This document shows positions 1 through 64,000 of a DNA stretch of 64,000 nucleotides, piece by piece. The DNA lies in NCBI GenBank assembly GCA_015068345.1, contig SVKS01000003.1:2168-66167 (forward strand), read 5' to 3'. Under the pieces are notes generated by a model. The model ran no database searches. It saw only the letters and a program-made list of their open reading frames with translations, and was not told the origin of the DNA. The first letter of the stretch is position 1. Each line of letters begins with the position of its first letter. The DNA is from Oscillospiraceae bacterium. Its GTDB lineage: Bacteria > Bacillota > Clostridia > Oscillospirales > QAMX01. The position numbers were made by a program, and so were the translations under genes.

Positions 1-1434
1 GCAGCTTCCAATCTGCCCCTGGGACTCTATCTGGTTATGGAAACCCGTGTTCCCGAAATGGTCACCTCCACCACCAATCCCTTCTTTGTTTCCCTGCCCA
101 TGACCTCGGTGAACGGTACCAATGCCACTGATGGGGGTGAACGCTGGATCTACGATGTGACCCTGTACCCCAAGAACGAAACCGGAATTTCCAGTCTGGA
201 AAAGACGGTTCGGGAAGCCTCCTACGACACCGGTAACCACAACGGTACCGAAAGCATCACCGACGGCTACGCTCACACCGCCTCCGCTTCCTCCGGTGAC
301 GTTCTGGAATACCAGATTATCTCCACCCTTCCTTCCATCACCAGCGCGGCATCTTACCTGAGTGAATACACTGTAGTGGATACCCTGAGCAAGGGTCTGA
401 CCTACAACAAAAACGACGTGGTGATCGAGTTCTTCACCGACAAGAATTGCACCGACAAGCTCACCACCTGGCGACAGAATGACGGCACGGCCAAGTTTAC
501 CACCGCCTATGGATCCGATGACAATGGCTCTTCGATCATGACCATCACCATGACTGCCGCCGGTTTGGAAGAGATCAATACCAGCAAGCAGGTTTACACC
601 GATGTGGGTACTCTCCGTTCGGGTTACTCCGATTGCACCATGCGTATCACCTACGCCGCCAGCCTGGATTCGGACAACTCGGTGGTCTTCGGTGACTCTG
701 CCAATCCCAACGGTGCTCTGCTCCGTTGGAAGCGCACCAACAGCAACTACTCCGATATTCTCATTGACGACTGTCACGTCTACACCTACGGCATCGATTT
801 GACCAAGCAGTTCAGCGATGGTGCCGGGATTTATGACAAGGTGGAGTTCATCCTGAAGAACGAAACCGACGGCTATTTTGTTCAGGCTGTTCTGAACGAA
901 GCCGAAGGCATCTACTACGTCGTGGACAATGCCGCTGCCGCTGACCACACTTGTGCGGAAGCGGACGCCACCCACTTCATTCCTACCGCCGACGGCTCCA
1001 TCCTGATCAAGGGCTTGGAGGACGACACCTACGTGGCAACTGAAGTCCGTACCGACAATGGCTACACCCTTTTGAAGGACGACATCACCATCGTCATCAG
1101 CAAGGCCGATTCTTTCCTTTGTGATTGTTACGATGCTGACCTTCTGGGGCTTATCCAGAATGATGACCGCTACACCGCCGAGCAGAAGCATCTGGAACAC
1201 ATGCTGCTGACCGCATCTGCCACCGTGGATGGAAACACTGTCACCATGCTGACCGATGCCGATTCTGCCAATGCGGAGGTGCCCCTCACCGTCATCAACA
1301 CCCGTGGTTTCGATCTGCCCAAGACCGGTGACAACGGCGTATGGATGTACGGTGTTGGCGGTGCCATTCTCATGGGCTCTGCCATGGTCCTGTTCCTGAT
1401 TTCCTGCCGCAAAAAGAGCAAAAGTAACGAATAA
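1..1434 (+). CDS. LPXTG-anchored pilin subunit (SpaA/FimA-type backbone pilin); 5' end lies outside the window
   Basis: Frame 1 is open from nt 1 (AASNLPLGLYLVMETRVPE... precedes the listed Met at 37). Pilin motif YPKN (TLYPKNETG), E-box-like TYVATEVRTDNGYTL, C-terminal sorting signal LPKTG + hydrophobic helix + RKKSK tail. Two sortase genes follow. Confidence 0.85.
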   Translation, partial: AASNLPLGLYLVMETRVPEMVTSTTNPFFVSLPMTSVNGTNATDGGERWIYDVTLYPKNETGISSLEKTVREASYDTGNHNGTESITDGYAHTASASSGDVLEYQIISTLPSITSAASYLSEYTVVDTLSKGLTYNKNDVVIEFFTDKNCTDKLTTWRQNDGTAKFTTAYGSDDNGSSIMTITMTAAGLEEINTSKQVYTDVGTLRSGYSDCTMRITYAASLDSDNSVVFGDSANPNGALLRWKRTNSNYSDILIDDCHVYTYGIDLTKQFSDGAGIYDKVEFILKNETDGYFVQAVLNEAEGIYYVVDNAAAADHTCAEADATHFIPTADGSILIKGLEDDTYVATEVRTDNGYTLLKDDITIVISKADSFLCDCYDADLLGLIQNDDRYTAEQKHLEHMLLTASATVDGNTVTMLTDADSANAEVPLTVINTRGFDLPKTGDNGVWMYGVGGAILMGSAMVLFLISCRKKSKSNE

Positions 1435-1449
1435 CCCCATTGAACAAAA

Positions 1450-1475
1450 GCCCCCGGAACTCAGGTTCCGGGGGC
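1450..1475 (+). terminator. GC-rich hairpin between pilin and sortase genes (possible partial terminator)
   Basis: gcccccggaac-tcag-gttccgggggc, a perfect 11-bp stem 16 nt after the pilin stop. No clear T-tract follows, so read-through into the sortases is plausible. Confidence 0.4.
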
Positions 1476-1501
1476 GGAATTACATAAGAGAGGATAGCAG
1501 T

Positions 1502-2368
1502 ATGAAAAAAACTCGCTCAATTTGGATCATCATTGTCGCAATCGTTCTCATCATCACAGCGGGACTCCTTGCCTGTTATCCCCTCATCAGCAGTGCGGTA
1601 AACAGCAAGTACCAGTCGCTGATTGAAACCACCTACGAAGAGGAACTGGAAGTCCTTGACAAAGACGACATTCAGCTTGCGAGGGAGGAAGCCCAACACT
1701 ACAACGAATGCATCAGTGTGCAGTACACTTTGGAGGATATCCGTTTTGCCGTGTCCACCTACGACGAATTACTAAACCTGACCTCCAGCGGTATCATGGG
1801 ATACCTGGAGATTCCCACTATTTCGGTTATGCTCCCCATCTACCACGGTACCGATGCCGAAACTCTGGAAAAGGGAATCGGACACCTGATCGGTTCCTCA
1901 CTGCCCATTGGTGGGGAAGGCACCCACTCGGTTCTCACCGGGCATTCAGGAACTGCCGGTAAAAGACTCTTCTCGGACCTGGAGAATCTGGCCTGTGGGG
2001 ATATATTCTACCTTCACGTTCTGGATGAGACCTTGGCCTACATGGTAGACGGGATCCATACCGTTCTTCCGGAAGAAACCGAACGTCTAAAGGCTGTGGA
2101 AGGGGAAGATCTCTGTACCCTGGTAACCTGTACCCCATTCGGAGTCAACTCCCACCGACTTCTGGTTCGTGGGACACGGATTCCCTACGAGGAAATCACT
2201 GAGCTTCCTCTTCCCGAAGAGCAAGTCGAAGGTTCCGAATCCATTTGGGAACAGGAATACATCCGGGGACTCACCATGGGATGCGGTGTGCTGGCTTTCT
2301 TTGCGGCACTTTCGCTGACTCTGTGGTTCTTCCCCGCAGGGAGGAAGGAAAAACATGGCAAAAAATAA
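1502..2368 (+). CDS. srtC: class C (pilin-polymerising) sortase
   Basis: N-terminal TM helix, LPIYHGT...GIGHL...GHSG block, catalytic Cys motif TLVTCTP, Arg motif HRLLVRG, C-terminal hydrophobic anchor + KEKHGKK. SD AGAGAGGA lies before the AUG. Confidence 0.9.
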   Translation: MKKTRSIWIIIVAIVLIITAGLLACYPLISSAVNSKYQSLIETTYEEELEVLDKDDIQLAREEAQHYNECISVQYTLEDIRFAVSTYDELLNLTSSGIMGYLEIPTISVMLPIYHGTDAETLEKGIGHLIGSSLPIGGEGTHSVLTGHSGTAGKRLFSDLENLACGDIFYLHVLDETLAYMVDGIHTVLPEETERLKAVEGEDLCTLVTCTPFGVNSHRLLVRGTRIPYEEITELPLPEEQVEGSESIWEQEYIRGLTMGCGVLAFFAALSLTLWFFPAGRKEKHGKK

Positions 2369-3077
2369 AGCAATTGGGATCCTATGTGTGATTCTATTGG
2401 TCTGTGGCCTGATGCTCTTCCTTTTCCCATCCATCCGGTCGGCAGAAGATCGGGAGTCCGGGCAACAGGATATTGCTTTTTTTGAAGAAACTATCACCGA
2501 TATTACAGTAGCCTCTTTTGACTCGGAAGATACCACTCTGGACACCATCCTGCCTTTTCCTGCACTCTACAAAGCATCCCTTACCTACAACAGGAATCTC
2601 ATAGAGAACTACCAGAAAGACCTGTCCTCTGCCCGGCTTGCAATCCCTCACCTGGATTTGAAAGCTTATGGATTTGAAGCCGAGTGCTTTGGCATTCTGG
2701 AAATTCCTTCGGTTGGCTACGAGGTCCCTGTGTACCTGGGAAGTTCAGATTTCCATCTGGAAAAAGGTGCCGCCCTTCTTGGCGGCACCTCACTTCCCAT
2801 CGGTGGGACAAACACTCACGCTGTCATTGCGGGACACAACACCTGGCGGGGATCCAAGCGATTTGACCTGCTCCGTGAGCTTTCCCCCGGTGACACGGTT
2901 CTTTTCCGGAACCCCTGGGAAACACTTACCTACAGAATTGTTTCAAAAGACATCATTCTCCCTGATGAATCAGACACCATTCGCATTCAGCCTAACCGGG
3001 ATCTGCTTTCCCTTTTGACCTGCACCCATCCGAATACCCACAGAGTGTTAATTGTATGTGAGAGAGAACTCCTATGA
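2355..3077 (+). CDS. second sortase, class C-like, without C-terminal membrane anchor
   Basis: N-terminal TM helix, VPVYLGSS...LPIGG...IAGHN block, Cys motif LLTCTHP, Arg motif HRVLIVCERE. The start overlaps the upstream sortase by 14 nt. The ORF stops 10 codons after the catalytic Arg, right at the AT-rich island boundary. Confidence 0.85.
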   Translation: MAKNKAIGILCVILLVCGLMLFLFPSIRSAEDRESGQQDIAFFEETITDITVASFDSEDTTLDTILPFPALYKASLTYNRNLIENYQKDLSSARLAIPHLDLKAYGFEAECFGILEIPSVGYEVPVYLGSSDFHLEKGAALLGGTSLPIGGTNTHAVIAGHNTWRGSKRFDLLRELSPGDTVLFRNPWETLTYRIVSKDIILPDESDTIRIQPNRDLLSLLTCTHPNTHRVLIVCERELL

Positions 3078-3167
3078 TGGATCTCCTATAAAGAACCAGA
3101 AACATTCAAGTGAATCAATCAAAACAAGTCGTCAGTTGCGCAAATACGTGAATCATCATATTGCAAC

Positions 3168-3196
3168 TTGACAAGCACGAGAAAACGCAGTATAAT
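3168..3196 (+). promoter_or_regulatory. sigma-A type promoter for the first island gene
   Basis: TTGACA (3168-3173), 17-nt spacer, TATAAT (3191-3196). Both hexamers are perfect consensus. Confidence 0.65.
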
Positions 3197-3240
3197 TGAA
3201 TCATGAGTTAGTAACTTACGAGTTGATAAGGAACAATGGT

Positions 3241-4632
3241 ATGTTTTATTGTAGGGATAATGAGCTTCGTGATATGAACCGTCGATACATCAGAGGTGAC
3301 TTTGAATGTCTAATTGTTTATGGTCGAAGACGTGTCGGCAAGACTGCTCTGATCAATGAATTCTGTAAGAATAAGCCTACGGTATTCTTCTCTGCGCTAA
3401 ACGCAAGTGATAAAGAAAACCTTGAAGCACTGTCGAAGGCCATCTACGAAAAAGATCACCCAGGTACGGATTCTGCGCCGGTGTTCCAGAGCTTCGAAGC
3501 AGCTCTTGATCAGATAACCCATATAGCAGAAAAGGAGCGGCTTGTATTTGTTATCGACGAATACCCCTACCTTGCTAAGGCAAACAAATCGATTTCCTCC
3601 CGTCTGCAACATATCATTGACCATAAATGGAAAAACAGTCAGCTTTATCTGATCCTCTGCGGTTCATCCATGAGCTTTATGGAGTATCAGGTACTCGGTT
3701 ATGAAAGCCCTCTGTACGGCCGCCGAACCGGTCAGTATAAGATTCAGGCACTGACCTACAAGGAAATGACTGCCTTCAATCCGACCCTGACAAACGAACA
3801 ACAGTCTCTTGTCTACGGCATCACCGGCGGTATCCCCCATTATGTCAATAAGCTTGATGTTTTCGATGATGTGGATGAAGCACTAAAGGAGAACCTGTTC
3901 AATACCTCCAGTTATCTCTTTGAAGAACCGGAGAATTTGCTAAAACAGGAACTTCGTGAACCAGCGATCTACAATTCCGTGATCACAGCAATTGCGGGTG
4001 GCGCATCACGTTCCAATGAAATATCCACAAAGGTTGGTATCGAATCAGCAATATGTGCAAAATACCTGAAGGTCCTGCTTGATCTTGGCATTATCAAAAA
4101 AGAGACACCACTCACAGAAAAACCGGGTAAGAAAACCATCTATACCATAGGAGATAATTTCTTCCGCTTCTGGTATCGTTTCGTCCCTCAAAACACCTCC
4201 TCCATTAGTGCAGGACGTATCGAGCAGATATATGACCCCGTTATCAAGCGTTATTTGCCAGACTATATGGGCCTGGTATTCGAGCAGATGTGCCGTGAGT
4301 ATCTGTTGCGATACGCAACAGATCTGCCAATGATTCTATCGGATATCGGTCAATGGTGGGGCACGGATCCGAAGGTCAAGAAAGAAGTCCAGATCGACAT
4401 AGTTGGTTCTCCGGTCGAGGGTGATGAGTATATTATCGGTTCCTGTAAATATCGCAGTGATCCCGTCGGTGTGGATGAACTGGAGTTGATCCGTCATTAT
4501 GCAGACGTCTTTGGTAAAGGTAAGAAGTATCACTTCTATATCTTCTCCAAATCTGGTTTTACCAAGGGACTGCAGGAACTTGGCGATATGGGAGAGGTCA
4601 ATCTTGTTACACTGGATGATATGTACCGTTGA
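3241..4632 (+). CDS. AAA+ ATPase of the Arch_ATPase/DUF234 type (ATPase + C-terminal nuclease-like module)
   Basis: Walker A GRRRVGKT, Walker B VFVIDEYPY, LILCGS and GITGGIPHYV blocks, C-terminal QIDIV...GSCKY block. The listed TTG start at 3196 lies in the -10 box, so the AUG at 3241 (MFYCRDNEL...) is preferred. Confidence 0.75.
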   Translation: MFYCRDNELRDMNRRYIRGDFECLIVYGRRRVGKTALINEFCKNKPTVFFSALNASDKENLEALSKAIYEKDHPGTDSAPVFQSFEAALDQITHIAEKERLVFVIDEYPYLAKANKSISSRLQHIIDHKWKNSQLYLILCGSSMSFMEYQVLGYESPLYGRRTGQYKIQALTYKEMTAFNPTLTNEQQSLVYGITGGIPHYVNKLDVFDDVDEALKENLFNTSSYLFEEPENLLKQELREPAIYNSVITAIAGGASRSNEISTKVGIESAICAKYLKVLLDLGIIKKETPLTEKPGKKTIYTIGDNFFRFWYRFVPQNTSSISAGRIEQIYDPVIKRYLPDYMGLVFEQMCREYLLRYATDLPMILSDIGQWWGTDPKVKKEVQIDIVGSPVEGDEYIIGSCKYRSDPVGVDELELIRHYADVFGKGKKYHFYIFSKSGFTKGLQELGDMGEVNLVTLDDMYR

Positions 4633-4935
4633 AAATGATGTACCCCATTGGATTTTGGTAAACTGAATAGTAAGCATACGAGGATTAAGCATACCCCTGT
4701 CATCTTCCGCTGTTTTTTCTGACAGGTACAATTAACATAGAATGAAATCGAGCCGCTGACGACACCCCTTTTTAGAGTTGAATACCAACCACCGGAATAG
4801 CGCCTCGCCATTCGTCGGTTTTCTGAGCATTCTCGAAAAAGTTAAAACCATAATGCGTATATTCTCTTGACGAAGCGGATATATTTATGATAAAATACGG
4901 TTGATCATAGATTTTCCTAAATTTAGAGGTGTGAT

Positions 4936-6159
4936 ATGGTATACATTCAACGTGAGCTTGAGCGAAAATTCTTAAAGCTCAATGATTTTTTCAAGGTTGT
5001 TCTTGTTACGGGGGCACGGCAAGTCGGAAAAACGACAATGTTGAAGCATTTAGCAGAGAGTAGCAGAACCTATGTTACTATGGACAATGCAATGGCGAGA
5101 GAGCTTGCACAATCTGATCCCGTGTTGTTCTTTCAAACCTATAAGCCACCTGTCCTCATTGACGAAGTCCAGAAAGCACCCGAGCTATTCGAACAGATTA
5201 AAATTATTTGTGACGAAAGTGATGAAAAGGGGCTTATCTGGCTCACTGGCTCACAGCAATACAAGATGATGAAAAAGGTCCGTGAAACCCTTGCGGGAAG
5301 AATTGGTATTCTGGAACTGTACAGCTTATCAGCGAGAGAAAAAGCCGGGCTTGTATTCGATACCGACTTGGATTTCTCTCTCCCCACATTGCAGGCAAGG
5401 CAGCGCAAACTTCCCAAAAACGATGTAATTCATGTGTTCAATCACATCTGGGAAGGTGGCATGCCACAGGTACAGGGTGCGGACGATGAACTCAGGCAAG
5501 AGTATTTCAATTCCTATATCGACACCTATCTCATGCGTGATGTTGCCGAAGCCGGCGGCATTACGGATACGGTGCGTTTCCGTAAATTCCTTGTGGGCTG
5601 TGCATCCCTTGTGTCGGAACAGGTCAATTACTCCACGCTGGCGGAGTCTGCCGATATTGCACCAAGCACCGCAAAAGAATGGCTGAAGATTCTTGAAGGC
5701 CTTCATATTGTCTATTTGCTTGCACCATATTCCAACAATGAGCTAAAACGACTCAGTAAAACCCCGAAGCTATACTTCTGCGATACCGGATTGTGTGCCT
5801 ATCTCTCTATGTGGCTAACACCGGATACTCTACGCAACGGAGCGGCAAGTGGTCATTACTATGAAAACTATGTTGTGATGGAGCTTGTTAAGAACTATGC
5901 CTACGCAAAATCCAAGGTAAATATCACCTACTTCCGTGATTCCAATGCAAAAGAAATTGATGTATTCGTCGAGGAAAACAATGTCATTCATCCGCTGGAG
6001 ATAAAAAAGAGTGCCGCCCCCGACCGCCGTGAAGTTAAAAAGTACAGCGTAATCGACAAAGCTTCTTTGAACCGTGGAACCGGCGGCATCATCTGTATGT
6101 GTGAAGAACCGATACCGATTGATGCAGATAATTGCTTTATTCCGAGCAATCTCATCTAA
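4936..6159 (+). CDS. AAA+ ATPase of the AAA_14/DUF4143 type (ATPase + C-terminal PD-(D/E)xK-like module)
   Basis: Walker A GARQVGKTT, Walker B VLIDEVQK, C-terminal EIDVF...x12...LEIKK (D...ExK pattern). SD AGAGGTG lies before the AUG. Confidence 0.75.
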   Translation: MVYIQRELERKFLKLNDFFKVVLVTGARQVGKTTMLKHLAESSRTYVTMDNAMARELAQSDPVLFFQTYKPPVLIDEVQKAPELFEQIKIICDESDEKGLIWLTGSQQYKMMKKVRETLAGRIGILELYSLSAREKAGLVFDTDLDFSLPTLQARQRKLPKNDVIHVFNHIWEGGMPQVQGADDELRQEYFNSYIDTYLMRDVAEAGGITDTVRFRKFLVGCASLVSEQVNYSTLAESADIAPSTAKEWLKILEGLHIVYLLAPYSNNELKRLSKTPKLYFCDTGLCAYLSMWLTPDTLRNGAASGHYYENYVVMELVKNYAYAKSKVNITYFRDSNAKEIDVFVEENNVIHPLEIKKSAAPDRREVKKYSVIDKASLNRGTGGIICMCEEPIPIDADNCFIPSNLI

Positions 6160-6201
6160 ACAATTTCAAACAGCCCAAGAAAGCATCTCTGCCGATATGA
6201 T

Positions 6202-6247
6202 CCCCCTAAAGTAGACCACAGAAATATCCAAAGTCTATTTTAGGGGG
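6202..6247. repeat. 15-bp inverted repeat (1 mismatch, 16-nt loop); possible terminator or recombination-related site
   Basis: ccccctaaagtagac ... gtctattttaggggg, 43 nt after the ATPase stop codon. Confidence 0.4.
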
Positions 6248-6639
6248 TATTTCTATGGCCAAATCAAAGCATACCGCAGAGTGGAAGATAGAAATCCATT
6301 GCTTTCGGCATTTATAGCATTGATCTATAATTTGCTCCGACATTAGAATATTTCGTTTCTATTTCCGCCATCGCAGAATACCGAATAAACCTAAGATCAT
6401 ATTCTACACAAAGCCTTATTCATCTCCCGAATTTCTTAGAAAGGTGGTAGCCAAAAATCGAGAGACCTTATAGTTCGGAGACACACAAGCTAACTGTTCA
6501 AAACGAAGAATTTACTATCACTAACATTTCACCTATTTACTCAGAAGAAGAATATCCACTTGTTAAGAGGGGAATAGAATTGCAACTCTATGAAGTATTC
6601 AGCAAGCACATGCCCATTGAGTCCTAAAAGGGGACATCC

Positions 6640-6668
6640 TTGCAAAATTGAAGCTACTGCTTTATACT
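6640..6668 (+). promoter_or_regulatory. sigma-A type promoter for the recombinase gene
   Basis: TTGCAA (6640-6645), 17-nt spacer, TATACT (6663-6668). Followed by SD AAAGGAG and the TTG start at 6720. Confidence 0.5.
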
Positions 6669-6719
6669 ATCCATGTCGTTTGTAGCTCATCTTGACAATA
6701 TGCGAAGAAAGGAGTTATA

Positions 6720-8228
6720 TTGAACCTTTTTGATGCAATCTATACCAGACAGTCGGTAGACCGAATTGACAGCATATCGGTGGAAAGCCAGGCAGAGTTC
6801 TGCAAAAAGGAGGTGATGGATGGCCTATATAAAGTCTATACAGATCGAGGGTACAGCGGAAAAAATACCGATCGACCTGCATTTCAGGAGTTAATGGAGG
6901 ATATACAAGAGGGAAAAATCCGTCGAGTCATTGTTTATCGTCTTGACCGCATCAGTCGTTCTGTTTTGGACTTTGCAAATGTCATTGATGTTTTCCAAAA
7001 GCATCATGTCGATTTTGTGAGTACAATGGAGAAGTTTGATACCGGAAGCCCCATTGGTAAAGCTATGCTGATGATTGTAATGATCTTTGCTCAGCTGGAG
7101 CGAGAAACAATTCAACAGCGTGTAACCGATGCGTATATCTCCCGCAGCAAACGCGGGTTTTATATGGGTGGACGAGTAACCTATGGCTTCGAGTTGCAAG
7201 ACACCATGATTGAAGGCATACGTTCCAAAAAATATGTCCCTATTGAATCCGAGGCAAATGTGATTCGCACCATCTTTGCTTTATATGCTGAGCCTCAAAC
7301 TTCTTTGGGTGATGTAATGAGACACCTTGAACAGGCAGGTATCACAAAACGAAATGGTAAACTATTCAATCGTTCTGGTTTGAGAGATATCGTTATCAAT
7401 CCTGTATATGTCAAAGCAGATTATCAGATATATGACTTTTTCAAAAACCAGGGAACAAACATAGCCAATATTCCCGAAGATTTTATAGGGACAAACGGAA
7501 CATATTTGTACTCTGGTACCACAAAAAAACGAAAGACCGTTTCCCTTGAAGGTCATACATTGGTGTTGGCTCCACACGAGGGTTTAATCGATTCGCAGAC
7601 ATGGTTAAAATGTCGGGTGAAATGTTTGAATAATCATAGTGTTGCAAGGCCAATCAAAGCGAAGGTTACTTGGCTGGCAGGAAAGATCAAGTGTGGATGC
7701 TGTGGTTATGCACTTACTGCAAAAATATATCACTGCAAAACAAAAAGCGATAACCGTTACTATCTCTGCAGCAACAAATATCATGCCGGAGGCTGTTCCT
7801 TTGGATCCCTAAACGCAGATAAAGTAGACGAAATTGTTTTTCGCGAAATGCAGAAGAAGCTTTCCGAATTCAAGGTCCTTCGGAAACAAGAGACCGAAAA
7901 GTTAAACCTCACTTCCCTTAAAATACGGGAACGTATCGCAGAGATTGAGACCGAGATCTCTTCTCTGCTTGATAAACTTACTGTGGCAAATACTACTGTT
8001 GCAGAATACATCAATTCTCGTATCTCTTCCTTGGATTCGGAAAAGAAAGAGTTATACAAGGAGCTTTCTCAGGCTGATTCATCCGCAAAAAATACAGCGG
8101 AGATTCTTAGTGATTATTTTAGTCACTGGGACGATCTTACCATCAGTGAAAAGATAACCGTCGTTGATATTATCATTGAAAAAATCGTTGCCACAGAAGA
8201 AGAAATTCAAATTATTTGGAAAATTTAG
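6720..8228 (+). CDS. large serine recombinase (resolvase/invertase N-domain + recombinase domain + zinc ribbon + coiled coil)
   Basis: N-terminal AIYTRQS (Ser nucleophile context), VYRLDRISRS, ERETIQQRV. Cys-rich zinc-ribbon block KCGCCGYALTAKIYHCK...YYLCSNKYHAGGC. C-terminal heptad-like region. TTG start with a good SD. Confidence 0.9.
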   Translation: MNLFDAIYTRQSVDRIDSISVESQAEFCKKEVMDGLYKVYTDRGYSGKNTDRPAFQELMEDIQEGKIRRVIVYRLDRISRSVLDFANVIDVFQKHHVDFVSTMEKFDTGSPIGKAMLMIVMIFAQLERETIQQRVTDAYISRSKRGFYMGGRVTYGFELQDTMIEGIRSKKYVPIESEANVIRTIFALYAEPQTSLGDVMRHLEQAGITKRNGKLFNRSGLRDIVINPVYVKADYQIYDFFKNQGTNIANIPEDFIGTNGTYLYSGTTKKRKTVSLEGHTLVLAPHEGLIDSQTWLKCRVKCLNNHSVARPIKAKVTWLAGKIKCGCCGYALTAKIYHCKTKSDNRYYLCSNKYHAGGCSFGSLNADKVDEIVFREMQKKLSEFKVLRKQETEKLNLTSLKIRERIAEIETEISSLLDKLTVANTTVAEYINSRISSLDSEKKELYKELSQADSSAKNTAEILSDYFSHWDDLTISEKITVVDIIIEKIVATEEEIQIIWKI

Positions 8229-8350
8229 GAGTCCATATTGTACTCATTCTATGACTCTTGTTCAGGTGAAGCACTTCGGATCGTTACCGACCGGCTTGAC
8301 CAGAAGAACATCTACGCCTTCAACCCCGCCCTGCCCCCGAATCTGCGATA
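8229..8350 (+). pseudogene. orphan 3' coding remnant of a backbone gene at the right island junction
   Basis: Directly after the recombinase TAG, the same frame stays open for 40 codons (ESILYSFYDSCSGEALRIVTDRLDQKNIYAFNPALPPNLR*). Composition switches to GC-rich at about 8262. A strong terminator follows. There is no start codon or SD. Confidence 0.3.
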
Positions 8351-8355
8351 GCGCA

Positions 8356-8396
8356 AATCCCCGCCTTTTCACAAAGGCGGGGATTCTGTTTCTTTC
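8356..8396 (+). terminator. rho-independent terminator
   Basis: aatccccgcctt-ttcaca-aaggcggggatt (12-bp stem) followed by the T-rich ctgtttctttc. Confidence 0.7.
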
Positions 8397-8398
8397 GG

Positions 8399-8427
8399 TT
8401 GAACAAGCTCTTTTTCTGTGGTATGAT
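8399..8427 (+). promoter_or_regulatory. sigma-A type promoter (extended -10) for the radical SAM gene
   Basis: TTGAAC (8399-8404), 17-nt spacer ending in TGg, TATGAT (8422-8427). Confidence 0.5.
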
Positions 8428-8457
8428 AAGTCCAAAAGGATCACACAGCAAAGGAGA

Positions 8458-9438
8458 ATGCCCATGAATACCCCCATTTACTCAGGAATCATCACCAATT
8501 ATGTCTGTACCGCCGCCTGCCGGCATTGTATGTTCGCCTCTTCCCCCGCTCTGCCCAAGGAATATATCTCCCGGGAGATGGCGGAGAGGCTGGCAAGGCT
8601 CCTGCGGAAAGCGGGAACCGACTCGGTACACATCGGTGGGGGCGAACCCTTTATGGATTTTGAAGCCCTTACCACCTTGATTGCCTGTCTGAACGACCAG
8701 GGAATCGGTATCGACTACATCGAAACGAACGCCTTTTGGTGCAAAAACGAGGATTTTGCTCGAAAGCGGCTCACCCACCTGCGTTCCCTGGGAGTGGAGA
8801 CCATCATGGTTTCGGTGGATCCCTTCCATATTGAATACATTCCCCTGGAGCGACCCATTCGTCTATGTCAACTGCTCCGGGAGAGTGGCTTTGACTATTT
8901 TGTGTGGAAGGAGCGTTATCTTCGCATGCTTTCCCGTCTGGACCGGACCCGTACCTACTCCCATCAGGAGTTGAAGGATATTCTGGGGGAGGATTACGTC
9001 ACCGAAACCGCCCGAGAATACGGGCTTGGTATGAATGGACGAGCTCTGGGCATTGCGAAAGACCTTTTCCCCCGCTGTCCGGCAGAGCACTGGCTAAGCA
9101 ACTCCCCCTGTGGTTCCATTGGGGACACCGCCCACTGCCACCTGGACCTTTACGGGAATATCGTTCCCTCCGGCTGTCCGGGGCTTTCAGCAAAAGCAGA
9201 GGATTATCTGAACGAAGCCTTTCCCGCCGACCGATATCCGGTTTTGTCCCGTCTGGCAACGGGCGGCACGACGGCGCTTTTCAATTACGCAAGGGAGAAG
9301 GGATTCACTCCTGATCCCGCAGGATATCCCAGCCGTTGCTCCCTTTGCTACGCCATGCGAGTCTTCCTTTTGGAGATGGCCCCCTCCCAGGATCTCGCCC
9401 CCGTTTGCTTTTACCGTGGGATGGAAGCGGTTACATAA
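8458..9438 (+). CDS. radical SAM protein with C-terminal Cys-rich (twitch/SPASM-like) region
   Basis: CX3CX2C motif CTAACRHC at residues about 15-22 and a GGGEPF SAM-binding block. C-terminal CHLDLYGNIVPSGCPG and CSLCY cysteines. AUG at 8458 with SD AAGGAGA. The listed 8164 start would read through a terminator and promoter. Confidence 0.8.
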   Translation: MPMNTPIYSGIITNYVCTAACRHCMFASSPALPKEYISREMAERLARLLRKAGTDSVHIGGGEPFMDFEALTTLIACLNDQGIGIDYIETNAFWCKNEDFARKRLTHLRSLGVETIMVSVDPFHIEYIPLERPIRLCQLLRESGFDYFVWKERYLRMLSRLDRTRTYSHQELKDILGEDYVTETAREYGLGMNGRALGIAKDLFPRCPAEHWLSNSPCGSIGDTAHCHLDLYGNIVPSGCPGLSAKAEDYLNEAFPADRYPVLSRLATGGTTALFNYAREKGFTPDPAGYPSRCSLCYAMRVFLLEMAPSQDLAPVCFYRGMEAVT

Positions 9439-9835
9439 ACTCCATCTCCGCCACGTCATCCATGGGGATCCGAAGACCATCCTGCAAAACCAGGAACCGG
9501 TCGAAATCGTTTACCTTTTTGACCCTTCCCTTCACCGTAACGTAGGCACCGCCGCTTTTGCGGTCATCGGGCACAAAGTAAGTGACGGAAATTTCCGGAT
9601 GGTCCGCCAGGTGGTCCATCAGGATCCGGAACTGGGTATTGAGCACCGCCAGCCGCTCCTCCCCGGCTTCCAGTTTTTCATCGGTGAGCCGGCCGGTTTC
9701 CAAAATGGCATCATCATAGCCGGTGAGGGCCGCAAAGGGGGAAAACTGGGCCGCCCGGTCCGCCATGGACATGGGCGGGCGGGTCTTGGATACGTGGTGG
9801 GGCAGGTGGATGATGTCTTCGTAATTGTCCTTCAC
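9431..9835 (-). CDS. YolD-like protein (accessory to Y-family polymerase)
   Basis: IIHLPHHVSKTRPPMSMADRAAQFSPFAALTGYDD is typical of the YolD family. The GTG start overlaps the polymerase stop (GTGA). Confidence 0.75.
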   Translation of the reverse strand: MKDNYEDIIHLPHHVSKTRPPMSMADRAAQFSPFAALTGYDDAILETGRLTDEKLEAGEERLAVLNTQFRILMDHLADHPEISVTYFVPDDRKSGGAYVTVKGRVKKVNDFDRFLVLQDGLRIPMDDVAEMEFM

Positions 9836-11337
9836 GCCTTATGTCCCCCAATCTGGGCATTCCGATCCTTGGCGGTTGCCCCTTCTTCCAAATTCATCCC
9901 CTTCAGGATGGCGTTTTTCCCAAACTTCTTCTTGATGGTCAGCATGGCCTGTTGGCGTTTCCTTTCCCGTTCCAGGTCGGCTCTCTCCGCTTCCCGTTTG
10001 GCATCCTCCGCCGCATAATCGGTGAAAAAATCCAATTGCTCCGCAACAGGTTCTTCCACCCGATCCCCTTCGGCAATCACGTGGTTTGCCACCACGTTCA
10101 ACCGTCGCACCAGAAGGTCAGGATCCACGATCCGGTCAAAGAGCTCGGCCACCGCATCCAGGATTTTCTTGGTGGAGGAGGTGAATCCCCCCAGGTTAGC
10201 AGTGCCATGGGCATGCTTGGGAACTTCCCTTCCGTAGTGATCCACCGTGATCTCCCCATGATAGTTTTTGCGCCGGGTGGAATCGGTGAGATTTTCGATG
10301 TCGTAGCCCACCGTTACCACCAGCTGATCGGTGACAAGTCCCTTGTCCACCAGATCCAGCACCAAAAGATCGGTCATTTCCCGAAGCACCAGCCTGGCCT
10401 TTTCCGCCGGGTAGGGTTGATGGAGCACCTGGCCGGAACCCAGGCTGTTGCTGGCGGGTTTGTAGGCCTTGATGGCCTCCATGGTGCAGGGCTCCCACCC
10501 CCAGGCGTGGTCGATCAAAAGCTCCGCATTTTTCCCGAAGAGTTTGTAAAGCAGATTTTCATTGTAAACCGAGCATCGGGCCACGTCCCCCATGGTGAAA
10601 AGGCCGTGTTCCTCCAGCTTTTTGGCATATCCCCGACCCACCCGCCAGAAGTCGGTTAGGGGTTTGTGATTCCACAGTTCCTTTCGGAAACGCTTTTCGT
10701 CCAGTTCGGCAATACGGACCCCATTTTTGTCGGGAGGAATGTGCTTGGCTACAACGTCCATGGCCACCTTGCAGAGGAATAGATTGGTTCCGATGCCGGC
10801 GGTGGCGGTGATGCCGGTGGTTTCCAGCACGTCCAGAATCATCTTCATGGTCAGTTCCTTCGGCGTAAGCTTATAGGTATCCAGGTAGTTGGTCACGTCC
10901 ATAAACACCTCGTCAATGGAATAGACCACGATATCCTCCGGTGCCACGTACTTCATGTAAACGTTGTAAATACGGGTGCTGTATTCCATATACAGCGCCA
11001 TTCTGGGGGGCGCAATCAAAAAATCCACCGCCATGGCGGGATTGGCCCGCAGTTCCGAATCGAAGCAGGAAGACCATTGGGTCTTCTTTCCCGGGGCGGC
11101 GTAAGCCCGGGCTTGGTTTACCTCCCGGACACGCTGTTTCACCTCAAAAAGACGCCCCCGGCCCGAAATACCATAGCTTTTCAGAGAGGGGGTCACTGCC
11201 AGACAGATGGTTTTGTCGGTACGGCTTTCGTCCGCCACCACCAGGTTGGTGTTCATGGGATCCAGACCCCGCTCCCGGCACTCCACCGAAGCATAAAAGC
11301 TTTTCAGGTCGATGGCAATGTAGGTCGGTTCCCTCAT
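9832..11337 (-). CDS. Y-family (translesion) DNA polymerase, UvrX/DinB-like
   Basis: N-terminal YIAIDLKSFYASVECRERGLDP, SIDEVFMDVT, and little-finger region. AUG at 11337 (MREPTYIAIDL) has SD AGGAGG; the listed 11403 start lies in the promoter. Confidence 0.88.
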   Translation of the reverse strand: MREPTYIAIDLKSFYASVECRERGLDPMNTNLVVADESRTDKTICLAVTPSLKSYGISGRGRLFEVKQRVREVNQARAYAAPGKKTQWSSCFDSELRANPAMAVDFLIAPPRMALYMEYSTRIYNVYMKYVAPEDIVVYSIDEVFMDVTNYLDTYKLTPKELTMKMILDVLETTGITATAGIGTNLFLCKVAMDVVAKHIPPDKNGVRIAELDEKRFRKELWNHKPLTDFWRVGRGYAKKLEEHGLFTMGDVARCSVYNENLLYKLFGKNAELLIDHAWGWEPCTMEAIKAYKPASNSLGSGQVLHQPYPAEKARLVLREMTDLLVLDLVDKGLVTDQLVVTVGYDIENLTDSTRRKNYHGEITVDHYGREVPKHAHGTANLGGFTSSTKKILDAVAELFDRIVDPDLLVRRLNVVANHVIAEGDRVEEPVAEQLDFFTDYAAEDAKREAERADLERERKRQQAMLTIKKKFGKNAILKGMNLEEGATAKDRNAQIGGHKA

Positions 11338-11373
11338 GGTTTCCCCTCCTTTCGAAAAACGCTTGTTTGCACT

Positions 11374-11403
11374 ATCATACCACAAAGAACATCCGTTTGT
11401 CAA
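11374..11403 (-). promoter_or_regulatory. promoter with embedded LexA (Cheo-box-like) site for the polymerase operon
   Basis: Minus strand: TTGACA (11403-11398), 18-nt spacer, TATGAT (11379-11374). Plus-strand AGAACATCCGTTTG at 11386-11399 fits GAAC-N4-GTT(T). A weaker GAAAAACGCTTGTTT lies downstream. Confidence 0.5.
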
Positions 11404-11409
11404 CCGTAC

Positions 11410-11439
11410 AAAAAAGATCTGCCCAAAACTGGGCAGATC
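11410..11439 (-). terminator. rho-independent terminator of the M20 peptidase gene
   Basis: gatctgccca-aaac-tgggcagatc (10-bp stem) with a T-run on the minus strand (A-run 11410-11415 on plus). Confidence 0.7.
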
Positions 11440-11446
11440 CTTCTGC

Positions 11447-12886
11447 TTATCGATAATTCTCCACGAAGGTGCGGTAGAAGGCCGCCGCCTCGTAAACCGC
11501 CGAAACGTCCAGGTTTTCGTTCACGGCGTGGATGGAGCCCAGCTGATTCGAGCGCATACGGGTAGGAGCGAAGCGCAGGACGCAATCGCAAACCGGGGTC
11601 AGCTTCCAGGCGTCGGTGCCGGCGGGCAGAATATAGGGAGCCGCCGGGAAGCGGGGGAACACCTTTGCCAGGGTCTCCATGGTGTAGGCGTAGGCAGGGC
11701 TTTGGGTATCGGCGGGCTTGTAGAATTCCCGGTGTTCGATTTCCACCTCCACCCCATACTTTTTGGCAATGGCACGGAAAGCTTCCAGTTCCCGATCCAG
11801 ATCCTCCTCGCTGTTGTGGCGAAGGAGAGCATTTGCGGTGCAGACCTTGTCGGTCATGCCTCCCTGGATTTTCTGGAAGGTGCAGACGGTCCCCACCATG
11901 CCGCCGGCGGTGGGGTTGAGCTTGGGGAGCACCCGCTTGAGGATACCGCCGAAGAGCCACAGATTGGCAAAGAGCAGATTCAGAGGGAAGTTGCAGTAAG
12001 GACCCAGCTTTCCAAAAAGCTCCCTTACCTGGGGATTGATACGTTTGATAAAAATGTTGCTGGCAGAAACTTCGGCAATGAAGGCGGCCATCCGCTCCAC
12101 AGGATTGTTTTTGTAGCCGGTGAGACTGATGTGGCTGCTTTCGGTGGTGGCCTTGCACACCAGGCGGCAGCGGCCCTTTTCATGCACCGCCACCATGGAA
12201 CAGGCTTCACACTTCATGCTTTTGCCCAGGGGCGGATCCACAATGGCGCCCCCTTCATCCAATACCACCTCGAACCGAATACCCTTTTCCAGGAAGTAGT
12301 CCCGGGCGGTGGTAACCCCGTCACCCCCAAGCTCCTCGTTATGGGAAGAGCCCACGTAAAGGTTCACCGGAGGGGTCACCCCATCGGCCAGCATCCCCTC
12401 CACGGCATAAAGAATGCCGCACAGGGAACCCTTGGTATCGGCGGTGCCGCGGCCAAACATGGTCCCATCCACCACCTCGCCCCCGAAGGGATCGTGATCC
12501 CACGTTTCGTCCGCAGGAACCGGCACCACGTCGTGATGGGACATCAGCAGAATGTTGCGGGTAGGATCCTTACCGGGGATCTTATAGAGCCAGAAGTCGT
12601 CGGAGAAGGTCATCCGCTCCGCCTTTTCATGGAGCAGGGGGAATTCTTCCTTTACCACTTCCCGTAATTTTTGGAATTCGGTGTCGTCGTAGGAATCCTT
12701 CACCGACACGGTTTTGCAGGCAATCATGCGCCGGAGGGTTTCGGCATAGTCCCGAAGCTCCTCTTCGGCGGCCACCGGGTGGTCCCCCAAAAGCTTCCGG
12801 GCTTTCGCACCCTTCACGGCGGTATTGATCATAAGCACTGCCAGCAGAAGGACCAGGAGTCCCAGGATGATATATAAAACGATCAT
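11447..12886 (-). CDS. M20/M25/M40 family metallopeptidase (ArgE/DapE/carboxypeptidase-like) with N-terminal membrane anchor
   Basis: N-terminal TM helix, LLMSHHDVVP metal-binding block, GRGTADTKG, SHNEELGG blocks. SD AGGGAGG lies before the AUG. Confidence 0.8.
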   Translation of the reverse strand: MIVLYIILGLLVLLLAVLMINTAVKGAKARKLLGDHPVAAEEELRDYAETLRRMIACKTVSVKDSYDDTEFQKLREVVKEEFPLLHEKAERMTFSDDFWLYKIPGKDPTRNILLMSHHDVVPVPADETWDHDPFGGEVVDGTMFGRGTADTKGSLCGILYAVEGMLADGVTPPVNLYVGSSHNEELGGDGVTTARDYFLEKGIRFEVVLDEGGAIVDPPLGKSMKCEACSMVAVHEKGRCRLVCKATTESSHISLTGYKNNPVERMAAFIAEVSASNIFIKRINPQVRELFGKLGPYCNFPLNLLFANLWLFGGILKRVLPKLNPTAGGMVGTVCTFQKIQGGMTDKVCTANALLRHNSEEDLDRELEAFRAIAKKYGVEVEIEHREFYKPADTQSPAYAYTMETLAKVFPRFPAAPYILPAGTDAWKLTPVCDCVLRFAPTRMRSNQLGSIHAVNENLDVSAVYEAAAFYRTFVENYR

Positions 12887-13049
12887 ATAGTTACCTCCCT
12901 TTCTTTCCTATGAGTATAGCACCCTTTTTTCCATCCGTCAAACTATCTTTGGGGGATTTTCGCAAATCTTATTCCATTCCGGTTGCCCAAAGACGCCAGG
13001 CGTGATATAATAGCCACGTTACTTCCATTGAAACCAAGGAGAAATCGCC

Positions 13050-14432
13050 ATGCAACAAAAAACACACCAGGAAATTCCCAGGATCGGTCTTTTGGAAAAG
13101 CTGGGATTTGCCACCTTTTCCACCGCCAGCAACGTTGTTTTTAACTTCAAGGATTTGTTTTACCTTTTCTTCCTGACCAACGTGATGGGAATTAAAATTT
13201 CCCATGCGGGGATCATCACCGCCATCGGCATTATTTGGGATGCCATCAACGATCCCTTGCTTGGCTTTTGGGCGGTCAACCACCGGTTCAAAAACGGGGA
13301 AGAATGCCGCCCCCTGGCATTGTGGTGCGCCATTCCCTGGGCCATTACGGTGGTTTTGATGTTCACCTGCTTTGACGTACCCTACGCTTTCAAGCTCGCC
13401 ATCGCCATTTGCATCTACTTCCTCTTCGAACTCTTCAACACCTTCGCCGCTATCCCCTACAACTCCATGGGCTCCCTGGCTACCAATCTGGACGCCGACC
13501 GCCGGGCCATCAACGTAGCCCGCAATCTGGGGGCTTGTGTGGGGTCTGCCATTGGTGCGGTGGCCATGTACCCCCTTTTGGATCTGTTTGGTGGGCTGGA
13601 CGACGCCGGTAATATCATTGAGGGTACCCCCGGCAAAACCGCCTTCTTCCTTGCCGCCATGGTCATGGGTCTGGTTTGCATTTTGGGTAGCTTCGCCCAC
13701 TATTTCACCACCAGGGAACGGGTAAAGCCGAAAAAAACCAACGAGGAAAAAATCAGCATCCTCACCGCATTCAAAATGCTACTTGGTTGCCGAAGCTGGG
13801 TCATCAATATGCTTTACGTGCTTTGCTACGGCATGCTGAACCTACTCATCATGAGCACCATCAATTACTACGCCACCTACGTCATCGGTTCCTCCTCGGC
13901 AGCCACCTACATTATGGCGGTATATCTGGTGGTTTCGGTGATCTGTTCGGTGCTTTCCATCCCCATCGACAAAAAGCTTGGCCGCCGCAACACCATGATC
14001 AGTTCGGCAATCGTTTATATACTGGGCAAAATCTGGTTTGTGATCAATCCCTTCTCCATTGGAGCTATTCTGGTGAATGCCATCACCGTGGCCTATGCCA
14101 TGACCCTGTCCTTCGTCCTTTTCAACACCAACCGCAACAACATTGCCGATCTGATGGAATGGAAGTATGGTCGCCGCATCGACAGCTTGGTTTCCACCTG
14201 CGACAATCTGGCCACCAAATTGTCCAAGGCAGGGGCCAACCTTTTGATGACCTTTGCCCTTGCCTCCGCCGGATTTGATGCGGAGCTTACCACCCAACCG
14301 GATGGTGCCATCGCCACCATCAACGCCATGCTGGGCTGGATTCCCATGCTGATTGCCGTCGCCATGCTGGTGATCGTCTACTTCCACCCCATTGAAAAGG
14401 ATATGGCCGCCATGAAGGCCGACCGAAAATAA
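13050..14432 (+). CDS. GPH-family (glycoside-pentoside-hexuronide):cation symporter, MFS superfamily
   Basis: About 12 predicted TM segments. N-terminal KLGFATFSTASNVVFNF...WDAINDPLLG motif is typical of MelB/YicJ-type symporters. Confidence 0.75.
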   Translation: MQQKTHQEIPRIGLLEKLGFATFSTASNVVFNFKDLFYLFFLTNVMGIKISHAGIITAIGIIWDAINDPLLGFWAVNHRFKNGEECRPLALWCAIPWAITVVLMFTCFDVPYAFKLAIAICIYFLFELFNTFAAIPYNSMGSLATNLDADRRAINVARNLGACVGSAIGAVAMYPLLDLFGGLDDAGNIIEGTPGKTAFFLAAMVMGLVCILGSFAHYFTTRERVKPKKTNEEKISILTAFKMLLGCRSWVINMLYVLCYGMLNLLIMSTINYYATYVIGSSSAATYIMAVYLVVSVICSVLSIPIDKKLGRRNTMISSAIVYILGKIWFVINPFSIGAILVNAITVAYAMTLSFVLFNTNRNNIADLMEWKYGRRIDSLVSTCDNLATKLSKAGANLLMTFALASAGFDAELTTQPDGAIATINAMLGWIPMLIAVAMLVIVYFHPIEKDMAAMKADRK

Positions 14433-14445
14433 AAAGCTGACCTTT

Positions 14446-14474
14446 CTCCGCCGGACCAACCGGCGGAGTTTTTT
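14446..14474 (+). terminator. rho-independent terminator
   Basis: ctccgccgg-accaa-ccggcggag followed by TTTTTT. Confidence 0.8.
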
Positions 14475-14541
14475 CACGGCTTGCAAAGCGTCTCCACCTG
14501 TGTTACAATAAATGGGATTATGGTAAATGAAAGAGGTTTTT

Positions 14542-15897
14542 ATGAAAAGCAACGTCAAGGACATGACCCAGGGCAATCCCCTGAAATTGATCCTGCTATT
14601 TGCCCTTCCCCTGATGGCGGGGAATATTTTCCAACAGCTTTACACCGTGGTGGATACCATGGTGGTGGGTAAGGCGTTAGGAGTTGGCGCGTTGGCGGCG
14701 CTGGGGGCCACCGACTGGTTTTACTGGCTGGTTTTGGGCATGGTACAGGGTGTTACCCAGGGCTTTGCCATTTTGATGTCCAAAGAATTCGGTGCCCGGG
14801 ATTACGAAAGCCTTCGAAAGGTAGTGGGGATTTCATCCACCCTTTCGGCCATCTGTGCCCTGGCTTTGACAGGAATCAGCCTTTTGGTTTCCCCGGCGGT
14901 CCTTGGCCTGCTCAACACCCCTGCCGCCATTATGGATACCTCCCTTTTGTACCTTCGCACCCTTCTTTGCGGACTTCCCATCGTCATGATTTACAACCTT
15001 CTGGCCTGCATTCTCCGTTCCCTGGGGGATGGGAGAACCCCTTTGATCGCCATGGTGGTGGCATCCCTCACCAATATTGGTCTGGATGTACTCTTTGTTT
15101 TCGGTTTCCGTTGGGGTGTTGTGGGTGCGGCGGCGGCTACCCTGATTGCCCAGGGGGCATCCAGCATTTTCTGCTTCATTAAACTCCGAAAGATCGACTT
15201 TATGGCCTTGAAACCCACCCATTTCAAACCGGAAGCCTTCCTTTCCTGGCGGCTCTTTGGTCTGGGCACCCCCATGGCCCTGCAAAACGCCATCATCGCC
15301 GTAGGTGGGATGATCCTGCAGGGAGTGGTCAACGGATTTGGCGTGGCCTTCATCGGCGGCTTCACCGCCACCAACAAGCTTTACGGCATTCTGGAAATTG
15401 CCGCCATTTCCTACGGCTATTCTATGATCACCTACGCCGGGCAAAATTTGGGGGCCAAGCGTCCCGACCGCATCCGCAAAGGGATGCGCTACGCCATTCT
15501 GGTGGCCATGATCACCTCGGTGGTAATCGCCGCCTTCATGCTGATTTTCGGCACCGGCATTATCGCTTCTTTCCTTTCTGGCACCCCGGAGGAGGTGGCA
15601 GAGGCCACCAAGGTGGGCTACGACTATCTGACAGTGATGAGTTTGGGACTTCCCATTCTCTACGTGCTTCACGTGACCCGCAGTACCGTCCAGGGTATGG
15701 GCAACACGGTGCTCCCCATGGGCTCGGGGATTGCGGAATTCGTCATGCGTACCGGCAGTGCTCTGCTGTTACCGGGCTTCATTGGTTCCTACGGTATCTT
15801 TTTGGCGGAGGTTCTGGCCTGGGTGGGGGCCGATCTGATCCTGATCCCAAGCTACTTTGTCACCGTGAAAAAACTGGAACGCCAGCTCGATCAATAA
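14542..15897 (+). CDS. MATE family efflux transporter
   Basis: N-terminal GNPLKLILLFALPLMAGNIFQQLYTVVDTMVVG signature and 12 TM segments. AUG at 14542 follows GAAAGAGG. Confidence 0.85.
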   Translation: MKSNVKDMTQGNPLKLILLFALPLMAGNIFQQLYTVVDTMVVGKALGVGALAALGATDWFYWLVLGMVQGVTQGFAILMSKEFGARDYESLRKVVGISSTLSAICALALTGISLLVSPAVLGLLNTPAAIMDTSLLYLRTLLCGLPIVMIYNLLACILRSLGDGRTPLIAMVVASLTNIGLDVLFVFGFRWGVVGAAAATLIAQGASSIFCFIKLRKIDFMALKPTHFKPEAFLSWRLFGLGTPMALQNAIIAVGGMILQGVVNGFGVAFIGGFTATNKLYGILEIAAISYGYSMITYAGQNLGAKRPDRIRKGMRYAILVAMITSVVIAAFMLIFGTGIIASFLSGTPEEVAEATKVGYDYLTVMSLGLPILYVLHVTRSTVQGMGNTVLPMGSGIAEFVMRTGSALLLPGFIGSYGIFLAEVLAWVGADLILIPSYFVTVKKLERQLDQ

Positions 15898-15902
15898 ATA
15901 TA

Positions 15903-15933
15903 CGCCCCAAAGCTTCCTGCTTTGGGGCGTTTT
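15903..15933. terminator. bidirectional terminator between convergent genes
   Basis: cgccccaaagc-ttcct-gctttggggcg (11-bp stem) followed by a T-run. Confidence 0.75.
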
Positions 15934-15941
15934 GTTTGATT

Positions 15942-16931
15942 TTACAGGCTGATACGGTCAATTTCGGCGAGTTCTTCAGGAGTAAAAGTCGTGTTTTCCG
16001 CCGCCCGGATATTATCCAGGATCTGTTCCGGCTTGGAGGCTCCCACCAGCACACTGGTCACGATACCATCCCGCAGGATCCAGCTTAGGGCCATCTGTGC
16101 CAGGGACTGGCCACGGGCAGCTGCCAGATCATTCAGGGCGCGAATTTGAGCCAGGCGTTCCTCCGACAGCGCCTTTTCATTCAGGAAGCGGCCGTCGGTG
16201 ACAATGCGGCTGTCGGCAGGAATCCCCTTGAGATACCGGTCGGTCAGGAGACCCTGGGACAGGGGTGAGAAGGCAATGATGCCCTTGCCAAGTCTGGCAG
16301 AGGTTTCCTTCAGCCCATTGTTTTCAATGGTGCGGTTGAGGATGGAATAGCTATTCTGGTTGATGATGAAGGGAACCCGCAGCTCCCGAAGGATCGCTTC
16401 GGCCTTTTCCAGGGTGGGTCCGTCGTAGTTGCTGAGTCCCACATAAAGAGCCTTGCCGGAGGCCACCGCCGAGGCCAACGCCCCCATGGTTTCCTCCAGA
16501 GGGGTATCCGGATCCATGCGGTGGTGATAGAAAATATCCACGTAATCAAGCCCCATACGTTTCAGGGATTGATCCAGGCTGGCAAGGAGATACTTGCGGC
16601 TGCCGTGATCCCCATAGGGACCGGGCCACATCCCATAACCTGCCTTGGTGGAGATGATCAGTTCATCCCGGTAGACCCCCAGATCCTCCTTCAGGATGCG
16701 GCCGAAGTTGATTTCGGCACTGCCCGCCGGGGGACCATAGTTATTTGCCAGGTCAAAATGGGTGATACCATGGTCGAAGGCGGTGAAGCACATCTTCTGC
16801 ATGGTTTCAAAGCGGCCGGTGTCCCCAAAATTGTGCCACAAGCCAAGAGAAACCGCAGGCAGTTTCAGGCCGCACTTTCCCGAGGGGTGGTAGGGCAGAA
16901 CGTCATAGCGTTTTTCGGATGCAACGTACAT
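15942..16931 (-). CDS. aldo/keto reductase (YghZ/Gpr-like, Kv-beta subfamily)
   Basis: LPAVSLGLWHNFGD, FDLANNYGPPAGSAE, YVDIFYHHRMDP, LSQGLLTDRY blocks. Confidence 0.85.
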   Translation of the reverse strand: MYVASEKRYDVLPYHPSGKCGLKLPAVSLGLWHNFGDTGRFETMQKMCFTAFDHGITHFDLANNYGPPAGSAEINFGRILKEDLGVYRDELIISTKAGYGMWPGPYGDHGSRKYLLASLDQSLKRMGLDYVDIFYHHRMDPDTPLEETMGALASAVASGKALYVGLSNYDGPTLEKAEAILRELRVPFIINQNSYSILNRTIENNGLKETSARLGKGIIAFSPLSQGLLTDRYLKGIPADSRIVTDGRFLNEKALSEERLAQIRALNDLAAARGQSLAQMALSWILRDGIVTSVLVGASKPEQILDNIRAAENTTFTPEELAEIDRISL

Positions 16932-16971
16932 AATTCCTCCTTATTTTGACAGGGCATTATGCCCTCATTGT

Positions 16972-17424
16972 TTACAAAGCTTCCAGGATTTCCCGGGCAT
17001 TGGTGTCCGGTTTCACCTTGGGCATGATTTTTTCAACACAGCCGGTTTCGTCGATGAGGAAGGTGGTTCGAACCACCCCCATGCTGACCTTGCCATAATT
17101 CTTCTTTTCCTGCCATACGCCGTAAGCCTCAATCGCCACCCGTTCCGGGTCGGAAAGCAGGATAAAGGGCAGGGCATACTTTTCGGCAAAATTCCGGTGG
17201 GATGCCACCGAGTCCTTGCTGATGCCGATGACCACCACGTTTTTGGCCTTGAACCCCTCATACTCTGCTCCAAAGGCGCAGGCCTGACGGGTACAGCCGG
17301 GGGTGTTGTCCTTGGGATAAAAATACAAAACTACCTTTTTCCCCAGGAAATCCGAAAGAGAGATTTCCTTTCCTTTCTGATCCGGAAGGGTAAATTCCGG
17401 GGCTTTCATTCCAATCTCCAGCAT
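16972..17424 (-). CDS. bcp: thioredoxin-dependent thiol peroxidase (peroxiredoxin Bcp)
   Basis: APEFTLPDQKGKEISLSDFLGKKVVLYFYPKDNTPGCTRQAC with the peroxidatic Cys in the PGCT context. Confidence 0.9.
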   Translation of the reverse strand: MLEIGMKAPEFTLPDQKGKEISLSDFLGKKVVLYFYPKDNTPGCTRQACAFGAEYEGFKAKNVVVIGISKDSVASHRNFAEKYALPFILLSDPERVAIEAYGVWQEKKNYGKVSMGVVRTTFLIDETGCVEKIMPKVKPDTNAREILEAL

Positions 17425-17551
17425 GGTTTACTCCTTTCTTTCCTTCGTTTTCTCCATTATAACAGGAATTCCCCTACTTGGCAACCTTTCCTGCTTGACA
17501 AGACGGTAAATTCGGGCTTATACTTGAACAAATGTGCAAAGGAGGGGTTTC

Positions 17552-18229
17552 ATGGATATTCAAGCCGAATTATTCGCCCTCGCCGACCCGGCATACAAAA
17601 ACTTTCATGCAAAATTGATCCCCACCATTCCCCCGGAAAGAATCATCGGCGTTCGCACTCCTGCGTTGCGGAATTTCGCCAAAGCGATTAGCAACACCCC
17701 GGAAGCAGGAGCGTTTCTTTCCCAGCTTCCCCATACCTACTACGATGAAAACAATCTGCATGCCTTCCTGATTGCCGATATCCCGGATTTTCCGATCTGT
17801 ATCAACCAGGTGGAGCGGTTTTTGCCCCAGGTGGATAACTGGGCCACCTGCGATTCCCTTCGGCCCAAATGTTTTGAAAGGAATAAAGCTGACCTTCTTC
17901 CCCGCATCCCCCATTGGCTCACCTCCCCCCACGCCTTCACGGTGCGCTTCGGCATGGAAATGCTGATGGTGCACTTTCTGGAAGAGAATTTTGACCCCCT
18001 CTATCCCCGCTGGGTGGTAGAAGCGACAACCGACGATTACTACGTAAAAATGATGGCAGCCTGGTATTTTGCCACCGCCCTGGCCTTTCATTGGGAAGAC
18101 ATTCTACCCTGGATGGATAAAGGAATGCTTCCCCCCTGGTTCCGGGGCAAAGCCATCCAGAAGGCCATCGAAAGCTATCGCATCACCCCGGAACAAAAAA
18201 TTATTCTGAAAGAAATCCGGAGAAGTTGA
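17552..18229 (+). CDS. DNA alkylation repair protein (AlkD-like HEAT-repeat family)
   Basis: LFALADPAYKNFHAKLIPT...IGVRTPALRNFAK...NWATCDSL blocks. AUG at 17552 follows AAGGAGG. Confidence 0.7.
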   Translation: MDIQAELFALADPAYKNFHAKLIPTIPPERIIGVRTPALRNFAKAISNTPEAGAFLSQLPHTYYDENNLHAFLIADIPDFPICINQVERFLPQVDNWATCDSLRPKCFERNKADLLPRIPHWLTSPHAFTVRFGMEMLMVHFLEENFDPLYPRWVVEATTDDYYVKMMAAWYFATALAFHWEDILPWMDKGMLPPWFRGKAIQKAIESYRITPEQKIILKEIRRS

Positions 18230-18254
18230 CAAAGCCCCCTTCTCTTGCTATACT
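18226..18254 (+). promoter_or_regulatory. sigma-A type promoter of the MFS leader
   Basis: TTGACA (18226-18231), 17-nt spacer, TATACT (18249-18254). Confidence 0.6.
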
Positions 18255-18278
18255 GGTTTCCAAAAAGGAGGTTGGCCT

Positions 18279-18405
18279 GTGTTTCTTGCTATTGTCCACG
18301 CTCCATGCAAAGCCTGACACGGCGAGGGTGCATGGAGCCAATTTCCCCGCCGTTTGGCTTTGCTTGCCAAATTGCCATCTATAAACAACAAGGAGCAAAG
18401 TCAAA
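18279..18405 (+). promoter_or_regulatory. candidate leader-peptide translational attenuator (12-codon sORF + alternative hairpins)
   Basis: SD AAGGAGG (18265-18271) with GTG at 18279 gives MFLAIVHAPCKA, stop at 18315-18317. Hairpin ctccatgca/tgcatggag (18301-18309 / 18329-18337) covers the sORF end. ggctttgc (18356-18363) can pair with gcaaagcc (18307-18314), or its ctttgct can pair with agcaaag (18394-18400) next to the MFS SD. Confidence 0.45.
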
Positions 18406-19698
18406 ATGAAAGAATTCTTCAAAAATCTATCCGAAATGCGATCCTACCTGCTTTTGTGGTTCACCCAGATGATTTCCGGCCTTGGCAGTGCCATGACCAG
18501 CTATGCCCTGGTGATCTGGTCCTATACCCAGAAGGGAAGCGCCCTGATGACCGCCCTTCTGATGGTGTGTTCCTATGCCCCCTACGTGCTTTTCAGTGTG
18601 TTTGCCGGGGCCTTGAGTGACCGTTGGAACAAGAAAATCACCCTTTTGGTTACCGATGCCCTGGCGGCTTGTTCCACCCTGGCAGTCTATCTCCTTTTGA
18701 AAAATGATCAGCTTCAGGTGTGGCACCTTTATCTGGTCAACCTCATTTCTGGACTGATGAACACCGTTCAACAGCCCGCATCCGAAGTGGCCACCACTGC
18801 TCTTCTCCCCCGGAAGCATTTTCAGCGGGTAGGTAGTCTGCGTTACCTTTCCAGTTCCCTTTCCTCCATCCTGACACCCATCCTTGCCACCGCTGTTTTG
18901 GGGCTATGGGGCATGGATGCGGTGATCATCATCGACCTTTTGAGCTTTGTAGCTGCCTTTTTAGTTCTCCTTTTCTTCATTCCCATCCCCAACACGACAG
19001 ACGGAAAGGAAAAACCGGAATCTCTTTTACAAAGCGCAGGCGAGGGGATCGGCTGGCTCCGGAAAAATCCCGGAATTTTCCACCTGATGCTCTTCTTGGC
19101 GGCAATCAATCTGGTGGCTTCCATGTATAACGCCGCCTTCCCCGCTATGATGCTTTCCCTGCCCCAGGCCGGGGATCGAGCCATGGGGATCGTCAATGCG
19201 ATGGTGGGTATCACTACCCTGCTTGGAAGCCTGATAGCCTCCTTCCTGAAGGTACCAAAAAGCCGGGTACGCGCCATCTGGCTCTGCCTGATGCTTTCCA
19301 TGTGTACCGAAAACCTGTTTTTATCCCTTGGAAAGTCCCTCCCCGTGTGGTGCATTGGTGCCTTTCTTGGGTGGATCGCCATCCCCTGGATGAATTCCAA
19401 TTTGGATGCTGTTTTTCGTTTGACCATTCCGCCGGCAATTCAAGGCCGGGTATTTGCCGCCCGGAACACCTTTCAGTTTTTCACCATCCCTCTGGGATAT
19501 TTCCTGGGCGGATTTTTGGTGGACGAGGTATTTGAACCCCTGATGGCCTTGGCCTCCCCAAACAGCCTGCCTGCCAAGCTCTTCGGTTTAGAAAAGGGCA
19601 GCGGTGCCGCCCTCTTCTTCGGGGTGCTGTGGCTACTAGGAATTGGGGTCTGTCTCTTTTTCAAAGGTGACCGGGCAATCAAAAATCTGGAAGAATAA
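18406..19698 (+). CDS. MFS transporter, DHA3 (macrolide-efflux-like) type
   Basis: N-terminal RSYLLLWFTQMISGLGSAMTSYALVIW...GALSDRWNKK and 12 TM segments. Confidence 0.75.
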   Translation: MKEFFKNLSEMRSYLLLWFTQMISGLGSAMTSYALVIWSYTQKGSALMTALLMVCSYAPYVLFSVFAGALSDRWNKKITLLVTDALAACSTLAVYLLLKNDQLQVWHLYLVNLISGLMNTVQQPASEVATTALLPRKHFQRVGSLRYLSSSLSSILTPILATAVLGLWGMDAVIIIDLLSFVAAFLVLLFFIPIPNTTDGKEKPESLLQSAGEGIGWLRKNPGIFHLMLFLAAINLVASMYNAAFPAMMLSLPQAGDRAMGIVNAMVGITTLLGSLIASFLKVPKSRVRAIWLCLMLSMCTENLFLSLGKSLPVWCIGAFLGWIAIPWMNSNLDAVFRLTIPPAIQGRVFAARNTFQFFTIPLGYFLGGFLVDEVFEPLMALASPNSLPAKLFGLEKGSGAALFFGVLWLLGIGVCLFFKGDRAIKNLEE

Positions 19699-19711
19699 TT
19701 CCCCATAGAGA

Positions 19712-19739
19712 ACCCCCTTGGGTAGCATCCCAAGGGGGT
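19712..19739. terminator. bidirectional terminator
   Basis: acccccttggg-tagcat-cccaagggggt (11-bp stem). Confidence 0.7.
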
Positions 19740-19746
19740 AACTTTT

Positions 19747-20127
19747 TCATACTTTTTCAGCAGGCGGAATCAGCCAACTTCCAACAAGCAATTCCTGGAT
19801 TTCCTCCCGGGTGGCATCCTCGGCAACCGAAAAATGATAGACCACCCGGCCCTCTTCGTCCAAGGCTTTGACCGAAACGCCCCGCAGGCTCGAAAGCTCA
19901 TCCAACTGCTCCAGCCACACCAACTCCCCCCTGCGGAAGGGAGTATTATCGGCGTGTCGGACTCCGCCACTCTGGGTTGGGGTATCGACTTCCACATCCA
20001 GAATTCCGTCAACCCCGATCACCAGAGTATAGCCGTTGGGATTCACTTCCTCCTCCGCCGGGGCACACCCGACGAAAAGTGCCGACAGAAGAAGCAGGGC
20101 AAGGCCGATCTTTACGTATTTTTTCAT
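19747..20127 (-). CDS. small lipoprotein, unknown function
   Basis: MKKYVKIGLALLLLSALFVGC|A signal peptide with lipobox. AUG at 20127; the listed 20340 start overlaps the upstream gene. Confidence 0.7.
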   Translation of the reverse strand: MKKYVKIGLALLLLSALFVGCAPAEEEVNPNGYTLVIGVDGILDVEVDTPTQSGGVRHADNTPFRRGELVWLEQLDELSSLRGVSVKALDEEGRVVYHFSVAEDATREEIQELLVGSWLIPPAEKV

Positions 20128-20138
20128 ACTTTTCTCCG

Positions 20139-21485
20139 TTATACAAGACACAGAAGTGCCAGGCTGACGCCGCCCACCAGAGCGGCAGGGCGAATGACGC
20201 TGCAGTCTTTCCAAAGATTGACCACCGCCCGAATTCCCGCCACCAGAAGCACCAGAAGGGCCCATGCTGCAAGCAGCCTTTTGGGGGTAAAGCCAAAGGT
20301 TACAATATACAGTCCCAGCTTGGCGGCGGCGGTGCTCCACAAAAGAAGGCTGAAGCCCATCAAAGCCGCCGAGGCCACCCGAAGGAGTTTATGCTCCTTC
20401 ACGGTCTTTTCTGCAAAGCTCATGCTGCCCGCAAGCAGGGCAAAATTCAAAAGCATCACCAGACAAAGCTGGAAAAAGCCCTGTCTTGCGTATTCCGCCA
20501 CGGTGAATCCCTCCGGCAAGCGACCCAGAAATGCCCCGAAGAGATATTCCCCCTGGACCCCGAAGAAGAGGAGATAGAGGGCAAAGAAGGCCATCAGTAC
20601 TCCGCAGGCAAGCCCGGTGGGTACCTGGCGCAGTTTACCTGCGTTTGCCAACCGCAGGGCGGAAGGTTTCCGATTGGGTTTCATCACCGAAAGCCCGTAG
20701 AAGAAGGCCCCCACAGGAAGTGCCAGAATCAGATAGAATACGTTCTCCCCAAGCTCCCAGTTTTCAAATACAAGCACCCGATCCAGGAGATTTTCAAAGC
20801 CCGCATCGGCCCCCGCCAGCCACGTTGCCGCAAGCATCAGAGCAATCAGGGCCAAAAACAGGTAGAGCAATGTGATCCATGTGATCTTTTGCTTTTCCTT
20901 TTTCTCCCGATCGAAAACCAGGTGCCAGGCCCCCACCGGGAAATAGACAAGCCCCGAAAAGGCCCGTCCTATGCCGCAAACCAGGTCTAGCGGAACAAAA
21001 CCACCGGTTTTCCCATCGGTCAGACCACCTGTGGCGGCCACCGCCCACCATACGGCATAGCCGTGAAGGAGCAGGGTGGTTTCCCCCTCTCCCAATACCG
21101 CACACCGGCCAAAGGTCAGGGCCGCCGCCACCACAAGCAGACACCCAAGCCAAAGGAGGGATTCGGCGTGGAAGGGATTCACACCACCCACCCGCCGCCG
21201 GGCAGCAAGCAGGGAAAGGATACCCCCGGAAAACACCAGGGCAAAAAGCATCGGTGCCAAATTCAAGGTCCAGCCCCCGTGCCCGGTGAAATACACCCCG
21301 GAATACCACTCACCCGATTCCACGATCAGAATGAGTTTCAGGTAGAGCCAACCCAAAAGCCACGCCACCGGCAGGGCCCACTTTTCCGCCGAACAGGCAA
21401 AAAACGGCGGTTTTGCAGGAATTTGAGGTACACCAAAGGAAGGGGTGCCCATCTGGGCATCCAAACGGTATTCATCCATATTCAC
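20139..21485 (-). CDS. large polytopic membrane protein (DUF4153/DUF4173-like by recollection)
   Basis: At least 10 hydrophobic segments. Same strand as, and 10 nt downstream of, the HTH gene. No catalytic motif recognised. Confidence 0.55.
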   Translation of the reverse strand: MNMDEYRLDAQMGTPSFGVPQIPAKPPFFACSAEKWALPVAWLLGWLYLKLILIVESGEWYSGVYFTGHGGWTLNLAPMLFALVFSGGILSLLAARRRVGGVNPFHAESLLWLGCLLVVAAALTFGRCAVLGEGETTLLLHGYAVWWAVAATGGLTDGKTGGFVPLDLVCGIGRAFSGLVYFPVGAWHLVFDREKKEKQKITWITLLYLFLALIALMLAATWLAGADAGFENLLDRVLVFENWELGENVFYLILALPVGAFFYGLSVMKPNRKPSALRLANAGKLRQVPTGLACGVLMAFFALYLLFFGVQGEYLFGAFLGRLPEGFTVAEYARQGFFQLCLVMLLNFALLAGSMSFAEKTVKEHKLLRVASAALMGFSLLLWSTAAAKLGLYIVTFGFTPKRLLAAWALLVLLVAGIRAVVNLWKDCSVIRPAALVGGVSLALLCLV

Positions 21486-21495
21486 TTCTCCTTAT

Positions 21496-21711
21496 CTAAT
21501 CCCGCTCTTCCGGGACGTATTCCAGAATGTCACCGGGCTGGCAATCCAGCACCCGGCACAGGTCCTCCAGGGTGGAAAAGCGTACCGCCCTGGCCTTTTG
21601 ATTTTTCAGGATGGAGAGATTGGCGGGAGTAATACCAATCTTTTCGGCAAGCTCCCCGGCACCGATTTTACGGCGGGCCATCACCACATCCAAATTGACA
21701 ACGATCGGCAT
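21496..21711 (-). CDS. small XRE-family HTH transcriptional regulator (YozG-like)
   Basis: 71 aa: VVMARRKIGAGELAEKIGITPANLSILKNQKARAVRFSTLEDLCRVLDCQPGDIL. Confidence 0.85.
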   Translation of the reverse strand: MPIVVNLDVVMARRKIGAGELAEKIGITPANLSILKNQKARAVRFSTLEDLCRVLDCQPGDILEYVPEERD

Positions 21712-21723
21712 GGTGCTCCCTCC

Positions 21724-22191
21724 TTATACCGTAAAATCCAGTTCATCCTTCATGGTGATGGCCTCTTCAAACACGTTTTTCACCACCCGCACGATCAGGG
21801 CCATGAAACCCGCCGCCAGGCTAACCATACCCAGGCTGGGCCATTCCACCACCGCCGCCACCATGCAGATCAAAGCCACCAGGACACAACACCAGGAAAT
21901 TCTGCGAAGTGATGCGACGTTTTGAGGAACAAACACCCGTTCCTGCCCTATGTTTCTCAGCAGATGGTGCAGATCCCATAGGGTGACGTAGGCGGGAATA
22001 CTGCAAAGATACATGGTACCCAAAAGGACCATGCCCCCCAAAAGTCCCCGGTTTCCGATCACGTTGGCGCAAAGCCAGTTCACCAGCCAATAACCGGTGA
22101 TATCACAAAGAACAAGCAAAATAAAAAAGAACCACACCATCACCCGCGAGAGAAGCAGGGAATGCCGTCCGGTCCATCGTTTTTCCTTCAT
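21724..22191 (-). CDS. DUF2975-like small membrane protein
   Basis: Four TM segments and a C-terminal amphipathic tail. This is the usual upstream partner of YozG-type regulators. Confidence 0.6.
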   Translation of the reverse strand: MKEKRWTGRHSLLLSRVMVWFFFILLVLCDITGYWLVNWLCANVIGNRGLLGGMVLLGTMYLCSIPAYVTLWDLHHLLRNIGQERVFVPQNVASLRRISWCCVLVALICMVAAVVEWPSLGMVSLAAGFMALIVRVVKNVFEEAITMKDELDFTV

Positions 22192-22221
22192 GATTCAGTC
22201 ACCTCCCGGTTTGATGGTTAC

Positions 22222-22274
22222 AGTATAGCATATGTCATCCCGTTCGTCAATATGTTTTTATCGTTTTTCGATAA
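22222..22274 (-). promoter_or_regulatory. promoter plus upstream palindrome (candidate operator) of the DUF2975-HTH operon
   Basis: Minus strand: TTGACG (22250-22245), 17-nt spacer, TATACT (22227-22222). Palindrome TTATCG-TTTTT-CGATAA at 22258-22274. Confidence 0.45.
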
Positions 22275-22358
22275 TTTTTTATAGTGACTCGATATCTCAC
22301 TTTAAGGATTGACTTCTTTTCCTCTTCATGGTATCATTTTTTCGAGGTGATTTGCAAT

Positions 22359-23195
22359 ATGAAGCTTTCCGACGTTCTTGTCCGTGACCCCTTCATGCTG
22401 AAGGTAGGGGACGTTTACTATCTTTACGGAACCAAAACCCGGGGAATCCAGTTAGGGTTTGACGTATACAAGTCCCGGGACCTGGTGGAATTCGAGGGCC
22501 CCATTCCCGTTCTGCCCCCGGAAAATGTAACCTGGAGCAAACGAAAAAACTGGGCTCCGGAGGTTTACCCCATTGGGGGCAGGTACTATATGTTTGCCAC
22601 CTTCGAACACCTGGACGGCACCCGGGGTACCTGGGCACTGGTCAGTGACAAACCCGATGGCACCTTTGTCCCCCATTCCGACGGTCCTCTGACCCCCAAG
22701 GATTGGCTGAGCCTGGATGGCACCCTGGCTTTTGAGGACGGCAAGCCCTACATGATCTTCTGTCACGAGTGGCTCCAGGTTGGGAATGGTGAAATTCTGA
22801 TTATGGAGCTCTCCCCCGATCTGACCCATGCGGTGGGGGAACCCAAGCTTTTATGGAAGGCCGGGGATGCCTCCTGGGTGGTTCCGGTGAATGGAGATCC
22901 CAGGAACATGGTTACCGACGGTCCCTTCATTTACCACCGGAACGGAGAACTCATCTGCCTGTGGTCCTCCTTTGGTGCGGACAGGGATGGCGGCAATTCC
23001 TATGCCATCAGCTATGCCGTCAGTCCCTCGGATTCCCTTTTCGGCCCCTGGGAACAGAGCAACAAATTCATCAGCACGGTGGATGCGGGACACGGCATGA
23101 TCTTCCAGGACCTTGACGGCAAAGACCGTCTGATCGTCCATACCCCCAACGACCACGAAACCGCCCACCCGATTTTCGCCGATTTCGAACTATAA
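22359..23195 (+). CDS. glycoside hydrolase family 43 protein (arabinofuranosidase/xylosidase-like)
   Basis: N-terminal VRDPFMLKVGDVYYLYGT, NWAPEVYPIGGRYYMF, DGPFIYHRNGELICLWSS blocks of the 5-bladed propeller. AUG at 22359 follows GAGGTGA. Confidence 0.8.
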   Translation: MKLSDVLVRDPFMLKVGDVYYLYGTKTRGIQLGFDVYKSRDLVEFEGPIPVLPPENVTWSKRKNWAPEVYPIGGRYYMFATFEHLDGTRGTWALVSDKPDGTFVPHSDGPLTPKDWLSLDGTLAFEDGKPYMIFCHEWLQVGNGEILIMELSPDLTHAVGEPKLLWKAGDASWVVPVNGDPRNMVTDGPFIYHRNGELICLWSSFGADRDGGNSYAISYAVSPSDSLFGPWEQSNKFISTVDAGHGMIFQDLDGKDRLIVHTPNDHETAHPIFADFEL

Positions 23196-23197
23196 AT

Positions 23198-23240
23198 AAA
23201 ATCACACCCTTAGATCCATTGGATTTGGGGTGTGATTTTA
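23198..23240. terminator. bidirectional terminator-like hairpin
   Basis: atcacaccc ... gggtgtgat (9-bp stem, long loop) flanked by A- and T-runs. Confidence 0.5.
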
Positions 23241-23244
23241 CTAT

Positions 23245-24138
23245 TCAGTTGCACAATGCGGCATGTGCTTCACCGGTAACTGCATCCACCAAAATGGTGA
23301 TACCCTCTCCCATATCCACCTTGTAAATCAAAGTGTAGATATCGGCCGCATTGGTGTCTACGCTATACATTGAAATATCCTCATACGTCAACTCACAGGA
23401 TTTCGCTTCTCCCTTTCCATTCGCGTAATCAAGGGCAATCCCGATTGCTTCCTCTTCGGTGATTCCCGGCGTTTCTGTATTGACTGTGGAACCGAAGCTC
23501 ACGATGCGGATGACTTGATTGGCTCTTTTGTCAAACTGGATGTTGATTGACTGCCCGGGGTTCTGCACTCCATTCTGCATAACGCAGGTGGCGTAAAACA
23601 TGACCTCGTCGTTTCCAAGCCCGGTTCCTTTGGAAAGATCATACTCCATCCACATGGCATGATCCACAATATTTTTGATATCCTTCAGCACCTTTTCACA
23701 TTCACTTCGGGCTTTTTCAGTAGGCATTGCCTTTGCGTTAGATGCAGGTTCCGATTTCAAGTAAATTCCGGAGATGTATCCATTTGAAAAGGTAAATTCC
23801 AATTCTGAACCATCTTGATTTACAAGCAATGCTTCGGTTTTCCCCGAATCATTTCCTTCCCCGGTAATCTGGAGTGTACCATCCACCGCAACGTGAAAAA
23901 GCGATTCGATGACAGCCTTCTTTTCCCCAATTTTATCCTGCATTATTTCGGTGGGATCCTTTTTCTCTTCTTCCCGACTTTCCACCGGTTCGGTTTCGGT
24001 CGAATCGGATTCCTCTTTCATGGTGATCCACTCGCTTTCCGGCTCTTGGGTATCGAATACCATGCTTTCCGCTTCCCCACACCCCGCAAGGCAGAGCAAA
24101 CCAAGACCAACCAACAATAACAAAAATCGACGTTTCAC
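23245..24138 (-). CDS. lipoprotein, unknown function (PepSY-like C-terminus possible)
   Basis: MKRRFLLLLVGLGLLCLAGC|G lipobox, acidic linker, C-terminal YTLIYKVDMGEGITILVDAVTGE. Confidence 0.65.
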   Translation of the reverse strand: MKRRFLLLLVGLGLLCLAGCGEAESMVFDTQEPESEWITMKEESDSTETEPVESREEEKKDPTEIMQDKIGEKKAVIESLFHVAVDGTLQITGEGNDSGKTEALLVNQDGSELEFTFSNGYISGIYLKSEPASNAKAMPTEKARSECEKVLKDIKNIVDHAMWMEYDLSKGTGLGNDEVMFYATCVMQNGVQNPGQSINIQFDKRANQVIRIVSFGSTVNTETPGITEEEAIGIALDYANGKGEAKSCELTYEDISMYSVDTNAADIYTLIYKVDMGEGITILVDAVTGEAHAALCN

Positions 24139-24305
24139 AGTTTTTCTCCTTCCTGTTTGATCGTGAGGATCTCACTCCAATCGAAGTATATCATATTATT
24201 CTGTCATTTGTCAATATTTCAAGATTCTATCCGTTTACGCCCCACAAAAATACAAGCCATGCTATCATTGCATGGCGTGTATTCTTATCGTTTTATACTT
24301 CGCAA

Positions 24306-25067
24306 TCAGCCCGGTACGCCGGTGACGTTCTGGGCGCCGCCGTCCACGTAGATGTGGGTGCCGGTGATGCTGGCGGCACCATCGCTGGCCAGGAAGAGGG
24401 CGGTTTTGCCGATCTGGCTGGGGGTGGCGTATTTGTGAAGGGGAATGGCTCCCACGATATGCTCGTAGCCCGGATCTCCCTGCATTCTTTCGTTGAAGCC
24501 CTCGTGTTCGGTGTAGCCGGGAACGATGTCCACCACCCGGATGCCGTAGGGGGCAAGCTCGATGGAGGCGGTTTTTGTCATGCGGTCGATGGCGGCCTTG
24601 CTGGCGGCATAGAGCATGGCTCCCTGGAAGGTCACCGTCTGGTGGTTGGAGGATACGTTGATAATAACCCCCCGGCGGTTGTATTTGATCATGTTGCGGG
24701 CGGCCTGCTGCATGCAAAAGAAGGTACCCCGGAAGTCGATGTTAACCCCGTGGTTAAAGTCCTCCTCTGTGCAGTTGAGGAAATCGGTGTCGAAGGTCAG
24801 TCCGGCATTGTTGATCATCACGTCGATGGCACCAAAGGTTTCTTCCACTTCCCGGAACATGGCGTAGATATCCTCCACCTTGCCGTTGTTGCCGTAGACG
24901 ATCTTGGTTTTGACACCAAACGCTTCGTGGGCCTTGTCCAGGGTAGCCTGGGTGCGGTCCTTACTGCGGCTGTAGCTGGCGGCCACGTCGTAGCCCGCCT
25001 CCGCAAAGGCATGGATCAAACCGGGGCCGATGATGCCGCCCCCACCGGTGATAAATACAGTCGGCAT
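24306..25067 (-). CDS. SDR family oxidoreductase
   Basis: ITGGGGIIGPG cofactor motif, NNAG, and the YAASKAA catalytic Tyr-x3-Lys. Confidence 0.85.
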   Translation of the reverse strand: MPTVFITGGGGIIGPGLIHAFAEAGYDVAASYSRSKDRTQATLDKAHEAFGVKTKIVYGNNGKVEDIYAMFREVEETFGAIDVMINNAGLTFDTDFLNCTEEDFNHGVNIDFRGTFFCMQQAARNMIKYNRRGVIINVSSNHQTVTFQGAMLYAASKAAIDRMTKTASIELAPYGIRVVDIVPGYTEHEGFNERMQGDPGYEHIVGAIPLHKYATPSQIGKTALFLASDGAASITGTHIYVDGGAQNVTGVPG

Positions 25068-25203
25068 AGCAAATAAATCCTTTCCGATTCATAATCATTC
25101 GCTGTTTCTGTGACACAGTATAGCACAGGTTAACCCTTTTCGCAATTGTGATTTTGTCTTAATTCGCTCCATCCTCCCATGGCGCTTCCATTTGTTTTGG
25201 ACA

Positions 25204-25234
25204 TAAAAGGAGCCTTTGCTTCACGCAAAGGCTC
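25204..25234 (-). terminator. rho-independent terminator of alr
   Basis: gagcctttgc-ttcac-gcaaaggctc with a T-run on the minus strand. Confidence 0.7.
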
Positions 25235-25244
25235 GCTTCTTCGA

Positions 25245-26444
25245 TCAGGTATGTAAAAAGAGGTTTTGGGTATATTGGAGCTCCCCGTTTTTGATAAACA
25301 CCCGGGGCACCCGTTTGCCCACAATGCAGGTAAGCTCGTAATTGATGGTACCCGAAACCCGGGCAGCTTCTTCCAGGGTGACGCCACCCTTGCCAAAGAC
25401 CACCACTTCATCCCCTTCGTGTACGTCATCCCGTCCGGTAACGTCCAGCATGCACATATCCATGCAGATACGGCCCACGATGGGAGCCGGTTTTCCCTTA
25501 ATGGTCATCACACCGCCCTGGGCATTTTTGCGCACGTACCCGTCGGCGTAGCCAATGGCGGTAACCGCCACCTGCATATCCTGGCTGGCTTCGTAATCCC
25601 GGCCATAGCTGACCACACTCCCCCGGGGCAGGGTCTTCACCTGGGACACCGAGGTTTTCAGGGTCATGGCAGGACGAAGCTTCAGTTTGCAGCCAAGAGG
25701 GCTTTCCACCTGGCTATCGGGATAGTAGCCGTAGAGGATAACACCGGGACGCACCGCATCCAGCCCAAATTCCGGATAATTGATGATAGCGGCGCTGTTG
25801 GAGCAATGTCGGGTTCCCATGCGGATCCCCTCTCCTTCGGCGGCGTTGACAGTGGCTAAGAAAAGGTCATACTGACGCTTGGTAAAGGCATAGTCGGCAC
25901 TTTGTGGGTTGGTCTCCCCATCGGCTGAGGAGAAATGGGTGAAGCAACCGGTAATTTGTACCCCGGTAAGAGCGTTGATTTTCCGAATTTCTTCCACGGC
26001 TCCGGGAATATCCCCCTCGTCCCGCACCACGATGCCAAGCCGGGACATGCCGCTGTCGATTTTCACGTGTACCGGAATCTTCACCCCAGCCTTCAGGGCG
26101 TTGGCCGAAAGCCGCTCGGCGGCGGCAAAATCGGTAACGGTTTGGGTGATGTGCCCCTCGTAGAGGTCAAAGGCCATTTCCGCCGGGGTATACCCCAGAA
26201 TCAAAATATCCCCCTTGATATCGTCCGCCCGGAGAGCACGGGCTTCGTCAATATTGGAAACGGCGAAGGCGTTGACCCCCAACCGGTTATAAAGACGGGC
26301 AATGATGGAGGCACCGTGGCCGTAGGCATCGGCTTTGATAACGGCAATGATGCGTTTTCCCGCCGTTAGACGACGAATTTCTTCCAGGTTGTTTTCAATG
26401 GCATCCAGGTCGATCTCCGCCCAGGTTCTGCGTAAATAGTACAT
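25245..26444 (-). CDS. alr: alanine racemase
   Basis: RRTWAEIDLDAIENN, VIKADAYGHG (PLP Lys), and C-terminal ICMDMCMLD. AUG at 26444; the listed 26573 start overlaps the upstream gene. Confidence 0.9.
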   Translation of the reverse strand: MYYLRRTWAEIDLDAIENNLEEIRRLTAGKRIIAVIKADAYGHGASIIARLYNRLGVNAFAVSNIDEARALRADDIKGDILILGYTPAEMAFDLYEGHITQTVTDFAAAERLSANALKAGVKIPVHVKIDSGMSRLGIVVRDEGDIPGAVEEIRKINALTGVQITGCFTHFSSADGETNPQSADYAFTKRQYDLFLATVNAAEGEGIRMGTRHCSNSAAIINYPEFGLDAVRPGVILYGYYPDSQVESPLGCKLKLRPAMTLKTSVSQVKTLPRGSVVSYGRDYEASQDMQVAVTAIGYADGYVRKNAQGGVMTIKGKPAPIVGRICMDMCMLDVTGRDDVHEGDEVVVFGKGGVTLEEAARVSGTINYELTCIVGKRVPRVFIKNGELQYTQNLFLHT

Positions 26445-26457
26445 GATTGATCCCTTC

Positions 26458-27039
26458 TTATGATTCAAAGGTGACCCCTGGCGGTTCCTCGTAGGTCTGC
26501 ACCCCGATTTCCGCCTGGGTCGCTCCGTCGTGCAACACCTGGATTTTCCGGGGCAATTGGCTTTCCCCGTCAAACAATACCCGAATGGTGTATTCCGACT
26601 CCTCGTAATAACAAATCAGTTCCGCCACCACCCCTTCCCCGGTTTCGTCAACCAGGATCAGGTTTCCGCTTTTCATGGCTTCCCAATAAAGCGGGAAACA
26701 CAACAGCGGGGATGGCAGGCCTCCCTTCACCCTTTCCCCGGCGAACACCACGTCATCGTAGGTCAGGGTCATCTTTTCCCCCGCCACCACCGCGCCAAGT
26801 CCCGCCATGGCTTCGGGTTCCAAGACCGAAAGGGCGGTTTGATCACCGGTATGGGTAACAAGCAGGGTATAATCCCGGACCAGATCATCCAAGTGGAGGC
26901 GCATTTTGGCCCGGTAGCGTACCTCCTGCCGGGAGGTAAAATCAGCACGATATTCTTCGACCTGTTCCCGCCCGTCAGTGCAGGCAGAAAACAGGGTTAT
27001 CAGCAGTACACAAAGAAAAATGTGTACGATTTTTTTCAA
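26458..27039 (-). CDS. lipoprotein, unknown function
   Basis: MKKIVHIFLCVLLITLFSAC|T lipobox. The start overlaps the nnr stop by 4 nt. Confidence 0.65.
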   Translation of the reverse strand: MKKIVHIFLCVLLITLFSACTDGREQVEEYRADFTSRQEVRYRAKMRLHLDDLVRDYTLLVTHTGDQTALSVLEPEAMAGLGAVVAGEKMTLTYDDVVFAGERVKGGLPSPLLCFPLYWEAMKSGNLILVDETGEGVVAELICYYEESEYTIRVLFDGESQLPRKIQVLHDGATQAEIGVQTYEEPPGVTFES

Positions 27040-28586
27040 TCATTCATTCCTTTCGACACCATTTGCGCCGCTTCGGCTAACAAATCTGCCATCATACCGG
27101 GAGTCATTCCGTTTTCCCCCATCCGGCTTGCGGCGAGATCCCCCGCCGCCCCGTGGAGATACACCCCCAGAGCCGCCGCTTCAAAAGCACCCATGCGGGC
27201 CGCCAGGGAGGCAATGGTACCCGCCAGCACGTCACCGCTTCCGCCCCGGGCCATGCCGGGATTACCGGTGGTATTGATGTAAACCCGTCCGTCCGGGGCC
27301 GCCACCACCGTGCGGTTTCCCTTCAGAACCAGCACCGCATCCGCCATTTTTGCCACTTCCAAAGCCAGAGTCAAAGGATTCTGCTCGGCAAGATCGGTCC
27401 GCACCAAAACCCGGGACAGCTCGCCAAGATGAGGTGTCAACACAACTCCCCGATGCAGGGGCAGGCCGTCCATACATATATATGAGCTTCCATCGGATTT
27501 ATACCCCACACCCAGGAAATTCAGCATGCCGGCATCGATCACCAGCTTTTTCCCGCTCTCCAAAAAAGCCTTCAGGGCCAATTTTGCCGCTGGAACCGGC
27601 AGAAGGCCGCTTCCCGTTCCGATGGCATCTGCTCCCGCCAAAGCACCCTTGAACCGGGGATCCTGCAGGGCGGAAAGGGCAATCCCCCCGTCCAAGGTAT
27701 CCTCCAGGGGAAGGGTAATGGCTTCTAAAGAAGCTGCGGCGCAAATGGGATAGACGCAATTTGGCACGGCGGCGGTCACGATACCTGCCCCCGCCCGCAC
27801 TGCCGCCCGGGATGCCAGGCAAGCCGCGCCGGAATACCCCCTCCCCCCACAAAGCAGGAGGGTCTTGCCATAATTCCCCTTGTGGGAATTGGCTGGTCGT
27901 TTCGGCAAAAGTTTTTTTGCTTCCGCCTGATCAAAGCTCTTTACGTAGGGTCCTTCGGCCTCCACAATATCATCAGGAATCCCAATGGAACGAAGACTCA
28001 CTTCACCGCAAAGTTCGTGAGCCAACAGGTGAGCCGCTTTCAAGAGGGTGAAGGTGATGGTTTTGTGCGCCTTTACAGAGCGTGGCAGACTGTGTCCCGA
28101 ATTGGCTTCCAGCCCACTTGGCAGATCCACCGCCAGCACCGGCACCTCCGAGGCGTTGATTTGGTCCACGGCGTCCAGATACTCGTCCCCCAAATCCCGG
28201 GAAAGGCCGGTACCGAACATGGCATCCACCACCAGGGCAGGCACCGGGTCGGTCAGGTCTACCGTTTCAAACACGCGACCCTCCAACCCCAGGAATTCTT
28301 CCATAAAACCACGGCACCGCTCACTTTGCCGTTCCACTCCCCCGGGGGTGACACAGAGCACGTCGTATCCCGCCTCGGTGAGACGGGCTGCACAGGAAAA
28401 GCCGTCTGCTCCGTTCTTGCCAGGGCCGCAATAAACCACCACCCGACCGGAATCGGGTGACAGCTCTTTTTCAATTTCTTCTGCCAGGATAGAGCCTGCA
28501 AGCTCGATCAGGTCACAATCGGGCCGATGCTGGGCTTCGGCGGCGGCATCAATGGCCGCCATCTGGCGCACGGTTGCAATTTTCAA
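27036..28586 (-). CDS. nnr: bifunctional NAD(P)H-hydrate repair enzyme (epimerase + ADP-dependent dehydratase, YjeF-type)
   Basis: N-terminal YjeF_N block (VVYCGPGKNGADGF). C-terminal carbohydrate-kinase block (GNYGKTLLLCGG...GGSGDVLAG). The TTG start overlaps the upstream stop. Confidence 0.88.
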   Translation of the reverse strand: MKIATVRQMAAIDAAAEAQHRPDCDLIELAGSILAEEIEKELSPDSGRVVVYCGPGKNGADGFSCAARLTEAGYDVLCVTPGGVERQSERCRGFMEEFLGLEGRVFETVDLTDPVPALVVDAMFGTGLSRDLGDEYLDAVDQINASEVPVLAVDLPSGLEANSGHSLPRSVKAHKTITFTLLKAAHLLAHELCGEVSLRSIGIPDDIVEAEGPYVKSFDQAEAKKLLPKRPANSHKGNYGKTLLLCGGRGYSGAACLASRAAVRAGAGIVTAAVPNCVYPICAAASLEAITLPLEDTLDGGIALSALQDPRFKGALAGADAIGTGSGLLPVPAAKLALKAFLESGKKLVIDAGMLNFLGVGYKSDGSSYICMDGLPLHRGVVLTPHLGELSRVLVRTDLAEQNPLTLALEVAKMADAVLVLKGNRTVVAAPDGRVYINTTGNPGMARGGSGDVLAGTIASLAARMGAFEAAALGVYLHGAAGDLAASRMGENGMTPGMMADLLAEAAQMVSKGMND

Positions 28587-29134
28587 AGCATTTCACCATT
28601 GGCAAGGGCTTCTTCCAGGTATTCCATACCCTCCACCTTGCGGGGAGCAAAGCGATGGATGTTGCGGACCATTTTCACCGTAGGTTCGAAAATGACACAG
28701 ACCTTGCCGTCCTTGTGGTCGTTGAATACGACAAACCAACGGCCCGGAGCCCGGGAGTTGGAAGCCATATCCACGGTTTTGTTGTACTTCACCTTAAAGA
28801 AAGTTTCCTTGAAATCCACCGTCATGGGGGCCATGACTTCGATGTTTTTTACGTTCAGGGTATAGAGCTGTTTGCGCCATTTGCGACCCTTGATGCGGTC
28901 AAAATCCAACTGGTCATTGGTGAGCACGTACTCAAACTCCACATACCTGCCCGCCACCATCCGGGGCACCAGAATAACGATGGCCAAAACCGGAATCACC
29001 GAAAAGAAACCCAGGTAAATCAGGCTGAGCCCGGTGAGAAATACCGAGGTAAAGATCAAAAGAATATCAAAAAGCCACCGGCCGACGGTGATGTCCTTGC
29101 GAACCATAATTTCGTTGAAGATATCGTTATTCAT
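28583..29134 (-). CDS. membrane protein, unknown function (two TM helices + soluble domain)
   Basis: AUG at 29134 with SD GGCAGGAG (MNNDIFNEIMVRK...). Two hydrophobic helices, then EFEYVLTNDQLDFDRIKG. Confidence 0.6.
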   Translation of the reverse strand: MNNDIFNEIMVRKDITVGRWLFDILLIFTSVFLTGLSLIYLGFFSVIPVLAIVILVPRMVAGRYVEFEYVLTNDQLDFDRIKGRKWRKQLYTLNVKNIEVMAPMTVDFKETFFKVKYNKTVDMASNSRAPGRWFVVFNDHKDGKVCVIFEPTVKMVRNIHRFAPRKVEGMEYLEEALANGEML

Positions 29135-29281
29135 GTTCAAAACTCCTGCCAATGCGTATTTCGGGTTGAGATATACCTTACAGAATATTATAGCACAACA
29201 AAATCCCCTTCCGCAAGGGTGTGGGTACATTTTGTTTGAAATCCTGCACAAAATTTTGTCTTCTTTTTCACGCTTTCCCCA

Positions 29282-29310
29282 TTGACATTACTTCCCCCTC
29301 TTGCTATAAT
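29282..29310 (+). promoter_or_regulatory. consensus sigma-A promoter of the second MATE gene
   Basis: TTGACA (29282-29287), 17-nt spacer, TATAAT (29305-29310). Confidence 0.65.
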
Positions 29311-29388
29311 TTTTTCTTGACGGCCCTTTTGGGAATTTGGATTTTTCCCCCGGGGCCCTGCCCATTGTTTTCTGAAAAAGGAGGAAGT

Positions 29389-30786
29389 ATGCACACTCTC
29401 AAGCAAAAATTCATTGGTGACAGAGCTTTTTATGCCCTGGTCTTTTCGGTTCTGGTGCCCATTGTGGTGCAAAACGCCATCACCAACTTCGTCAGCCTTT
29501 TAGACAACCTGATGGTGGGTGCCGTCGGCACCGAACAGATGTCGGGTGTTGCCATCGGGAATCAGCTTCTTTTCATTTTTTATATCTGCATTTTTGGGGG
29601 TCTCTCCGGAGCGGGCATCTTTACCGCCCAGTTCTACGGTTCCAAAAACCACGAGGGTGTCCGGGAAACCTTCCGTGTGAAGGTTTGGGTAGCCCTGATC
29701 GTGTTGGTGATTTTCACCCTGGTATTCGCCTTCTTCGCCGAACCTCTGGTATCCCTCTACCTCACTGATGGGGAGGGTGCCGGTGACCTGGAGCGTACCC
29801 TGGAATACGGTGTCCAGTACATTGCTGTGATGATGTTTGGGTTCATCCCCTTTGCCGTCACCAATGTTTATGCCAGCACGGTTCGCGAATGCGGCAAGAC
29901 CTTGCTTCCCATGAAGGCTGGCATTGTGGCGGTGATCACCAATCTGGTTTTCAACTACCTGTTGATCTTTGGCCACTTTGGCTTCCCCAAGCTTGGGGTT
30001 GTGGGTGCCGCCATTGCCACGGTGCTTTCCCGTTACGTGGAAGCAGCCATTATCATCATTTCGGTCCATGCCGACAAGCTCACCTATGATTTCATGGTTG
30101 GTTGTTACAAGACTCTGCGGGTCCGGGCTGCCCTGGTGAAAAACATCATCATCAAGGGAATGCCCCTGCTTCTTAACGAGCTTTTGTGGTCGGTGGGTAC
30201 CGCTACCGCGATGCAATGCTATTCGGTCCGCGGGCTTGCCACCATTGCAGGGCTCAACATTTCCAGCACCGTCACCAATATGTTCAACGTCATTTGCATG
30301 GCCATGGGCAACGCTGTTGCCATCATTGTTGGCCAGGCGCTGGGTTCCGGGGACGGGGAACATGCCAAGGATCTTGCACGGAAAATCATTGCCTTCAATG
30401 TGTTCATTGCCCTGATTTTTGGCACCCTTATGTTTGTGGCTGCCCCCTTCATCCCCCAGCTTTACAACACCACCGACGTGGTTCGGGATCTTGCTTCCTC
30501 CTTCTTGCGGGTCGCCGCCATCACCATGCCCATCTTCGCCTTCCTGCACACCTGCTACTTCACCCTGCGTTCGGGCGGCAAAACCATCATCACCTTCATT
30601 TTCGACAGCGGTTTCATGTGGGCTTTGACCATTCCTCTGGCCTTCTGTCTTGCCAACTTCACCGCCCTGCCCATCGTTCCCCTGTACCTTGTGGTACAGC
30701 TTGCCGACCTGATCAAGTGCAGTTTTGGTGCCTACCTTTTGAAAAAAGGAACCTGGGTTCAGAACATTGCCGCTGACAATGCGTGA
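29389..30786 (+). CDS. MATE family efflux transporter
   Basis: AUG at 29389 follows AAAGGAGGAAG. ALVFSVLVPIVVQNAITNFVSLLDNLMVG signature and 12 TM segments. Confidence 0.85.
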   Translation: MHTLKQKFIGDRAFYALVFSVLVPIVVQNAITNFVSLLDNLMVGAVGTEQMSGVAIGNQLLFIFYICIFGGLSGAGIFTAQFYGSKNHEGVRETFRVKVWVALIVLVIFTLVFAFFAEPLVSLYLTDGEGAGDLERTLEYGVQYIAVMMFGFIPFAVTNVYASTVRECGKTLLPMKAGIVAVITNLVFNYLLIFGHFGFPKLGVVGAAIATVLSRYVEAAIIIISVHADKLTYDFMVGCYKTLRVRAALVKNIIIKGMPLLLNELLWSVGTATAMQCYSVRGLATIAGLNISSTVTNMFNVICMAMGNAVAIIVGQALGSGDGEHAKDLARKIIAFNVFIALIFGTLMFVAAPFIPQLYNTTDVVRDLASSFLRVAAITMPIFAFLHTCYFTLRSGGKTIITFIFDSGFMWALTIPLAFCLANFTALPIVPLYLVVQLADLIKCSFGAYLLKKGTWVQNIAADNA

Positions 30787-30796
30787 GGTGGATCCT

Positions 30797-31279
30797 ATGA
30801 CCATTCGTAACGCTACCCAGGCTGATCTTCCGGTGATCGAATCCATCTACGCCGATGCCCGGGCATATATGCGGGCCCATGGCAACCTGTCCCAATGGTC
30901 CGGTGGCTACCCCAGCCGGGAGTTACTGCTTGCTGACCTTTCCCAAAACCAGCTTTATGTGGTGGAGGATGAGGCCATTATCGGTGTTTTCGTCTACTTT
31001 TTCGGAAATGACCCCACCTACGACGTGATCGAAGGTGCCTGGCTCAACGACCGCCCCTACGGGGTCATCCACCGCATTGCCGTGGGAGCCCACCGGAAGG
31101 GCGTAGCCTCCTTCGTGTTCGAGCATTGTCTGGCGCTTTGCCACAACCTGAAGATCGATACCCACGCCGACAATATTCCCATGCAGAAATCCCTTTTGAA
31201 AAACGGCTTCACCCACACCGGTATCATTCACCTGGCGGATGGTGCTCCCCGGGAAGCCTTCCAAAAAACCACACTATAA
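30797..31279 (+). CDS. GNAT family N-acetyltransferase
   Basis: IRNATQADLPVIESIY...GVIHRIAV...HRKGVAS acetyl-CoA binding block. AUG at 30797 follows GAGGTGG. Confidence 0.8.
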   Translation: MTIRNATQADLPVIESIYADARAYMRAHGNLSQWSGGYPSRELLLADLSQNQLYVVEDEAIIGVFVYFFGNDPTYDVIEGAWLNDRPYGVIHRIAVGAHRKGVASFVFEHCLALCHNLKIDTHADNIPMQKSLLKNGFTHTGIIHLADGAPREAFQKTTL

Positions 31280-31290
31280 TAAACACGCTC

Positions 31291-31326
31291 AACCTTCCCG
31301 CCATTCCGGCAGGAAGGTTTTGTTTT
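31291..31326 (+). terminator. rho-independent terminator
   Basis: aaccttcc(c)gcc-attcc-ggc(a)ggaaggtt followed by ttttgtttt. Confidence 0.6.
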
Positions 31327-31390
31327 GGTCAAAAGAATTGCATTTTGTCCCAGGATATGATATGATACCAGAAAGAAAGTAGGGATAACC

Positions 31391-31951
31391 ATGAAAAAGC
31401 GAATTGCCCTGGTCTACGGTGACCCCGCCGGGGCGGGCCCCGACCGGGTGGCCTTGTTTTTGAAAGAGCACCACACCGAATTTACCCCGGTGATCGCCGG
31501 GAACGAACCGGTCTATACCGCCTCCCTTTCCCGCATTGCACCCGACCTGATCGACCAATTCCCGGTTTATACGGTTCCCATCGGCAAGGTAATTCGCGGA
31601 GAGCCCAGCCGGGAAAGCGCATCCACCCTGATATCCTCCCTGTACATTGCCGGTGAGCTTGCATCCCACCGCCGGGTGGATGCCATCGCCGTCACCTCGG
31701 TGGACTACACCGCTCTTTCCCAAATCGATCCGAACATCCGGGACGGAGCAAGCCTTTTGGCCCATATCTTTCCCAACGTGACCTTTACCCCAAGCTTCTT
31801 CCTGGTTTCCCGGGGAGTGACCCTTTACCAGGGGCTTTCGGTGCCAATTTTGTTCGACAGCGCCGATGCAGAACCCCATCTGGCGGGCAAAAACACCGCC
31901 GATTCCACATCCCTTTGCGACATTTTGACCGTGATTGAAACACAACTTTGA
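31391..31951 (+). CDS. truncated, degenerate PdxA-like protein (possible pseudoenzyme or pseudogene)
   Basis: The N-terminus RIALVYGDPAGAGPD matches the PdxA GDPAGIGPE block. The protein is only 186 aa, and VDAIAVTSVDYTAL...RDGAS replaces the region where PdxA carries GHTE. Confidence 0.45.
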   Translation: MKKRIALVYGDPAGAGPDRVALFLKEHHTEFTPVIAGNEPVYTASLSRIAPDLIDQFPVYTVPIGKVIRGEPSRESASTLISSLYIAGELASHRRVDAIAVTSVDYTALSQIDPNIRDGASLLAHIFPNVTFTPSFFLVSRGVTLYQGLSVPILFDSADAEPHLAGKNTADSTSLCDILTVIETQL

Positions 31952-31964
31952 AGGAGGTTCCCCC

Positions 31965-33563
31965 ATGTCCATCGAAGCATACAAGACTACCATTGCCACC
32001 GGCCAGGCCGTTTTGGGCCTGGAACTGGGCAGTACCCGCATCAAGGCGGTCCTTATTGGAGAGGACCACAACCCCATTGCCAGCGGCAGCGCCGACTGGG
32101 AAAACAAGCTGGAAAACGGCATCTGGACCTACTCCCTGGAGGAGGTTTGGGCGGGTGTGCGTCTGAGCTTTGAAAACCTGAAAAAGGACGTGACCAAAAC
32201 CTACGGCATCCCCCTGAAAAAACTGAAGGCCATGGGGATTTCGGGCATGATGCACGGTTACCTGCCCTTTGACAAGGATGACAACCTGCTGGTCCCCTTC
32301 CGTACCTGGCGCAACACCATGACCGAAGAAGCTACCAAGATCCTCTCCCCCCTCTTCGGCTTCAATATTCCCCAGCGTTGGAGCATTGCCCACCTTTATC
32401 AGGCCATCCTCTCAAAGGAAGCGCACGTGGATCAGATCACCCATTTGACCACCATTGCAGGCTATCTCCATTGGAAGCTCACCGGCAAATTTGTCATGGG
32501 TGTGGGGGAAGCCTCCGGTATGTTCCCCATTGATCCGGTCACCGGGGATTACGATGCAGCCATGCTTGCCGCTTTTGCCAAGCTGATGGAAAAGGAAGAT
32601 CTCCCCTGGACTCTGACCGAGATCCTGCCCACCGTGCTTTCCGCCGGGGAAGCCGCCGGGGAGCTCACCGCTGAAGGGGCCGCCCTGTTGGATCCCGCTG
32701 GGGAGCTTGTCCCGGGGATTCCCTTCTGTCCCCCGGAAGGGGACGCCGGCACCGGCATGGCCGCCACCAACAGCGTTACCCCCTTCACCAGCAACGTCAG
32801 CGCCGGCACCAGCATTTTCTCCATGGTGGTGTTGGACAAACCCCTGAATCACTATTATCCCGAAATCGACGTGGTTGCCACTCCCGCCGGACACCCGGTG
32901 GCTATGGTGCATTGTAACAACTGTACCTCCGATATCAACGCCTGGGCCCAGGTATTGATGGATTTTGCCGCCCGCATCGGTATGCCCATTTCCCGTGCCA
33001 AAGCCCTGGACACTCTCTTCTACGCCGCAAACGATGCCGATCCCGATTGTGGCGGCGTGGTCAACTACAACTTCTTCTCGGGCGAGCACATCGTGGGTCT
33101 GACCGAAGGCCGTCCCATGCTGGTCCGTGGGGAGAATGCCAACTTTAATTTTGCAAACTTCGCCCTCTCTGCTCTTTATTCCGCCACCGCCACCCTGCGC
33201 ATCGGGATGGACATCCTGATGGAAAAGGAAAAGGTACGCATTGATTCGGTGTTGGGTCACGGCGGCTTCTTCAAGGCCACCGGTGTGGGCCAGAAGGTAC
33301 TGGCTTCCGCCCTGAATACTCCGGTTTCGGTGATGCAGACCGCTGGGGAAGGCGGCCCCTGGGGAATGGCCCTCCTTGCCGCCTATATGGCAAACAAGGA
33401 AAGCGGTGAAACCCTGGAAGCCTACCTTCAAAACAAGGTCTTTGCCGCATCGGCCAGCAGTACCGTGGAGCCCGATCCTGCCATGCACGAGGGCTTTAAC
33501 GCCTACCTGGCCCGCTACAAAGCCGGTCTCCCCGCCGAACAGGCCGCGGTGGACACCCTGTAA
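31965..33563 (+). CDS. FGGY-family carbohydrate kinase (pentulose kinase; ribulokinase/xylulokinase-like)
   Basis: LGLELGSTRIKAVLI phosphate-1 motif, GISGMMHGYL, PEGDAGTGM, GHGGFFK blocks. AUG at 31965 follows AAGGAGG. araD lies immediately downstream. Confidence 0.75.
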   Translation: MSIEAYKTTIATGQAVLGLELGSTRIKAVLIGEDHNPIASGSADWENKLENGIWTYSLEEVWAGVRLSFENLKKDVTKTYGIPLKKLKAMGISGMMHGYLPFDKDDNLLVPFRTWRNTMTEEATKILSPLFGFNIPQRWSIAHLYQAILSKEAHVDQITHLTTIAGYLHWKLTGKFVMGVGEASGMFPIDPVTGDYDAAMLAAFAKLMEKEDLPWTLTEILPTVLSAGEAAGELTAEGAALLDPAGELVPGIPFCPPEGDAGTGMAATNSVTPFTSNVSAGTSIFSMVVLDKPLNHYYPEIDVVATPAGHPVAMVHCNNCTSDINAWAQVLMDFAARIGMPISRAKALDTLFYAANDADPDCGGVVNYNFFSGEHIVGLTEGRPMLVRGENANFNFANFALSALYSATATLRIGMDILMEKEKVRIDSVLGHGGFFKATGVGQKVLASALNTPVSVMQTAGEGGPWGMALLAAYMANKESGETLEAYLQNKVFAASASSTVEPDPAMHEGFNAYLARYKAGLPAEQAAVDTL

Positions 33564-33575
33564 GGAGGTCATATC

Positions 33576-34277
33576 ATGCTGGAAGCTTTGAAAAAACAGG
33601 TTTGCGAGGCAAACCTTCTTCTCCCCAAATACAACCTGGTGGTCTTCACCTGGGGCAACGTTTCGGCCATTGACCGAAAAAGCGGGCTGATGGTGATCAA
33701 ACCCAGCGGTGTTTCCTACGAGGAGCTGAAACCTGAGGATATGGTGGTTCTTGACGTGGCCACCGGCGAAAAGGTGGAAGGAAGCCTTTCCCCCTCCTCC
33801 GACACCGAAACCCATCTGGCCCTCTACCGGGCTTTCCCGGAAATCGGCGGCATTGTTCACACCCATTCCCGTTGGGCCACCATCTACTCCCAGGCGGGCA
33901 TGCCCATTCCCGCCCTTGGCACCACCCACGGCGACTACTTCTACGGCGAAATCCCCGTCACCCGCGCCATGACCCCCGATGAGATTGGCGGCGGCCCGGG
34001 CCATTACGAGGCTGAAACCGGTAAGGTCATCATCGAACGCTTTGACGATCTGGATCCCAACCAGGTGCCCGCCTGTTTGGTGAAAAGCCACGGTCCCTTC
34101 ACCTGGGGCAAGGATGCAAACGATGCGGTGCACAATGCGGTGGTTTTGGAAGAGCTGGCCTTCATGGCGTGGCACACCCAGGCCATGGCCCCCGGTATTT
34201 CTCCCATGCAGCAGGAGCTTTTGGACAAGCACTACCTGCGTAAGCACGGCAAAAACGCCTACTACGGCCAGAAATGA
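33576..34277 (+). CDS. araD: L-ribulose-5-phosphate 4-epimerase
   Basis: [10 protein letters not shown]...VIKPSGV...[11 protein letters not shown]...GGIVHTHS...SHGPFTWG class II aldolase/epimerase signature. Confidence 0.88.
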
Positions 34278-34939
34278 CCCGCCACGTCCTTTTTGATTGC
34301 TTCGGCACCCTGCTGGATACCGGCTCGGGTTCCATCCGGGCTGTAGAAACGATTTTGACACATTTGGGCTCCCCACTGGAGCCCAAAGCTTTTTATGCTG
34401 CATGGAAAACCGAGAAAAAGCGGATGATGCACACCCCTCCCTTCCGGAATGAAAAGGACCTCTTCGCCGAAAGTCTTGGTGTGCTTTTCAAACGCTACGG
34501 CATCCAGGCCGATCCAAGAGTGGAAGTGGGTCCCATGATTGATTCCCTGTTTGCCACCCGCCCCCTCTTCCCCGACGTGTGGAAGACTCTAGATGAACTG
34601 GATCGGCGGGGCATTGACTATGCCATCGCCTCCACCACCGACACCGATTCCCTTCTCCATTACCTAAAGGAAGCGGAGCTTTCGGTTCCCCTGGTCTTCA
34701 CCTCGGAGGATCTGCAGGTTTACAAGCCTGACCCCCAGTTTTACCAAACCATTCTGGAGCAAACCGGTTGGCAGATTTCGGAATGTCTCTTCGTTGGGGA
34801 CAGCCCGGAGGACGACGTTTTGGGTCCCGCCGCCTTGGGTATGCCCGCCATCCTGCTGGACCGGAAAGACAGCCACCAGGATTTCCCCCACCCCCGCATT
34901 GGAAGTCTTACCAAACTTACGGAATACCTGCAACCATAA
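34274..34939 (+). CDS. HAD-superfamily hydrolase
   Basis: [11 protein letters not shown] (DxD-type motif I variant), [17 protein letters not shown] motif IV. ATGA overlap with araD. Confidence 0.75.
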
Positions 34940-34978
34940 AAAAGTCCGACGCAGCTTTTGTTCTGCGCCGGACTTTTA
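34938..34978. terminator. bidirectional terminator
   Basis: aagtccg(a)cgcag-loop-ctgcg(c)cggactt flanked by A- and T-runs. Confidence 0.6.
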
Positions 34979-34980
34979 CT

Positions 34981-37536
34981 TTAGCTTTCAATTTTCACGT
35001 TCAGGGCTAAATCAAACAACTTTTCTGCCTCTGCTCCGGTTACACCATAATTATGGGTTCCCTTTTTTCCGGAAGAGTGATTGTAATCCATCCATATCCA
35101 AACACCATCCTGGTCATAGCCAACCGTCACCCTGCGACCCCATTGGTTGGTATATTTTTTTGTGTAGGCTGCTTTGGTTGGTTTGAATCCCTTCTTCCAG
35201 GTTCCGATTACAATCTGCCGATGATCCACATGACTAAGCATGACCCGGATAATACGGTCCCCATCAAAATCTTCCCTATGCACTTCGTATTCAGAAGGAT
35301 ATTCCACGGAAATATCCAGGCTTTCTGCCACAAGAACATATTTCCCCTCGCGACACTCTATTTCCGGAAGCCCGGTCAGTGTTCCCTTTTTCAGCGCAAC
35401 GGCAAATACCCAAACATTCTCACTGCCGCCGCCCGTACCGGCAATTTCCCCCTCTCCACCGGCGGGATACCAATGCATCAGAATCACCGATTTTCCGGTA
35501 TCCTCATGGGTATCGAGAAATACTTCCCTTACTTGACAGGAACTCTCGGTTCCACCCAGGTACAAATATAGATCATATTCCCTAAAAAACGCTTGATCAT
35601 ACCGTTGGATCAAGTACCGTTTCAAATCTACCCGCGGATCACCCTCTCCCAATTCGGGGTTGTAGGCCCCTTGAAAAGGCCAAACCCTATATTCCCCATG
35701 GGGTAGCTGTTCAAGATCGGATTCGGAGCGAATAATCATTTGCTTCGTTTCTGCTTTCTCCCACTCACTTACCAGAAGCAGACTTTCAAATTCACATGCT
35801 TCAGCTGATTCCGGTTTTTCCGGAGAACGAACCTGTAACGGTGGTTGCCACGGCCCGGTGTCCTCATACACCATATCATGCGGGCAGGAAGCAAGGCTTA
35901 CGTAACGAAAAATTTCATTGGCAATCAGCGATTTGTCCCGTGAAATATCGGGATGCAGATATCCCCCATAGCAACCGGAAGGATCTTCAAAATCCATCCA
36001 AATCCATTTTCCGTCTTTGTCCATACCCATCTCTATGTCTCCTTCCCAAAAGGTAGGAAGGCTACTGAATGACTCGGCTTCGGTTTGTATAAATCCGTTT
36101 GGATAATAACCAACCTCTGCAAAAACCTCCTCCGGGACGCCATCAAAGTAAAGCCGAAGTCCCACAAAATCAGCATCCATATAGGTTTTGAACCGATATC
36201 CGCTGTTTTCCATAACCCGGTAAGCCAGCGATACACCGTTGCCCCGGTATATTGCCGAAACGATTTCCGCATCCTCCGTCTGAGTCACCACCACATCGGG
36301 AAGCATCCCATTCAACCTTCCCTTTTCCACCTCAACAGCTACCAGCCAATCACGCATGGCCCCTTCCGAATCCCGGTACCATTCCACATTCTCCCTGCCG
36401 GATTTCCGTACCGTAATTTGCATTTCATATCGTTCTTTTTCCCAGTTCCAGTTCAGATCCGATACCGTATAGCTTCCAAGGGGATCGGCCTGGCGAATCA
36501 GGAAGAGAAACAAATCCTTCTTTTCAAAATATTCCCCGTCGTAGCTTTCGGTAAAACTTTCAAAGGAAAGAGTCGGATCGGATTCGGTGGATGCCGGATC
36601 GCCAGGCGCAAGATAGGGCCATAAAAGCATTCCATCATAAAGATCGGTATTTTTGAAATCTGCTTCGGAGGAAATCAGCACCTTCCCCATAGGATAGTCC
36701 AAAAGACCGGCTCGATATGCATCCCGGATCAGCGATCCGGTTTCGGGTGATAAGATTTCATAAAACTCTGTTTTTGCAAGCTTGCCCGGCACCTCGATAT
36801 CCTTCACAATGGTAGTTTCGGAGCCGGCAAAACTCAGTTCTCCGGAATCTCCCAACAACACTTCCATATCGGTATACAAGGTTTCTTCCATCACCTTAAC
36901 CAATGGGAATGCAGCTTCCCCTACTCCGATGATATCCTTTTCCACCTCCATGGCAATGCACCACCGGGCCGGGGCCATATTGTCTGACGTGGTGTGAAGA
37001 CATTGCAAATTCAGCTCATACCGTCCGGTTTCCATATTCAGGGTAAAATCCAATAGTTCGGGACGGTTTTGGCCCTGCCCAAGGTTGATTTGAAACAACA
37101 GCAAATCGTGGTCTACAAAGAATTCCTCCGGATAACGAGATGCCACCACATCAACAAATGATCTTCTCTCTCCGTTGCTTTCAAAAGTCAGGGAGGTGTA
37201 GTATTCCAGCTCGCTAAACGACGCTTCGTTCCGCACCACTGTTTCCGCCGCCGCAGGAGATGGCACGCCGGTATCGATTCCTACATAATATTGCTTTTCC
37301 ACCGCCTGTAAAACCGAATTTTCTCCAACGTCAGCAATCCGCCATGCATACCCTTGGTATGGCACCATACTCTGAAGGGGTTTTGGGGAAACCAGATTCT
37401 CCACGTGGACGTCCTCTGTGTTATTTTCTTCCTGTTGTATCTCACTCTGCACTTCGGTGGTAGTATATCCACATCCTCCCAAAAGCAGGATTGCTATTGT
37501 AAACAGAATCCCGATCCATATACTCCTTTGCTTCAC
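34981..37536 (-). CDS. 851-aa multi-module lipoprotein of the tandem family (module order D1-D1-D2-D1-D2)
   Basis: GTG start. Signal peptide with lipobox LLLGGC|G. Three copies of the FF-x-x-x-DL-x-L ... EVEKG-type module and two copies of the GYD/DKDG-x-W-x-WMD[FY]...SG module. Confidence 0.7.
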   Translation of the reverse strand: MKQRSIWIGILFTIAILLLGGCGYTTTEVQSEIQQEENNTEDVHVENLVSPKPLQSMVPYQGYAWRIADVGENSVLQAVEKQYYVGIDTGVPSPAAAETVVRNEASFSELEYYTSLTFESNGERRSFVDVVASRYPEEFFVDHDLLLFQINLGQGQNRPELLDFTLNMETGRYELNLQCLHTTSDNMAPARWCIAMEVEKDIIGVGEAAFPLVKVMEETLYTDMEVLLGDSGELSFAGSETTIVKDIEVPGKLAKTEFYEILSPETGSLIRDAYRAGLLDYPMGKVLISSEADFKNTDLYDGMLLWPYLAPGDPASTESDPTLSFESFTESYDGEYFEKKDLFLFLIRQADPLGSYTVSDLNWNWEKERYEMQITVRKSGRENVEWYRDSEGAMRDWLVAVEVEKGRLNGMLPDVVVTQTEDAEIVSAIYRGNGVSLAYRVMENSGYRFKTYMDADFVGLRLYFDGVPEEVFAEVGYYPNGFIQTEAESFSSLPTFWEGDIEMGMDKDGKWIWMDFEDPSGCYGGYLHPDISRDKSLIANEIFRYVSLASCPHDMVYEDTGPWQPPLQVRSPEKPESAEACEFESLLLVSEWEKAETKQMIIRSESDLEQLPHGEYRVWPFQGAYNPELGEGDPRVDLKRYLIQRYDQAFFREYDLYLYLGGTESSCQVREVFLDTHEDTGKSVILMHWYPAGGEGEIAGTGGGSENVWVFAVALKKGTLTGLPEIECREGKYVLVAESLDISVEYPSEYEVHREDFDGDRIIRVMLSHVDHRQIVIGTWKKGFKPTKAAYTKKYTNQWGRRVTVGYDQDGVWIWMDYNHSSGKKGTHNYGVTGAEAEKLFDLALNVKIES

Positions 37537-37557
37537 GCCCTTTTCCCCCTGTCTTTT

Positions 37558-38592
37558 TCAGTTTCCAAGTTCCGCTGTCAATACGACCTCCAAAAGGTTG
37601 ATCGCTTCGATTCCTGTGACTCCGTAGTTCATTGCCGCATACTTCCCCGTGGGGTGCATAAAGTCAACCCAAAGCCAGTCCCCCTTGAAGTCATACCCAA
37701 CCCGAACATTGTTCCCACCATGAGTTGCTATTTCTTCGACCCTAATCGCCGGATCCAGGAAAAAGCCGTCCTTCCAATATGCCACTTCCGCATAGCAGGC
37801 ATGTTTTGTAACGTCCCCATCCACAATCCATTGGTCGACCATAACTCTCACTCCCCAATGCCATGTATCGCACAAAGATTGAACACCCTCATATCGATCG
37901 GTTTCCAGTTGTACACCATAGGGCCCGGAAAAATAGCAGTTTCCATGCTTATTATAAGCAACTTCCAACTCAATTCCCGGCAAATACTCCTTCGGCAAAG
38001 CCCCCTTCTCCACGTCCAATGCAAAAAGCAACATTTTGGAATATTCTTCCTCAATGTCCTGGGGTTGATGGCAAAGAACCCGAAGGATACTTTGTCCCGT
38101 TACCGGGTCATGGGTAAATTCTGTGGGTTCATAGCGAACTTCATTGGAACGAATCTCCACCAAAAAAAGCAGCAAGTCCTTTTTTTCAAAATAATCTTCG
38201 TTATATTTCTGTGTACATATCTCGTCAAACCCGATTTCGGGAGAGTTTTCCACCGAGTGCATGGTAGAATAATCAAAAAAGTTAACGACCCCCGCCTCCA
38301 AATAATACGGAACGGTTTGAAGCTCCTCCACAGTACTCAAAATTACCGTACCTTGATTGGCTTGATTGAGCGCATTCCATTTTCCATGAAAAACCTTCAT
38401 GAAATAACAACTTTTGGTATAGGATATGTTCACCGGCTCAGCTTGGATTTCACTCCCCGAAGGTTCCGCGACCTCCTCTAAATTGGATTCGGGTTCCGCC
38501 GTTGTTATGACTTCCGGTGCTTCTGCATTTTCACATCCCCAAAGGGTCAGCAGGAGCAATATACCAAGCACGAACGACATCGTATTTTTCAT
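37558..38592 (-). CDS. tandem-family lipoprotein, type A (copy A2)
   Basis: MKNTMSFVLGILLLLTLWGC|E lipobox. YFEKKDLLLFLVE, LLFALDVEKGAL, VRVGYDFKGDWLWVDFMHPTGKYAAMNYG, C-terminus LLEVVLTAELGN. SD AGGAGTGAGGAGG. Confidence 0.7.
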   Translation of the reverse strand: MKNTMSFVLGILLLLTLWGCENAEAPEVITTAEPESNLEEVAEPSGSEIQAEPVNISYTKSCYFMKVFHGKWNALNQANQGTVILSTVEELQTVPYYLEAGVVNFFDYSTMHSVENSPEIGFDEICTQKYNEDYFEKKDLLLFLVEIRSNEVRYEPTEFTHDPVTGQSILRVLCHQPQDIEEEYSKMLLFALDVEKGALPKEYLPGIELEVAYNKHGNCYFSGPYGVQLETDRYEGVQSLCDTWHWGVRVMVDQWIVDGDVTKHACYAEVAYWKDGFFLDPAIRVEEIATHGGNNVRVGYDFKGDWLWVDFMHPTGKYAAMNYGVTGIEAINLLEVVLTAELGN

Positions 38593-38601
38593 ATTACCTC
38601 C

Positions 38602-39648
38602 TCACTCCTTTCTGGGTCCAAGTTCTGCCCGAAGTACATAAGGCAGTAAAATCCGGGAATCCATACCGTCGGACCAACTATTTACTGCACCATAGCAGCC
38701 CGATACGTCCCGGAAATCCACCCATTTCCATACTCCTTTTGCATCATATCCCACCACTACTACCCGTCCGTCGGATAGGGTCATCTCCTGTTGCATTTCG
38801 GCTGGTTCGGGTGAAAATCCATTTTCAAAATAACAAACCCTGGGATTGCTTTCGGCAAACCACCCATTAATCAAAACCCCATATTCGCCGGCCGTTTCAT
38901 CAGCAAGGGGTTGAACATCCCACGAATGCTCGTAGCTCATCTGTATGGATACCCCATGCTTACCATCCGCTGTATATCCCTCTGCCGTGTAGGGAAGATT
39001 TACATGGGCTCCCCTGATTACGAAGGGTTGGAGACCCTCTCCGTTGTCCATAAGTCCCTTTTCCACGGAAATTGCCATTAACCAGCTTCCGGTTCCCGTA
39101 TTATACCCCCAGGAATCACTTTCTGTATTGATATACACCTCGTAAGAAGCACTTTCCGGGATATAAAGAAATTCTGCAACACGAACATCAAAGGATCCGC
39201 TCCCGGCATACGCAGGAATCAGGAATAAATCTTTTGTTTCAAAAAACAATTCATCATACCCCTCTTCATCCAGGGCCTGCACCGAAAACTTTGGAATGCT
39301 CTCCCAATCCCACTCTCCCTCTGCCTCGTAATTCGGATCCCACACCAGCACGTCCTTTGACCAAAACAAATTTTTCAGTTCTTCCACCGAGTGGATGACC
39401 ACCGGGTCATTATCCCAAAAGTCGCTTCCGTTCACCAGGTAGCTTTTCGCTTCAAATTCCATCGGCACTCGGAGGGGAACCACTTCCGATTCACTTTCCG
39501 GCTCATTCTCACTTTCAATGGAAATACTATCGCTCTCGCTTTCCTCTTCAAATGTGATCTCACTTGTAACTACCTCGGCTTCGGTGCCGCAACCCGCAAG
39601 GGTCATCACCAAAAGCAGCAGCCAGGCGAGCCATCGTCCCTTTCCCAT
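38602..39648 (-). CDS. tandem-family lipoprotein, type B (copy B2)
   Basis: AUG at 39648 (SD AAAGGAGAGGGAGA). MGKGRWLAWLLLLVMTLAGC|G lipobox and acidic EEESESDSISIESENEPESESE linker. FFETKDLFLIP, WLMAISVEKGL, VVVGYDAKGVWKWVDFRDVSGCYGAVN. Confidence 0.7.
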   Translation of the reverse strand: MGKGRWLAWLLLLVMTLAGCGTEAEVVTSEITFEEESESDSISIESENEPESESEVVPLRVPMEFEAKSYLVNGSDFWDNDPVVIHSVEELKNLFWSKDVLVWDPNYEAEGEWDWESIPKFSVQALDEEGYDELFFETKDLFLIPAYAGSGSFDVRVAEFLYIPESASYEVYINTESDSWGYNTGTGSWLMAISVEKGLMDNGEGLQPFVIRGAHVNLPYTAEGYTADGKHGVSIQMSYEHSWDVQPLADETAGEYGVLINGWFAESNPRVCYFENGFSPEPAEMQQEMTLSDGRVVVVGYDAKGVWKWVDFRDVSGCYGAVNSWSDGMDSRILLPYVLRAELGPRKE

Positions 39649-39701
39649 TCTCCCTCTCCTTTCATAATTGTTTCTTTTTCGGGGCAGAGTAAATGTCTTT
39701 T

Positions 39702-40790
39702 TCAGTTTCCAAGTTCCGCTGTCAAGACGACCTCCAAAAGATTTTCCGCATTGCTTCCCGTGGCTCCATAGTTGATGGCTGCATACTTCCCAGATGGATG
39801 CTGATAATCCACCCAAAGCCAGTCTCCTTTGGCATCATACCCCACCCGAACAGTATCCCCCTCCGGGGTCACTATTTCCTCTTCCTTGAAAGCAAGCTCC
39901 AGGAATAGCTCATCCTTCCAGTATGCCACCTCCACGTAGCAGGTATGGTAGGTCGCCCCATCACTACTTTCACTCAAAGACTGATTGGCAAGTAAAATGA
40001 TCCCCCAACGGAATTCGTGGTACATAGTATAAACCTCATAAAGATAGTTCGATATTGCAACTCCATGTTCCCCGGCATAGTAGTGATTTTGGAAGGGCGT
40101 GTAGCTGATTTCCACAACCGGAGTAGGGAATGCCGCCCGGTTTTCCCCTGAGAAAACACCCTTTTCCACCTCGATCGCAAAAAGCCATCGGTTCCGGTCA
40201 CTTTCCTCATTTGGCACCGGACGGTGCAGTAGTAAATCCAATTGCCACCCTCCGTTTTCTGGCTCTTCGGTCAAACCCACCATTTCATATTGAGATGCCT
40301 CCTGTCTGTTTCCCATCCAAACCAGAAGCAAATCATGGGTTTCAAAAAAGGAATCGGTAAACTTTTGATTCCAAACATCCAGAAAAGCAACATCCCGTAG
40401 CTCCTTATTGGGCTGAAAGGGAGCAATGTAACCTTCAACACGGGCAAGGGTATATACCTCGTAGTTCATAATTTGATCTGCGGAGGTAATAACCACCGGA
40501 TCGCCGGGATTCTTTTTTTCACTGCTTTCGTAGTATCCGCTATCGCCCCTGTGCCACATGCGATAACTGTGACAGATGTACTCCAATTTCCGGGGCATTG
40601 TTTCGGGCTCGGGCTGACTTTCCAGTTCTTCGGACGCTTGCTCCGTTTCGCTCTCTTCTACCGGAACCCCTTCGTTTTCGAGTGGCAGGATCTCTTCCTC
40701 AATTGACTCTACACCGCAGGCACAGTTCAAAGTCAGCAACAATCCTAAAAATACAACAAAGCACCCTTTTTGAAAAAACATACATTTCAT
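39702..40790 (-). CDS. tandem-family lipoprotein, type A (copy A1)
   Basis: AUG at 40790 overlaps the upstream stop (ATGA); SD GAGGAGGTGGGG. LLLTLNCAC|G lipobox. FFETHDLLLVWMG, WLFAIEVEKGVF, VRVGYDAKGDWLWVDYQHPSGKYAAINYG, C-terminus LLEVVLTAELGN. Confidence 0.7.
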   Translation of the reverse strand: MKCMFFQKGCFVVFLGLLLTLNCACGVESIEEEILPLENEGVPVEESETEQASEELESQPEPETMPRKLEYICHSYRMWHRGDSGYYESSEKKNPGDPVVITSADQIMNYEVYTLARVEGYIAPFQPNKELRDVAFLDVWNQKFTDSFFETHDLLLVWMGNRQEASQYEMVGLTEEPENGGWQLDLLLHRPVPNEESDRNRWLFAIEVEKGVFSGENRAAFPTPVVEISYTPFQNHYYAGEHGVAISNYLYEVYTMYHEFRWGIILLANQSLSESSDGATYHTCYVEVAYWKDELFLELAFKEEEIVTPEGDTVRVGYDAKGDWLWVDYQHPSGKYAAINYGATGSNAENLLEVVLTAELGN

Positions 40791-41824
40791 TCTAACCCCA
40801 CCTCCTCTGAAACAACACCAATATCGGTCCGTAACACAGTTTGGAACCATTCTCTGGCTTCTATGGGTCTCAATCCTTCGTTGGTCGCTCCGTAGCACCC
40901 TGATACATGACCAAAATCCATCCATAACCACGTACCATCTTCATCATATCCAACCGTAATAACCCGTCCATCGGAAGCTTGTAGCGTTTGCTTTTTGAAA
41001 GCGGCAGGCGGCTCAAAACCATTTTGATGATATGCAATTTTGACAGTTCCCTGGTACCAGTAAGCATTATAAATCAGGCCATACGTTCCCGATGTTTCAT
41101 CCTTCCAGGGTTCGAATGCACCCGACAATACCCGAACACCGTTTATTCCATCCGGTGATTCTCCATATATCATTTGATCCACATTCACGTGTACAGCTTG
41201 AATACTATAGTTTTTTTCCTTCTTCGATGGATTCAACAGACCCTTTTCCACCTCCAAAATCCCGAGCCATACTCCAACATCTTCCGTCACTGCAAAGTAT
41301 TTATTTTCCGTTCGAAGATTGACTTCGTAGGAATCGGATTCCGGCACGTACATAAAGTCGGTCACGCGTACGGTATACATGCCGCTTCCCGTCGTGGTCG
41401 GAATCAACAGCAAATCGTGGTTTTCAAAAAAAGTCTCGTCATATTGATTTTCTCCCAGTGATTCCACCGAAAAGAAAATGATATCTTCCCAGTTTTCTAC
41501 ATTTGCCTGTTTCTCGTAATCCCAAAGGAACTCCTCCTTGCCCCAGGCTATGGTTTGAAAATCTTCCACCGACCGAATCAACACCGGATCTTCGTTATAA
41601 AAATCCCCCCCGCTCACGCGATAACTTACCGTTTCAAAAGGGAGTGCCACCCGAGGAGGGTTCGATTCACTTTCCGCCTCATTCTCACTTTCAACGGTAA
41701 TACTATCACTCTCGCTTTCCTCTTCAAAGACAATCTCACTTGTGACTACCTCGGCTTCGGTGCCGCAACCCGCAAGGGTTATCACCAAAAGCAGCAGCCA
41801 GACGATCCATTGTCCTTTTCCCAT
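40787..41824 (-). CDS. tandem-family lipoprotein, type B (copy B1)
   Basis: AUG at 41824 (SD GAAAGGAGTGGGAAA). MGKGQWIVWLLLLVITLAGC|G lipobox and acidic linker. FFENHDLLLIP, WLGILEVEKGLL, ITVGYDEDGTWLWMDFGHVSGCYGATN. Confidence 0.7.
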   Translation of the reverse strand: MGKGQWIVWLLLLVITLAGCGTEAEVVTSEIVFEEESESDSITVESENEAESESNPPRVALPFETVSYRVSGGDFYNEDPVLIRSVEDFQTIAWGKEEFLWDYEKQANVENWEDIIFFSVESLGENQYDETFFENHDLLLIPTTTGSGMYTVRVTDFMYVPESDSYEVNLRTENKYFAVTEDVGVWLGILEVEKGLLNPSKKEKNYSIQAVHVNVDQMIYGESPDGINGVRVLSGAFEPWKDETSGTYGLIYNAYWYQGTVKIAYHQNGFEPPAAFKKQTLQASDGRVITVGYDEDGTWLWMDFGHVSGCYGATNEGLRPIEAREWFQTVLRTDIGVVSEEVGLE

Positions 41825-41888
41825 TTTCCCACTCCTTTCACGGTTGTTTCCTTTTTGGGGTATATCGCCCCATAATACTCTTGGTCCC

Positions 41889-41917
41889 ATGATAGCACAA
41901 GTGTTGCGTTCTGTCAA
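41889..41917 (-). promoter_or_regulatory. sigma-A type promoter of the five-gene lipoprotein operon
   Basis: Minus strand: TTGACA (41917-41912), 17-nt spacer, TATCAT (41894-41889). It lies between the malic-enzyme terminator and the B1 start. Confidence 0.6.
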
Positions 41918-41936
41918 GATTTTGGTCAAATTGATA

Positions 41937-41968
41937 ACAAAAAGAGGTTTGCAAGCCTGCAAACCTCT
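41937..41968 (-). terminator. rho-independent terminator of the malic enzyme gene
   Basis: agaggtttgca-agcc-tgcaaacctct (11-bp stem) with a T-run on the minus strand. Confidence 0.75.
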
Positions 41969-41988
41969 TCCGGATATTCACTTTTTAT

Positions 41989-43158
41989 TTATTTCCTGGC
42001 AATTCCCTGTTTTCTTGCGGTTTCTGCCACGGCATTGGCTACCACCTGGGCAACCCGCTTGTCCAGAGCGGAGGGAATGATGTATTCGGGGGAAAGTTCC
42101 TCCTCCGGGATCACTGCCGCAATGGCTTCGGCGGCGGTAACCTTCATTTCCTCGGTAATGGCACGGGCTCTGACCGCCAGGGCTCCCTTGAATACCCCGG
42201 GGAATACCAGCACGTTATTGATCTGGTTGGGGAAGTCGGAGCGACCGGTGCCCACCACAGCGGCACCTCCCGCCAGGGCTTCCTCCGGCATAATCTCCGG
42301 CACGGGGTTTGCCATGGGGAACACGATGCCATTCTTCATGCTGGCTACCATCTCCCGGGTAACAAGATTCGGACGGGAAACGCCGATAAACACGTCGGCC
42401 CCCACCATGACCTCTGCCAGGGTACCGGTCTCCCGGTTGACGTTGGTGATCTCCGCCATTTCGGCCTGGACGGGATTCATCCCCTCCACCCCCGGACACA
42501 GGGCTCCAAACAGGTCGCAAAGCACGATATTACCAAACTCCATGCGAAGCAGCAGACGGGCAATGGAGATTCCCGCCGAACCTGCCCCATTGATGACGAT
42601 TTTGACCTTTCCCTTCTCCTTCCCGGTAACCTTCAGGGCGTTGATCAAAGCCGCCGCCACCACGATGGCGGTGCCGTGCTGATCGTCATGGAACACCGGA
42701 ATATCACAGACCTCCTTCAGCCGCCGCTCCACCTCGAAGCAACGGGGAGCAGAAATATCCTCCAGATTGATACCCCCAAAGCTTTTGGAGATCAAGCGGA
42801 TGGTTTCCACCAGGGTGTCCACATCCTTGGAATCCACACAGATGGGGAAGGCATCCACCCCGCCAAATTCCTTGAAGAGGGCGCATTTTCCCTCCATCAC
42901 CGGCATCCCCGCCGCCGGACCGATATCCCCCAGGCCCAGTACCGCCGTGCCATCGGTGATCACCGCCACCAGGTTCCCCCGGCGGGTCAGGGCGAAGGAT
43001 TCCTCCTCGTCCTTTTCGATGACCCGGCAGGCTTCGGCTACACCGGGGGTATACAAGAGGGACAGATCGTCCCGGGTTTCGATGGATTTACGGGAAATGA
43101 CTTCGATTTTCCCTTCCAGCTCCCGGTGGAGTGCCAGGGAGCGTTCATTCAGTGTCAT
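41989..43158 (-). CDS. NAD(P)-dependent malic enzyme (oxaloacetate-decarboxylating, short form)
   Basis: LSLLYTPGVAEAC, VITDGTAVLGLGDIG, FGGINLEDISAP, VINGAGSAG blocks. AUG at 43158 follows AAGGAGAAC. Confidence 0.88.
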   Translation of the reverse strand: MTLNERSLALHRELEGKIEVISRKSIETRDDLSLLYTPGVAEACRVIEKDEEESFALTRRGNLVAVITDGTAVLGLGDIGPAAGMPVMEGKCALFKEFGGVDAFPICVDSKDVDTLVETIRLISKSFGGINLEDISAPRCFEVERRLKEVCDIPVFHDDQHGTAIVVAAALINALKVTGKEKGKVKIVINGAGSAGISIARLLLRMEFGNIVLCDLFGALCPGVEGMNPVQAEMAEITNVNRETGTLAEVMVGADVFIGVSRPNLVTREMVASMKNGIVFPMANPVPEIMPEEALAGGAAVVGTGRSDFPNQINNVLVFPGVFKGALAVRARAITEEMKVTAAEAIAAVIPEEELSPEYIIPSALDKRVAQVVANAVAETARKQGIARK

Positions 43159-43168
43159 AGGGTTCTCC

Positions 43169-44533
43169 TTATACCATTTTTTCGGGATCCAGGGCCCGGT
43201 CCAGGGTCTCCGCATCCATGTAGCCCAGCTGGAGGGCCGCTTCCTTCAGGGAAAGCTCCTCCGCCAGGGCGGTCTTTGCCACCTTGGCCGCCTTGTCATA
43301 GCCGATGTGAGCGTTCAGGGCGGTAACCTGCATCAGGGAACGATTCAGATTTTCCTGCATTTTATCCCGGTTGGGCTTAATCCCCTGGGCACAGTTTTTG
43401 CGGAAGGAGGTAAAGCTGTCCCCCAAGAGGGTCACCGACTGCAGAAAATTATAAATGGTCAGGGGCATATAGACGTTCAGTTCGAAATTCCCCTGGGAGG
43501 CCGCCATGGCCACCGCGTTATCGTTTGCCATGACCTGCAAGGCCACCATAGCCGCCGATTCACATTGGGTGGGATTGACCTTGCCGGGCATAATGGAGCT
43601 TCCCGGTTCGTTTTCGGGGATGTAGATTTCCCCAAGTCCGCACCGGGGACCACTTGCCAGGAAACGAATATCGGTGGTGATTTTGAAATAATTTGCCGCC
43701 AGGGCTTTCAGGGCACCGTGGGCAAAAACCAAGGCATCCCGGGCGGTGAGGGCGTGGAATTTATTTTCTGCGCTGTAAAAAGCCGTACCGGTCAGGTCGA
43801 AAAGCACCGAAATGGCAAGCTCCGAAAATCCTTTGGGGGCATTGATACCGGTACCAACCGCGGTGCCGCCCAGGGCCAGCTCCCGAAGACCCGCCAGGCT
43901 TTCGGTGACCATATCCCGTCCCTTTTCCAGCATAACCCGCCAACCACTGATCTCCTGGGAAAAGCGAAGGGGGGTGGCATCCTGCAGGTGGGTACGGCCG
44001 GTCTTGATGACCTCATAATTTTCCTCTTCCAACCGTTTGAAGCAGGCAATCAGCTCCTCCAGGGGAGGCAGAAGCCGCTTTTCCATGGCCATCACCGCCG
44101 CCAGGTGCATGGCGGTGGGGAAGGTATCGTTGCTACTTTGGGACATATTGGCGTGATCGTTGGGGTGCAGGAGCTTTTCCCCCGCCAGGATATTCCCCCG
44201 GTTGGCGATCACTTCGTTGACGTTCATGTTGGTTTGGGTACCGCTGCCGGTTTGCCAAACCGAAAGAGGGAAATGCTCCGAAAGTGCTCCGGTACGGATC
44301 TCCCGGCAAACGGCAGAAATCAGTTCCGTCCGGCGCTGGTCCAGCTTGCCCTGGCGCTGATTGGCCACGGCACAGGCTTCCTTCAGATAAGCGAAGGCTT
44401 CGATCACCTCCGGAGGCATTTTTTCCCGGCCCACCCGGAAATTTTCCAGGCTTCGCTGGGTTTGGGCACCCCACAGGGCTTCCGCCGGGACACGCATTTC
44501 TCCCATGGTATCCCGTTCGATGCGATAATTCAT
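43169..44533 (-). CDS. fumC: class II fumarate hydratase
   Basis: GSSIMPGKVNPTQCE signature, TGSGTQTNMNVNEV, NDHANMSQSSNDTFPT blocks. Confidence 0.92.
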   Translation of the reverse strand: MNYRIERDTMGEMRVPAEALWGAQTQRSLENFRVGREKMPPEVIEAFAYLKEACAVANQRQGKLDQRRTELISAVCREIRTGALSEHFPLSVWQTGSGTQTNMNVNEVIANRGNILAGEKLLHPNDHANMSQSSNDTFPTAMHLAAVMAMEKRLLPPLEELIACFKRLEEENYEVIKTGRTHLQDATPLRFSQEISGWRVMLEKGRDMVTESLAGLRELALGGTAVGTGINAPKGFSELAISVLFDLTGTAFYSAENKFHALTARDALVFAHGALKALAANYFKITTDIRFLASGPRCGLGEIYIPENEPGSSIMPGKVNPTQCESAAMVALQVMANDNAVAMAASQGNFELNVYMPLTIYNFLQSVTLLGDSFTSFRKNCAQGIKPNRDKMQENLNRSLMQVTALNAHIGYDKAAKVAKTALAEELSLKEAALQLGYMDAETLDRALDPEKMV

Positions 44534-44553
44534 GAGATTTTCTCCGTTATTTC

Positions 44554-46413
44554 TTAAAGTTCAATACCAAGCTCGTTTCGGGTATCCACCGTGATGCTCT
44601 TGTCGTAGGGGTAGCGCTTCAGGGCTTCGTAGGTGGAGTCCGGAATTTCCGGGGTACCGGTGGAAAGGCTGGGCAGAAGCATATCCCCGGCTACATCAGG
44701 ATCGGTGCAGGCGGTATGATTGCGCCAGGCTTCCCGGACGGCAGGATCCCGCAGGTTGGGAATTTCCACGGTGACGCCACCCTTCATGGCGCTGATGAGG
44801 GCGAAATAGCCCGGCAGGAACATATCCATGGCTTCGTACACATCCACAATCACCGCGTTGCGGTTGCCCCGGAGCTTTTCCACCAGGTTGTGCATGACGT
44901 AGTAGTCGCTGCCGCCGTGGCCGGAGGCATCCGCCGCATCGCTCAGGCCGTCCCGGGTGCTGGTATCCACCGATTCCGACTTGTTATCCCCTTCTCCGGC
45001 GTCACAGTTGACGTAGAGCTTATCGGTACCACCGTTTTCCGCATCCTCACGGGCGGATTCCATGCGGCCCTTGGAGCCGTAGATGGAGTACCAAACCGAG
45101 TTTTTGGAGGGGCCTACCCCATGCAGGCTCTTGAGCACGGCACCGTTTTCCAGGGTGACCATTTCCACCCCAAAGGCACCGGCCATGGCACCCATGCGGG
45201 CCATGCGGGCGTTGAAGGGACCCTCGATCCCCACCACCGAAACCGGACGGCTCCCGGCAATGTGTACCAGGGGACCCAGGGAGTGGGTACAGTAGTAGAA
45301 GGCGGACATGGTGTTGCGCCAATGCTTGGGGCTGCAGCCGGTGAGGCCGTGCCAGCCGGGTTCGCAGTTGTGCATGTATTCCCCTTCACCATATTCAAAT
45401 TCGCCCAGGGCACCCTTGCGATAGAGGTCGTACATTTTCCGGGGAGCAGCCATGTAGCAGTAGTTTTCGGCGTAGGCATAAATCTTGCCGGTACGCTCCA
45501 CCGCTTCGATCAGTTCCACCGCCTCCTTCATGGTCTGTACCGGCAGCACTTCGCTGAGGACGTTCTTGCCGGCTTCCAGGCAGCGGATGGCGAAGGGAGC
45601 ATGGGCATTGGCGAAGTTTGCCAGTACCACACAGTCCATATCGTGCTTCAAAAATTCATCAAAATCGGTGTAACAGGCCACCTTGCCCTGGCCGTATTCT
45701 TCGTTTGCTTCCTGGAGCAGTTTTTCGTTAATGTCGCAAATGGCCACCAGCTCGGCGTTGCCGGCGGAAACGCAGTAGCGCATCATGGTGCGGCCCCGGC
45801 CGGCACCCAGAACGCCAATCTTGATCTTTTTGGCAAGACCCTTCCGGTAGATGGTGTGATAGGGGGTGGCGTCATCGTAAAGCATTTCCACCGAATCCAC
45901 CTTCAGGGTTTCCAGCATGGCTTCCCAGCGGTCCTGCATACCAAGGTCGTATTCCACCGGGCGGAAGCCGGCGGTAAGGTAGCTCTTCACGGCACTGACA
46001 CGCCATTCGTCGGTGGTGAGGGCAATGTGTTTGACACCCTTTTCGCTCAGGTGCTTCAGGGTGATATAGCTGAGAATTTTGGCAAGGCCCTTGCCCCGGT
46101 GATCGGTGCGGATGCCCACCATGTGCATATCTCCCACGTTGCCATCCATAACAAAGGCGGTGACAGTCCCCACGTGTTCCCCGGCGTAATCCAGGAAGAA
46201 CACGTCCTCAGTCAGGTTGATGTTTGGGTTATTGGTAATGCAACCATCGAAGGCTTCCACCCCGGCATCATCGGCGATGAGGCCGTTGCGGCAGCACTCG
46301 CACCAGGCGAGCTTGTCTTCTTCGGTTTTGTAGTTGGAAACGGAATACCCTTCAGGGATGGTCACTTCGGTAATGGGCGTACCGGCCAACCAGTACATTT
46401 TCAGCTGTGCCAT
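44554..46413 (-). CDS. fusion protein: N-terminal GNAT acetyltransferase domain + C-terminal Gfo/Idh/MocA-type oxidoreductase
   Basis: Residues about 60-185 carry HRGKGLAKIL...GFRP (GNAT). From about 195, KIGVLGAGRGRTMMRY...AELVAICD is a Rossmann fold, followed by the EKP-less Gfo/Idh/MocA-like body. Confidence 0.7.
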   Translation of the reverse strand: MAQLKMYWLAGTPITEVTIPEGYSVSNYKTEEDKLAWCECCRNGLIADDAGVEAFDGCITNNPNINLTEDVFFLDYAGEHVGTVTAFVMDGNVGDMHMVGIRTDHRGKGLAKILSYITLKHLSEKGVKHIALTTDEWRVSAVKSYLTAGFRPVEYDLGMQDRWEAMLETLKVDSVEMLYDDATPYHTIYRKGLAKKIKIGVLGAGRGRTMMRYCVSAGNAELVAICDINEKLLQEANEEYGQGKVACYTDFDEFLKHDMDCVVLANFANAHAPFAIRCLEAGKNVLSEVLPVQTMKEAVELIEAVERTGKIYAYAENYCYMAAPRKMYDLYRKGALGEFEYGEGEYMHNCEPGWHGLTGCSPKHWRNTMSAFYYCTHSLGPLVHIAGSRPVSVVGIEGPFNARMARMGAMAGAFGVEMVTLENGAVLKSLHGVGPSKNSVWYSIYGSKGRMESAREDAENGGTDKLYVNCDAGEGDNKSESVDTSTRDGLSDAADASGHGGSDYYVMHNLVEKLRGNRNAVIVDVYEAMDMFLPGYFALISAMKGGVTVEIPNLRDPAVREAWRNHTACTDPDVAGDMLLPSLSTGTPEIPDSTYEALKRYPYDKSITVDTRNELGIEL

Positions 46414-46544
46414 AGGAATATTTCCTTTCTATTCCCGCTTGTGTGGTGCGGGTTACTTGACAACATTATACCACTTCTTTATAATATAGGAAAGCAATTT
46501 TTCCCATTTATTTTGGGCAAAGGCCCAGAAAAGAGGATTTGAAT

Positions 46545-47330
46545 ATGGAACAGAAGATCGTTTTGGTGCTGGTGGACGGTATGCGCCCCGATGGGCTTAT
46601 CGGATGCGGCAACCCTTACGTGGAAAAACTTCTTGCGGAATCGGCTTACACCCTCTCTGCTCGGACCGTCATGCCCAGCTGTACCCTGCCTTGCCACATG
46701 TCGCTTTTTCACAGTGTGGAGCCGGGTCGCCATGGCATTACCTCCAACCTTTACACCCCCCAGGTCCGTCCGGTGAAGGGACTTTGCAACAAGCTGGATA
46801 ACGCCGGAAAAAAGTGTGCCTTTTTCATCACCTGGGAAGAGCTGCGGGACCTGAGCCGCCCGGACGAGCTCCATTATTCCCTCTTGATCAACCAGCACAA
46901 ACGCCGGGACACCGACACCGCCATCACAAACGCCGCCATCGACTATATTCTGGCGGAAGAACCCGATTTCACCTTTATCTACCTGGGTGAAACCGACGAG
47001 GTGGGCGGTCACGACGTGGGTTGGATGAGCGAAACCTACATGGGTTCGGTGAACAAAGCCATTTCCTGCACCCAAACGCTGATCGAAGCCCTGCCGGAAA
47101 ACTACACCGTCATCCTCACCGCCGACCACGGCGGTCATGACCGTTCCCACGGCACCGAAATGCCGGAGGATATGACCATTCCGGTGGTCATCCGGGGCAA
47201 GGGTTACACCGGCGGTCGGAATCTTGGGGAAGGGGTCAGCATCATGGACATTGCCCCCACCATCACCCACCTTTTGGGTGTGGCCCCCGACCGGGAATGG
47301 GTTGGCAAGATACTGGAACCGGAGCTTTAA
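46545..47330 (+). CDS. alkaline-phosphatase-superfamily phosphodiesterase/nucleotide pyrophosphatase-like protein
   Basis: LVLVDGMRPD, MPSCTLPCHMSLFHSVEPGRHGI, YLGETDEVGGHDVGW, TADHGGHD metal-ligand blocks. AUG at 46545 follows AAGAGGA. Confidence 0.75.
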   Translation: MEQKIVLVLVDGMRPDGLIGCGNPYVEKLLAESAYTLSARTVMPSCTLPCHMSLFHSVEPGRHGITSNLYTPQVRPVKGLCNKLDNAGKKCAFFITWEELRDLSRPDELHYSLLINQHKRRDTDTAITNAAIDYILAEEPDFTFIYLGETDEVGGHDVGWMSETYMGSVNKAISCTQTLIEALPENYTVILTADHGGHDRSHGTEMPEDMTIPVVIRGKGYTGGRNLGEGVSIMDIAPTITHLLGVAPDREWVGKILEPEL

Positions 47331-47340
47331 GGAGTCAACC

Positions 47341-47802
47341 ATGTTCACCTACGAATCGGTACTTCCTTTATTTGAAAAATGGATGGGGATTCTGCGATTG
47401 CAAAATGTGTGGGACGTGAAGCTTGAACTGATCGATGACCCCGCTTTTGGGAAAACGGGGGATTTCAAGGTGGATCCTGATGACCGCAAAGCCATCCTGA
47501 TGCTCAATGCCACCAACCCCAAGCAGGAGAATGTGGAAGAGGTCATCATCCATGAGCTTTTGCATCTGAAGCTGTACCCCCTGGATCAACTGACCGAGGG
47601 TTTGATTGACGGACATTACCAGCCAGACACCCCGGAATACAACACCATTTATACCCAATTCATGACCATGCTGGAGCAAACGGTGGAGGAAATGACCAAA
47701 TGCTTCCTTCTCTACCAGGGGGATGACAAAACACTTTCCTATGGCCGATGCAAGACCATGAAATCCTTCAATGATCTGTACGACGGTCTCAAACCCCTGT
47801 AA
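47341..47802 (+). CDS. small HExxH-motif protein (putative zinc metallopeptidase-like), unknown family
   Basis: AUG at 47341 follows AAGGAG, 10 nt after the upstream stop. VIIHELLHLKLYP contains HExxH. Confidence 0.55.
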   Translation: MFTYESVLPLFEKWMGILRLQNVWDVKLELIDDPAFGKTGDFKVDPDDRKAILMLNATNPKQENVEEVIIHELLHLKLYPLDQLTEGLIDGHYQPDTPEYNTIYTQFMTMLEQTVEEMTKCFLLYQGDDKTLSYGRCKTMKSFNDLYDGLKPL

Positions 47803-47896
47803 CCAAACTCCCCCTGATGAAATTACCTTCAGCAGGGGGAACTTTTTATTTTTGCATTCGTCCAACCTTACGTTGTATCTTTTCGCTCATCCCACC

Positions 47897-48190
47897 CTCC
47901 CTGCGATAGCAGGGAGAGAGAAAGAACGCCCCGGGCTGTGGCATATTTTCCACAGCCCGGGGCGATTCTTTGTTGTAGGAAACGGCTTTACAGGCCGGAA
48001 GACCCAACTCCTACGACCGTACCCGTCAGGTTCATCTCCGTAGAACGGGGGTTTACTCCCGCCGTGCAGGAGACCAACCCATGCAAAACACCCCTCCTGC
48101 GGCACGTGCCCTCCGCAGGGACACCCGTCCCTCTTTGCCTCTCCCTTTGGGAGAGGTGGATTCGCCGTAGGCGAAGACGGAGAGGGCCGT
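47897..48190. repeat. GC-rich cluster of consecutive hairpins (REP-like intergenic element), includes a 15-bp-stem hairpin at 47927-47964
   Basis: Hairpins: ctccctgc-gata-gcagggag (47897-47916), cgccccgggctgtgg-catatttt-ccacagcccggggcg (47927-47964), gcaggag...ctcctgc (48066-48100), cctctccc-ttt-gggagagg (48138-48156), ttcgc-cgtag-gcgaa (48161-48175). No credible CDS. Confidence 0.6.
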
Positions 48191-48297
48191 TGCAAGACAT
48201 TCGAAATCATCTTAATAAAATCTTAATAATTTTTCCTTGCATTATGGGATATACCATGTTATGATAAAACTATAAAAGGTATAAGGAGGAAACCAAC

Positions 48298-50646
48298 ATG
48301 AAACACACCTGCGATCGCATCACTGCTTTGTTTCTCGTCTTGCTTATGACTGCTTCCCTCCTTGCATCCTGCTCGGGGGAGGCGGATAAAGCCTCCGATG
48401 AACCCAAAACGGTTGCTGTGTACGATGATTACGTGGCAAACACCATCGACCTTGGTCTTGCAGAGGACGAGGCTGTGATAGAGGTGATCGAGGTCGACGG
48501 TAAAATTCGTGCCACCATCGGAACGGATGGAAATAAAACTGAGATCGACGGTATCGAAATTTCATTGGGAAACAATGTTTTTGATATCAACGAACCCTAT
48601 TCTACCGAATACCGCTATTATGACAAGGACTTTGTGGAGGATACCCAAAAGCGAGAGAAGACGAAGTCTTCCCACGAAGTTGCCCTGCTTGCCGACCCGA
48701 CAGTGGACTTTACATATGGTGCTGAACCTTTGCTTTATACCTACGATAGTGGGATCCCTTGCTATTTTGGGGTGGAGTACTTCTTCTATCGGGATGGGGA
48801 AGTCCAGGAAGGGGTTATTATTCCAGAGGAATATGCAGATGTAGATGGCATGGTATACGAGCATTATAATGCCAGGGCCCACATCATGCTCCATGAAGAC
48901 GTAATATATGCCGGAATCAATTACGATTGCTCTTTCTCCTGGGACCTGTTTGTTAACGACCATTTCGTAGAAATGCCCACCTGGCGACCCGGTGCCCCGG
49001 AATACATCTTCTGCGGGTTGATCGGAGTTGACGGGATTCCCTACGGCCTGGTTCACGTGTGGGAAAACGACAAAAATGGTCAGGTGGTGAATACGCTGTG
49101 GGAAGAAACCAGAATGGTCCCCCTGACCCCTGAAACCACCGAATTACCCCTGGAGGGCACCAAAATTGGCGGTATTGCCACCGGCGGGGCCTTCAGCGAT
49201 GGGAAATACGGCTACTATATGTGCGGCAGTGAGCTTTGGCGAACCGACGGCAAGGAAAGCAAGCGGATTGCCGACCTGATTTTCAATGGTGTCAACGAAA
49301 TGTCCAAGGTGCGCGCGGTGCGCCCCCTTTCGGATGGGCGCATTCTGGTGGTTGTAGGTAGAGAGTTGATCGAGCTATCCCCCAAAAAGGATGGCACAGG
49401 CGACGAACGAAAGGTGTTTACAATTGGGGTGCTCAATCTGTTTGGAGACCCCGACGAATTGATTCTTACCTTGTCGAAATTCAATCGCATCTCGGATGAA
49501 GCAGCCTTTGTGGTGAAGGAATTTGATAACAAAGCCAGCCTGAATCTGGCTATTCTTTCCGGGGAAATTGCTATGGTGGCCACCCGGGATCAGTTCATGC
49601 TGAAAAATTACATCAAGCAGGAGCTTCTTTTGCCCCTGGAGGAGGTTGCGCCCGAGCTGTTTGAACAGGACGTTTTGATCGAAAGCGTTGTGGATGCCAC
49701 AAAGGTGAACGGGACCTGCTATTATCTGCCGCGGCACTTCGAAATTCGTGCGATAGCCACCGATCCCAGTGTTTTGGAAGAGGGGCAGACCTTCGAAACC
49801 CGGCAGGAGTATTACGATTTCCTATTGGAAAAGGATCCAGAGGGTTTGAAAATAGCTCTCAAAAGGGATTGGTTTGTGTACTATGCTCAGGAGATTGACG
49901 AATGGATCAATTTTGAAAGCAACACCGCCCATTTTGATGACGGCAGCTTTGAAGCATTGTTGGAGTTTTGCAATCACGGCGGCACCCAGGACGAGGTGGA
50001 TTTTTATACCATGAATCCGTCCTCGACCCGAGTATACAATAGTTCGATGCAGTTGCTGGGTTCCATACAGAGCAACTACTTCACCGACGTGAAGGCCGCC
50101 AAGGAGTATCAGGCAAATCCACCCCAATTGATACAGGCACCAAGGGTTATCTATCCCATGCCCTCCTCGGTTCACGATGGGTATGAGATGTTTGCCCGTC
50201 ATTATTTCGCCGTGGTGGACAACGAAGTGTCCCGGGAAGCGGCAGGGGATTTCCTGCGGTGGCACTTCCTGGAAGATGTGGTTGAAGAGTTCCCGATGAA
50301 TGAGAGGTTTGCACCGATGACCTCGTATGGAACAAGTGCCTTTTCGGTCAACCGGGACGAAACCGACCGGTATCTTGCACGGAATATCAACAGCCACATC
50401 GAGGTGGAAGAGGTGAACGATGAAAACTTCTATGACGTGCTCTACAATATGATGTGCGGACAGGAGCAGTACGACAAGACCTGGGAAATCATCCGTCAGG
50501 CCGACCACTTCCAGTATTTCCGGAACGAAGTCTTTGACGTGATGTACGAAGAAGCGGGACGGTACTTTGCGGGAAATATTACCGCCAAACAAGCCGCCGA
50601 TTACGTGCAAAACCGCATTTCCCTCTACCTTGCGGAGCAGGGGTAA
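48298..50646 (+). CDS. 782-aa lipoprotein: unknown N-terminal half + extracellular solute-binding-protein-like C-terminal half (paralogue 1)
   Basis: LLMTASLLASC|S lipobox; SD AAGGAGG. Mid-region LNLAILSGEIAMVATRDQFMLKNYIKQELLLPLEE and tail AGRYFAGNITAKQAADYVQNRISLYLAEQG resemble family-1 SBPs. The N-terminal about 350 aa is unrecognised. Confidence 0.55.
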   Translation: MKHTCDRITALFLVLLMTASLLASCSGEADKASDEPKTVAVYDDYVANTIDLGLAEDEAVIEVIEVDGKIRATIGTDGNKTEIDGIEISLGNNVFDINEPYSTEYRYYDKDFVEDTQKREKTKSSHEVALLADPTVDFTYGAEPLLYTYDSGIPCYFGVEYFFYRDGEVQEGVIIPEEYADVDGMVYEHYNARAHIMLHEDVIYAGINYDCSFSWDLFVNDHFVEMPTWRPGAPEYIFCGLIGVDGIPYGLVHVWENDKNGQVVNTLWEETRMVPLTPETTELPLEGTKIGGIATGGAFSDGKYGYYMCGSELWRTDGKESKRIADLIFNGVNEMSKVRAVRPLSDGRILVVVGRELIELSPKKDGTGDERKVFTIGVLNLFGDPDELILTLSKFNRISDEAAFVVKEFDNKASLNLAILSGEIAMVATRDQFMLKNYIKQELLLPLEEVAPELFEQDVLIESVVDATKVNGTCYYLPRHFEIRAIATDPSVLEEGQTFETRQEYYDFLLEKDPEGLKIALKRDWFVYYAQEIDEWINFESNTAHFDDGSFEALLEFCNHGGTQDEVDFYTMNPSSTRVYNSSMQLLGSIQSNYFTDVKAAKEYQANPPQLIQAPRVIYPMPSSVHDGYEMFARHYFAVVDNEVSREAAGDFLRWHFLEDVVEEFPMNERFAPMTSYGTSAFSVNRDETDRYLARNINSHIEVEEVNDENFYDVLYNMMCGQEQYDKTWEIIRQADHFQYFRNEVFDVMYEEAGRYFAGNITAKQAADYVQNRISLYLAEQG

Positions 50647-50759
50647 ATCTCTAAACCCTGTTCCATGTGGAAGAATTTGAACCTTCCCGGAAAACGTCAT
50701 GGAATGGAATTGACAAGGGAAAAGCACGAAAGAAAAATAAAGTACCGAAAGGATGGAAT

Positions 50760-52988
50760 ATGGTGAAACGATATGAGTTGCGATTCCTTTCTGGCATATT
50801 GTTACTTTCTTTGATTGTTTCAGTCTTGGCAGCCTGCGCCGAAAGCCGGCAACAGGCCAATGATGCAACCGATACCTATCTCGGCGAAGTTATAGATATT
50901 GGTCTCGCTGAAAATGAAATGATTATGAACGTGGCCGAAATAGGAGGAGAGATTCGGTTTACCATCGGGGTAGAATGTGACGAGATAAATGCCCTATACG
51001 GAACAGACAAGGGGATTCCCTATAAAACTGAATACCGTTATTACGATATGGAGTTTATCGAGGATACCGCAAAACGGGAAACCACTACATCCTTCCAGGA
51101 GGTGGGGCGTGCTGATAACCTGGTTTTCGGGGGAGAACCCTTCGAAGAAGATGGATCCTACAACAGTGTGCAGTACCGCTTTTATCTGGATGGTCAGCCA
51201 ACCGGGCATGCAATCATTCCGGAAGACCAACTCACCGACAGCCCCGCCACACGCTACAACGCAAGGGTAAATCTTATGGAAAAGGATGGTATCATCTATG
51301 CCGGAATCTGTGGTATCAACTATTTTGCCGACAATGCCTGGAGCCTTTATATTGGAGATCATTTTGTCAAAAAAACGACCCAGAAGCCGGGCGTGGAAGT
51401 GGATTTTTTCGGATTGATGGAGATTGGTGGGACTCCCTATGCATTGATTCGGGAAAGAGAAGCAATTGCCGGGGCTTATCGTTATTTCAATTCTACCAAG
51501 GAAGCCGCCTGTCTAATCCCGCTGACCTTCAACACCATCGATCTTTCTGGTGAGGGGATTGAGATAGAGGGACGCCCCACGGGGGGAGCTTTTAGTGATG
51601 GGACTTATGGTTACTATATGTGCGGAAGCGAGCTTTGGCGTACCAATGGGGTGGACTGCAAAAAACTTGCCGATCTGATCTATTGCGGGGTGGATGAAAC
51701 CTCGGTGGTACGTAAAGTATGCACCCTTGCTGATGGGCGCATTCTGGTGGTAGCCAACGGCGGAATGATCGAGCTTACTGCGTCAGAAAGTATCGTTCCT
51801 GCTGAGCGAAGTGTATACACCCTTGGGGTTGTGAATTACTACAATTACTCCGGGCTTCTTTCCAAAACGGTTGCCAAATTCAACGGCCAATCGGATGGGG
51901 TTCGGTTTGTGGTAAAAGAGTACTCCGACATTACGAAGATGAATCTTGCCCTCCTGTCCGGGGAAGTGGATATGATAGTATCTTCGGATCACTTTATGCT
52001 GAAAAACTACGTAAAGCAGGGACTTTTGGCTCCCCTGGAGGAAGTTGCTCCTGCACTTTTTGAAGAAGGAGTTTTGATCGAAAATATCGTGGATGTTACC
52101 CGAATGGAAGGAATCTGCTATTTTCTTCCCCGGGAGTTCCTGATTGAAGGAAAAAGCGTTAGAAGCACCATTTTGGAAGAAGGACAAACCTTTGATCATC
52201 CCAAGGATTTCTTCGATCTTGTTTTGGAGACCTCCCCGACTTCGATGAAGTTTAACTCCAAGGATTTTCACATGGAGCATTATGGCACGAATATAGACGA
52301 TTGGATCGATTGGGATAATAACACGTGCCATTTTGATGATGGCAGCTTTGAAACTCTGTTGGAATTTTGTAACCTTGGGGCTGGTCCGGGAGAAACTCGA
52401 TCTCACGGCTCCGACGTTATGCCTTTTGGATTGCAAAATCTTATCAATCAGAATGAATTTGTTGATTGGGAGACAGCCAATGAATACTCCGGGGATTCCG
52501 CTTGGGTAGTGGTTCCTATTCCGTCAACGGTACACAAGGGCTTTGGCATTGATGCATTCGATTATTATGCCGTGGTAGATCGGGTGGAAAGTCGGGAAGC
52601 GGCGAGAGAATTTTTGGAATGGCATTTCCTGGCGGATGTGCTTGGAGAGATTCCTCCGGATGGTCCGGATGGATGGTCCAATGAAGTACTGTTTGAATCC
52701 GGTTATGACTATCTGTCCATCAATCGGGCAGAGTGTGAGCGAGTTCTCAGCCGAAACTTGATAGTCGAAGACGAAGATAACGAAGAAGAATTGGTAGTGG
52801 AGCAAAGACGGTACGAAGACAGCTGGAAGATCATTCAGCAAGCCGACCACCTTTGGTATTATAGCAATGCGGTGTTTGACGTGATGATGGAGGAAGCCTG
52901 TCGTTACTTTTCCGGAGATATCACTGCAAAACAGGCTGCCGACTACGTGCAAAACCGTATTTCCCTCTACCTTGCGGAGCAGGGGTAA
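50760..52988 (+). CDS. 742-aa lipoprotein, paralogue 2 of the SBP-like pair
   Basis: AUG at 50760 (MVKRYELRFLSGILLLSLIVSVLAAC|A). It shares TEYRYYD, GGAFSDG.YGYYMCGSELWRT.G, DGRILVV, HFMLKNYVKQGLLAPLEEVAP and an identical 22-aa C-terminus with the upstream gene. Confidence 0.55.
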   Translation: MVKRYELRFLSGILLLSLIVSVLAACAESRQQANDATDTYLGEVIDIGLAENEMIMNVAEIGGEIRFTIGVECDEINALYGTDKGIPYKTEYRYYDMEFIEDTAKRETTTSFQEVGRADNLVFGGEPFEEDGSYNSVQYRFYLDGQPTGHAIIPEDQLTDSPATRYNARVNLMEKDGIIYAGICGINYFADNAWSLYIGDHFVKKTTQKPGVEVDFFGLMEIGGTPYALIREREAIAGAYRYFNSTKEAACLIPLTFNTIDLSGEGIEIEGRPTGGAFSDGTYGYYMCGSELWRTNGVDCKKLADLIYCGVDETSVVRKVCTLADGRILVVANGGMIELTASESIVPAERSVYTLGVVNYYNYSGLLSKTVAKFNGQSDGVRFVVKEYSDITKMNLALLSGEVDMIVSSDHFMLKNYVKQGLLAPLEEVAPALFEEGVLIENIVDVTRMEGICYFLPREFLIEGKSVRSTILEEGQTFDHPKDFFDLVLETSPTSMKFNSKDFHMEHYGTNIDDWIDWDNNTCHFDDGSFETLLEFCNLGAGPGETRSHGSDVMPFGLQNLINQNEFVDWETANEYSGDSAWVVVPIPSTVHKGFGIDAFDYYAVVDRVESREAAREFLEWHFLADVLGEIPPDGPDGWSNEVLFESGYDYLSINRAECERVLSRNLIVEDEDNEEELVVEQRRYEDSWKIIQQADHLWYYSNAVFDVMMEEACRYFSGDITAKQAADYVQNRISLYLAEQG

Positions 52989-53023
52989 CACCGAATATTC
53001 CCCGAAAGTATAATGAGAAAGAA

Positions 53024-53069
53024 CGCCCCGGGCTGTGGAAAATATGCCACAGTCCGGGGCGGTTTTTTT
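53024..53069 (+). terminator. rho-independent terminator; second copy of the 15-bp-stem hairpin
   Basis: cgccccgggctgtgg-aaaatatg-ccacagtccggggcg followed by T7. Confidence 0.8.
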
Positions 53070-53400
53070 ATTACAGGGGACGGGTTTGCTCCGGAGGTAG
53101 CGTGTGCATCCCGCAGGATTCGGACGGCCGATGGCCGCCTCTGCTGCAGAGACAGCGGTTCTTAGGCACCCACCGGGTAGGGGCGATTCAGGAATCGCCC
53201 GCCGGGAAGCAGGGGTATGATCTGTGGAACCCGCCCAAAAGGCCCCCTCTGGGAGGGGGCTGCTGAGCGACAGCGAAGCTGGGGGAGTTTTCTCCTTCCG
53301 TGCACATAACTCCCCCCGGCACCTGCGGCGCCGCCTCCCTCGGGGAGGGAGGCAGGGTGTGATCTGTGGCGCCCGTCTCTGGGTGTCCGGAAGATCTTAC
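53070..53400. repeat. GC-rich multi-hairpin (REP-like) intergenic cluster
   Basis: Hairpins: gggcgattc-ag-gaatcgccc (53181-53200), gccccctc-tgg-gagggggc (53242-53260), cctccct-cgggg-agggagg (53334-53352). Repeated tgatctgtgg(a/c)(a/g)cccg at about 53217 and 53358. No credible CDS. Confidence 0.6.
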
Positions 53401-53402
53401 GC

Positions 53403-53439
53403 AAAAAGAACAGGCGGCCGGTGGCCGCCTGTTCTTTTT
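53403..53439 (-). terminator. rho-independent terminator of the amidohydrolase gene
   Basis: agaacaggcggcc-ggt-ggccgcctgttct (13-bp stem) flanked by A/T runs. Confidence 0.8.
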
Positions 53440-53445
53440 GTATCG

Positions 53446-55017
53446 TTACTTTCCAAAGACTCGTTTTCCGCCAACCCAGGTACCAAGGATGGGGATATCC
53501 TTGATCTGATCGGGTTCCACGGCAAAGGGATCGGCACCAAGCAGGGTGAAGTCCGCCAGGTAGCCCGGGGTGATTTTCCCCTTTTTCCCCTCTTCAAAGC
53601 TTGCGTAGGCTCCGGTCGCTGTAAAGCTTTCCAGGGCTTCGCCCACCGTGAAGGCTTCGTGGGGCAGGTAGGGACCATTTCCGGAAAGATCCCGGCGGGT
53701 AACGGCACACTGGATGCCCCCAAGGACGTTAGGCAGTTCCACCGGGCAGTCACTGCCGTTGCTGACGGTGGCACCCCAATTTTTGAGGGTCTTCCAGCTG
53801 TAGCTACTTTCCGCCAGCTCCTTCCCCACCCGGGCTTCCACAATGTGAATATCATAATCCAAAAAGATCGACTGAGCGTACACGTGGAGTCCCATCCCGG
53901 CGATTTTTTGAAGCTGATCGGGACGGGTAATCTGGCAATGGACGATGCCGTGGCGGTGATCGGCCCGGGGATACTCCGCCAGGGCCTTTTCAAAGCTTTG
54001 GAGCACCATATCCAAACAGGCGTCCCCGATGCAATGTACCGCCACCTGCATACCCATGCGATTGGCGTAGCCAATCAGCTGGTCAAACTGCTCCTGAGTG
54101 AAGATGCCAAGTCCCATCTTTGTGGAATCATCGGCATAGGGTTTGCTCAAAAGGGCGGTACGAGCCCCCAGCGAACCGTCCCCTAAAAGCTTCAGGGGTC
54201 CGATTTTGAAGTAGTCACTGCCAACGCCGGTGTTGTTCCCGGCTTCCACAAAGGCTTGGAGCTGCTTCGGATCGGCGAAATTGGCCTGCTCATATACCCG
54301 GACAGTGAGTTCTCCCGCCGCTTCCAGCTCCCGGAAGGCCCGGTTGACCGTTTCCGGCTCCAGCCCGTGAAAGACACAATAATCGTCGCTGTGACACCCG
54401 GTAATACCATAAGCATTCAGCGCCCTTGCCCCGGCCCGGAGCATATCCTTCACCTGGTCCAGGGTAGGCGGCGGGATAGCCCCATACACCAGATCCATAG
54501 CGTTATCCAGGAAAATACCGTTTGGTACTCCCTTTTCGGTAACCACCTCGCCGCCCTCCACCTGGGGCACCACGTCCAAAAGACCCAGAAGCGCCAGGGC
54601 ACGGCTGTTCACCACAAGTGCGTGGCCACAGGCTCTGACTGCGCAAACCGGGTGGGTGGTGGAAACCTTGTCCAGATCCCAGCGGGTAGGCATACGTTTT
54701 ACATCGGCAAAATAATCGTGATTCCACCCCCGACCCAGAATCCAACCGCCACGTCCCGAGGGCGTTTTCCCAAGGCAGGCGATCATATCCCCAAGGGAGG
54801 TGGTGTTGGCATGGAGGGGAGCCACCGTCAAGGCCTGGCCAAAATTCAGAAGGTGCATATGGCTGTCTATGAAGCCGGGTACAACAAAAGCTCCACCCAG
54901 ATCCACCACCTCATCGGCCAAAGCTTCCTCCGGGGCAACGAATTTGCCATTTTCCACCCCAAAGGAGGTCACAAAGCCTTCCCCGGTATATACCCGGGCG
55001 TTTTTGTATAGCGTCAT
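53446..55017 (-). CDS. amidohydrolase-family metal-dependent hydrolase (YtcJ/Amidohydro_3-like)
   Basis: PGFIDSHMHLL metal-binding HxH, VAVHCIGD, GSDCPVE blocks. Confidence 0.8.
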   Translation of the reverse strand: MTLYKNARVYTGEGFVTSFGVENGKFVAPEEALADEVVDLGGAFVVPGFIDSHMHLLNFGQALTVAPLHANTTSLGDMIACLGKTPSGRGGWILGRGWNHDYFADVKRMPTRWDLDKVSTTHPVCAVRACGHALVVNSRALALLGLLDVVPQVEGGEVVTEKGVPNGIFLDNAMDLVYGAIPPPTLDQVKDMLRAGARALNAYGITGCHSDDYCVFHGLEPETVNRAFRELEAAGELTVRVYEQANFADPKQLQAFVEAGNNTGVGSDYFKIGPLKLLGDGSLGARTALLSKPYADDSTKMGLGIFTQEQFDQLIGYANRMGMQVAVHCIGDACLDMVLQSFEKALAEYPRADHRHGIVHCQITRPDQLQKIAGMGLHVYAQSIFLDYDIHIVEARVGKELAESSYSWKTLKNWGATVSNGSDCPVELPNVLGGIQCAVTRRDLSGNGPYLPHEAFTVGEALESFTATGAYASFEEGKKGKITPGYLADFTLLGADPFAVEPDQIKDIPILGTWVGGKRVFGK

Positions 55018-55020
55018 CGA

Positions 55021-55491
55021 TCAGTCCTCAAATCTCCAAAGGTAATAAAACTCTCCGCTGGCACCATGAATACCCACTCGTTGGAACCCCATGGTTTCAT
55101 AAAGCACCTGTCCCCGAATGTTGGCCAGGTGGGTGGTCAGCTGGATACCCCCCTTGCCCATATCCCGGACGTAGCTTTGGGCGTGGGCAATCAGCCGACG
55201 ACCCAGGCGCTTGCCCTTCAGATCCTCCCGCACGGCGATCCCCAGCCAGGGGATGGAGGTATGCAGATCCCACAGGAAGACGTAGCCCGCCATCTTACCA
55301 TCCAGTTCAGCCATCCAGTAGCGGCGGTTTTCCTCCGGATTCTTGACAAAATGCAGGGTATTCTTTTGATTGCCGCCGAAGCGGTTGAAAAATGCCCGGG
55401 CTTCGCCGCCCATGGCATCAAAGAATTCGTTGATCAACTCCTCATCCTCCGCCACCATGGGGCGGATCAGGACGTCATCCACAAGGCTCAT
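55021..55491 (-). CDS. GNAT family N-acetyltransferase
   Basis: IRPMVAEDEELINEF...LGIAVREDLKGKRLGRRLI acetyl-CoA binding block. Confidence 0.8.
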   Translation of the reverse strand: MSLVDDVLIRPMVAEDEELINEFFDAMGGEARAFFNRFGGNQKNTLHFVKNPEENRRYWMAELDGKMAGYVFLWDLHTSIPWLGIAVREDLKGKRLGRRLIAHAQSYVRDMGKGGIQLTTHLANIRGQVLYETMGFQRVGIHGASGEFYYLWRFED

Positions 55492-55544
55492 ATTCTTTCT
55501 CCTTTTTACAAAAAAGGCACCGCAGGGGCGGCGCCCGATTGGAT

Positions 55545-56687
55545 TTATTCGGTCATGGGCAAAATATCAGCGGTTTTTGCCACCGCAAGCTGGGGTTTGT
55601 CATTGACGACGGTGGTGAACACAATGTACCTTTCCCTGGCATTGAAGCGGGGATGGGGGTCCAGGTGATACTGTGACTGCTTATCCGGCGGATTCATGGG
55701 TGGATTGTTACTGTTGAAATAGACCTTTTTCCCTGTTTTGGTGTTGTAAAGTCCCACCCGGGAGGCACAACCCCGATAGAAGCCATCGTTTTCATCAAAC
55801 ACAAACAGGCTGTCATCCATCGACGAGAAGGCGTGCCACGCCCGCACCGGAGCCACCAGTTTGTGCTCTCCGCTGAAATAATCAATGGCGCAAACGCCGT
55901 TGTTTCCCTTATCGTTGTATTTGCAGTAGTATATTTTTCGTCCATCGGCACTCCACCATTCGTGGGTGGCCCGTTCCAGGTTCAGCGGAGCCCAAACCGT
56001 TTCCTCCCCATTGGCCTTCACCGTCCATAGCCGCATAAAGACGCCATTCTCGTCGGTACGGATGGAGCGGTAAGAACCATCCTCATTGGTGTCAAATTCC
56101 TCCGCCATCAGGGCCAGATCGGGGTACACCGGATTGAACTGGCCATGGTTGCGGCAATATTCCGGCCGAGTCCAAATCTGGAATTCCCCAGTGGCCAATG
56201 TCAGGGCACCAGCAATAAATCCCTTGGTGGTGCGACCATCCAGGAACATCTGCTTTCGGTCGGGACTGAAGGTCAGGTGGGTGGCGGGAATGATGACCCG
56301 AGCCTTTCGCTCGAAAAATTCCTTCGGCAGATCGCAAACCTTTTCGGTGGCCAATTCTGGTCTGGGGGATCGCTTATACAGGGCACGTTCATCCGCATAA
56401 TAAACCTCCCCGGTGATAGTATCCACGATGGGGCAGGCATCCAGATGCAGGGTTTCGGGGAAGTGGTGCACTTCGTCGGTGGTAAAATCCACCACCCCCA
56501 AGGTCCGGTAGCTTGCAGGCGGGAAATAGCAATAGAACCACAGGTAACGCCCCTGGTCATCCATGCTCGGATTCACGAAATAAAAGCCGGTCTGTTGGGC
56601 CGCCACGTGGGTGGCCAACACATAGTAGACAGCCCCCGATTCATCCTGCCGTTTTACAAAATGCTTGGATGTTTCGATGGTATACAT
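55545..56687 (-). CDS. oligogalacturonate-lyase-family (PL22-like) beta-propeller protein
   Basis: From memory of Ogl sequences, C-terminal HLDPHPRFNARERYIVFTTVVNDKPQLAVAKT parallels THPHPSFTPDDKQILFTSDVHGKPALF. ATHEWWSADGRKIYY parallels CTHEFWVPDGS. Confidence 0.55.
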   Translation of the reverse strand: MYTIETSKHFVKRQDESGAVYYVLATHVAAQQTGFYFVNPSMDDQGRYLWFYCYFPPASYRTLGVVDFTTDEVHHFPETLHLDACPIVDTITGEVYYADERALYKRSPRPELATEKVCDLPKEFFERKARVIIPATHLTFSPDRKQMFLDGRTTKGFIAGALTLATGEFQIWTRPEYCRNHGQFNPVYPDLALMAEEFDTNEDGSYRSIRTDENGVFMRLWTVKANGEETVWAPLNLERATHEWWSADGRKIYYCKYNDKGNNGVCAIDYFSGEHKLVAPVRAWHAFSSMDDSLFVFDENDGFYRGCASRVGLYNTKTGKKVYFNSNNPPMNPPDKQSQYHLDPHPRFNARERYIVFTTVVNDKPQLAVAKTADILPMTE

Positions 56688-56699
56688 AGAAAGTTCTCC

Positions 56700-57731
56700 T
56701 TATTTCTTCAACAGCTCGTGGATCACGGGCCAAGCCGGGTCGGCGTAGAAACGATGACCCTCCTGTCCCTCCACGTGACGGAGCATATCCGTGGCACCGG
56801 CGGCCTTGAACATAACCTCCAGTACCTCCATGGTTTCGTCCACACCGGGCTTGGGGAAAATGGGATCATCCTTACCATTGACCACCAGGAGCGCCCGGGG
56901 TGCAATCAGACCACCCAGGTCCCCCATGTCAAAATAATCGGCCACCTGGGGCACGTAGTTGCAAACGCAGTGTACCGTTTCCACGATGGAGTGCTTGTAG
57001 GTACAAACGCTGCAGCTGGGCACCGCATAACGAATCCGTTCTTCCATACAGGCGGCGTAGAAGGTGGCGGTGCCACCGCCGGAATTGCCAAGGCAGATCA
57101 GCTTTTCCATGTTCAGACAGTCAAATTCGGCTTCCAGTACGTCGATCAGCCGCATAATATCCCACACCCGTTCGCCGATGGCGGTGCGGCCGTAAAGCAG
57201 GGCCCACAGGGATTTGTCACACTTGGGTCCGGTTTCATCTCCCCCGGCTTCCCCCATGTAACGCTGTTCCAGGGCGATGGCGGCGCAGCCTTCCCGCACA
57301 GCACGGACAGCAAAATCCCGGTCGCCGCCTTTGATGGTCTTTTCATCCCCTTCATATTTGGGTCGGCCCAGGCTGATATGCATCCCTTTGGAGTGCCCCT
57401 GCAGGCAGATTACCGGCGTGAAGGGAGCGGTTCCCCGTTTGGGAATTAAAATATGAGCCAGAGCCCGGAATCCCTCTTCTGTGGCAAAGGTAAAGCGAAT
57501 TTCCCGATAGTCCTCGGTCTCGCTTTCCCACTCCACCTGAAAATCAGGGGCTACCTTGGTAAATTTTCCAAGTCCTAAAAGCACTCCAAGCTTTTCCCGG
57601 CTCTTCTTTTGCCAGGCGGCAAAATCCTCTTTGCCGTCGTAGCGCCAGCGGGGTGTGTAGTCCTTGGCTTTGTATTGGGTGAAAATACCCGGAATATTGG
57701 TGGTCATCATCATATCCCCCTTCATTTCCAT
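56700..57731 (-). CDS. alpha/beta hydrolase (acetyl-esterase/dienelactone-hydrolase-like)
   Basis: Nucleophile elbow GNSGGG and the usual alpha/beta-hydrolase layout. The start is ambiguous among AUGs at 57731-57707. Confidence 0.65.
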   Translation of the reverse strand: MEMKGDMMMTTNIPGIFTQYKAKDYTPRWRYDGKEDFAAWQKKSREKLGVLLGLGKFTKVAPDFQVEWESETEDYREIRFTFATEEGFRALAHILIPKRGTAPFTPVICLQGHSKGMHISLGRPKYEGDEKTIKGGDRDFAVRAVREGCAAIALEQRYMGEAGGDETGPKCDKSLWALLYGRTAIGERVWDIMRLIDVLEAEFDCLNMEKLICLGNSGGGTATFYAACMEERIRYAVPSCSVCTYKHSIVETVHCVCNYVPQVADYFDMGDLGGLIAPRALLVVNGKDDPIFPKPGVDETMEVLEVMFKAAGATDMLRHVEGQEGHRFYADPAWPVIHELLKK

Positions 57732-57831
57732 GTTTTCCTTATTTTACCACACCGGGGCGTAAATTGCCACCCCCAATCACATATAAATTACGCCCACCCC
57801 GCAGGACAAGAAACGGGATGGGCGTGAGAAA

Positions 57832-58626
57832 TCAGGATAAGAGCAGTTTGTCGTTGGCTTCGTCACTGCCGCTGACTTTGCTGAAAAGTTCCAGGAGTTG
57901 GGGAACGGTAAGCTTCTTCTTTTCCTCCCCCGAAACGTCGATGACAACCCGACCATCATACATCATGATCAGTCGATTGCCGTGGGCAATGGCGTCCTTC
58001 ATGTTGTGGGTTACCATCAGGGTGGTCAGGTGATCCCGCTCCACAATGCGGTCGGAAAGTTCCAGCACCTTGGCGGCGGTTTTGGGGTCCAATGCGGCGG
58101 TATGCTCGTCCAAAAGCAGAAGTCTGGGTTTTTGCAGGGATGCCATCAGAAGGGTCAGCGCCTGGCGCTGGCCGCCGGAAAGGAGCCCCACCTTGCTGGT
58201 AAGCCGGTCCTCCAAACCAAGGTCCAGTCCGTGCAAAAGTTCCTTGAATTGTTCCCGTTCGGCCTTGGAAATGCCCCATTTGAGTCCACGGGGCTGACCG
58301 CGTCGGGCAGCGAGAGCCAGATTTTCCTCGATCCACATGGTGGGGGCGGTCCCCAGCATAGGATCCTGGAACACACGGCCGATGAATTTGGCACGCTTGT
58401 ATTCCGGCAGGTGGGTCACATCGGTACCTCCGATCAGGATGGAGCCGGCATCCACCGGGTAGGTACCCGCCACAGCATTGAGCATGGTGGATTTACCCGC
58501 TCCGTTGCCGCCGATGACGGTACAGAAATCCCCTTCCTTCAGGGAGAGGGTAAGGCCGTTGAGAGCACGTTTTTCATTCACCGTGCCGGCGTTGAAGGTC
58601 TTGTATATTTCCTTAATTTCCAGCAT
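57832..58626 (-). CDS. ABC transporter ATP-binding protein (COG1101 type)
   Basis: Walker A GGNGAGKST, signature LSGGQRQ, Walker B LLLLDEH. Confidence 0.9.
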   Translation of the reverse strand: MLEIKEIYKTFNAGTVNEKRALNGLTLSLKEGDFCTVIGGNGAGKSTMLNAVAGTYPVDAGSILIGGTDVTHLPEYKRAKFIGRVFQDPMLGTAPTMWIEENLALAARRGQPRGLKWGISKAEREQFKELLHGLDLGLEDRLTSKVGLLSGGQRQALTLLMASLQKPRLLLLDEHTAALDPKTAAKVLELSDRIVERDHLTTLMVTHNMKDAIAHGNRLIMMYDGRVVIDVSGEEKKKLTVPQLLELFSKVSGSDEANDKLLLS

Positions 58627-59575
58627 GGTTTTTTCCTCCCGAAACAGTCTTGGGTTTTGCGTGAATATATCGGTTCTTCCAATAGGGGATGGCTAAGAAG
58701 ATGGCTACCACGATAGCCGAAAGGAGCTTGAGGTAGTTGGAGTTGAGTCCCAGGGACAGCACCAGCTGAATAACGATGTAGTAGATGATGGCACCCAGGG
58801 AAACGGCTGCCAGCTTGAGACCAAAATTCATAAAGAGCTTGCCAAATACCACGTCGCCGATGATGACGGCGGCAAGACCGATAACGATGGCGCCACGGCC
58901 CATGTTGATGTCGGCGTAGCTTTGATACTGGGCCAGGAGGGCGCCGGAAAGCGCCACCATGCCGTTGGAAAGCATGAGTCCCAAAAGGGTGGTGAAGTTG
59001 GTGTTGATGCCCTGAGCCCTGGACATGGCCTGGTTGGAACCGGTGGCACGCAGGGAACAGCCAAGCTCGGTGCCGAAGAACCAATAAAGGATCCCGATCA
59101 GAATTGCGGTGAAGAGTCCCACCACCAGAATGGGATGATTCCAAATGGGACGGGTCCCCTTGGCTACGTCCTGCACGAAGCGCAGGGAAACCATGAGCTT
59201 ATCCAGAAGCTCCGAATCGGTGACCTTGATGGCTACGTTTGCCTTCATGCCCATAATGGCCAGGTTGATGGACCACAGCCCCAGCTGGGTCAGGATCCCT
59301 GCCAGAATGGCCGGAATACCGCACTTGGTGTGCAGTATTCCGGTTACGAATCCGGTTAACATACCCGCTATCACAGAAGCGAGCATAGCAAGCCAAATAT
59401 TGCATCCACCGGTGTAGAGCACCACAAATACGGCGCCGCCGGTGCAGAAGGAACCGTCCACGGTCAGGTCGGCAATATCCAGTAGCTTATAGGTTATGTA
59501 GACACCGATGGCCATAATGCCCCAGATAAGTCCCTGGGATATGGCACCGGGTAAGGCGTTTAAGAAATCCAGCAT
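58613..59575 (-). CDS. ABC transporter permease (COG4120 type)
   Basis: About 9 TM segments. It overlaps the ATPase gene by 14 nt. Confidence 0.8.
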   Translation of the reverse strand: MLDFLNALPGAISQGLIWGIMAIGVYITYKLLDIADLTVDGSFCTGGAVFVVLYTGGCNIWLAMLASVIAGMLTGFVTGILHTKCGIPAILAGILTQLGLWSINLAIMGMKANVAIKVTDSELLDKLMVSLRFVQDVAKGTRPIWNHPILVVGLFTAILIGILYWFFGTELGCSLRATGSNQAMSRAQGINTNFTTLLGLMLSNGMVALSGALLAQYQSYADINMGRGAIVIGLAAVIIGDVVFGKLFMNFGLKLAAVSLGAIIYYIVIQLVLSLGLNSNYLKLLSAIVVAIFLAIPYWKNRYIHAKPKTVSGGKNHAGN

Positions 59576-59626
59576 GATCGTTTGTTCCTTCCGTCATGTT
59601 TGCAGTCTTTTTGACCGCAGATTTTT

Positions 59627-60586
59627 TTAGCCGATGGCTACGTATTCATCGCTGGGAGCGTTGAGACCCAGGTCGCCGGCAATGGTTTCGTTGATCTTCT
59701 TGGTGAAGTTGGGGGCATAAGCAATTTCCATTTCGGCAACGTCGGCTTCACCGGTCAGGATCTGGGCGGCCATGACACCGGTCTGGTAACCAAGGTCGTA
59801 GTAGCTGATGGAGAGGGTGGCAACGCCGCAACCGGCGCAGATGCCTTCTTCACCGGCAATGACAGGGATACCGGCAGGACGGCAGATGTTGTCGATGACA
59901 GGGGTATTGGAGGCAACCGTGTTGTCGGTGGGAACGTAGATTACGTCGCTTTCGGCAGCGGCATTGGTGGTAACGGCAGCCAGATCATTGGAATCGGAGA
60001 AGGGGTACTGGGTGCAGGTGTAACCAAGGGCTTCCAGTTCGGTCTGGACGGTGTCGACCTGATACTGGCTGTTGGCTTCGGCGGAGCAGAAGAGGAGGCC
60101 AACGGTCTTGGCGTCGGGGAACCATTCCTTGATCATGGCGGCCTGTTCATCCAGGGGAGCCAGGTCGGAGGTGCCGGAGACGTTGGTACCGACGGTACCG
60201 GTGAATCCTTCAATGCCAAGGGCTACGCCGTATTCGGTGACCGAGGTGCCCAGGATGGGGATATCACTGGTGGCGGCGACAGCGGCCTGGAGGGCCGGGG
60301 TGGCGTTGGCCATGATCAGATCGACTTCGGAGGAAACGAAGCCGTTGGCAATGGTGGCGCAGGTGTTGGAATCACCGGCGGCGTTCTGTTCGTCAAATTC
60401 AACCTTGTCTTCGCCGAGTTCGTCGATCAACGCAGCCTTAAAGCCTTCGGTGGCGGCATCGAGGGCGTCGTGGGTAACGAGCTGGCAAATGCCAACGGTG
60501 TACTTGTCATTTTCTGCGGATTCGCAGGAGGCCAGTGCCATGATCATCATGCAGGCCAGGACGAGGGCGAGAATTCTCTTTTTCAT
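59627..60586 (-). CDS. ABC transporter substrate-binding lipoprotein (ABC_sub_bind/COG2984 type)
   Basis: AUG at 60586 (MKKRILALVLACMMIMALASC|E lipobox; SD AAGGAGAAAC). YTVGICQLVTHDALDAATEGFKAAL...DLIMANATPALQAA is typical of this family. Confidence 0.8.
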   Translation of the reverse strand: MKKRILALVLACMMIMALASCESAENDKYTVGICQLVTHDALDAATEGFKAALIDELGEDKVEFDEQNAAGDSNTCATIANGFVSSEVDLIMANATPALQAAVAATSDIPILGTSVTEYGVALGIEGFTGTVGTNVSGTSDLAPLDEQAAMIKEWFPDAKTVGLLFCSAEANSQYQVDTVQTELEALGYTCTQYPFSDSNDLAAVTTNAAAESDVIYVPTDNTVASNTPVIDNICRPAGIPVIAGEEGICAGCGVATLSISYYDLGYQTGVMAAQILTGEADVAEMEIAYAPNFTKKINETIAGDLGLNAPSDEYVAIG

Positions 60587-60618
60587 TTTGGGTTTCTCCT
60601 TTTTTTTACTTACTATAC

Positions 60619-60650
60619 AAAAAACGACCCTGCCGTTGAGGACAGGGCCG
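60619..60650 (-). terminator. intrinsic terminator inside the 5' leader of the ABC operon
   Basis: Minus strand: CGGCCCTG-TCCTCAACGG-CAGGGTCG (one G-U pair) followed by TTTTTT, about 30 nt before the SBP SD. Confidence 0.65.
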
Positions 60651-60679
60651 TTTTTCATAAACGTGATAGGTCCCGAGAC

Positions 60680-60781
60680 TCAACTGCCAGGCAACTCGAA
60701 CAGGCCCGCATAGCGGACCTTCATAAAGCGGTAATAGGAGTGAGCCACAGCATGGTCATTACGAATCTGATTCTTTCTCAT
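60680..60781 (-). CDS. 33-codon leader sORF (MRKNQIRNDHAVAHSYYRFMKVRYAGLFELPGS)
   Basis: Strong SD GAAAGGAG 8 nt before the AUG at 60781. It lies between the predicted promoter and the leader terminator. No family recognised. Confidence 0.35.
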   Translation of the reverse strand: MRKNQIRNDHAVAHSYYRFMKVRYAGLFELPGS

Positions 60782-60841
60782 GGGGTTTACTCCTTTCTTC
60801 CGGTGGGCCGGCGTTACTTGTGATCTCGTGATCGCTTTATT

Positions 60842-60870
60842 AGTATAGCGCGTCAACGTGCTAAAGTCAA
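60842..60870 (-). promoter_or_regulatory. sigma-A type promoter of the ABC operon leader
   Basis: Minus strand: TTGACT (60870-60865), 17-nt spacer, TATACT (60847-60842). Confidence 0.6.
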
Positions 60871-60990
60871 CTGGCATTTTGCACAATTCGTGTGAAATTG
60901 TTTTGTGACTTTTTGCCTTTTCTCTTTTTCGCATAGAGCCCTATGGCGGAGTTTTCGCCAATTCTCCCTCGACAAAATTCACCTTTCCTC

Positions 60991-61018
60991 TTGAAATCCT
61001 GTCAATTCGTGCTATACT
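60991..61018 (+). promoter_or_regulatory. sigma-A type promoter of the SulP gene
   Basis: TTGAAA (60991-60996), 16-nt spacer, TATACT (61013-61018). Confidence 0.5.
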
Positions 61019-61083
61019 GTTACGGGTACGAGTTGTACGCTTTATTTTTTGCTTTATGAAGCAAACGAAGGAGAGAATTTGAA

Positions 61084-62709
61084 ATGGTATTCCGTCCAAA
61101 ACTTCTGGATACCCTGCGCTCTTACAGTAAGGGCAAATTGATCAGCGACCTGGTGGCAGGTCTGATCGTTGCCATCATCGCCCTCCCCCTTTCCATCGCC
61201 CTGGCCATTGCTTCGGGTGTGGGCCCTGAAAAGGGGCTTTACACCGCCATCGTGGCTGGTTTTGTCATCGCCCTGTTTGGGGGCAGCAACGTGAACATTT
61301 CGGGTCCCACCGCCGCCTTCGCCACCATCGTGGCGGGCATCGTTGCCACCGAAGGCCTTTCCGGATTGGTAATCGCCACCATTTTGGCGGGCATCATTCT
61401 GGTTCTGATGGGCGTTTTGCGGCTGGGTTCCCTGATTAAATACATCCCCTTCACCATCACCACCGGCTTCACCGCCGGCATTGCGGTGACCATTCTGGTG
61501 GGGCAGATCAAGGACTTCATGGGCCTCACCTTCCCGGAAGGAGCCGCCCCGGTGGAAACCATGGAGAAGATGGAGGCCATCATCGAAAGCATCACCACCG
61601 TCAATTGGCAGAGTCTCCTGGTTGGTGTTCTTTCCCTGGCGATCCTGATCGTTTGGCCCTTCATCAGCAAAAAAATCCCCGGTTCCCTGATCGTGGTTCT
61701 TCTGGGATCCCTTGCGGTCAATCTTTTGGACATGAACGTGAACACCATCGGTGACCTTTACCAGATCACCTCCGCCCTGCCCAAGCCGGAACTGCCCGCC
61801 ATTGATCTGGGTTTGATTCTGCATCTGCTTCCCAATGCCTTCACCATTGCCCTTTTGGCAGGGATCGAATCGCTGCTTTCCTGCGTGGTGTCCGACGGCA
61901 TGATCAACGACAAGCACAATTCCAACACCGAGTTGATTGCCCAGGGTCTGGGTAACATCTTCTCTGGTATTTTCGGCGGCATCCCCGCCACCGGTGCCAT
62001 TGCCCGTACCGCAGCCAACGTGAAAAACGGCGGCCGCAGCCCCATTGCAGGCATGACCCACGCCATCGTTCTTCTTCTGATCCTTGTGGTTTTGATGCCC
62101 TATGCCGCCTGGATCCCCATGCCGGTCATCGCCGCCATCCTCTTCATGGTGGCCTACAACATGTCGGAATGGCGCCGTTTCCTGCATATTTGCAAAACCG
62201 CATCCCTGGGGGACATCCTGGTTTTGGTTGCCACCTTCGTTTTGACAGTGGTATTCGACCTGGTTGTTGCCATTGTAGTGGGTCTGATTCTGACCTGTGT
62301 CCTCTTCATGAAAAAAATGGCCGATTCCTCCTCCGCCCGCACCTGGGACAAGGATGGCGTGAAGGCCATCCCCGACGGGGTCATGGTTTACGAAATCAAC
62401 GGCCCCCTCTTCTTCGCCGCCACCGACAAGCTTCTGGATCTGCCCCGGGACGACGGTTTGAAGGTTCTGATCCTGCGGGCCAGCAACCTGCAGTACATGG
62501 ATAGCTCCGCCATCCACAGCCTGGAAAAGCTGGTGGCCGACGCCAAGGTGGACGGTGTTACCCTGATTTTCTCCCACATCCATGCCGAACCCCTGGTCCG
62601 ACTCCAGAAGGCCGGTCTTTACGACGCCATCGGCGAAGAAAACTTCTGCCATCATATTGACGAAGCCCTGGCCCGGGCCGAAGCCATTCTGGCAGAGGAA
62701 GTCAAGTAA
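61084..62709 (+). CDS. SulP-family anion transporter with C-terminal STAS domain
   Basis: DLVAGLIVAIIALPLSIALAIASGV signature, multiple TM segments, C-terminal STAS (VMVYEINGPLFFAATDKL...LILRASNLQYMDSSAIHSLEKL). Confidence 0.88.
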   Translation: MVFRPKLLDTLRSYSKGKLISDLVAGLIVAIIALPLSIALAIASGVGPEKGLYTAIVAGFVIALFGGSNVNISGPTAAFATIVAGIVATEGLSGLVIATILAGIILVLMGVLRLGSLIKYIPFTITTGFTAGIAVTILVGQIKDFMGLTFPEGAAPVETMEKMEAIIESITTVNWQSLLVGVLSLAILIVWPFISKKIPGSLIVVLLGSLAVNLLDMNVNTIGDLYQITSALPKPELPAIDLGLILHLLPNAFTIALLAGIESLLSCVVSDGMINDKHNSNTELIAQGLGNIFSGIFGGIPATGAIARTAANVKNGGRSPIAGMTHAIVLLLILVVLMPYAAWIPMPVIAAILFMVAYNMSEWRRFLHICKTASLGDILVLVATFVLTVVFDLVVAIVVGLILTCVLFMKKMADSSSARTWDKDGVKAIPDGVMVYEINGPLFFAATDKLLDLPRDDGLKVLILRASNLQYMDSSAIHSLEKLVADAKVDGVTLIFSHIHAEPLVRLQKAGLYDAIGEENFCHHIDEALARAEAILAEEVK

Positions 62710-63743
62710 TGGCCGCCAACCTGGGTTACAAGGCCGGGAAGGCCAGCGTGGCCTTCGCCATGGAGGACTACTATATCTGGGATTCCTCAGTGATTCTGGT
62801 GGATGGCATCTACCACATGTTTGCCTCCCGCTGGCCCAAATCTCTGGGCTTTGGCAGTAACTGGCTTTTCAACAGCGAAATCGTCCATGCCACCTCCCCC
62901 ACCCCCGAAGGGCCCTACATCTTCCAAAACGTGGTGCTCCCCCGCCGGGGCAGGGCCTACTTTGACGGCATGAATACCCACAACACCTGCATTAAGACTT
63001 GGGACGGGAAATTCTACCTTTACTACATGGGTACCAGTTATTCCGGCGAAATCCCCACCCATGAAAGCCAGATCGATTCCCACCGGGCCCTGGAGGTTTG
63101 GAACCGTAAGCGCATCGGTGTTGCGGTGGCGGATGATATCAACGGCCCCTTTGTTCGCCAGGACCATCCCCTGCTGGAACCCCGGGACCCTTCCCACTGG
63201 GACTGCACCGTCACCACCAACCCCACTGTTGCCATCCTGCCAAGCGGCAAGACCTACATGATCTACAAATCCCGTTCAGGGGTAGGTATGCCCCTAAAGC
63301 TTGGGATGGCGGTGGCCGACCACCCGGCGGGTCCCTTTACCAGGCTTTCCGACGATCCCATTCTGGATTTCAAGGATGACAGCGCCCACATCGAGGATCC
63401 CTACCTGTGGTACGATGCGTCCCGCAAAACCTTTTGCATGATTGCCAAAGACGACGTAAAAAACGGTGCCCATGGTATCACCGGCGAATGGGGAAGCGGC
63501 TTTTACGCCGAAAGTCAGGATGGTATTTCCTTTACCATTGCACCCGACCCCACCGTCTACACCCGCCACGTCACCTGGGATAACGGACGGAAGACCCTGC
63601 AGGGCAACCTGGAACGTCCGTCGGTACTCTTTGACGAAAGTGGTTGCCCCACCCATCTCTTCTGCGCCACAGGATCTGCGAAAACCCCCTACGCCTTCAC
63701 CGACAACACCTTCGTTGCCTGTCTGAAGCTCCATAAAGAATAA
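62709..63743 (+). CDS. GH43-superfamily-like 5-bladed beta-propeller glycoside hydrolase (family uncertain)
   Basis: YIWDSSVILVDGIYHMFASRW, GKFYLYYMGT, GPFVR, DPYLWYD, ERPSVLF blocks resemble propeller-blade repeats with acidic catalytic candidates. TAATG overlap with SulP. Confidence 0.5.
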   Translation: MAANLGYKAGKASVAFAMEDYYIWDSSVILVDGIYHMFASRWPKSLGFGSNWLFNSEIVHATSPTPEGPYIFQNVVLPRRGRAYFDGMNTHNTCIKTWDGKFYLYYMGTSYSGEIPTHESQIDSHRALEVWNRKRIGVAVADDINGPFVRQDHPLLEPRDPSHWDCTVTTNPTVAILPSGKTYMIYKSRSGVGMPLKLGMAVADHPAGPFTRLSDDPILDFKDDSAHIEDPYLWYDASRKTFCMIAKDDVKNGAHGITGEWGSGFYAESQDGISFTIAPDPTVYTRHVTWDNGRKTLQGNLERPSVLFDESGCPTHLFCATGSAKTPYAFTDNTFVACLKLHKE

Positions 63744-63747
63744 CCCC

Positions 63748-63781
63748 TTTCCCGGATGCTCTCCGCATCCGGGAAATTTTT
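63748..63781 (+). terminator. rho-independent terminator
   Basis: ttcccggatgc-tctcc-gcatccgggaa followed by aTTTTTg. Confidence 0.75.
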
Positions 63782-63846
63782 GTACTTTACAAACCCCCTC
63801 CACCTGTGATATATTGAAATCAACAAATCGAAAGGAAGGAATCGGT

Positions 63847-64000
63847 ATGCAGCTGAAAATTGCCATTGTGGACGACAATGCCCTCCAACGGGAGCATTTA
63901 CGCGGGATCACCGCCGCCTGGTCGGAGCGAAATCACCACCTGACCCAGCTTCGGGAATATCCCTCTGCCGAGGCCTTTCTGTTTGCCTTTGAGGAAGAGG
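63847..64000 (+). CDS. response regulator receiver domain (LytTR-type likely); 3' end outside the window
   Basis: My own translation from the ATG at 63847 gives MQLKIAIVDDNALQREHLRGITAAWSERNHHLTQLREYPSAEAFLFAFEEE. This is the typical IAIVDD acidic pocket start. SD GGAAGGAA. Not in the ORF track because no stop lies within the window. Confidence 0.7.
   Translation, partial: MQLKIAIVDDNALQREHLRGITAAWSERNHHLTQLREYPSAEAFLFAFEEE

Follow-up and report, generated by a model that had tools for sequence, protein, structure and literature searches.

The window, a 64,000-nucleotide stretch of contig SVKS01000003.1 from an Oscillospiraceae bacterium, very probably holds at about 4722-8264 a small non-phage element intervening in cotJC and driven by a large serine recombinase; this assessment takes in the mechanism and the ATPase reading given below. 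cotJC is a spore-coat gene of the Mn-catalase family. Its genes encode a DUF4143 ATPase and the recombinase, and between them lies a conserved small ORF. Among the elements that intervene in sporulation genes, the window copy is one that is partly crippled. An earlier note on this DNA had drawn one 5.2 kb unit, 3078-8262, with two ATPase genes as its payload. Instead, the recombinase arms delimit about 4722-8264, and only the DUF4143 gene lies between them, the DUF234 gene being outside. The right boundary at 8262 agrees, within a few bases, with the attR crossover region. The GC content was 0.37-0.48 over about 3000-8250, against 0.51-0.58 in both flanks, all three ORFs were intact, and no relaxase, replication gene or phage gene was found within 3078-8262, all as first described. 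The features are:

3046-3056, + strand: TGTTAATTGTA, within the final codons of the second of the sortase genes; it repeats the inner P' arm sequence (4727-4737) in inverted form without mismatch
3168-3196, + strand: promoter-like TTGACA-17-TATAAT upstream of the DUF234 gene, 12/12 consensus match
3241-4632, + strand: Orc1/Cdc6-like AAA+ ATPase with winged helix and C-terminal DUF234 (PDC-S27; Pfam, PADLOC, AF2)
4722-4782, + strand: left recombination site remnant, with a core remnant and the P' arm ACAATTAACATAGAATG (4728-4744)
4867-4896, + strand: DUF4143 gene promoter, TTGACG-18-TAAAAT with TG, in a conserved block
4936-6159, + strand: AAA_14 + DUF4143 ATPase (PDC-S01), sole cargo gene in the element (Pfam, PADLOC)
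6204-6247, no strand: hairpin with 15-bp arms CCCCCTAAAGTAGAC...GTCTATTTTAGGGGG, read from the sequence
6378-6406, + strand: promoter-like block ATA-N17-CATATTCTA, upstream of the small ORF and recombinase
6457-6627, + strand: small conserved ORF of 56 codons, candidate recombination directionality factor
6720-8228, + strand: large serine recombinase, intact (Pfam, PHROG, PDB relatives)
8245-8270, + strand: attR, with P arm CATTCTATGACTCTTGT (8245-8261) and core GGTGAA (8265-8270), from an alignment of 38 downstream regions
8265-8351, + strand: cotJC 3' end (GEALRIVTDRLDQKNIYAFNPALPPNLR, then stop) with no start codon of its own, conserved behind the recombinases of relatives
8356-8385, + strand: cotJC intrinsic terminator, a 13-bp stem followed by a T run

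The recombinase and its target gene

The recombinase matched Resolvase (2.3e-33), Recombinase (4.2e-13) and Zn_ribbon_recom (1.1e-12) in Pfam, and the phrog_95 integrase (1e-101). Its PDB relatives included the TP901-1 integrase and SprA (7.5e-16). A total of 254 relatives were found in genome contigs, and flanks of up to 10 kb each were analysed for 80 recombinase relatives (63-77% identical). A cotJC fragment adjoined the recombinase in at least 61 of these 80. In L088, L089, L093, L095 and L112, both cotJC halves flanked an element of 3.8-8.3 kb; wherever both ends were visible, cotJC was split after ...HYQRFGE. When rejoined, the L089 halves gave an Mn_catalase match (2.3e-50), with CotJB upstream, and a protein colinear with intact genes from 79 other genomes. 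The hosts were gut MAGs of Oscillospiraceae, Acutalibacteraceae and Lachnospiraceae. Cargo ranged from Viral_Rep plus FtsK modules down to a single ATPase, and the 4.0 kb cotJC element of L089 had a DUF4143 gene at the equivalent position. Small mobile elements inserting in cotJC are widespread in gut Clostridia, and the recombinase is a member of this family. The original claim of a serine-recombinase mobile element is supported. The cotJC specificity, the element's defining property, had been missed. The 3' fragment (8265-8351), the two arms (8245-8261 and 4728-4744) and the small ORF (6457-6627) had likewise been overlooked.

At the right end, attR is intact. Its P arm is an inverted repeat of the P' arms that relatives have at attL, and the 87 nt following attR, behind the recombinase gene, are the last 28 codons of cotJC. 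This stretch is coding sequence, since it varies among relatives at third codon (wobble) positions and ends at a stop codon plus terminator. All hits of its consensus peptide were fragments annotated as spore coat protein JC / PF05067 (Mn_catalase), and it aligned with the C-termini of intact CotJC proteins.

An abnormal left junction

The left arm has one ATPase gene on either side. Window positions 4722-4782 were identical in 55 of 61 positions to canonical attL sites, which are preceded by ...EIVHYQRFGE of cotJC and were found in the related MAG contig L303 and in contigs from six metagenome runs. The P' arm matched the reverse complement of the P arm (8245-8261) in 13 of 17 positions. To the left of the P' arm at 4722 stands non-cotJC DNA carrying the DUF234 gene, and the 5' part of cotJC was absent from the window and from the 8.5 kb upstream of it. 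It was found on another contig, fused to a second copy of the P' arm. The depth of this contig tracked that of the window organism in six metagenomes (attL contig/window contig: 71/71-83, 9.5/9.3, 6.8/8.4, 7.8/8.3, 5.1/7.6 and 2.1/4.9). By these depths, the window organism has the cotJC 5' part at another place in its genome, beside a second left arm. A search of the window and of the 8.5 kb upstream did not find the sequence after that arm. The left junction is non-canonical. In a repeat search, 3046-3056 and 4727-4737 formed the longest inverted pair in the region; TGTTAATTGTA is possibly a pseudo-site.

The small ORF and a proposed mechanism

Homologues of the small ORF stood upstream of the recombinase in 68 of 82 clustered sequence sets (80 relatives, the window and L031). 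It had no match in Pfam or PHROG, and by analogy it is a candidate directionality factor. Its ATG in relatives is replaced by ATC in the window. In 24 relatives, a block GGTATA-N17-CATATTTTA was found some 45 nt upstream of the small ORF. We take the block at 6378-6406 to resemble mother-cell sporulation promoters (sigma-E/sigma-K type); a database match for this reading was not found. The hairpin at 6204-6247 occurs once in the window, and a 20-codon stub, MAKSKHTAEWKIEI..., follows directly (6256-6318). Depth at the hairpin was 3-4 times that of its neighbours, and contigs break there in several metagenomes; hairpin and stub are possibly an insertion sequence remnant.

In the proposed mechanism of the family, the recombinase joins an attB at the HYQRFGEAL codons of cotJC to an imperfectly palindromic attP, whose core GGTGAA is flanked by the arms CATTCyAyn...TTGT and ACAAt...TrGAATG. 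Integration splits the gene about 28 codons before its end. If skin/sigK, SP-beta/spsM and gin/gerE serve as analogues, sporulation would bring transcription of the small ORF and the recombinase from the mother-cell-type promoter, and the small protein, as directionality factor, would allow an excision that rebuilds cotJC. The window copy retains an intact attR and an intact recombinase, with its left arm on foreign DNA and its small ORF without ATG. Simple excision cannot restore cotJC here, because the left junction is foreign, the cotJC 5' part lies elsewhere and the small ORF lacks ATG. Probably the window element is either locked or makes up the right-hand part of an insertion that is composite or has been rearranged.

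The two ATPases

Pfam and PADLOC searches, proposed earlier as a check, matched both ATPases. The DUF234 protein had ATPase_2 (6.8e-27), DUF234 (5.3e-18) and PDC-S27 (3.3e-52), and the DUF4143 protein had AAA_14 (2.3e-27), DUF4143 (6.6e-43) and PDC-S01 (1.2e-96). Both families carry fused PD-(D/E)xK nuclease domains (PMC3424549; PMC12988326), as expected from the nuclease-fold C-termini first proposed, and the two motifs given for them, QIDIV...GSCKY and EIDVF...LEIKK, were both found. PDC-S01, like PDC-S27, is an abundant phage-defence candidate family in PADLOC. Judging from family membership, both ATPases most likely sense foreign DNA and cut it in an NTP-dependent way; defence is still hypothetical for them, as the two families are themselves candidates.

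The DUF234 family comprised 8200 representative clusters. The AF2 model of the window protein (pLDDT 96) matched the folds of 2qen and 2fna. Its gene most likely starts at ATG 3241, which gives the family N-terminus MFxGRxxEL, and not at TTG 3196. The consensus across 61 homologues is EIDI...GECKW. The window protein has Q384 and S401 at two conserved Glu positions (Q in 2 and S in 7 of the 61), so the remark that a Ser replaces an expected acidic residue was correct. As read from the sequence, its nuclease motif is degenerate. The substitutions at these two acidic positions speak against defence. In other metagenome contigs, homology to the DUF234 gene begins at about 3192-3206 and the upstream DNA differs. 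The flanks of the 80 recombinase relatives, each of up to 10 kb, yielded no DUF234 homologue. This gene is a separate acquisition beside the element, outside it.

The element carries the DUF4143 ATPase as a passenger. More than 120 clusters of homologues were found at 86-92% identity. The gene also occurred singly in settings unrelated to this one: one was a housekeeping region, another a conjugative element, and a third lay beside type I-C CRISPR-Cas. A working pair of the two ATPases is not supported. The protein was under very strong purifying selection (pN 0.07-0.11, synonymous sites saturated), which is unusual for a defence gene. Its structure model had a pLDDT of 41.

The idea that each gene has its own promoter was borne out in part. 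The sites at 3168-3196 and 4867-4896 are well placed, and a TTGACA...TTATGATAAAAT block lies upstream of DUF4143 homologues in three other, unrelated genomic contexts. The 11/12 site at 6692-6721 is unlikely to be the recombinase promoter, because it overlaps the ribosome-binding site and TTG start of that gene. Promoter-like sites were not enriched overall (13 found, 12.2 +/- 3.5 in shuffles).

Mobility and alternative explanations

All of the at least 17 same-species contigs carried the island at the same location. The assembled contigs showed neither a circle nor an excision product, nor an empty site in any same-species contig. The earlier note would have taken a fixed locus in all relatives, with no empty site, as evidence against a mobile defence module; empty sites with cotJC intact were common in other genomes. 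Contig L010 matched window 4921-8346 at 99.1% identity, with both flanks different. Of the 29 differences, 19 fell within 6324-6522; there were 5 in the DUF4143 ORF, 1 in the 1.5 kb recombinase gene and 4 in 85 nt of cotJC, 2 of which alter the protein. The different flanks, and the contrast between cotJC and the recombinase gene in number of differences, argue for recent mobility or recombination.

Of the other readings, decay is a possible one, though we hold it tentatively: the lineage would have lost its need for cotJC or would have ceased to sporulate, the element and the cotJC pieces would be debris, and recency alone would explain the intact recombinase ORF. The non-canonical attL, the ATC start of the small ORF, the clustering of L010 differences in 6324-6522, the altered cotJC residues and the possible insertion-sequence stub fit such decay. 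It sits poorly with the nearly unchanged recombinase and DUF4143 ORFs, with a cotJC fragment retaining frame, stop codon and terminator, with the kept promoter block and with the same element in the second flank context of L010. A composite or tandem insertion is also possible, if a little less likely. It would run from cotJC 5' and a P' arm through unknown DNA, the pilus/sortase region and the DUF234 gene to the window element and cotJC 3', and either the whole array or its right unit would be excisable. In its favour, two P' arms against one P arm were seen for one genome, a different recombinase element interrupts cotJC of L303 at a second site, cotJC ends are duplicated in L057 and L099, and a P-arm-like sequence of 11 nt lies at the sortase end. 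However, neither the cotJC 5' part nor the sequence following the other P' arm was found in the window or 8.5 kb upstream, the pilus region is host-like in GC, and no second recombinase or P arm stands immediately left of 4722.

That the ATPase genes are selfish, self-spreading single-gene units and not host defence is improbable. The DUF4143 family is very abundant, and the gene with its own promoter forms a 1.3 kb unit in unrelated contexts, but terminal repeats, target duplications and a PHROG match were lacking, and homology ends at the stop codon. DNA identity between contexts is only about 75% and synonymous sites are saturated, which marks the copies as long-standing residents rather than recent hops. 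Least credible, and very improbable, is the single island with a cooperating ATPase-nuclease pair as a defence or selfish module. The low-GC block is continuous and whole in all same-species contigs, and PADLOC candidate models match both ATPase genes. Against this stand the left arm between the two genes, the solitary DUF4143 homologues, the flanks of up to 10 kb of the 80 relatives, where no DUF234 homologue was found, and L010, which has the DUF4143 and recombinase genes without the upstream sequence of the window.

Comparison with known systems

A close counterpart of the cotJC-intervening element is gin, in gerE of Bacillus cereus ATCC 10987, with the recombinase GirC and the directionality factor GirX (PMC5595907). 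Both are small, non-phage and inside a sporulation gene, with a large serine recombinase beside one end, a short motif-less protein as directionality factor (a candidate only in the window) and att sites that are imperfect inverted repeats with a short common core (PMC5595907). They differ in target (cotJC, gerE) and in recombinases, one in the window against three (PMC5595907). Unlike gin, the window element carries a PDC-S01 ATPase, its left junction is off the target gene, its small ORF lacks ATG, and its excision is predicted only. The developmentally excised skin element (sigK; SpoIVCA) and SP-beta (spsM; SprA/SprB) likewise split a mother-cell-expressed sporulation gene by means of a large serine recombinase (PMC4191935, PMC5499854, PMC5025042). 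SprA is among the closest solved structures to the window recombinase by sequence. Skin and SP-beta also share with it a CATA-type promoter upstream of the operon that holds the recombinase, putative in the window, where the regulation is presumed. Both are prophage-sized (tens of kb), whereas the window's family measures 3-10 kb and lacks phage genes. According to a quotation in bioRxiv 10.1101/2021.11.22.469490, Abe et al. 2013 had named cotJC as an integration locus on in silico grounds.

Close relatives of the recombinase accompany Viral_Rep-like and FtsK/SpoIIIE-like genes, as in serine-recombinase integrative mobilizable elements; unlike these, the window element lacks genes for replication, for a relaxase and for coupling. 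Apart from the Q and S of the PDC-S27 member at two conserved Glu positions, the window ATPases agree with their families, matching the HMMs of PDC-S01 (AAA_14 + DUF4143) and PDC-S27 (ATPase_2 + DUF234) full-length and with the same architectures.

Low-GC block and its recombinase

The recombinase, the attR site and an adjoining fragment of the spore-coat gene cotJC firmly identify this region as a sporulation-gene intervening element of the small, non-phage kind. The block looks like a defence islet, but it is in fact a site-specific element that targets a spore-coat gene. The low-GC block claimed by an earlier note is real: the GC profile fell to 0.37-0.48 at ~3000-8250, against 0.51-0.58 outside. 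Three long ORFs fill it, as also stated there. By Pfam, the first (3241-4632) carries ATPase_2 and DUF234, the second (4936-6159) AAA_14 and DUF4143, and the third (6720-8228) Resolvase, Recombinase and Zn_ribbon_recom domains. The DUF234 gene most likely starts at ATG 3241, which agrees with the N-terminus of its family.

The proposal of a consensus-like promoter for each gene stood for two of them, with a 12/12 sigma-70 match before the first and a TG-extended 10/12 match before the second. For the recombinase gene it is unlikely, as the 11/12 match there overlaps the RBS and the start of the gene. Overall, the number of promoter-like sites was not raised (13 found, 12.2 expected). A repeat search gave no convincing direct or inverted terminal repeats for the 5.2 kb island. 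No relaxase/Rep, coupling ATPase or conjugation genes were present at 3078-8262; such genes occur in the elements of relatives.

Large serine recombinases have an N-terminal resolvase catalytic domain, a recombinase domain and a zinc ribbon, in ~450-600 aa total. The third protein showed this architecture (Resolvase 6-146, Recombinase 177-300, Zn_ribbon_recom 318-377) and matched the PHROG integrase family phrog_95 (1e-101). Assignment to the CcrC, XisF or CcrB subfamily was rejected, with NCBIfam matches far under the cut-offs. Scanning one genome per species revealed 254 recombinase relatives. The best 80 of these were 63-77% identical and came from Oscillospiraceae, Acutalibacteraceae, Lachnospiraceae and unclassified Clostridia.

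The same arrangement was found in at least 17 metagenome contigs encoding exactly the window proteins. One related contig (L010) has only 4921-8346 in common with the window, at 99.1% identity, and diverges on both flanks. On the right, the shared sequence runs precisely to the stop codon that closes a 37-codon ORF behind the recombinase gene. Most of the differences from L010 (19/29) fall within 6324-6522, a stretch that seems to be little constrained. The empty site sought within the same species did not turn up, as exact-protein look-ups (sortase, radical SAM protein, recombinase) gave only occupied sites. No synteny around the radical SAM gene was found in 19 related species.

A cotJC fragment behind the recombinase

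Homologues of the 37-codon ORF lie ~20 nt past the recombinase stop in 62 of the 80 relatives. The aligned DNA varies mostly at third codon positions, lacks a start codon, and ends in a stop followed by a hairpin terminator. Searching with the consensus peptide returned only proteins of 29-70 aa, named by their sources as spore coat protein JC or manganese catalase family, with PF05067. The window fragment, GEALRIVTDRLDQKNIYAFNPALPPNLR, aligns with the C-termini of intact CotJC proteins, e.g. GEALRLVQDKLDEKNFYAFNPAFDR. This cotJC 3' end (8265-8351) comes directly after the P arm and core, and by a strict count 61 of the 80 relatives have a cotJC piece next to the element. An element aimed at cotJC accounts for the low-GC boundary as well as for the orphan 37-codon ORF and its terminator.

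Other readings of this end were weighed and rejected. The ORF is not a read-through or frameshift extension of the recombinase, because its frame relative to the recombinase gene is not fixed and varies between loci. An ncRNA or tRNA target was dropped, the conserved 120 nt after the recombinase gene having no Rfam match; ARAGORN detected no tRNA or tmRNA in the window. A split sortase gene as target found no counterpart, with no sortase near the recombinase in relatives.

The missing part of the gene was traced in several relatives, in which a CotJC-like gene is represented by its first ~175 codons (ending ...REVVHYQRFGEA), at 3.8-8.3 kb upstream of the fragment next to the recombinase gene. 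The other gene half is present at the other att site in L088, L089, L093, L095 and L112. Joining the L089 halves gave a 204 aa protein (Mn_catalase 2.3e-50, with a CotJB gene upstream) that is colinear across the junction with uninterrupted cotJC genes of 79 other genomes. In an opposite-orientation set, the cotJC 5' part is on the other strand, directly past the recombinase gene.

Two variants were also seen among the relatives. In a sub-branch with recombinases 64-70% identical (L098, L100, L117-L119, L121, L122), the element is inserted into cotJC in the opposite orientation, and the recombinase gene faces the cotJC 5' part. A second copy of the cotJC 3' end, from GEAL, lies 1.2-1.5 kb downstream of the first at L057:12754-12831 and L099:3122-3199. 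These duplicated ends may be traces of tandem or degraded elements.

Recombination sites

The element-side arm of attR was conserved as CATTCyAC...GATTGT, then TCAGGTGAAGC. At attL, the gene side ends ...TTYGGNGARGC, and the element side opens ACAATC...GTGGAATG, an inverted repeat of the other arm. A 6-bp core, GGTGAA, is common to both ends. The right boundary drawn in the earlier note (8262) was well placed, the crossover falling within a few bases of it. Predicted attB contains ...CAAAGATTTGGTGAAGCACTTCGG... and predicted attP contains ...CTCTTGTTCAGGTGAACAGGTACAATT...

Recombination sites of the window element
8245-8261, P arm, CATTCTATGACTCTTGT
8265-8270, core, right end
4728-4744, P' partner arm in the spacer between the two ATPase genes, ACAATTAACATAGAATG

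The partner arm was proven independently by contigs from six metagenome runs, in which GGAGATCGTGCATTATCAAAGATTTGGTGA is followed by 61 nt at 55/61 identity to window 4722-4782. Translated, this 30-mer reads EIVHYQRFGE, with which the cotJC 5' part ends, and it matches intact cotJC genes at the right position. Beyond the 61-nt stretch, the DNA of these contigs differs from the window. The same junction of cotJC and P' arm was present in a MAG contig from water-buffalo caecum (L303). As a resource, the cotJC family provides many natural sets of recombinase, attP and attB that share a defined core of 6 bp.

The idea that both ATPases form a two-gene cassette of the island was not supported: no DUF234 gene was found in flanks of up to 10 kb around the recombinases of 80 relatives, and the P' arm lies between the DUF234 and DUF4143 genes. 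Of the two, the element proper therefore carries only the DUF4143 gene.

Abnormal left junction

The DNA to the left of 4722 does not belong to cotJC but forms the 3' flank of the DUF234 gene. The cotJC 5' part does not abut the left att site in the window copy, and excision here would not restore the reading frame. This 5' part was absent from the 64 kb window and from 8.5 kb upstream. Depths of the contig joining cotJC to the P' arm matched those of the window organism in six runs (71/71-83, 9.5/9.3, 6.8/8.4, 7.8/8.3, 5.1/7.6 and 2.1/4.9). Therefore, the cotJC 5' part and a second P' arm very probably reside in the same genome, in another place or further upstream. A scan of viral contigs did not find the sequence past the second P' arm.

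The second sortase gene carries in its last codons, at the left GC boundary, a perfect inverted copy (11 nt) of the inner part of the P' arm. This class C sortase (2355-3077) ends right after ...THRVLIVCER, whereas the first sortase (1502-2368) has a hydrophobic tail at its C-terminus; insertion may have cut the second gene short. A recombinase-mediated event at a pseudo-site is a possible origin of the left junction, but no simple scheme reproduced the observed order.

The L303 contig (L303:1-2900; MAG RGIG7259, JAFYNU010000204.1) showed a second cut in cotJC. Its cotJC piece is only a middle fragment, codons ~132-175 (45 codons), with a DUF4368-type serine recombinase and a DUF4838 gene upstream. 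Since a different serine recombinase precedes the middle fragment, cotJC of this lineage is cut at two positions, the second cut lying near codon 130, between ...EDM and AAEQKAR... Many database fragments of 50-80 aa begin M(I)AAEQKAR, one of them on at least 1000 contigs, which suggests that a second hot spot near codon 130 is common. A search for cut-short CotJC ending ...GEQVQLT returned only CotJC C-terminal fragments of 50-80 aa.

A multi-step history would have cotJC in at least three pieces after serial serine-recombinase insertions at hot spots at codon ~130 and codon 175, the piece beside the window recombinase being separated from the remainder of the gene. We consider it unlikely that all of this holds together. 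If it did and CotJC were still made, the mother cell would need several ordered recombination events. The window attR would then recombine with a distant attL, and a long stretch with the DUF234 gene, and perhaps the pilus genes, would be removed or inverted. This would amount to a programmed genome rearrangement in several steps, in place of a single clean excision.

ATPases

The DUF234 ATPase matched PADLOC family PDC-S27 (PDLC04984, 3.3e-52), defined as a single gene with ATPase_2 and DUF234. The DUF4143 ATPase matched PDC-S01 (PDLC04790, 1.2e-96 over 3-400), a single gene with AAA_14 and DUF4143. Neither had a PHROG match. These PDCs are single-gene candidates found by 'guilt by embedding', and all 145 were labelled untested by their own authors. 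Later surveys describe PDC-S01 and PDC-S27 as ATPases fused to PD-(D/E)xK domains, with validation pending (PMC12988326). In rumen genomes, PDC-S01 was the most frequent single locus. Both DUF234 and DUF4143 appear in a listing of the PD-(D/E)xK superfamily (PMC3424549). Judged by family labels, a defence role of both ATPases is a reasonable proposal. The claim made for them is lowered: they belong to two of the most abundant of these untested candidate families and are not a new paired system.

The core of the PD-(D/E)xK fold runs alpha-beta-beta-beta-alpha-beta; helix 1 bears an acidic residue, strand 2 an Asp and strand 3 the (D/E)xK motif. An AlphaFold (AF2) model of the DUF234 protein from a 61-sequence alignment reached pLDDT 96, and its C-terminal unit followed this order (H327-358, E366-375, E382-391, E396-403, H411-424, E429-436). 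E348, D386 and S401-x-K403 stand at the canonical nuclease places, Ser replacing the acidic residue of (D/E)xK. The serine (SCK) had been read correctly in the earlier note: S401, and also Q384, stand where the family has Glu. The predicted nuclease may thus be weak or inactive. In Foldseek, residues 1-325 resembled archaeal AAA+ proteins PABY2304 and SSO1545, and Orc1/Cdc6; the whole-chain matches covered only the AAA+ and winged-helix part, and none gave independent confirmation of the predicted nuclease fold.

In the DUF4143 protein, E340, D342, E355 and K357 were conserved in a shallow alignment, as no homologue listed had less than 86% identity. The AF2 model from this alignment had pLDDT 41, and no PDB relative was found by sequence. 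The protein is 86-92% identical in more than 120 clusters from different bacterial families. At the DNA level, identity to three clusters was only ~75%, with saturated synonymous sites (proportions 0.84-0.87 synonymous, 0.07-0.11 non-synonymous), and homology was limited to its own promoter and ORF. Three other copies (L292, L298, L301) lie in unrelated neighbourhoods: a housekeeping region near SpoIVB and alanine racemase, a conjugative element, and the side of a type I-C CRISPR-Cas locus. With ~88% identity across bacterial families and saturated synonymous change, this protein is a good and well-defined candidate for the first functional test of PDC-S01.

Neighbouring DNA

Dozens of related metagenome contigs have genes for a Y-family polymerase (DinB) and a 134-aa protein directly behind a LexA-like S24 repressor gene, all on one strand. 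In the window organism, the polymerase pair (9431-11403, minus strand) is inverted and 17 kb away from the LexA-like gene (L130:632-1261, upstream of the window). The LexA-like gene and this pair are separated by the pilus, ATPase and radical SAM genes and by the recombinase element. Compared with the synteny in related contigs, the displaced pair suggests a large inversion or insertion.

The upstream DNA (L129/L130:1-5762) also encodes, on the opposite strand, a second AAA_14 and DUF4143 ATPase of 449 aa. Just upstream of the pilus locus, it contains a pair of a 68-aa gene and a PemK toxin gene, genes for two sigma-70 region 4 proteins, and a Fic gene. Window regions 32412-37536 and 48298-52988 hold four long ORFs (663, 851, 782 and 773 aa, frames as called) with no Pfam match at 1e-5.

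Small ORF, promoter and hairpin

A hairpin with 15-bp arms lies at 6204-6247, behind the DUF4143 gene. In several metagenomes its depth was 3-4-fold that of the adjacent DNA, and contigs end at this point. The 20-codon ORF after it, MAKSKHTAEWKIEIHCFRHL, is like the start of an IS3-type orfA. Region 6204-6318 is probably what is left of an insertion sequence.

Just upstream of the recombinase gene, an ORF of 55-67 aa was present in 68 of 82 sequence sets clustered, without family matches in Pfam or PHROG. The window version (6457-6627) has ATC at the codon where relatives have ATG. At ~45 nt before the small ORF, 24 relatives have in common a block GGTATA-N17-CATATTTTA; the window version is ATA-N17-CATATTCTA (6378-6406). 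The sigma-K -10 element is CATA---TA, and sigma-E promoters have an ATA...CATACA-T pattern. Block 6378-6406 would fit a promoter of the sigma-K/sigma-E type, which we take as a lead. The conserved CATA-type promoter gives only a hint of mother-cell excision during sporulation; no excision joints were seen in assembled metagenome contigs.

Comparison with known elements

Known sporulation-gene intervening elements are those of the skin, SP-beta and gin type. The directionality factor of the gin element, GirX, has 42 aa (PMC5595907). The small ORF is similar to directionality factors of this type in position and size, and by this analogy it is a candidate directionality factor.

The cargo of relatives was diverse. 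About 16-20 of them encode an XRE-type regulator, a Viral_Rep-like initiator and an FtsK/SpoIIIE-like ATPase, and ~15 carry a tyrosine-recombinase-like gene. The XRE, Viral_Rep and FtsK set is typical of small mobilizable elements. A DUF4143 ATPase was found in one relative only (L089, 58% identical), as the sole cargo of a 4.0 kb cotJC element. The left end of Rep/FtsK-type relatives (L053-L057, L103; e.g. L054:430-1090) has a conserved stretch of ~560 nt without a long ORF or Rfam match, between a promoter-like site and the XRE regulator gene. Its role may be that of an origin or a transfer site, or it may encode a structured RNA.

The family has 254 members among contigs of one genome per species, and its elements carry anything from a Rep/FtsK mobilisation module to one candidate defence gene alone. 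In uncultured gut Clostridia, interruption of sporulation genes may therefore be frequent. Small non-phage intervening elements are already known and cotJC was noted as a target before; Abe et al. reportedly named it as an integration locus in 2013 (cited in bioRxiv 10.1101/2021.11.22.469490). What is added here is how widespread the cotJC family is in gut Clostridia and how diverse its cargo, its defined sites, and the odd state of the window copy, which is probably disabled.

Follow-up and report, generated by a model that had tools for sequence, protein, structure and literature searches.

We found that a block of five paralogous genes for predicted lipoproteins occupies a strain-variable, fast-evolving site for presumed surface proteins, at which near-identical strains (flanks ~97% identical) carry very different blocks. 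The new result is the strain variation of the whole cassette, seen in four haplotypes denoted A, B, C and D, of which A is that of the window (the whole stretch of DNA analysed, 64 kb).

A five-gene operon between housekeeping genes

The host is a Gram-positive, plant-fibre-degrading, uncultured Clostridia bacterium of the ruminant gut. All five open reading frames (g1 to g5) described in an earlier note, made from the sequence alone, were present; they are co-directional on the minus strand, span 34981-41824 and are separated, from g1 to g5, by -4, +53, +9 and +21 nt. The operon is bounded by one near-consensus promoter and one strong terminator:

41942..41969, minus strand: upstream terminator, a hairpin and T-run 3' of the malic-enzyme stop codon, read directly from the sequence
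41889..41917, minus strand: sigma-70-type promoter TTGACA-17-TGnTATCAT, 11/12 match to consensus, in the conserved left flank
40787..41824, minus strand: g1, predicted 345-aa lipoprotein with leader, acidic linker and modules D1-D2 (D1 ~41210-41659, D2 ~40790-41209)
39702..40790, minus strand: g2, 362-aa paralog, own signal peptide, non-canonical lipobox LNCAC (D1 ~40131-40601, D2 ~39705-40130)
38602..39648, minus strand: g3, predicted 348-aa lipoprotein with leader copy 2 (D1 ~39025-39480, D2 ~38605-39024)
37558..38592, minus strand: g4, 344-aa paralog, lipobox LWGC (D1 37978-38436, D2 37561-37977)
34981..37536, minus strand: g5, predicted 851-aa lipoprotein arranged as D1/D1-D2/D1-D2 (D1 ~36922-37389; D1-D2 ~35857-36735; D1-D2 34984-35814)
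34940..34977, minus strand: intrinsic terminator with a 15-bp stem, directly 3' of the g5 stop codon

The single promoter claimed earlier, TTGACA-17-TATCAT just beyond the malic-enzyme hairpin and T-run, was found at 41917-41889; with a TG preceding its -10 element it is the top-scoring promoter-like site of the region, and haplotypes B and D carry it unchanged at their first genes. The upstream hairpin, AAGAGGTTTGC-aggctt-GCAAACCTCTT followed by TTTGTT, was absent from the consensus-scan list. Within the block, the consensus scan gave no excess of promoter- or terminator-like sites over shuffled sequence, which fits a single transcription unit. The earlier claim of an operon of five paralogous lipoprotein genes is supported.

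The flanking genes encode fumarase, malic enzyme, a HAD hydrolase, an aldolase and an FGGY kinase, and related strains have the locus in the same place, between malic-enzyme and HAD genes. That the block is AT-richer than these housekeeping flanks was borne out, but the earlier spot count of about 38% GC overstates the contrast: GC is 44-49% per 500 nt (~47%) compared with 55-61% in the flanks. GC3 is 46-51% in the block of haplotype A and 65-73% in the flanks; it differs among haplotypes, being 49-64% in B and 40-52% in C. So low a GC3 speaks against the very high expression that an S-layer-like coat would need.

As judged from their N-termini, the five products are probably exported and lipidated at the Cys following the signal peptide. 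A lipobox Cys had been claimed for all five. It is canonical in g1, g3 and g5, which match the PROSITE PS51257 regex, but not in g2 and g4, which miss the strict rule and retain a Cys after a hydrophobic segment. Of 12 reading frames tested in haplotypes B, C and D, 10 also match the regex; the exceptions are B_852 and C_150, the latter the second half of a frameshifted gene. The linkers after the Cys are 30-38 aa long, Glu/Ser-rich, with 23-39% Asp+Glu and a single Lys (in g5) as the only basic residue in any of the five. The window carries pilin and sortase genes, implying a monoderm envelope.

Near-identical strains carry different cassettes at one site

The flanks of the block are 95.4-97.8% identical in DNA to the related ruminant-gut assemblies L001-L004 and L008. 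Similarity to the other haplotypes ends sharply at 41706-41708, 117 nt into g1, and resumes as sharply at 34953, within the terminator hairpin. The alignments delimit three features:

34954..41705, minus strand: replaceable cassette, differing among haplotypes A (window), B, C and D (cross-assembly DNA alignment)
41708..41824, minus strand: conserved 117-nt leader, copy 1, encoding MGKGQW..LAGC, then GTEAEVVTSEIVFEEESES (cross-haplotype comparison)
39532..39869, minus strand: conserved junction module, consisting of the last 168 nt of g2, a 53-nt spacer and the 117-nt leader of g3 (L005/L006 alignment)

The cassette holds five genes in haplotype A, four in B, at least four in C and three in D, and the proteins of A are 22-53% identical to those of the other haplotypes. 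Single proteins are shared between haplotypes: C_327 equals D_327 at 99% identity and B_232 matches D_232 at 95%. The likeness to strain-variable tandem lipoprotein clusters, drawn earlier from one sequence, gains support here, as near-identical strains have cassettes that diverge strongly both in sequence and in the number of genes. Relatives do not share an identical single-copy arrangement; the position is kept and the cassettes differ.

Eight genes, spread over the four haplotypes, share the conserved 117-nt leader, beyond which similarity collapses. In the window, the repeat pair 41663-41860 / 39487-39684 is 89% identical. The junction module is 90% identical to its equivalent in haplotype C, with adjoining genes only ~40% identical in protein.

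Haplotype A is present on at least 17 contigs; eight of them, from different samples, were re-aligned to the window and are 99.6-100% identical to it. The few variants within this haplotype (10 synonymous, 13 non-synonymous) give a pN/pS of ~0.36, indicating that the genes are maintained, under weak purifying selection. In one sample g5 is frameshifted, and haplotype C has a split short gene.

These data bear on the notion that the block is a passively carried foreign island, made of recent horizontal acquisitions whose function is not maintained, or that it undergoes within-cell phase or antigenic variation of the Mycoplasma Vlp/Vsp type. The atypical base composition, the disrupted genes just mentioned and a conserved 5' leader shared by paralogs, which is known in general from Vlp/Vsp families, are in keeping with it. 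We nevertheless consider it very improbable, since each of the four haplotypes has the site occupied, as does a sister species whose flanks are 87-88% identical, the borders hold no integrase, transposase or att-like repeats, and searches for promoter repeat tracts and inverted repeats were negative; moreover, the pN/pS within haplotype A is ~0.36, and its eight re-aligned contigs are near-identical and give no sign of switching.

Two modules, one of them part of a wider family

Every D1 and D2 motif string quoted earlier was located in the five proteins, and by motif the block contains 7 D1 and 6 D2 copies, the third D1 of g5 ending in ALKKG instead of EVEKG. Paralogy of the five genes is far above chance: BLASTP aligned g1 with g3 at 48% identity (E 4e-114), g2 with g4 at 36% (E 1e-66) and g1 with g2 at 25% (E 2e-26), and g5 with the other paralogs in three matches (E 1e-17 down to 1e-6); in DNA, the 3'-terminal 254 nt of g4 are a 77% identical repeat of the g2 3' end. 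The block had been described as tandemly amplified; with within-haplotype paralogs as little as 25% identical, it is not a recent amplification. Across 14 aligned units, conservation of at least 85% is reached at only ~20-21 of the 292 head positions, mainly Gly and aromatic residues with a few polar ones, and the remaining positions are free to vary.

None of the five proteins matched Pfam at E<=1 or any NCBIfam family, where only sub-threshold hits to lipoprotein signal regions appeared. PHROGs and PDB sequences gave no match to the cassette proteins, PADLOC gave no defence-protein match (sole hit E 0.036, 11.7 bits), and tblastn of the g4 protein and a canonical D1 sequence found nothing in phage or plasmid collections. 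The earlier statement that the modules match no recognised family is in line with all of these searches. It extends to structure: the AlphaFold and Foldseek comparison suggested at the time revealed no PDB analogue for confident models of D1-D2 (the AF2 model of g4 has a pLDDT of 81.7) and of canonical D1.

The two recurring modules have no recognisable family, as claimed, but D1 is not exclusive to this locus. A D1 profile built from the window retrieved 225 representative proteins at E<=1e-3 (exhaustive HMMER search; clusters at 50% identity), and 151 retrieved proteins contain 218 D1 domains. The unit is ~140 aa long, and the window modules match the wider set significantly by profile. On this profile similarity, D1 is part of a broader unnamed domain family of predicted exported proteins of Clostridia. 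Elsewhere it often stands in tandem, with 2-4 copies per protein, and occurs in lipoproteins, in fusions to dockerin (8-9 of 80 proteins, presumably cellulosomal; a Herbivorax sp. member is named 'dockerin type I repeat-containing protein') and joined to the extracellular part of BlaR1-type M56 sensors. D2 is restricted to about a dozen protein clusters. The window copies share with the family the core pattern I.S..EL...YD..FF...DL.L...W...E..KG, whereas canonical members carry in addition the motifs GSGS.RH and T.DMA.WH; in the alignment, window copies retain at most G-S-G and Trp, Arg-His and Thr-x-Asp-Met-Ala being absent. Canonical members also differ in not being fused to D2, and the few canonical contexts examined include no variable cassette.

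The occurrence of D1 repeats in dockerin-bearing proteins fits a role as surface modules that bind a substrate or the host, recognising for instance mucus, other bacteria or the glycans of plant cell walls; they would tether the cell to fibre or partners and vary through niche specialisation. The surrounding region abounds in genes for hemicellulose and pectin (GH43, oligogalacturonate lyase, arabinose catabolism), and a lipid anchor with a long spacer would suit display. We regard this role as quite unlikely, given that the searches revealed no fold or family typical of CBMs, lectins or adhesins, that no transporter or CAZyme is co-transcribed with the cassette, that a protein identity of 22-53% between strains with ~97% identical flanks is a divergence far beyond what nutrient-binding proteins usually show, and that the canonical polar motifs of D1 are missing from the window copies.

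A proposed expression site for exchangeable surface heads

The reading we favour, though we stop short of calling it probable, is that the locus would be a core-genome expression site for replaceable surface-lipoprotein heads, diversified by antagonists and exchanged as cassettes by recombination. One strong promoter would drive three to five co-transcribed genes; the Glu/Ser-rich linker of 30-38 aa would hold each lipid-anchored protein off the membrane, and every protein would terminate in one or more globular D1-D2 heads. Strains of the same species would hold different, anciently diverged cassettes at this single site. Homologous recombination could exchange them, with the promoter and 117-nt leader as one anchor and the terminator as the second, while internal junction modules (3' end, spacer, leader) might permit single genes to be shuffled. 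The heads would most likely be contact surfaces facing an external antagonist, and the pressure on them diversifying; diversifying selection is suggested by the pattern in four haplotypes of one narrow clade. By analogy with the C. difficile S-layer cassette, the preferred agents would be receptor-binding proteins of phages or tailocins, whose adsorption the heads might mediate or block. The locus has no linked phage, tailocin or receptor-related gene, and it is not obvious why a receptor role should call for several different types of paralog expressed together. What we infer from these patterns is lipidation, exposure at the surface, co-transcription, exchange by recombination and, most tentatively, which agent exerts the selection.

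The diversifying antagonist could instead be a toxin. The cassette would then be an array of extracytoplasmic immunity or inhibitor lipoproteins, whose heads neutralise a competitor's secreted lipase, peptidoglycan hydrolase, protease or bacteriocin and whose sets differ by strain. Membrane-anchored tandem paralogs of strain-variable number and sequence are the pattern of TilA and other immunity repertoires (PMC10730906); D1 fusions to dockerin and BlaR1-type M56 sensors fit a protein- or ligand-binding module, and the heads combine a conserved scaffold with variable surfaces. Against it, Pfam scans of ORFs sampled across the rest of the window, together with Pfam labels of flanking genes, showed no toxin, T7SS, LXG or bacteriocin gene in the 64 kb or in the flanks of any haplotype, and there was no match to DUF576 or an Imm family. 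Heads of 290 to 800 aa on long membrane-distancing spacers are, from general knowledge, atypical of immunity proteins, and the paralogs are anciently diverged, not recently amplified. We judge immunity unlikely, with a real but minor chance of being right.

A bolder extension of the favoured reading, an expression site for exchangeable heads, is possible if rather doubtful: D1 and D2 may be two undescribed folds, and the locus a new, 'leader-anchored' polymorphic surface system. Its recombination handle would be the conserved promoter together with the 117-nt leader (signal peptide and linker), which recurs within the operon; by means of this handle, whole sets of heads would be swapped between strains and related species, and the set carried would determine which agents can attack the cell (phage, tailocin or toxin) or recognise it. 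In this view D1 would serve Clostridia as a general module for recognition outside the cytoplasm, one also put to use in cellulosomal proteins and in sensors of the BlaR1 type.

Few gut and rumen Clostridia have been cultured and hardly anything is known of their surface biology, and the locus offers a sharply bounded example of surface diversification at the level of strains. Both modules lack an entry in Pfam and NCBIfam and an analogue in PDB; the D1 family merits definition and a structure, and knowing what it does would supply an annotation for hundreds of exported proteins now called 'hypothetical'. If the heads act as receptors for phages or tailocins, or neutralise toxins, the susceptibility of a strain would be predictable from its cassette type. 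Cassette type could, in addition, be used to type strains in ruminant microbiome data.

Comparison with known systems

The staphylococcal DUF576 Lpl/TilA tandem lipoproteins are extracytoplasmic binding proteins that neutralise the T7SS lipase TslA (PMC10730906). The present locus resembles the Lpl/Csa/TilA clusters as a promoter-led tandem array of lipoprotein paralogs, variable between strains in copy number and sequence (PMC10730906). It differs in lacking a DUF576 match, its domains and predicted folds being unrelated, and in its long acidic spacers and two-domain or multi-unit heads; it lies in the core genome between housekeeping genes, without adjacent TslA-like toxin or T7SS genes, whereas the staphylococcal cluster lies on a genomic island.

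SlpA of C. difficile is a phage receptor, and the slpA cassette types are discrete, highly divergent within the species and exchanged by recombination, with the most exposed part varying most (PMC10100898), all of which recalls the cassettes described here. The present proteins gave neither an SLH nor a CWB2 match in Pfam, do not belong to the S-layer proteins and would be held by a lipid anchor, where SlpA has a cell-wall-binding domain. Each cassette here contains several paralogs, and the repeated 117-nt leader could act as an internal recombination handle.

The Vlp, Vsp and Vsa systems of Mycoplasma consist of clustered paralogous surface lipoprotein genes with a conserved 5' region and signal peptide and divergent mature parts. 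The leader conserved among paralogs, in 8 genes of 4 haplotypes, is the shared trait. The mature proteins of the present locus, in contrast, have no in-frame tandem repeats, their heads being globular and not repetitive; neither a homopolymer nor an SSR tract is present in the promoter, invertible elements are lacking, and the variation lies between strains, not within a clone.

Five paralogous lipoprotein genes in a predicted operon

Between the malic-enzyme and HAD-hydrolase genes lie five minus-strand genes, here denoted g1 to g5, that an earlier note, made from the sequence alone, described as paralogs built from two recurring modules (D1 and D2). The ORFs were confirmed at exactly the coordinates it gave.

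Genes of the predicted lipoprotein operon
g1: 40787-41824, minus strand, ORF confirmed
g2: 39702-40790, minus strand, ORF confirmed
g3: 38602-39648, minus strand, ORF confirmed
g4: 37558-38592, minus strand, ORF confirmed
g5: 34981-37536, minus strand, ORF confirmed

The intergenic gaps from g1 to g5 are -4, +53, +9 and +21 nt. Upstream of g1, the malic-enzyme stop is followed by a GC-rich hairpin with a T-run, a TTGACA-17 nt-TATCAT promoter with a TG extension and a GGAG-type ribosome-binding site; the promoter, proposed before, matches the consensus at 11 of 12 positions and scores highest in the region. Downstream of the g5 stop we located a terminator with a 15-bp stem (34977-34940). An A-run and a T-run flank its hairpin at opposite ends, and the hairpin is situated between the convergent g5 and HAD genes, hence it probably ends transcription of both. 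Since promoter-like and terminator-like sites inside the block do not exceed their frequency in shuffled sequence, we infer that g1-g5 constitute one transcription unit. Rfam gave no matches across the whole window, and a riboswitch or leader RNA was rejected. The block is indeed richer in AT than its flanks (GC 44-49% vs 55-61%; GC3 46-51% vs 65-73%), although the 38% GC quoted earlier was too low.

BLASTP upheld the paralogy: g1 and g3 are 48% identical (E 4e-114), g2 and g4 36% (E 1e-66), and the cross-pairs approximately 25-28% (E ~1e-25). All motif strings quoted in the earlier note were found in the proteins. The window contains 7 copies of D1 and 6 of D2, with g5 comprising three matching units, D1 alone followed by D1-D2 and again D1-D2. 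Of the predicted lipoboxes, those of g1, g3 and g5 satisfy the strict PROSITE rule, whereas those of g2 (LNCAC) and g4 (LWGC) are non-canonical. The linker following the Cys is 30-38 aa long, with 23-39% Asp+Glu and 0-1 basic residues, and the mature proteins are acidic (pI 4.1-4.5). Weak tblastn matches at 48766-48954 and 59717-59926, antisense to or within unrelated genes, were rejected as spurious paralogs. The host can be taken as monoderm from the following genes:

37-3077, plus strand: Gram-positive pilin backbone-like gene, then two sortase genes (sortase-assembled pilus locus)

As judged from the sequence, the lipoproteins would be anchored on the outside of the cytoplasmic membrane, their D1-D2 units (heads) projecting outward.

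D1 and D2 are unannotated domains in database and model searches

The earlier statement that D1 and D2 belong to no recognised family was borne out. The five proteins gave no match above noise in Pfam, NCBIfam, PHROGs or PADLOC, and a profile of eight D1-D2 units searched against PDB sequences returned only cytochrome c' matches at E 0.6. AlphaFold2 produced a confident model of the g4 mature region (pLDDT 81.7, pTM 0.69). In this model D1 has an alpha/beta architecture made up of a strand at its N-terminus, a number of short helices and a meander of four strands, while D2, otherwise all-beta, ends in a helix at its C-terminus. For P0148, a protein with canonical D1, the model reached pLDDT 84.2 and pTM 0.83. 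Foldseek, the comparison recommended in the earlier note, found no analogue for the g4 D1-D2 model (best E 0.48 in PDB and 0.055 in BFVD; TM <0.3) and none in PDB for the canonical D1 model (best E 0.79). D1 and D2 are unannotated domains, and their models have no structural analogue in PDB.

The helix and four-strand meander of D1 are reminiscent of PrcB_C, PepSY, cystatin and BLIP-type inhibitor modules. We dropped this assignment, as no such Pfam match occurs in the window proteins at E<=1, these modules are absent from the most recurrent families among 80 D1-family members (E<=1), and Foldseek lent no support. D2 is not a diverged copy of D1; hhalign gave a probability of 0.1%, and the domains are unrelated.

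D1 is found more widely than the rare D1-D2 proteins

Exhaustive HMMER searching of 1.84 billion representative proteins yielded 225 matches at E<=1e-3, only 9 of them at E<=1e-30; a word-indexed D1-profile search retrieved just 7 proteins. When the profile was split into its two domains, D1 was present in all 151 retrieved proteins, frequently as 2-4 tandem copies in lipoproteins, and D2 in 12 of 151, essentially the family of the window and two distant relatives. Canonical D1 carries the motifs F.AQYIRTNGY, YDEAFF, EEGSGSIRHEV and T.DMAEWH.-IE..KG, of which nothing but the hydrophobic core and the terminal E-V-E-K-G is left in the window copies. Proteins of the D1-D2 family are rare: of 185,579 GTDB species representatives a single one, a MAG from water-buffalo caecum, has such a locus, and the JGI metagenome collection yielded none by leader DNA or protein pattern.

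A scan of 80 D1 proteins revealed a type I dockerin in 8 of them and a BlaR1-type M56 peptidase in 3; among public names, only 'dockerin type I repeat-containing protein' (Herbivorax sp.) is informative. The dockerin link, together with fibre-degrading gene content nearby, speaks for a role of the heads as adhesins for substrate or host, a reading that we consider rather improbable. In P0025 and P0046 (and P0053, P0070 and P0048), D1 copies either make up the extracellular C-terminal portion of BlaR1/MecR1-type M56 signal transducers or belong to single-pass membrane proteins with an anti-sigma-like N-terminus; D1 may thus be a sensor module in some contexts. The neighbourhoods of individual D1 proteins in other taxa showed no recurring partner gene.

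The genes form a replaceable cassette between conserved flanks

Contigs bearing homologues come from ruminant-gut assemblies, and in them the malic-enzyme gene and the HAD-hydrolase gene invariably enclose the homologues. The comparison covers four haplotypes (A, the window, to D), with every relative represented by a metagenome assembly.

DNA identity of related loci to the window
L001-L004: 45246/47802 down to 41708, 96.1-97.5%
L001, L003, L004: 34953 down to 27554, 97.0%
L002: right flank, single alignment 35199 down to 31018, 94.5%; first ~250 nt only ~71% similar
L008: left flank down to 41706, 97.8%
L008: right flank from 34953, 95.4%

Between the breakpoints DNA similarity is gone except for short patches. 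On the left, the border falls within g1, 117 nt from its start; on the right, it is inside the terminator hairpin, which (34940-34977) marks it exactly. An apparent A/B mosaic at the g5 3' end in L002, where BLAST extended to 35199, was rejected as an alignment-extension artefact rather than recombination, because the L001 and L002 proteins are alike there and both unlike g5.

Cassette content of the haplotypes
A (window): genes of 345, 362, 348, 344 and 851 aa
B (L001-L004): 232-263, 342, 351 and 852 aa; flanks 94.5-97.5% identical
C (L005, L006): 327, 371 and 354 aa and a frameshifted short gene, without an 851-type gene; flanks 87-88%
D (L008): 341, 327 and 232 aa; flanks 95-98% identical

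The strain comparison advised in the earlier note thus showed differences in gene number and sequence between conserved flanks. Proteins of haplotype A are 22-53% identical to their best counterparts elsewhere (37% for the 851- and 852-aa proteins). Some genes are common to several haplotypes (the 327-aa proteins of C and D are 99% identical, the 232-aa proteins of B and D 95%), indicating that the locus is a mosaic whose genes can be exchanged. Haplotype C has a short gene comprising just the leader and D1, which a frameshift divides into parts of 74 and 150 aa (L005 439-1136, L006 3417-4114); its counterpart in haplotypes B and D is intact and encodes 232 aa. Although D2 is absent, the gene retains the C-terminal TAELG motif.

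Eight genes in the four haplotypes share a conserved 117-nt start encoding MGKGxW..LAGC|GTEAEVvTSEi.FEEESES, beyond which similarity collapses. In the window this leader begins g1 and g3, within a 198-nt repeat that is 89% identical. The junction at 39532-39869 (g2 3' end, spacer and g3 leader) is 90% identical to its equivalent in haplotype C, at least the identity of the haplotype C flanks. GC3 is 46-51% in cassette A, 49-64% in B and 40-52% in C; the sequences suggest that cassettes of different haplotypes have different histories or donors. The borders contain no mobility genes and tblastn of g4 and canonical D1 gave zero matches in 50,697 phage and 72,556 plasmid records; a mobile origin was therefore rejected.

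A 254-nt repeat of 77% identity links the 3' ends of g4 (37550-37803) and g2 (39694-39947). Both copies encode the same C-terminus (NLLEVVLTAELGN), also present in the 354-aa protein of haplotype C. The C-terminal helix and strand may form a conserved element for interactions, or else provide a second handle for recombination.

Haplotype A is stable and its genes are maintained

Haplotype A proved stable: at least 17 contigs, originating from different samples, carry it, and the eight that were re-aligned to the window were 99.6-100% identical. Its few variants comprise 10 synonymous and 13 non-synonymous changes (pN/pS ~0.36), indicating that the genes are maintained and not decaying. A non-functional foreign island, or a phase-variation system operating within a clone, is unlikely given this stability and pN/pS, and neither SSRs nor inverted repeats were found. 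In L010, from one JGI sample, the g5 counterpart (6543-9097) was called as two ORFs of 360 and 493 aa; over 13.5 kb the alignment to the window has one single-base gap and one mismatch, which leaves a natural frameshift or an error in the assembly as the cause of the split.

Across 14 units, ~21 of 292 head positions are conserved. Predicted strands, helices and loops showed no difference in conservation, hence we do not claim a pattern of variable loops on a conserved core.

Other AT-rich stretches of the window

Two further stretches contain the following genes:

3196-4632, plus strand: ATPase_2/DUF234 protein
4936-6159, plus strand: AAA_14/DUF4143 ATPase
6720-8228, plus strand: large serine recombinase, then a radical-SAM gene
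48298-50646 and 50667-52988, plus strand: neighbouring paralogs encoding lipoprotein-like products of 782 and 773 aa

The first three lie in an AT-rich island (3000-9000, plus strand, 40-48% GC) that looks like an integrated element or remnant. The 782- and 773-aa proteins, encoded in a second AT-richer stretch (46-51% GC), have signal peptides with Cys, identical C-terminal 22 residues and no Pfam match, and may be another variable surface-protein pair.

A proposed expression site for surface lipoproteins and its relation to known systems

The fixed site with its sharp borders, the ancient divergence of its alleles, the leader and junction modules that they share and the few conserved positions fit a replaceable-cassette expression site. 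We propose that this core-genome site would express putatively lipidated, putatively surface-exposed proteins whose heads may be swapped by homologous recombination under strong diversifying or frequency-dependent selection. The pressure that we favour, tentatively and by analogy, is recognition by phages or tailocins; among the S-layer cassette types of C. difficile, susceptibility to phages is determined by the variable part that is exposed (PMC10100898). The main rival, in which the lipoproteins would be an extracytoplasmic array for immunity or inhibition, seems less likely to us. Its precedent is the strain-variable staphylococcal lpl cluster, which encodes TilA immunity proteins against the T7SS lipase TslA in the variable copy number typical for immunity repertoires (PMC10730906), but Pfam scans of ORFs sampled across the window and the Pfam labels of flanking genes in the haplotypes revealed no toxin or T7SS gene, and heads of such large size, positioned well away from the membrane, also speak against it.

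The likeness to lpl pointed out in the earlier note is apt at the level of a strain-variable tandem lipoprotein cluster. In contrast to Lpl/TilA, the window proteins have no DUF576 domain; unlike S-layer cassettes, they have no cell-wall-binding domain; and the locus does not possess the repeat-based or inversion-based switch of Mycoplasma Vlp/Vsp. While belonging to none of these systems, and with D1-D2 confined to a narrow clade, the locus behaves as they do, as a strain-variable surface-protein locus, and is relevant to work on the envelopes of gut anaerobes.
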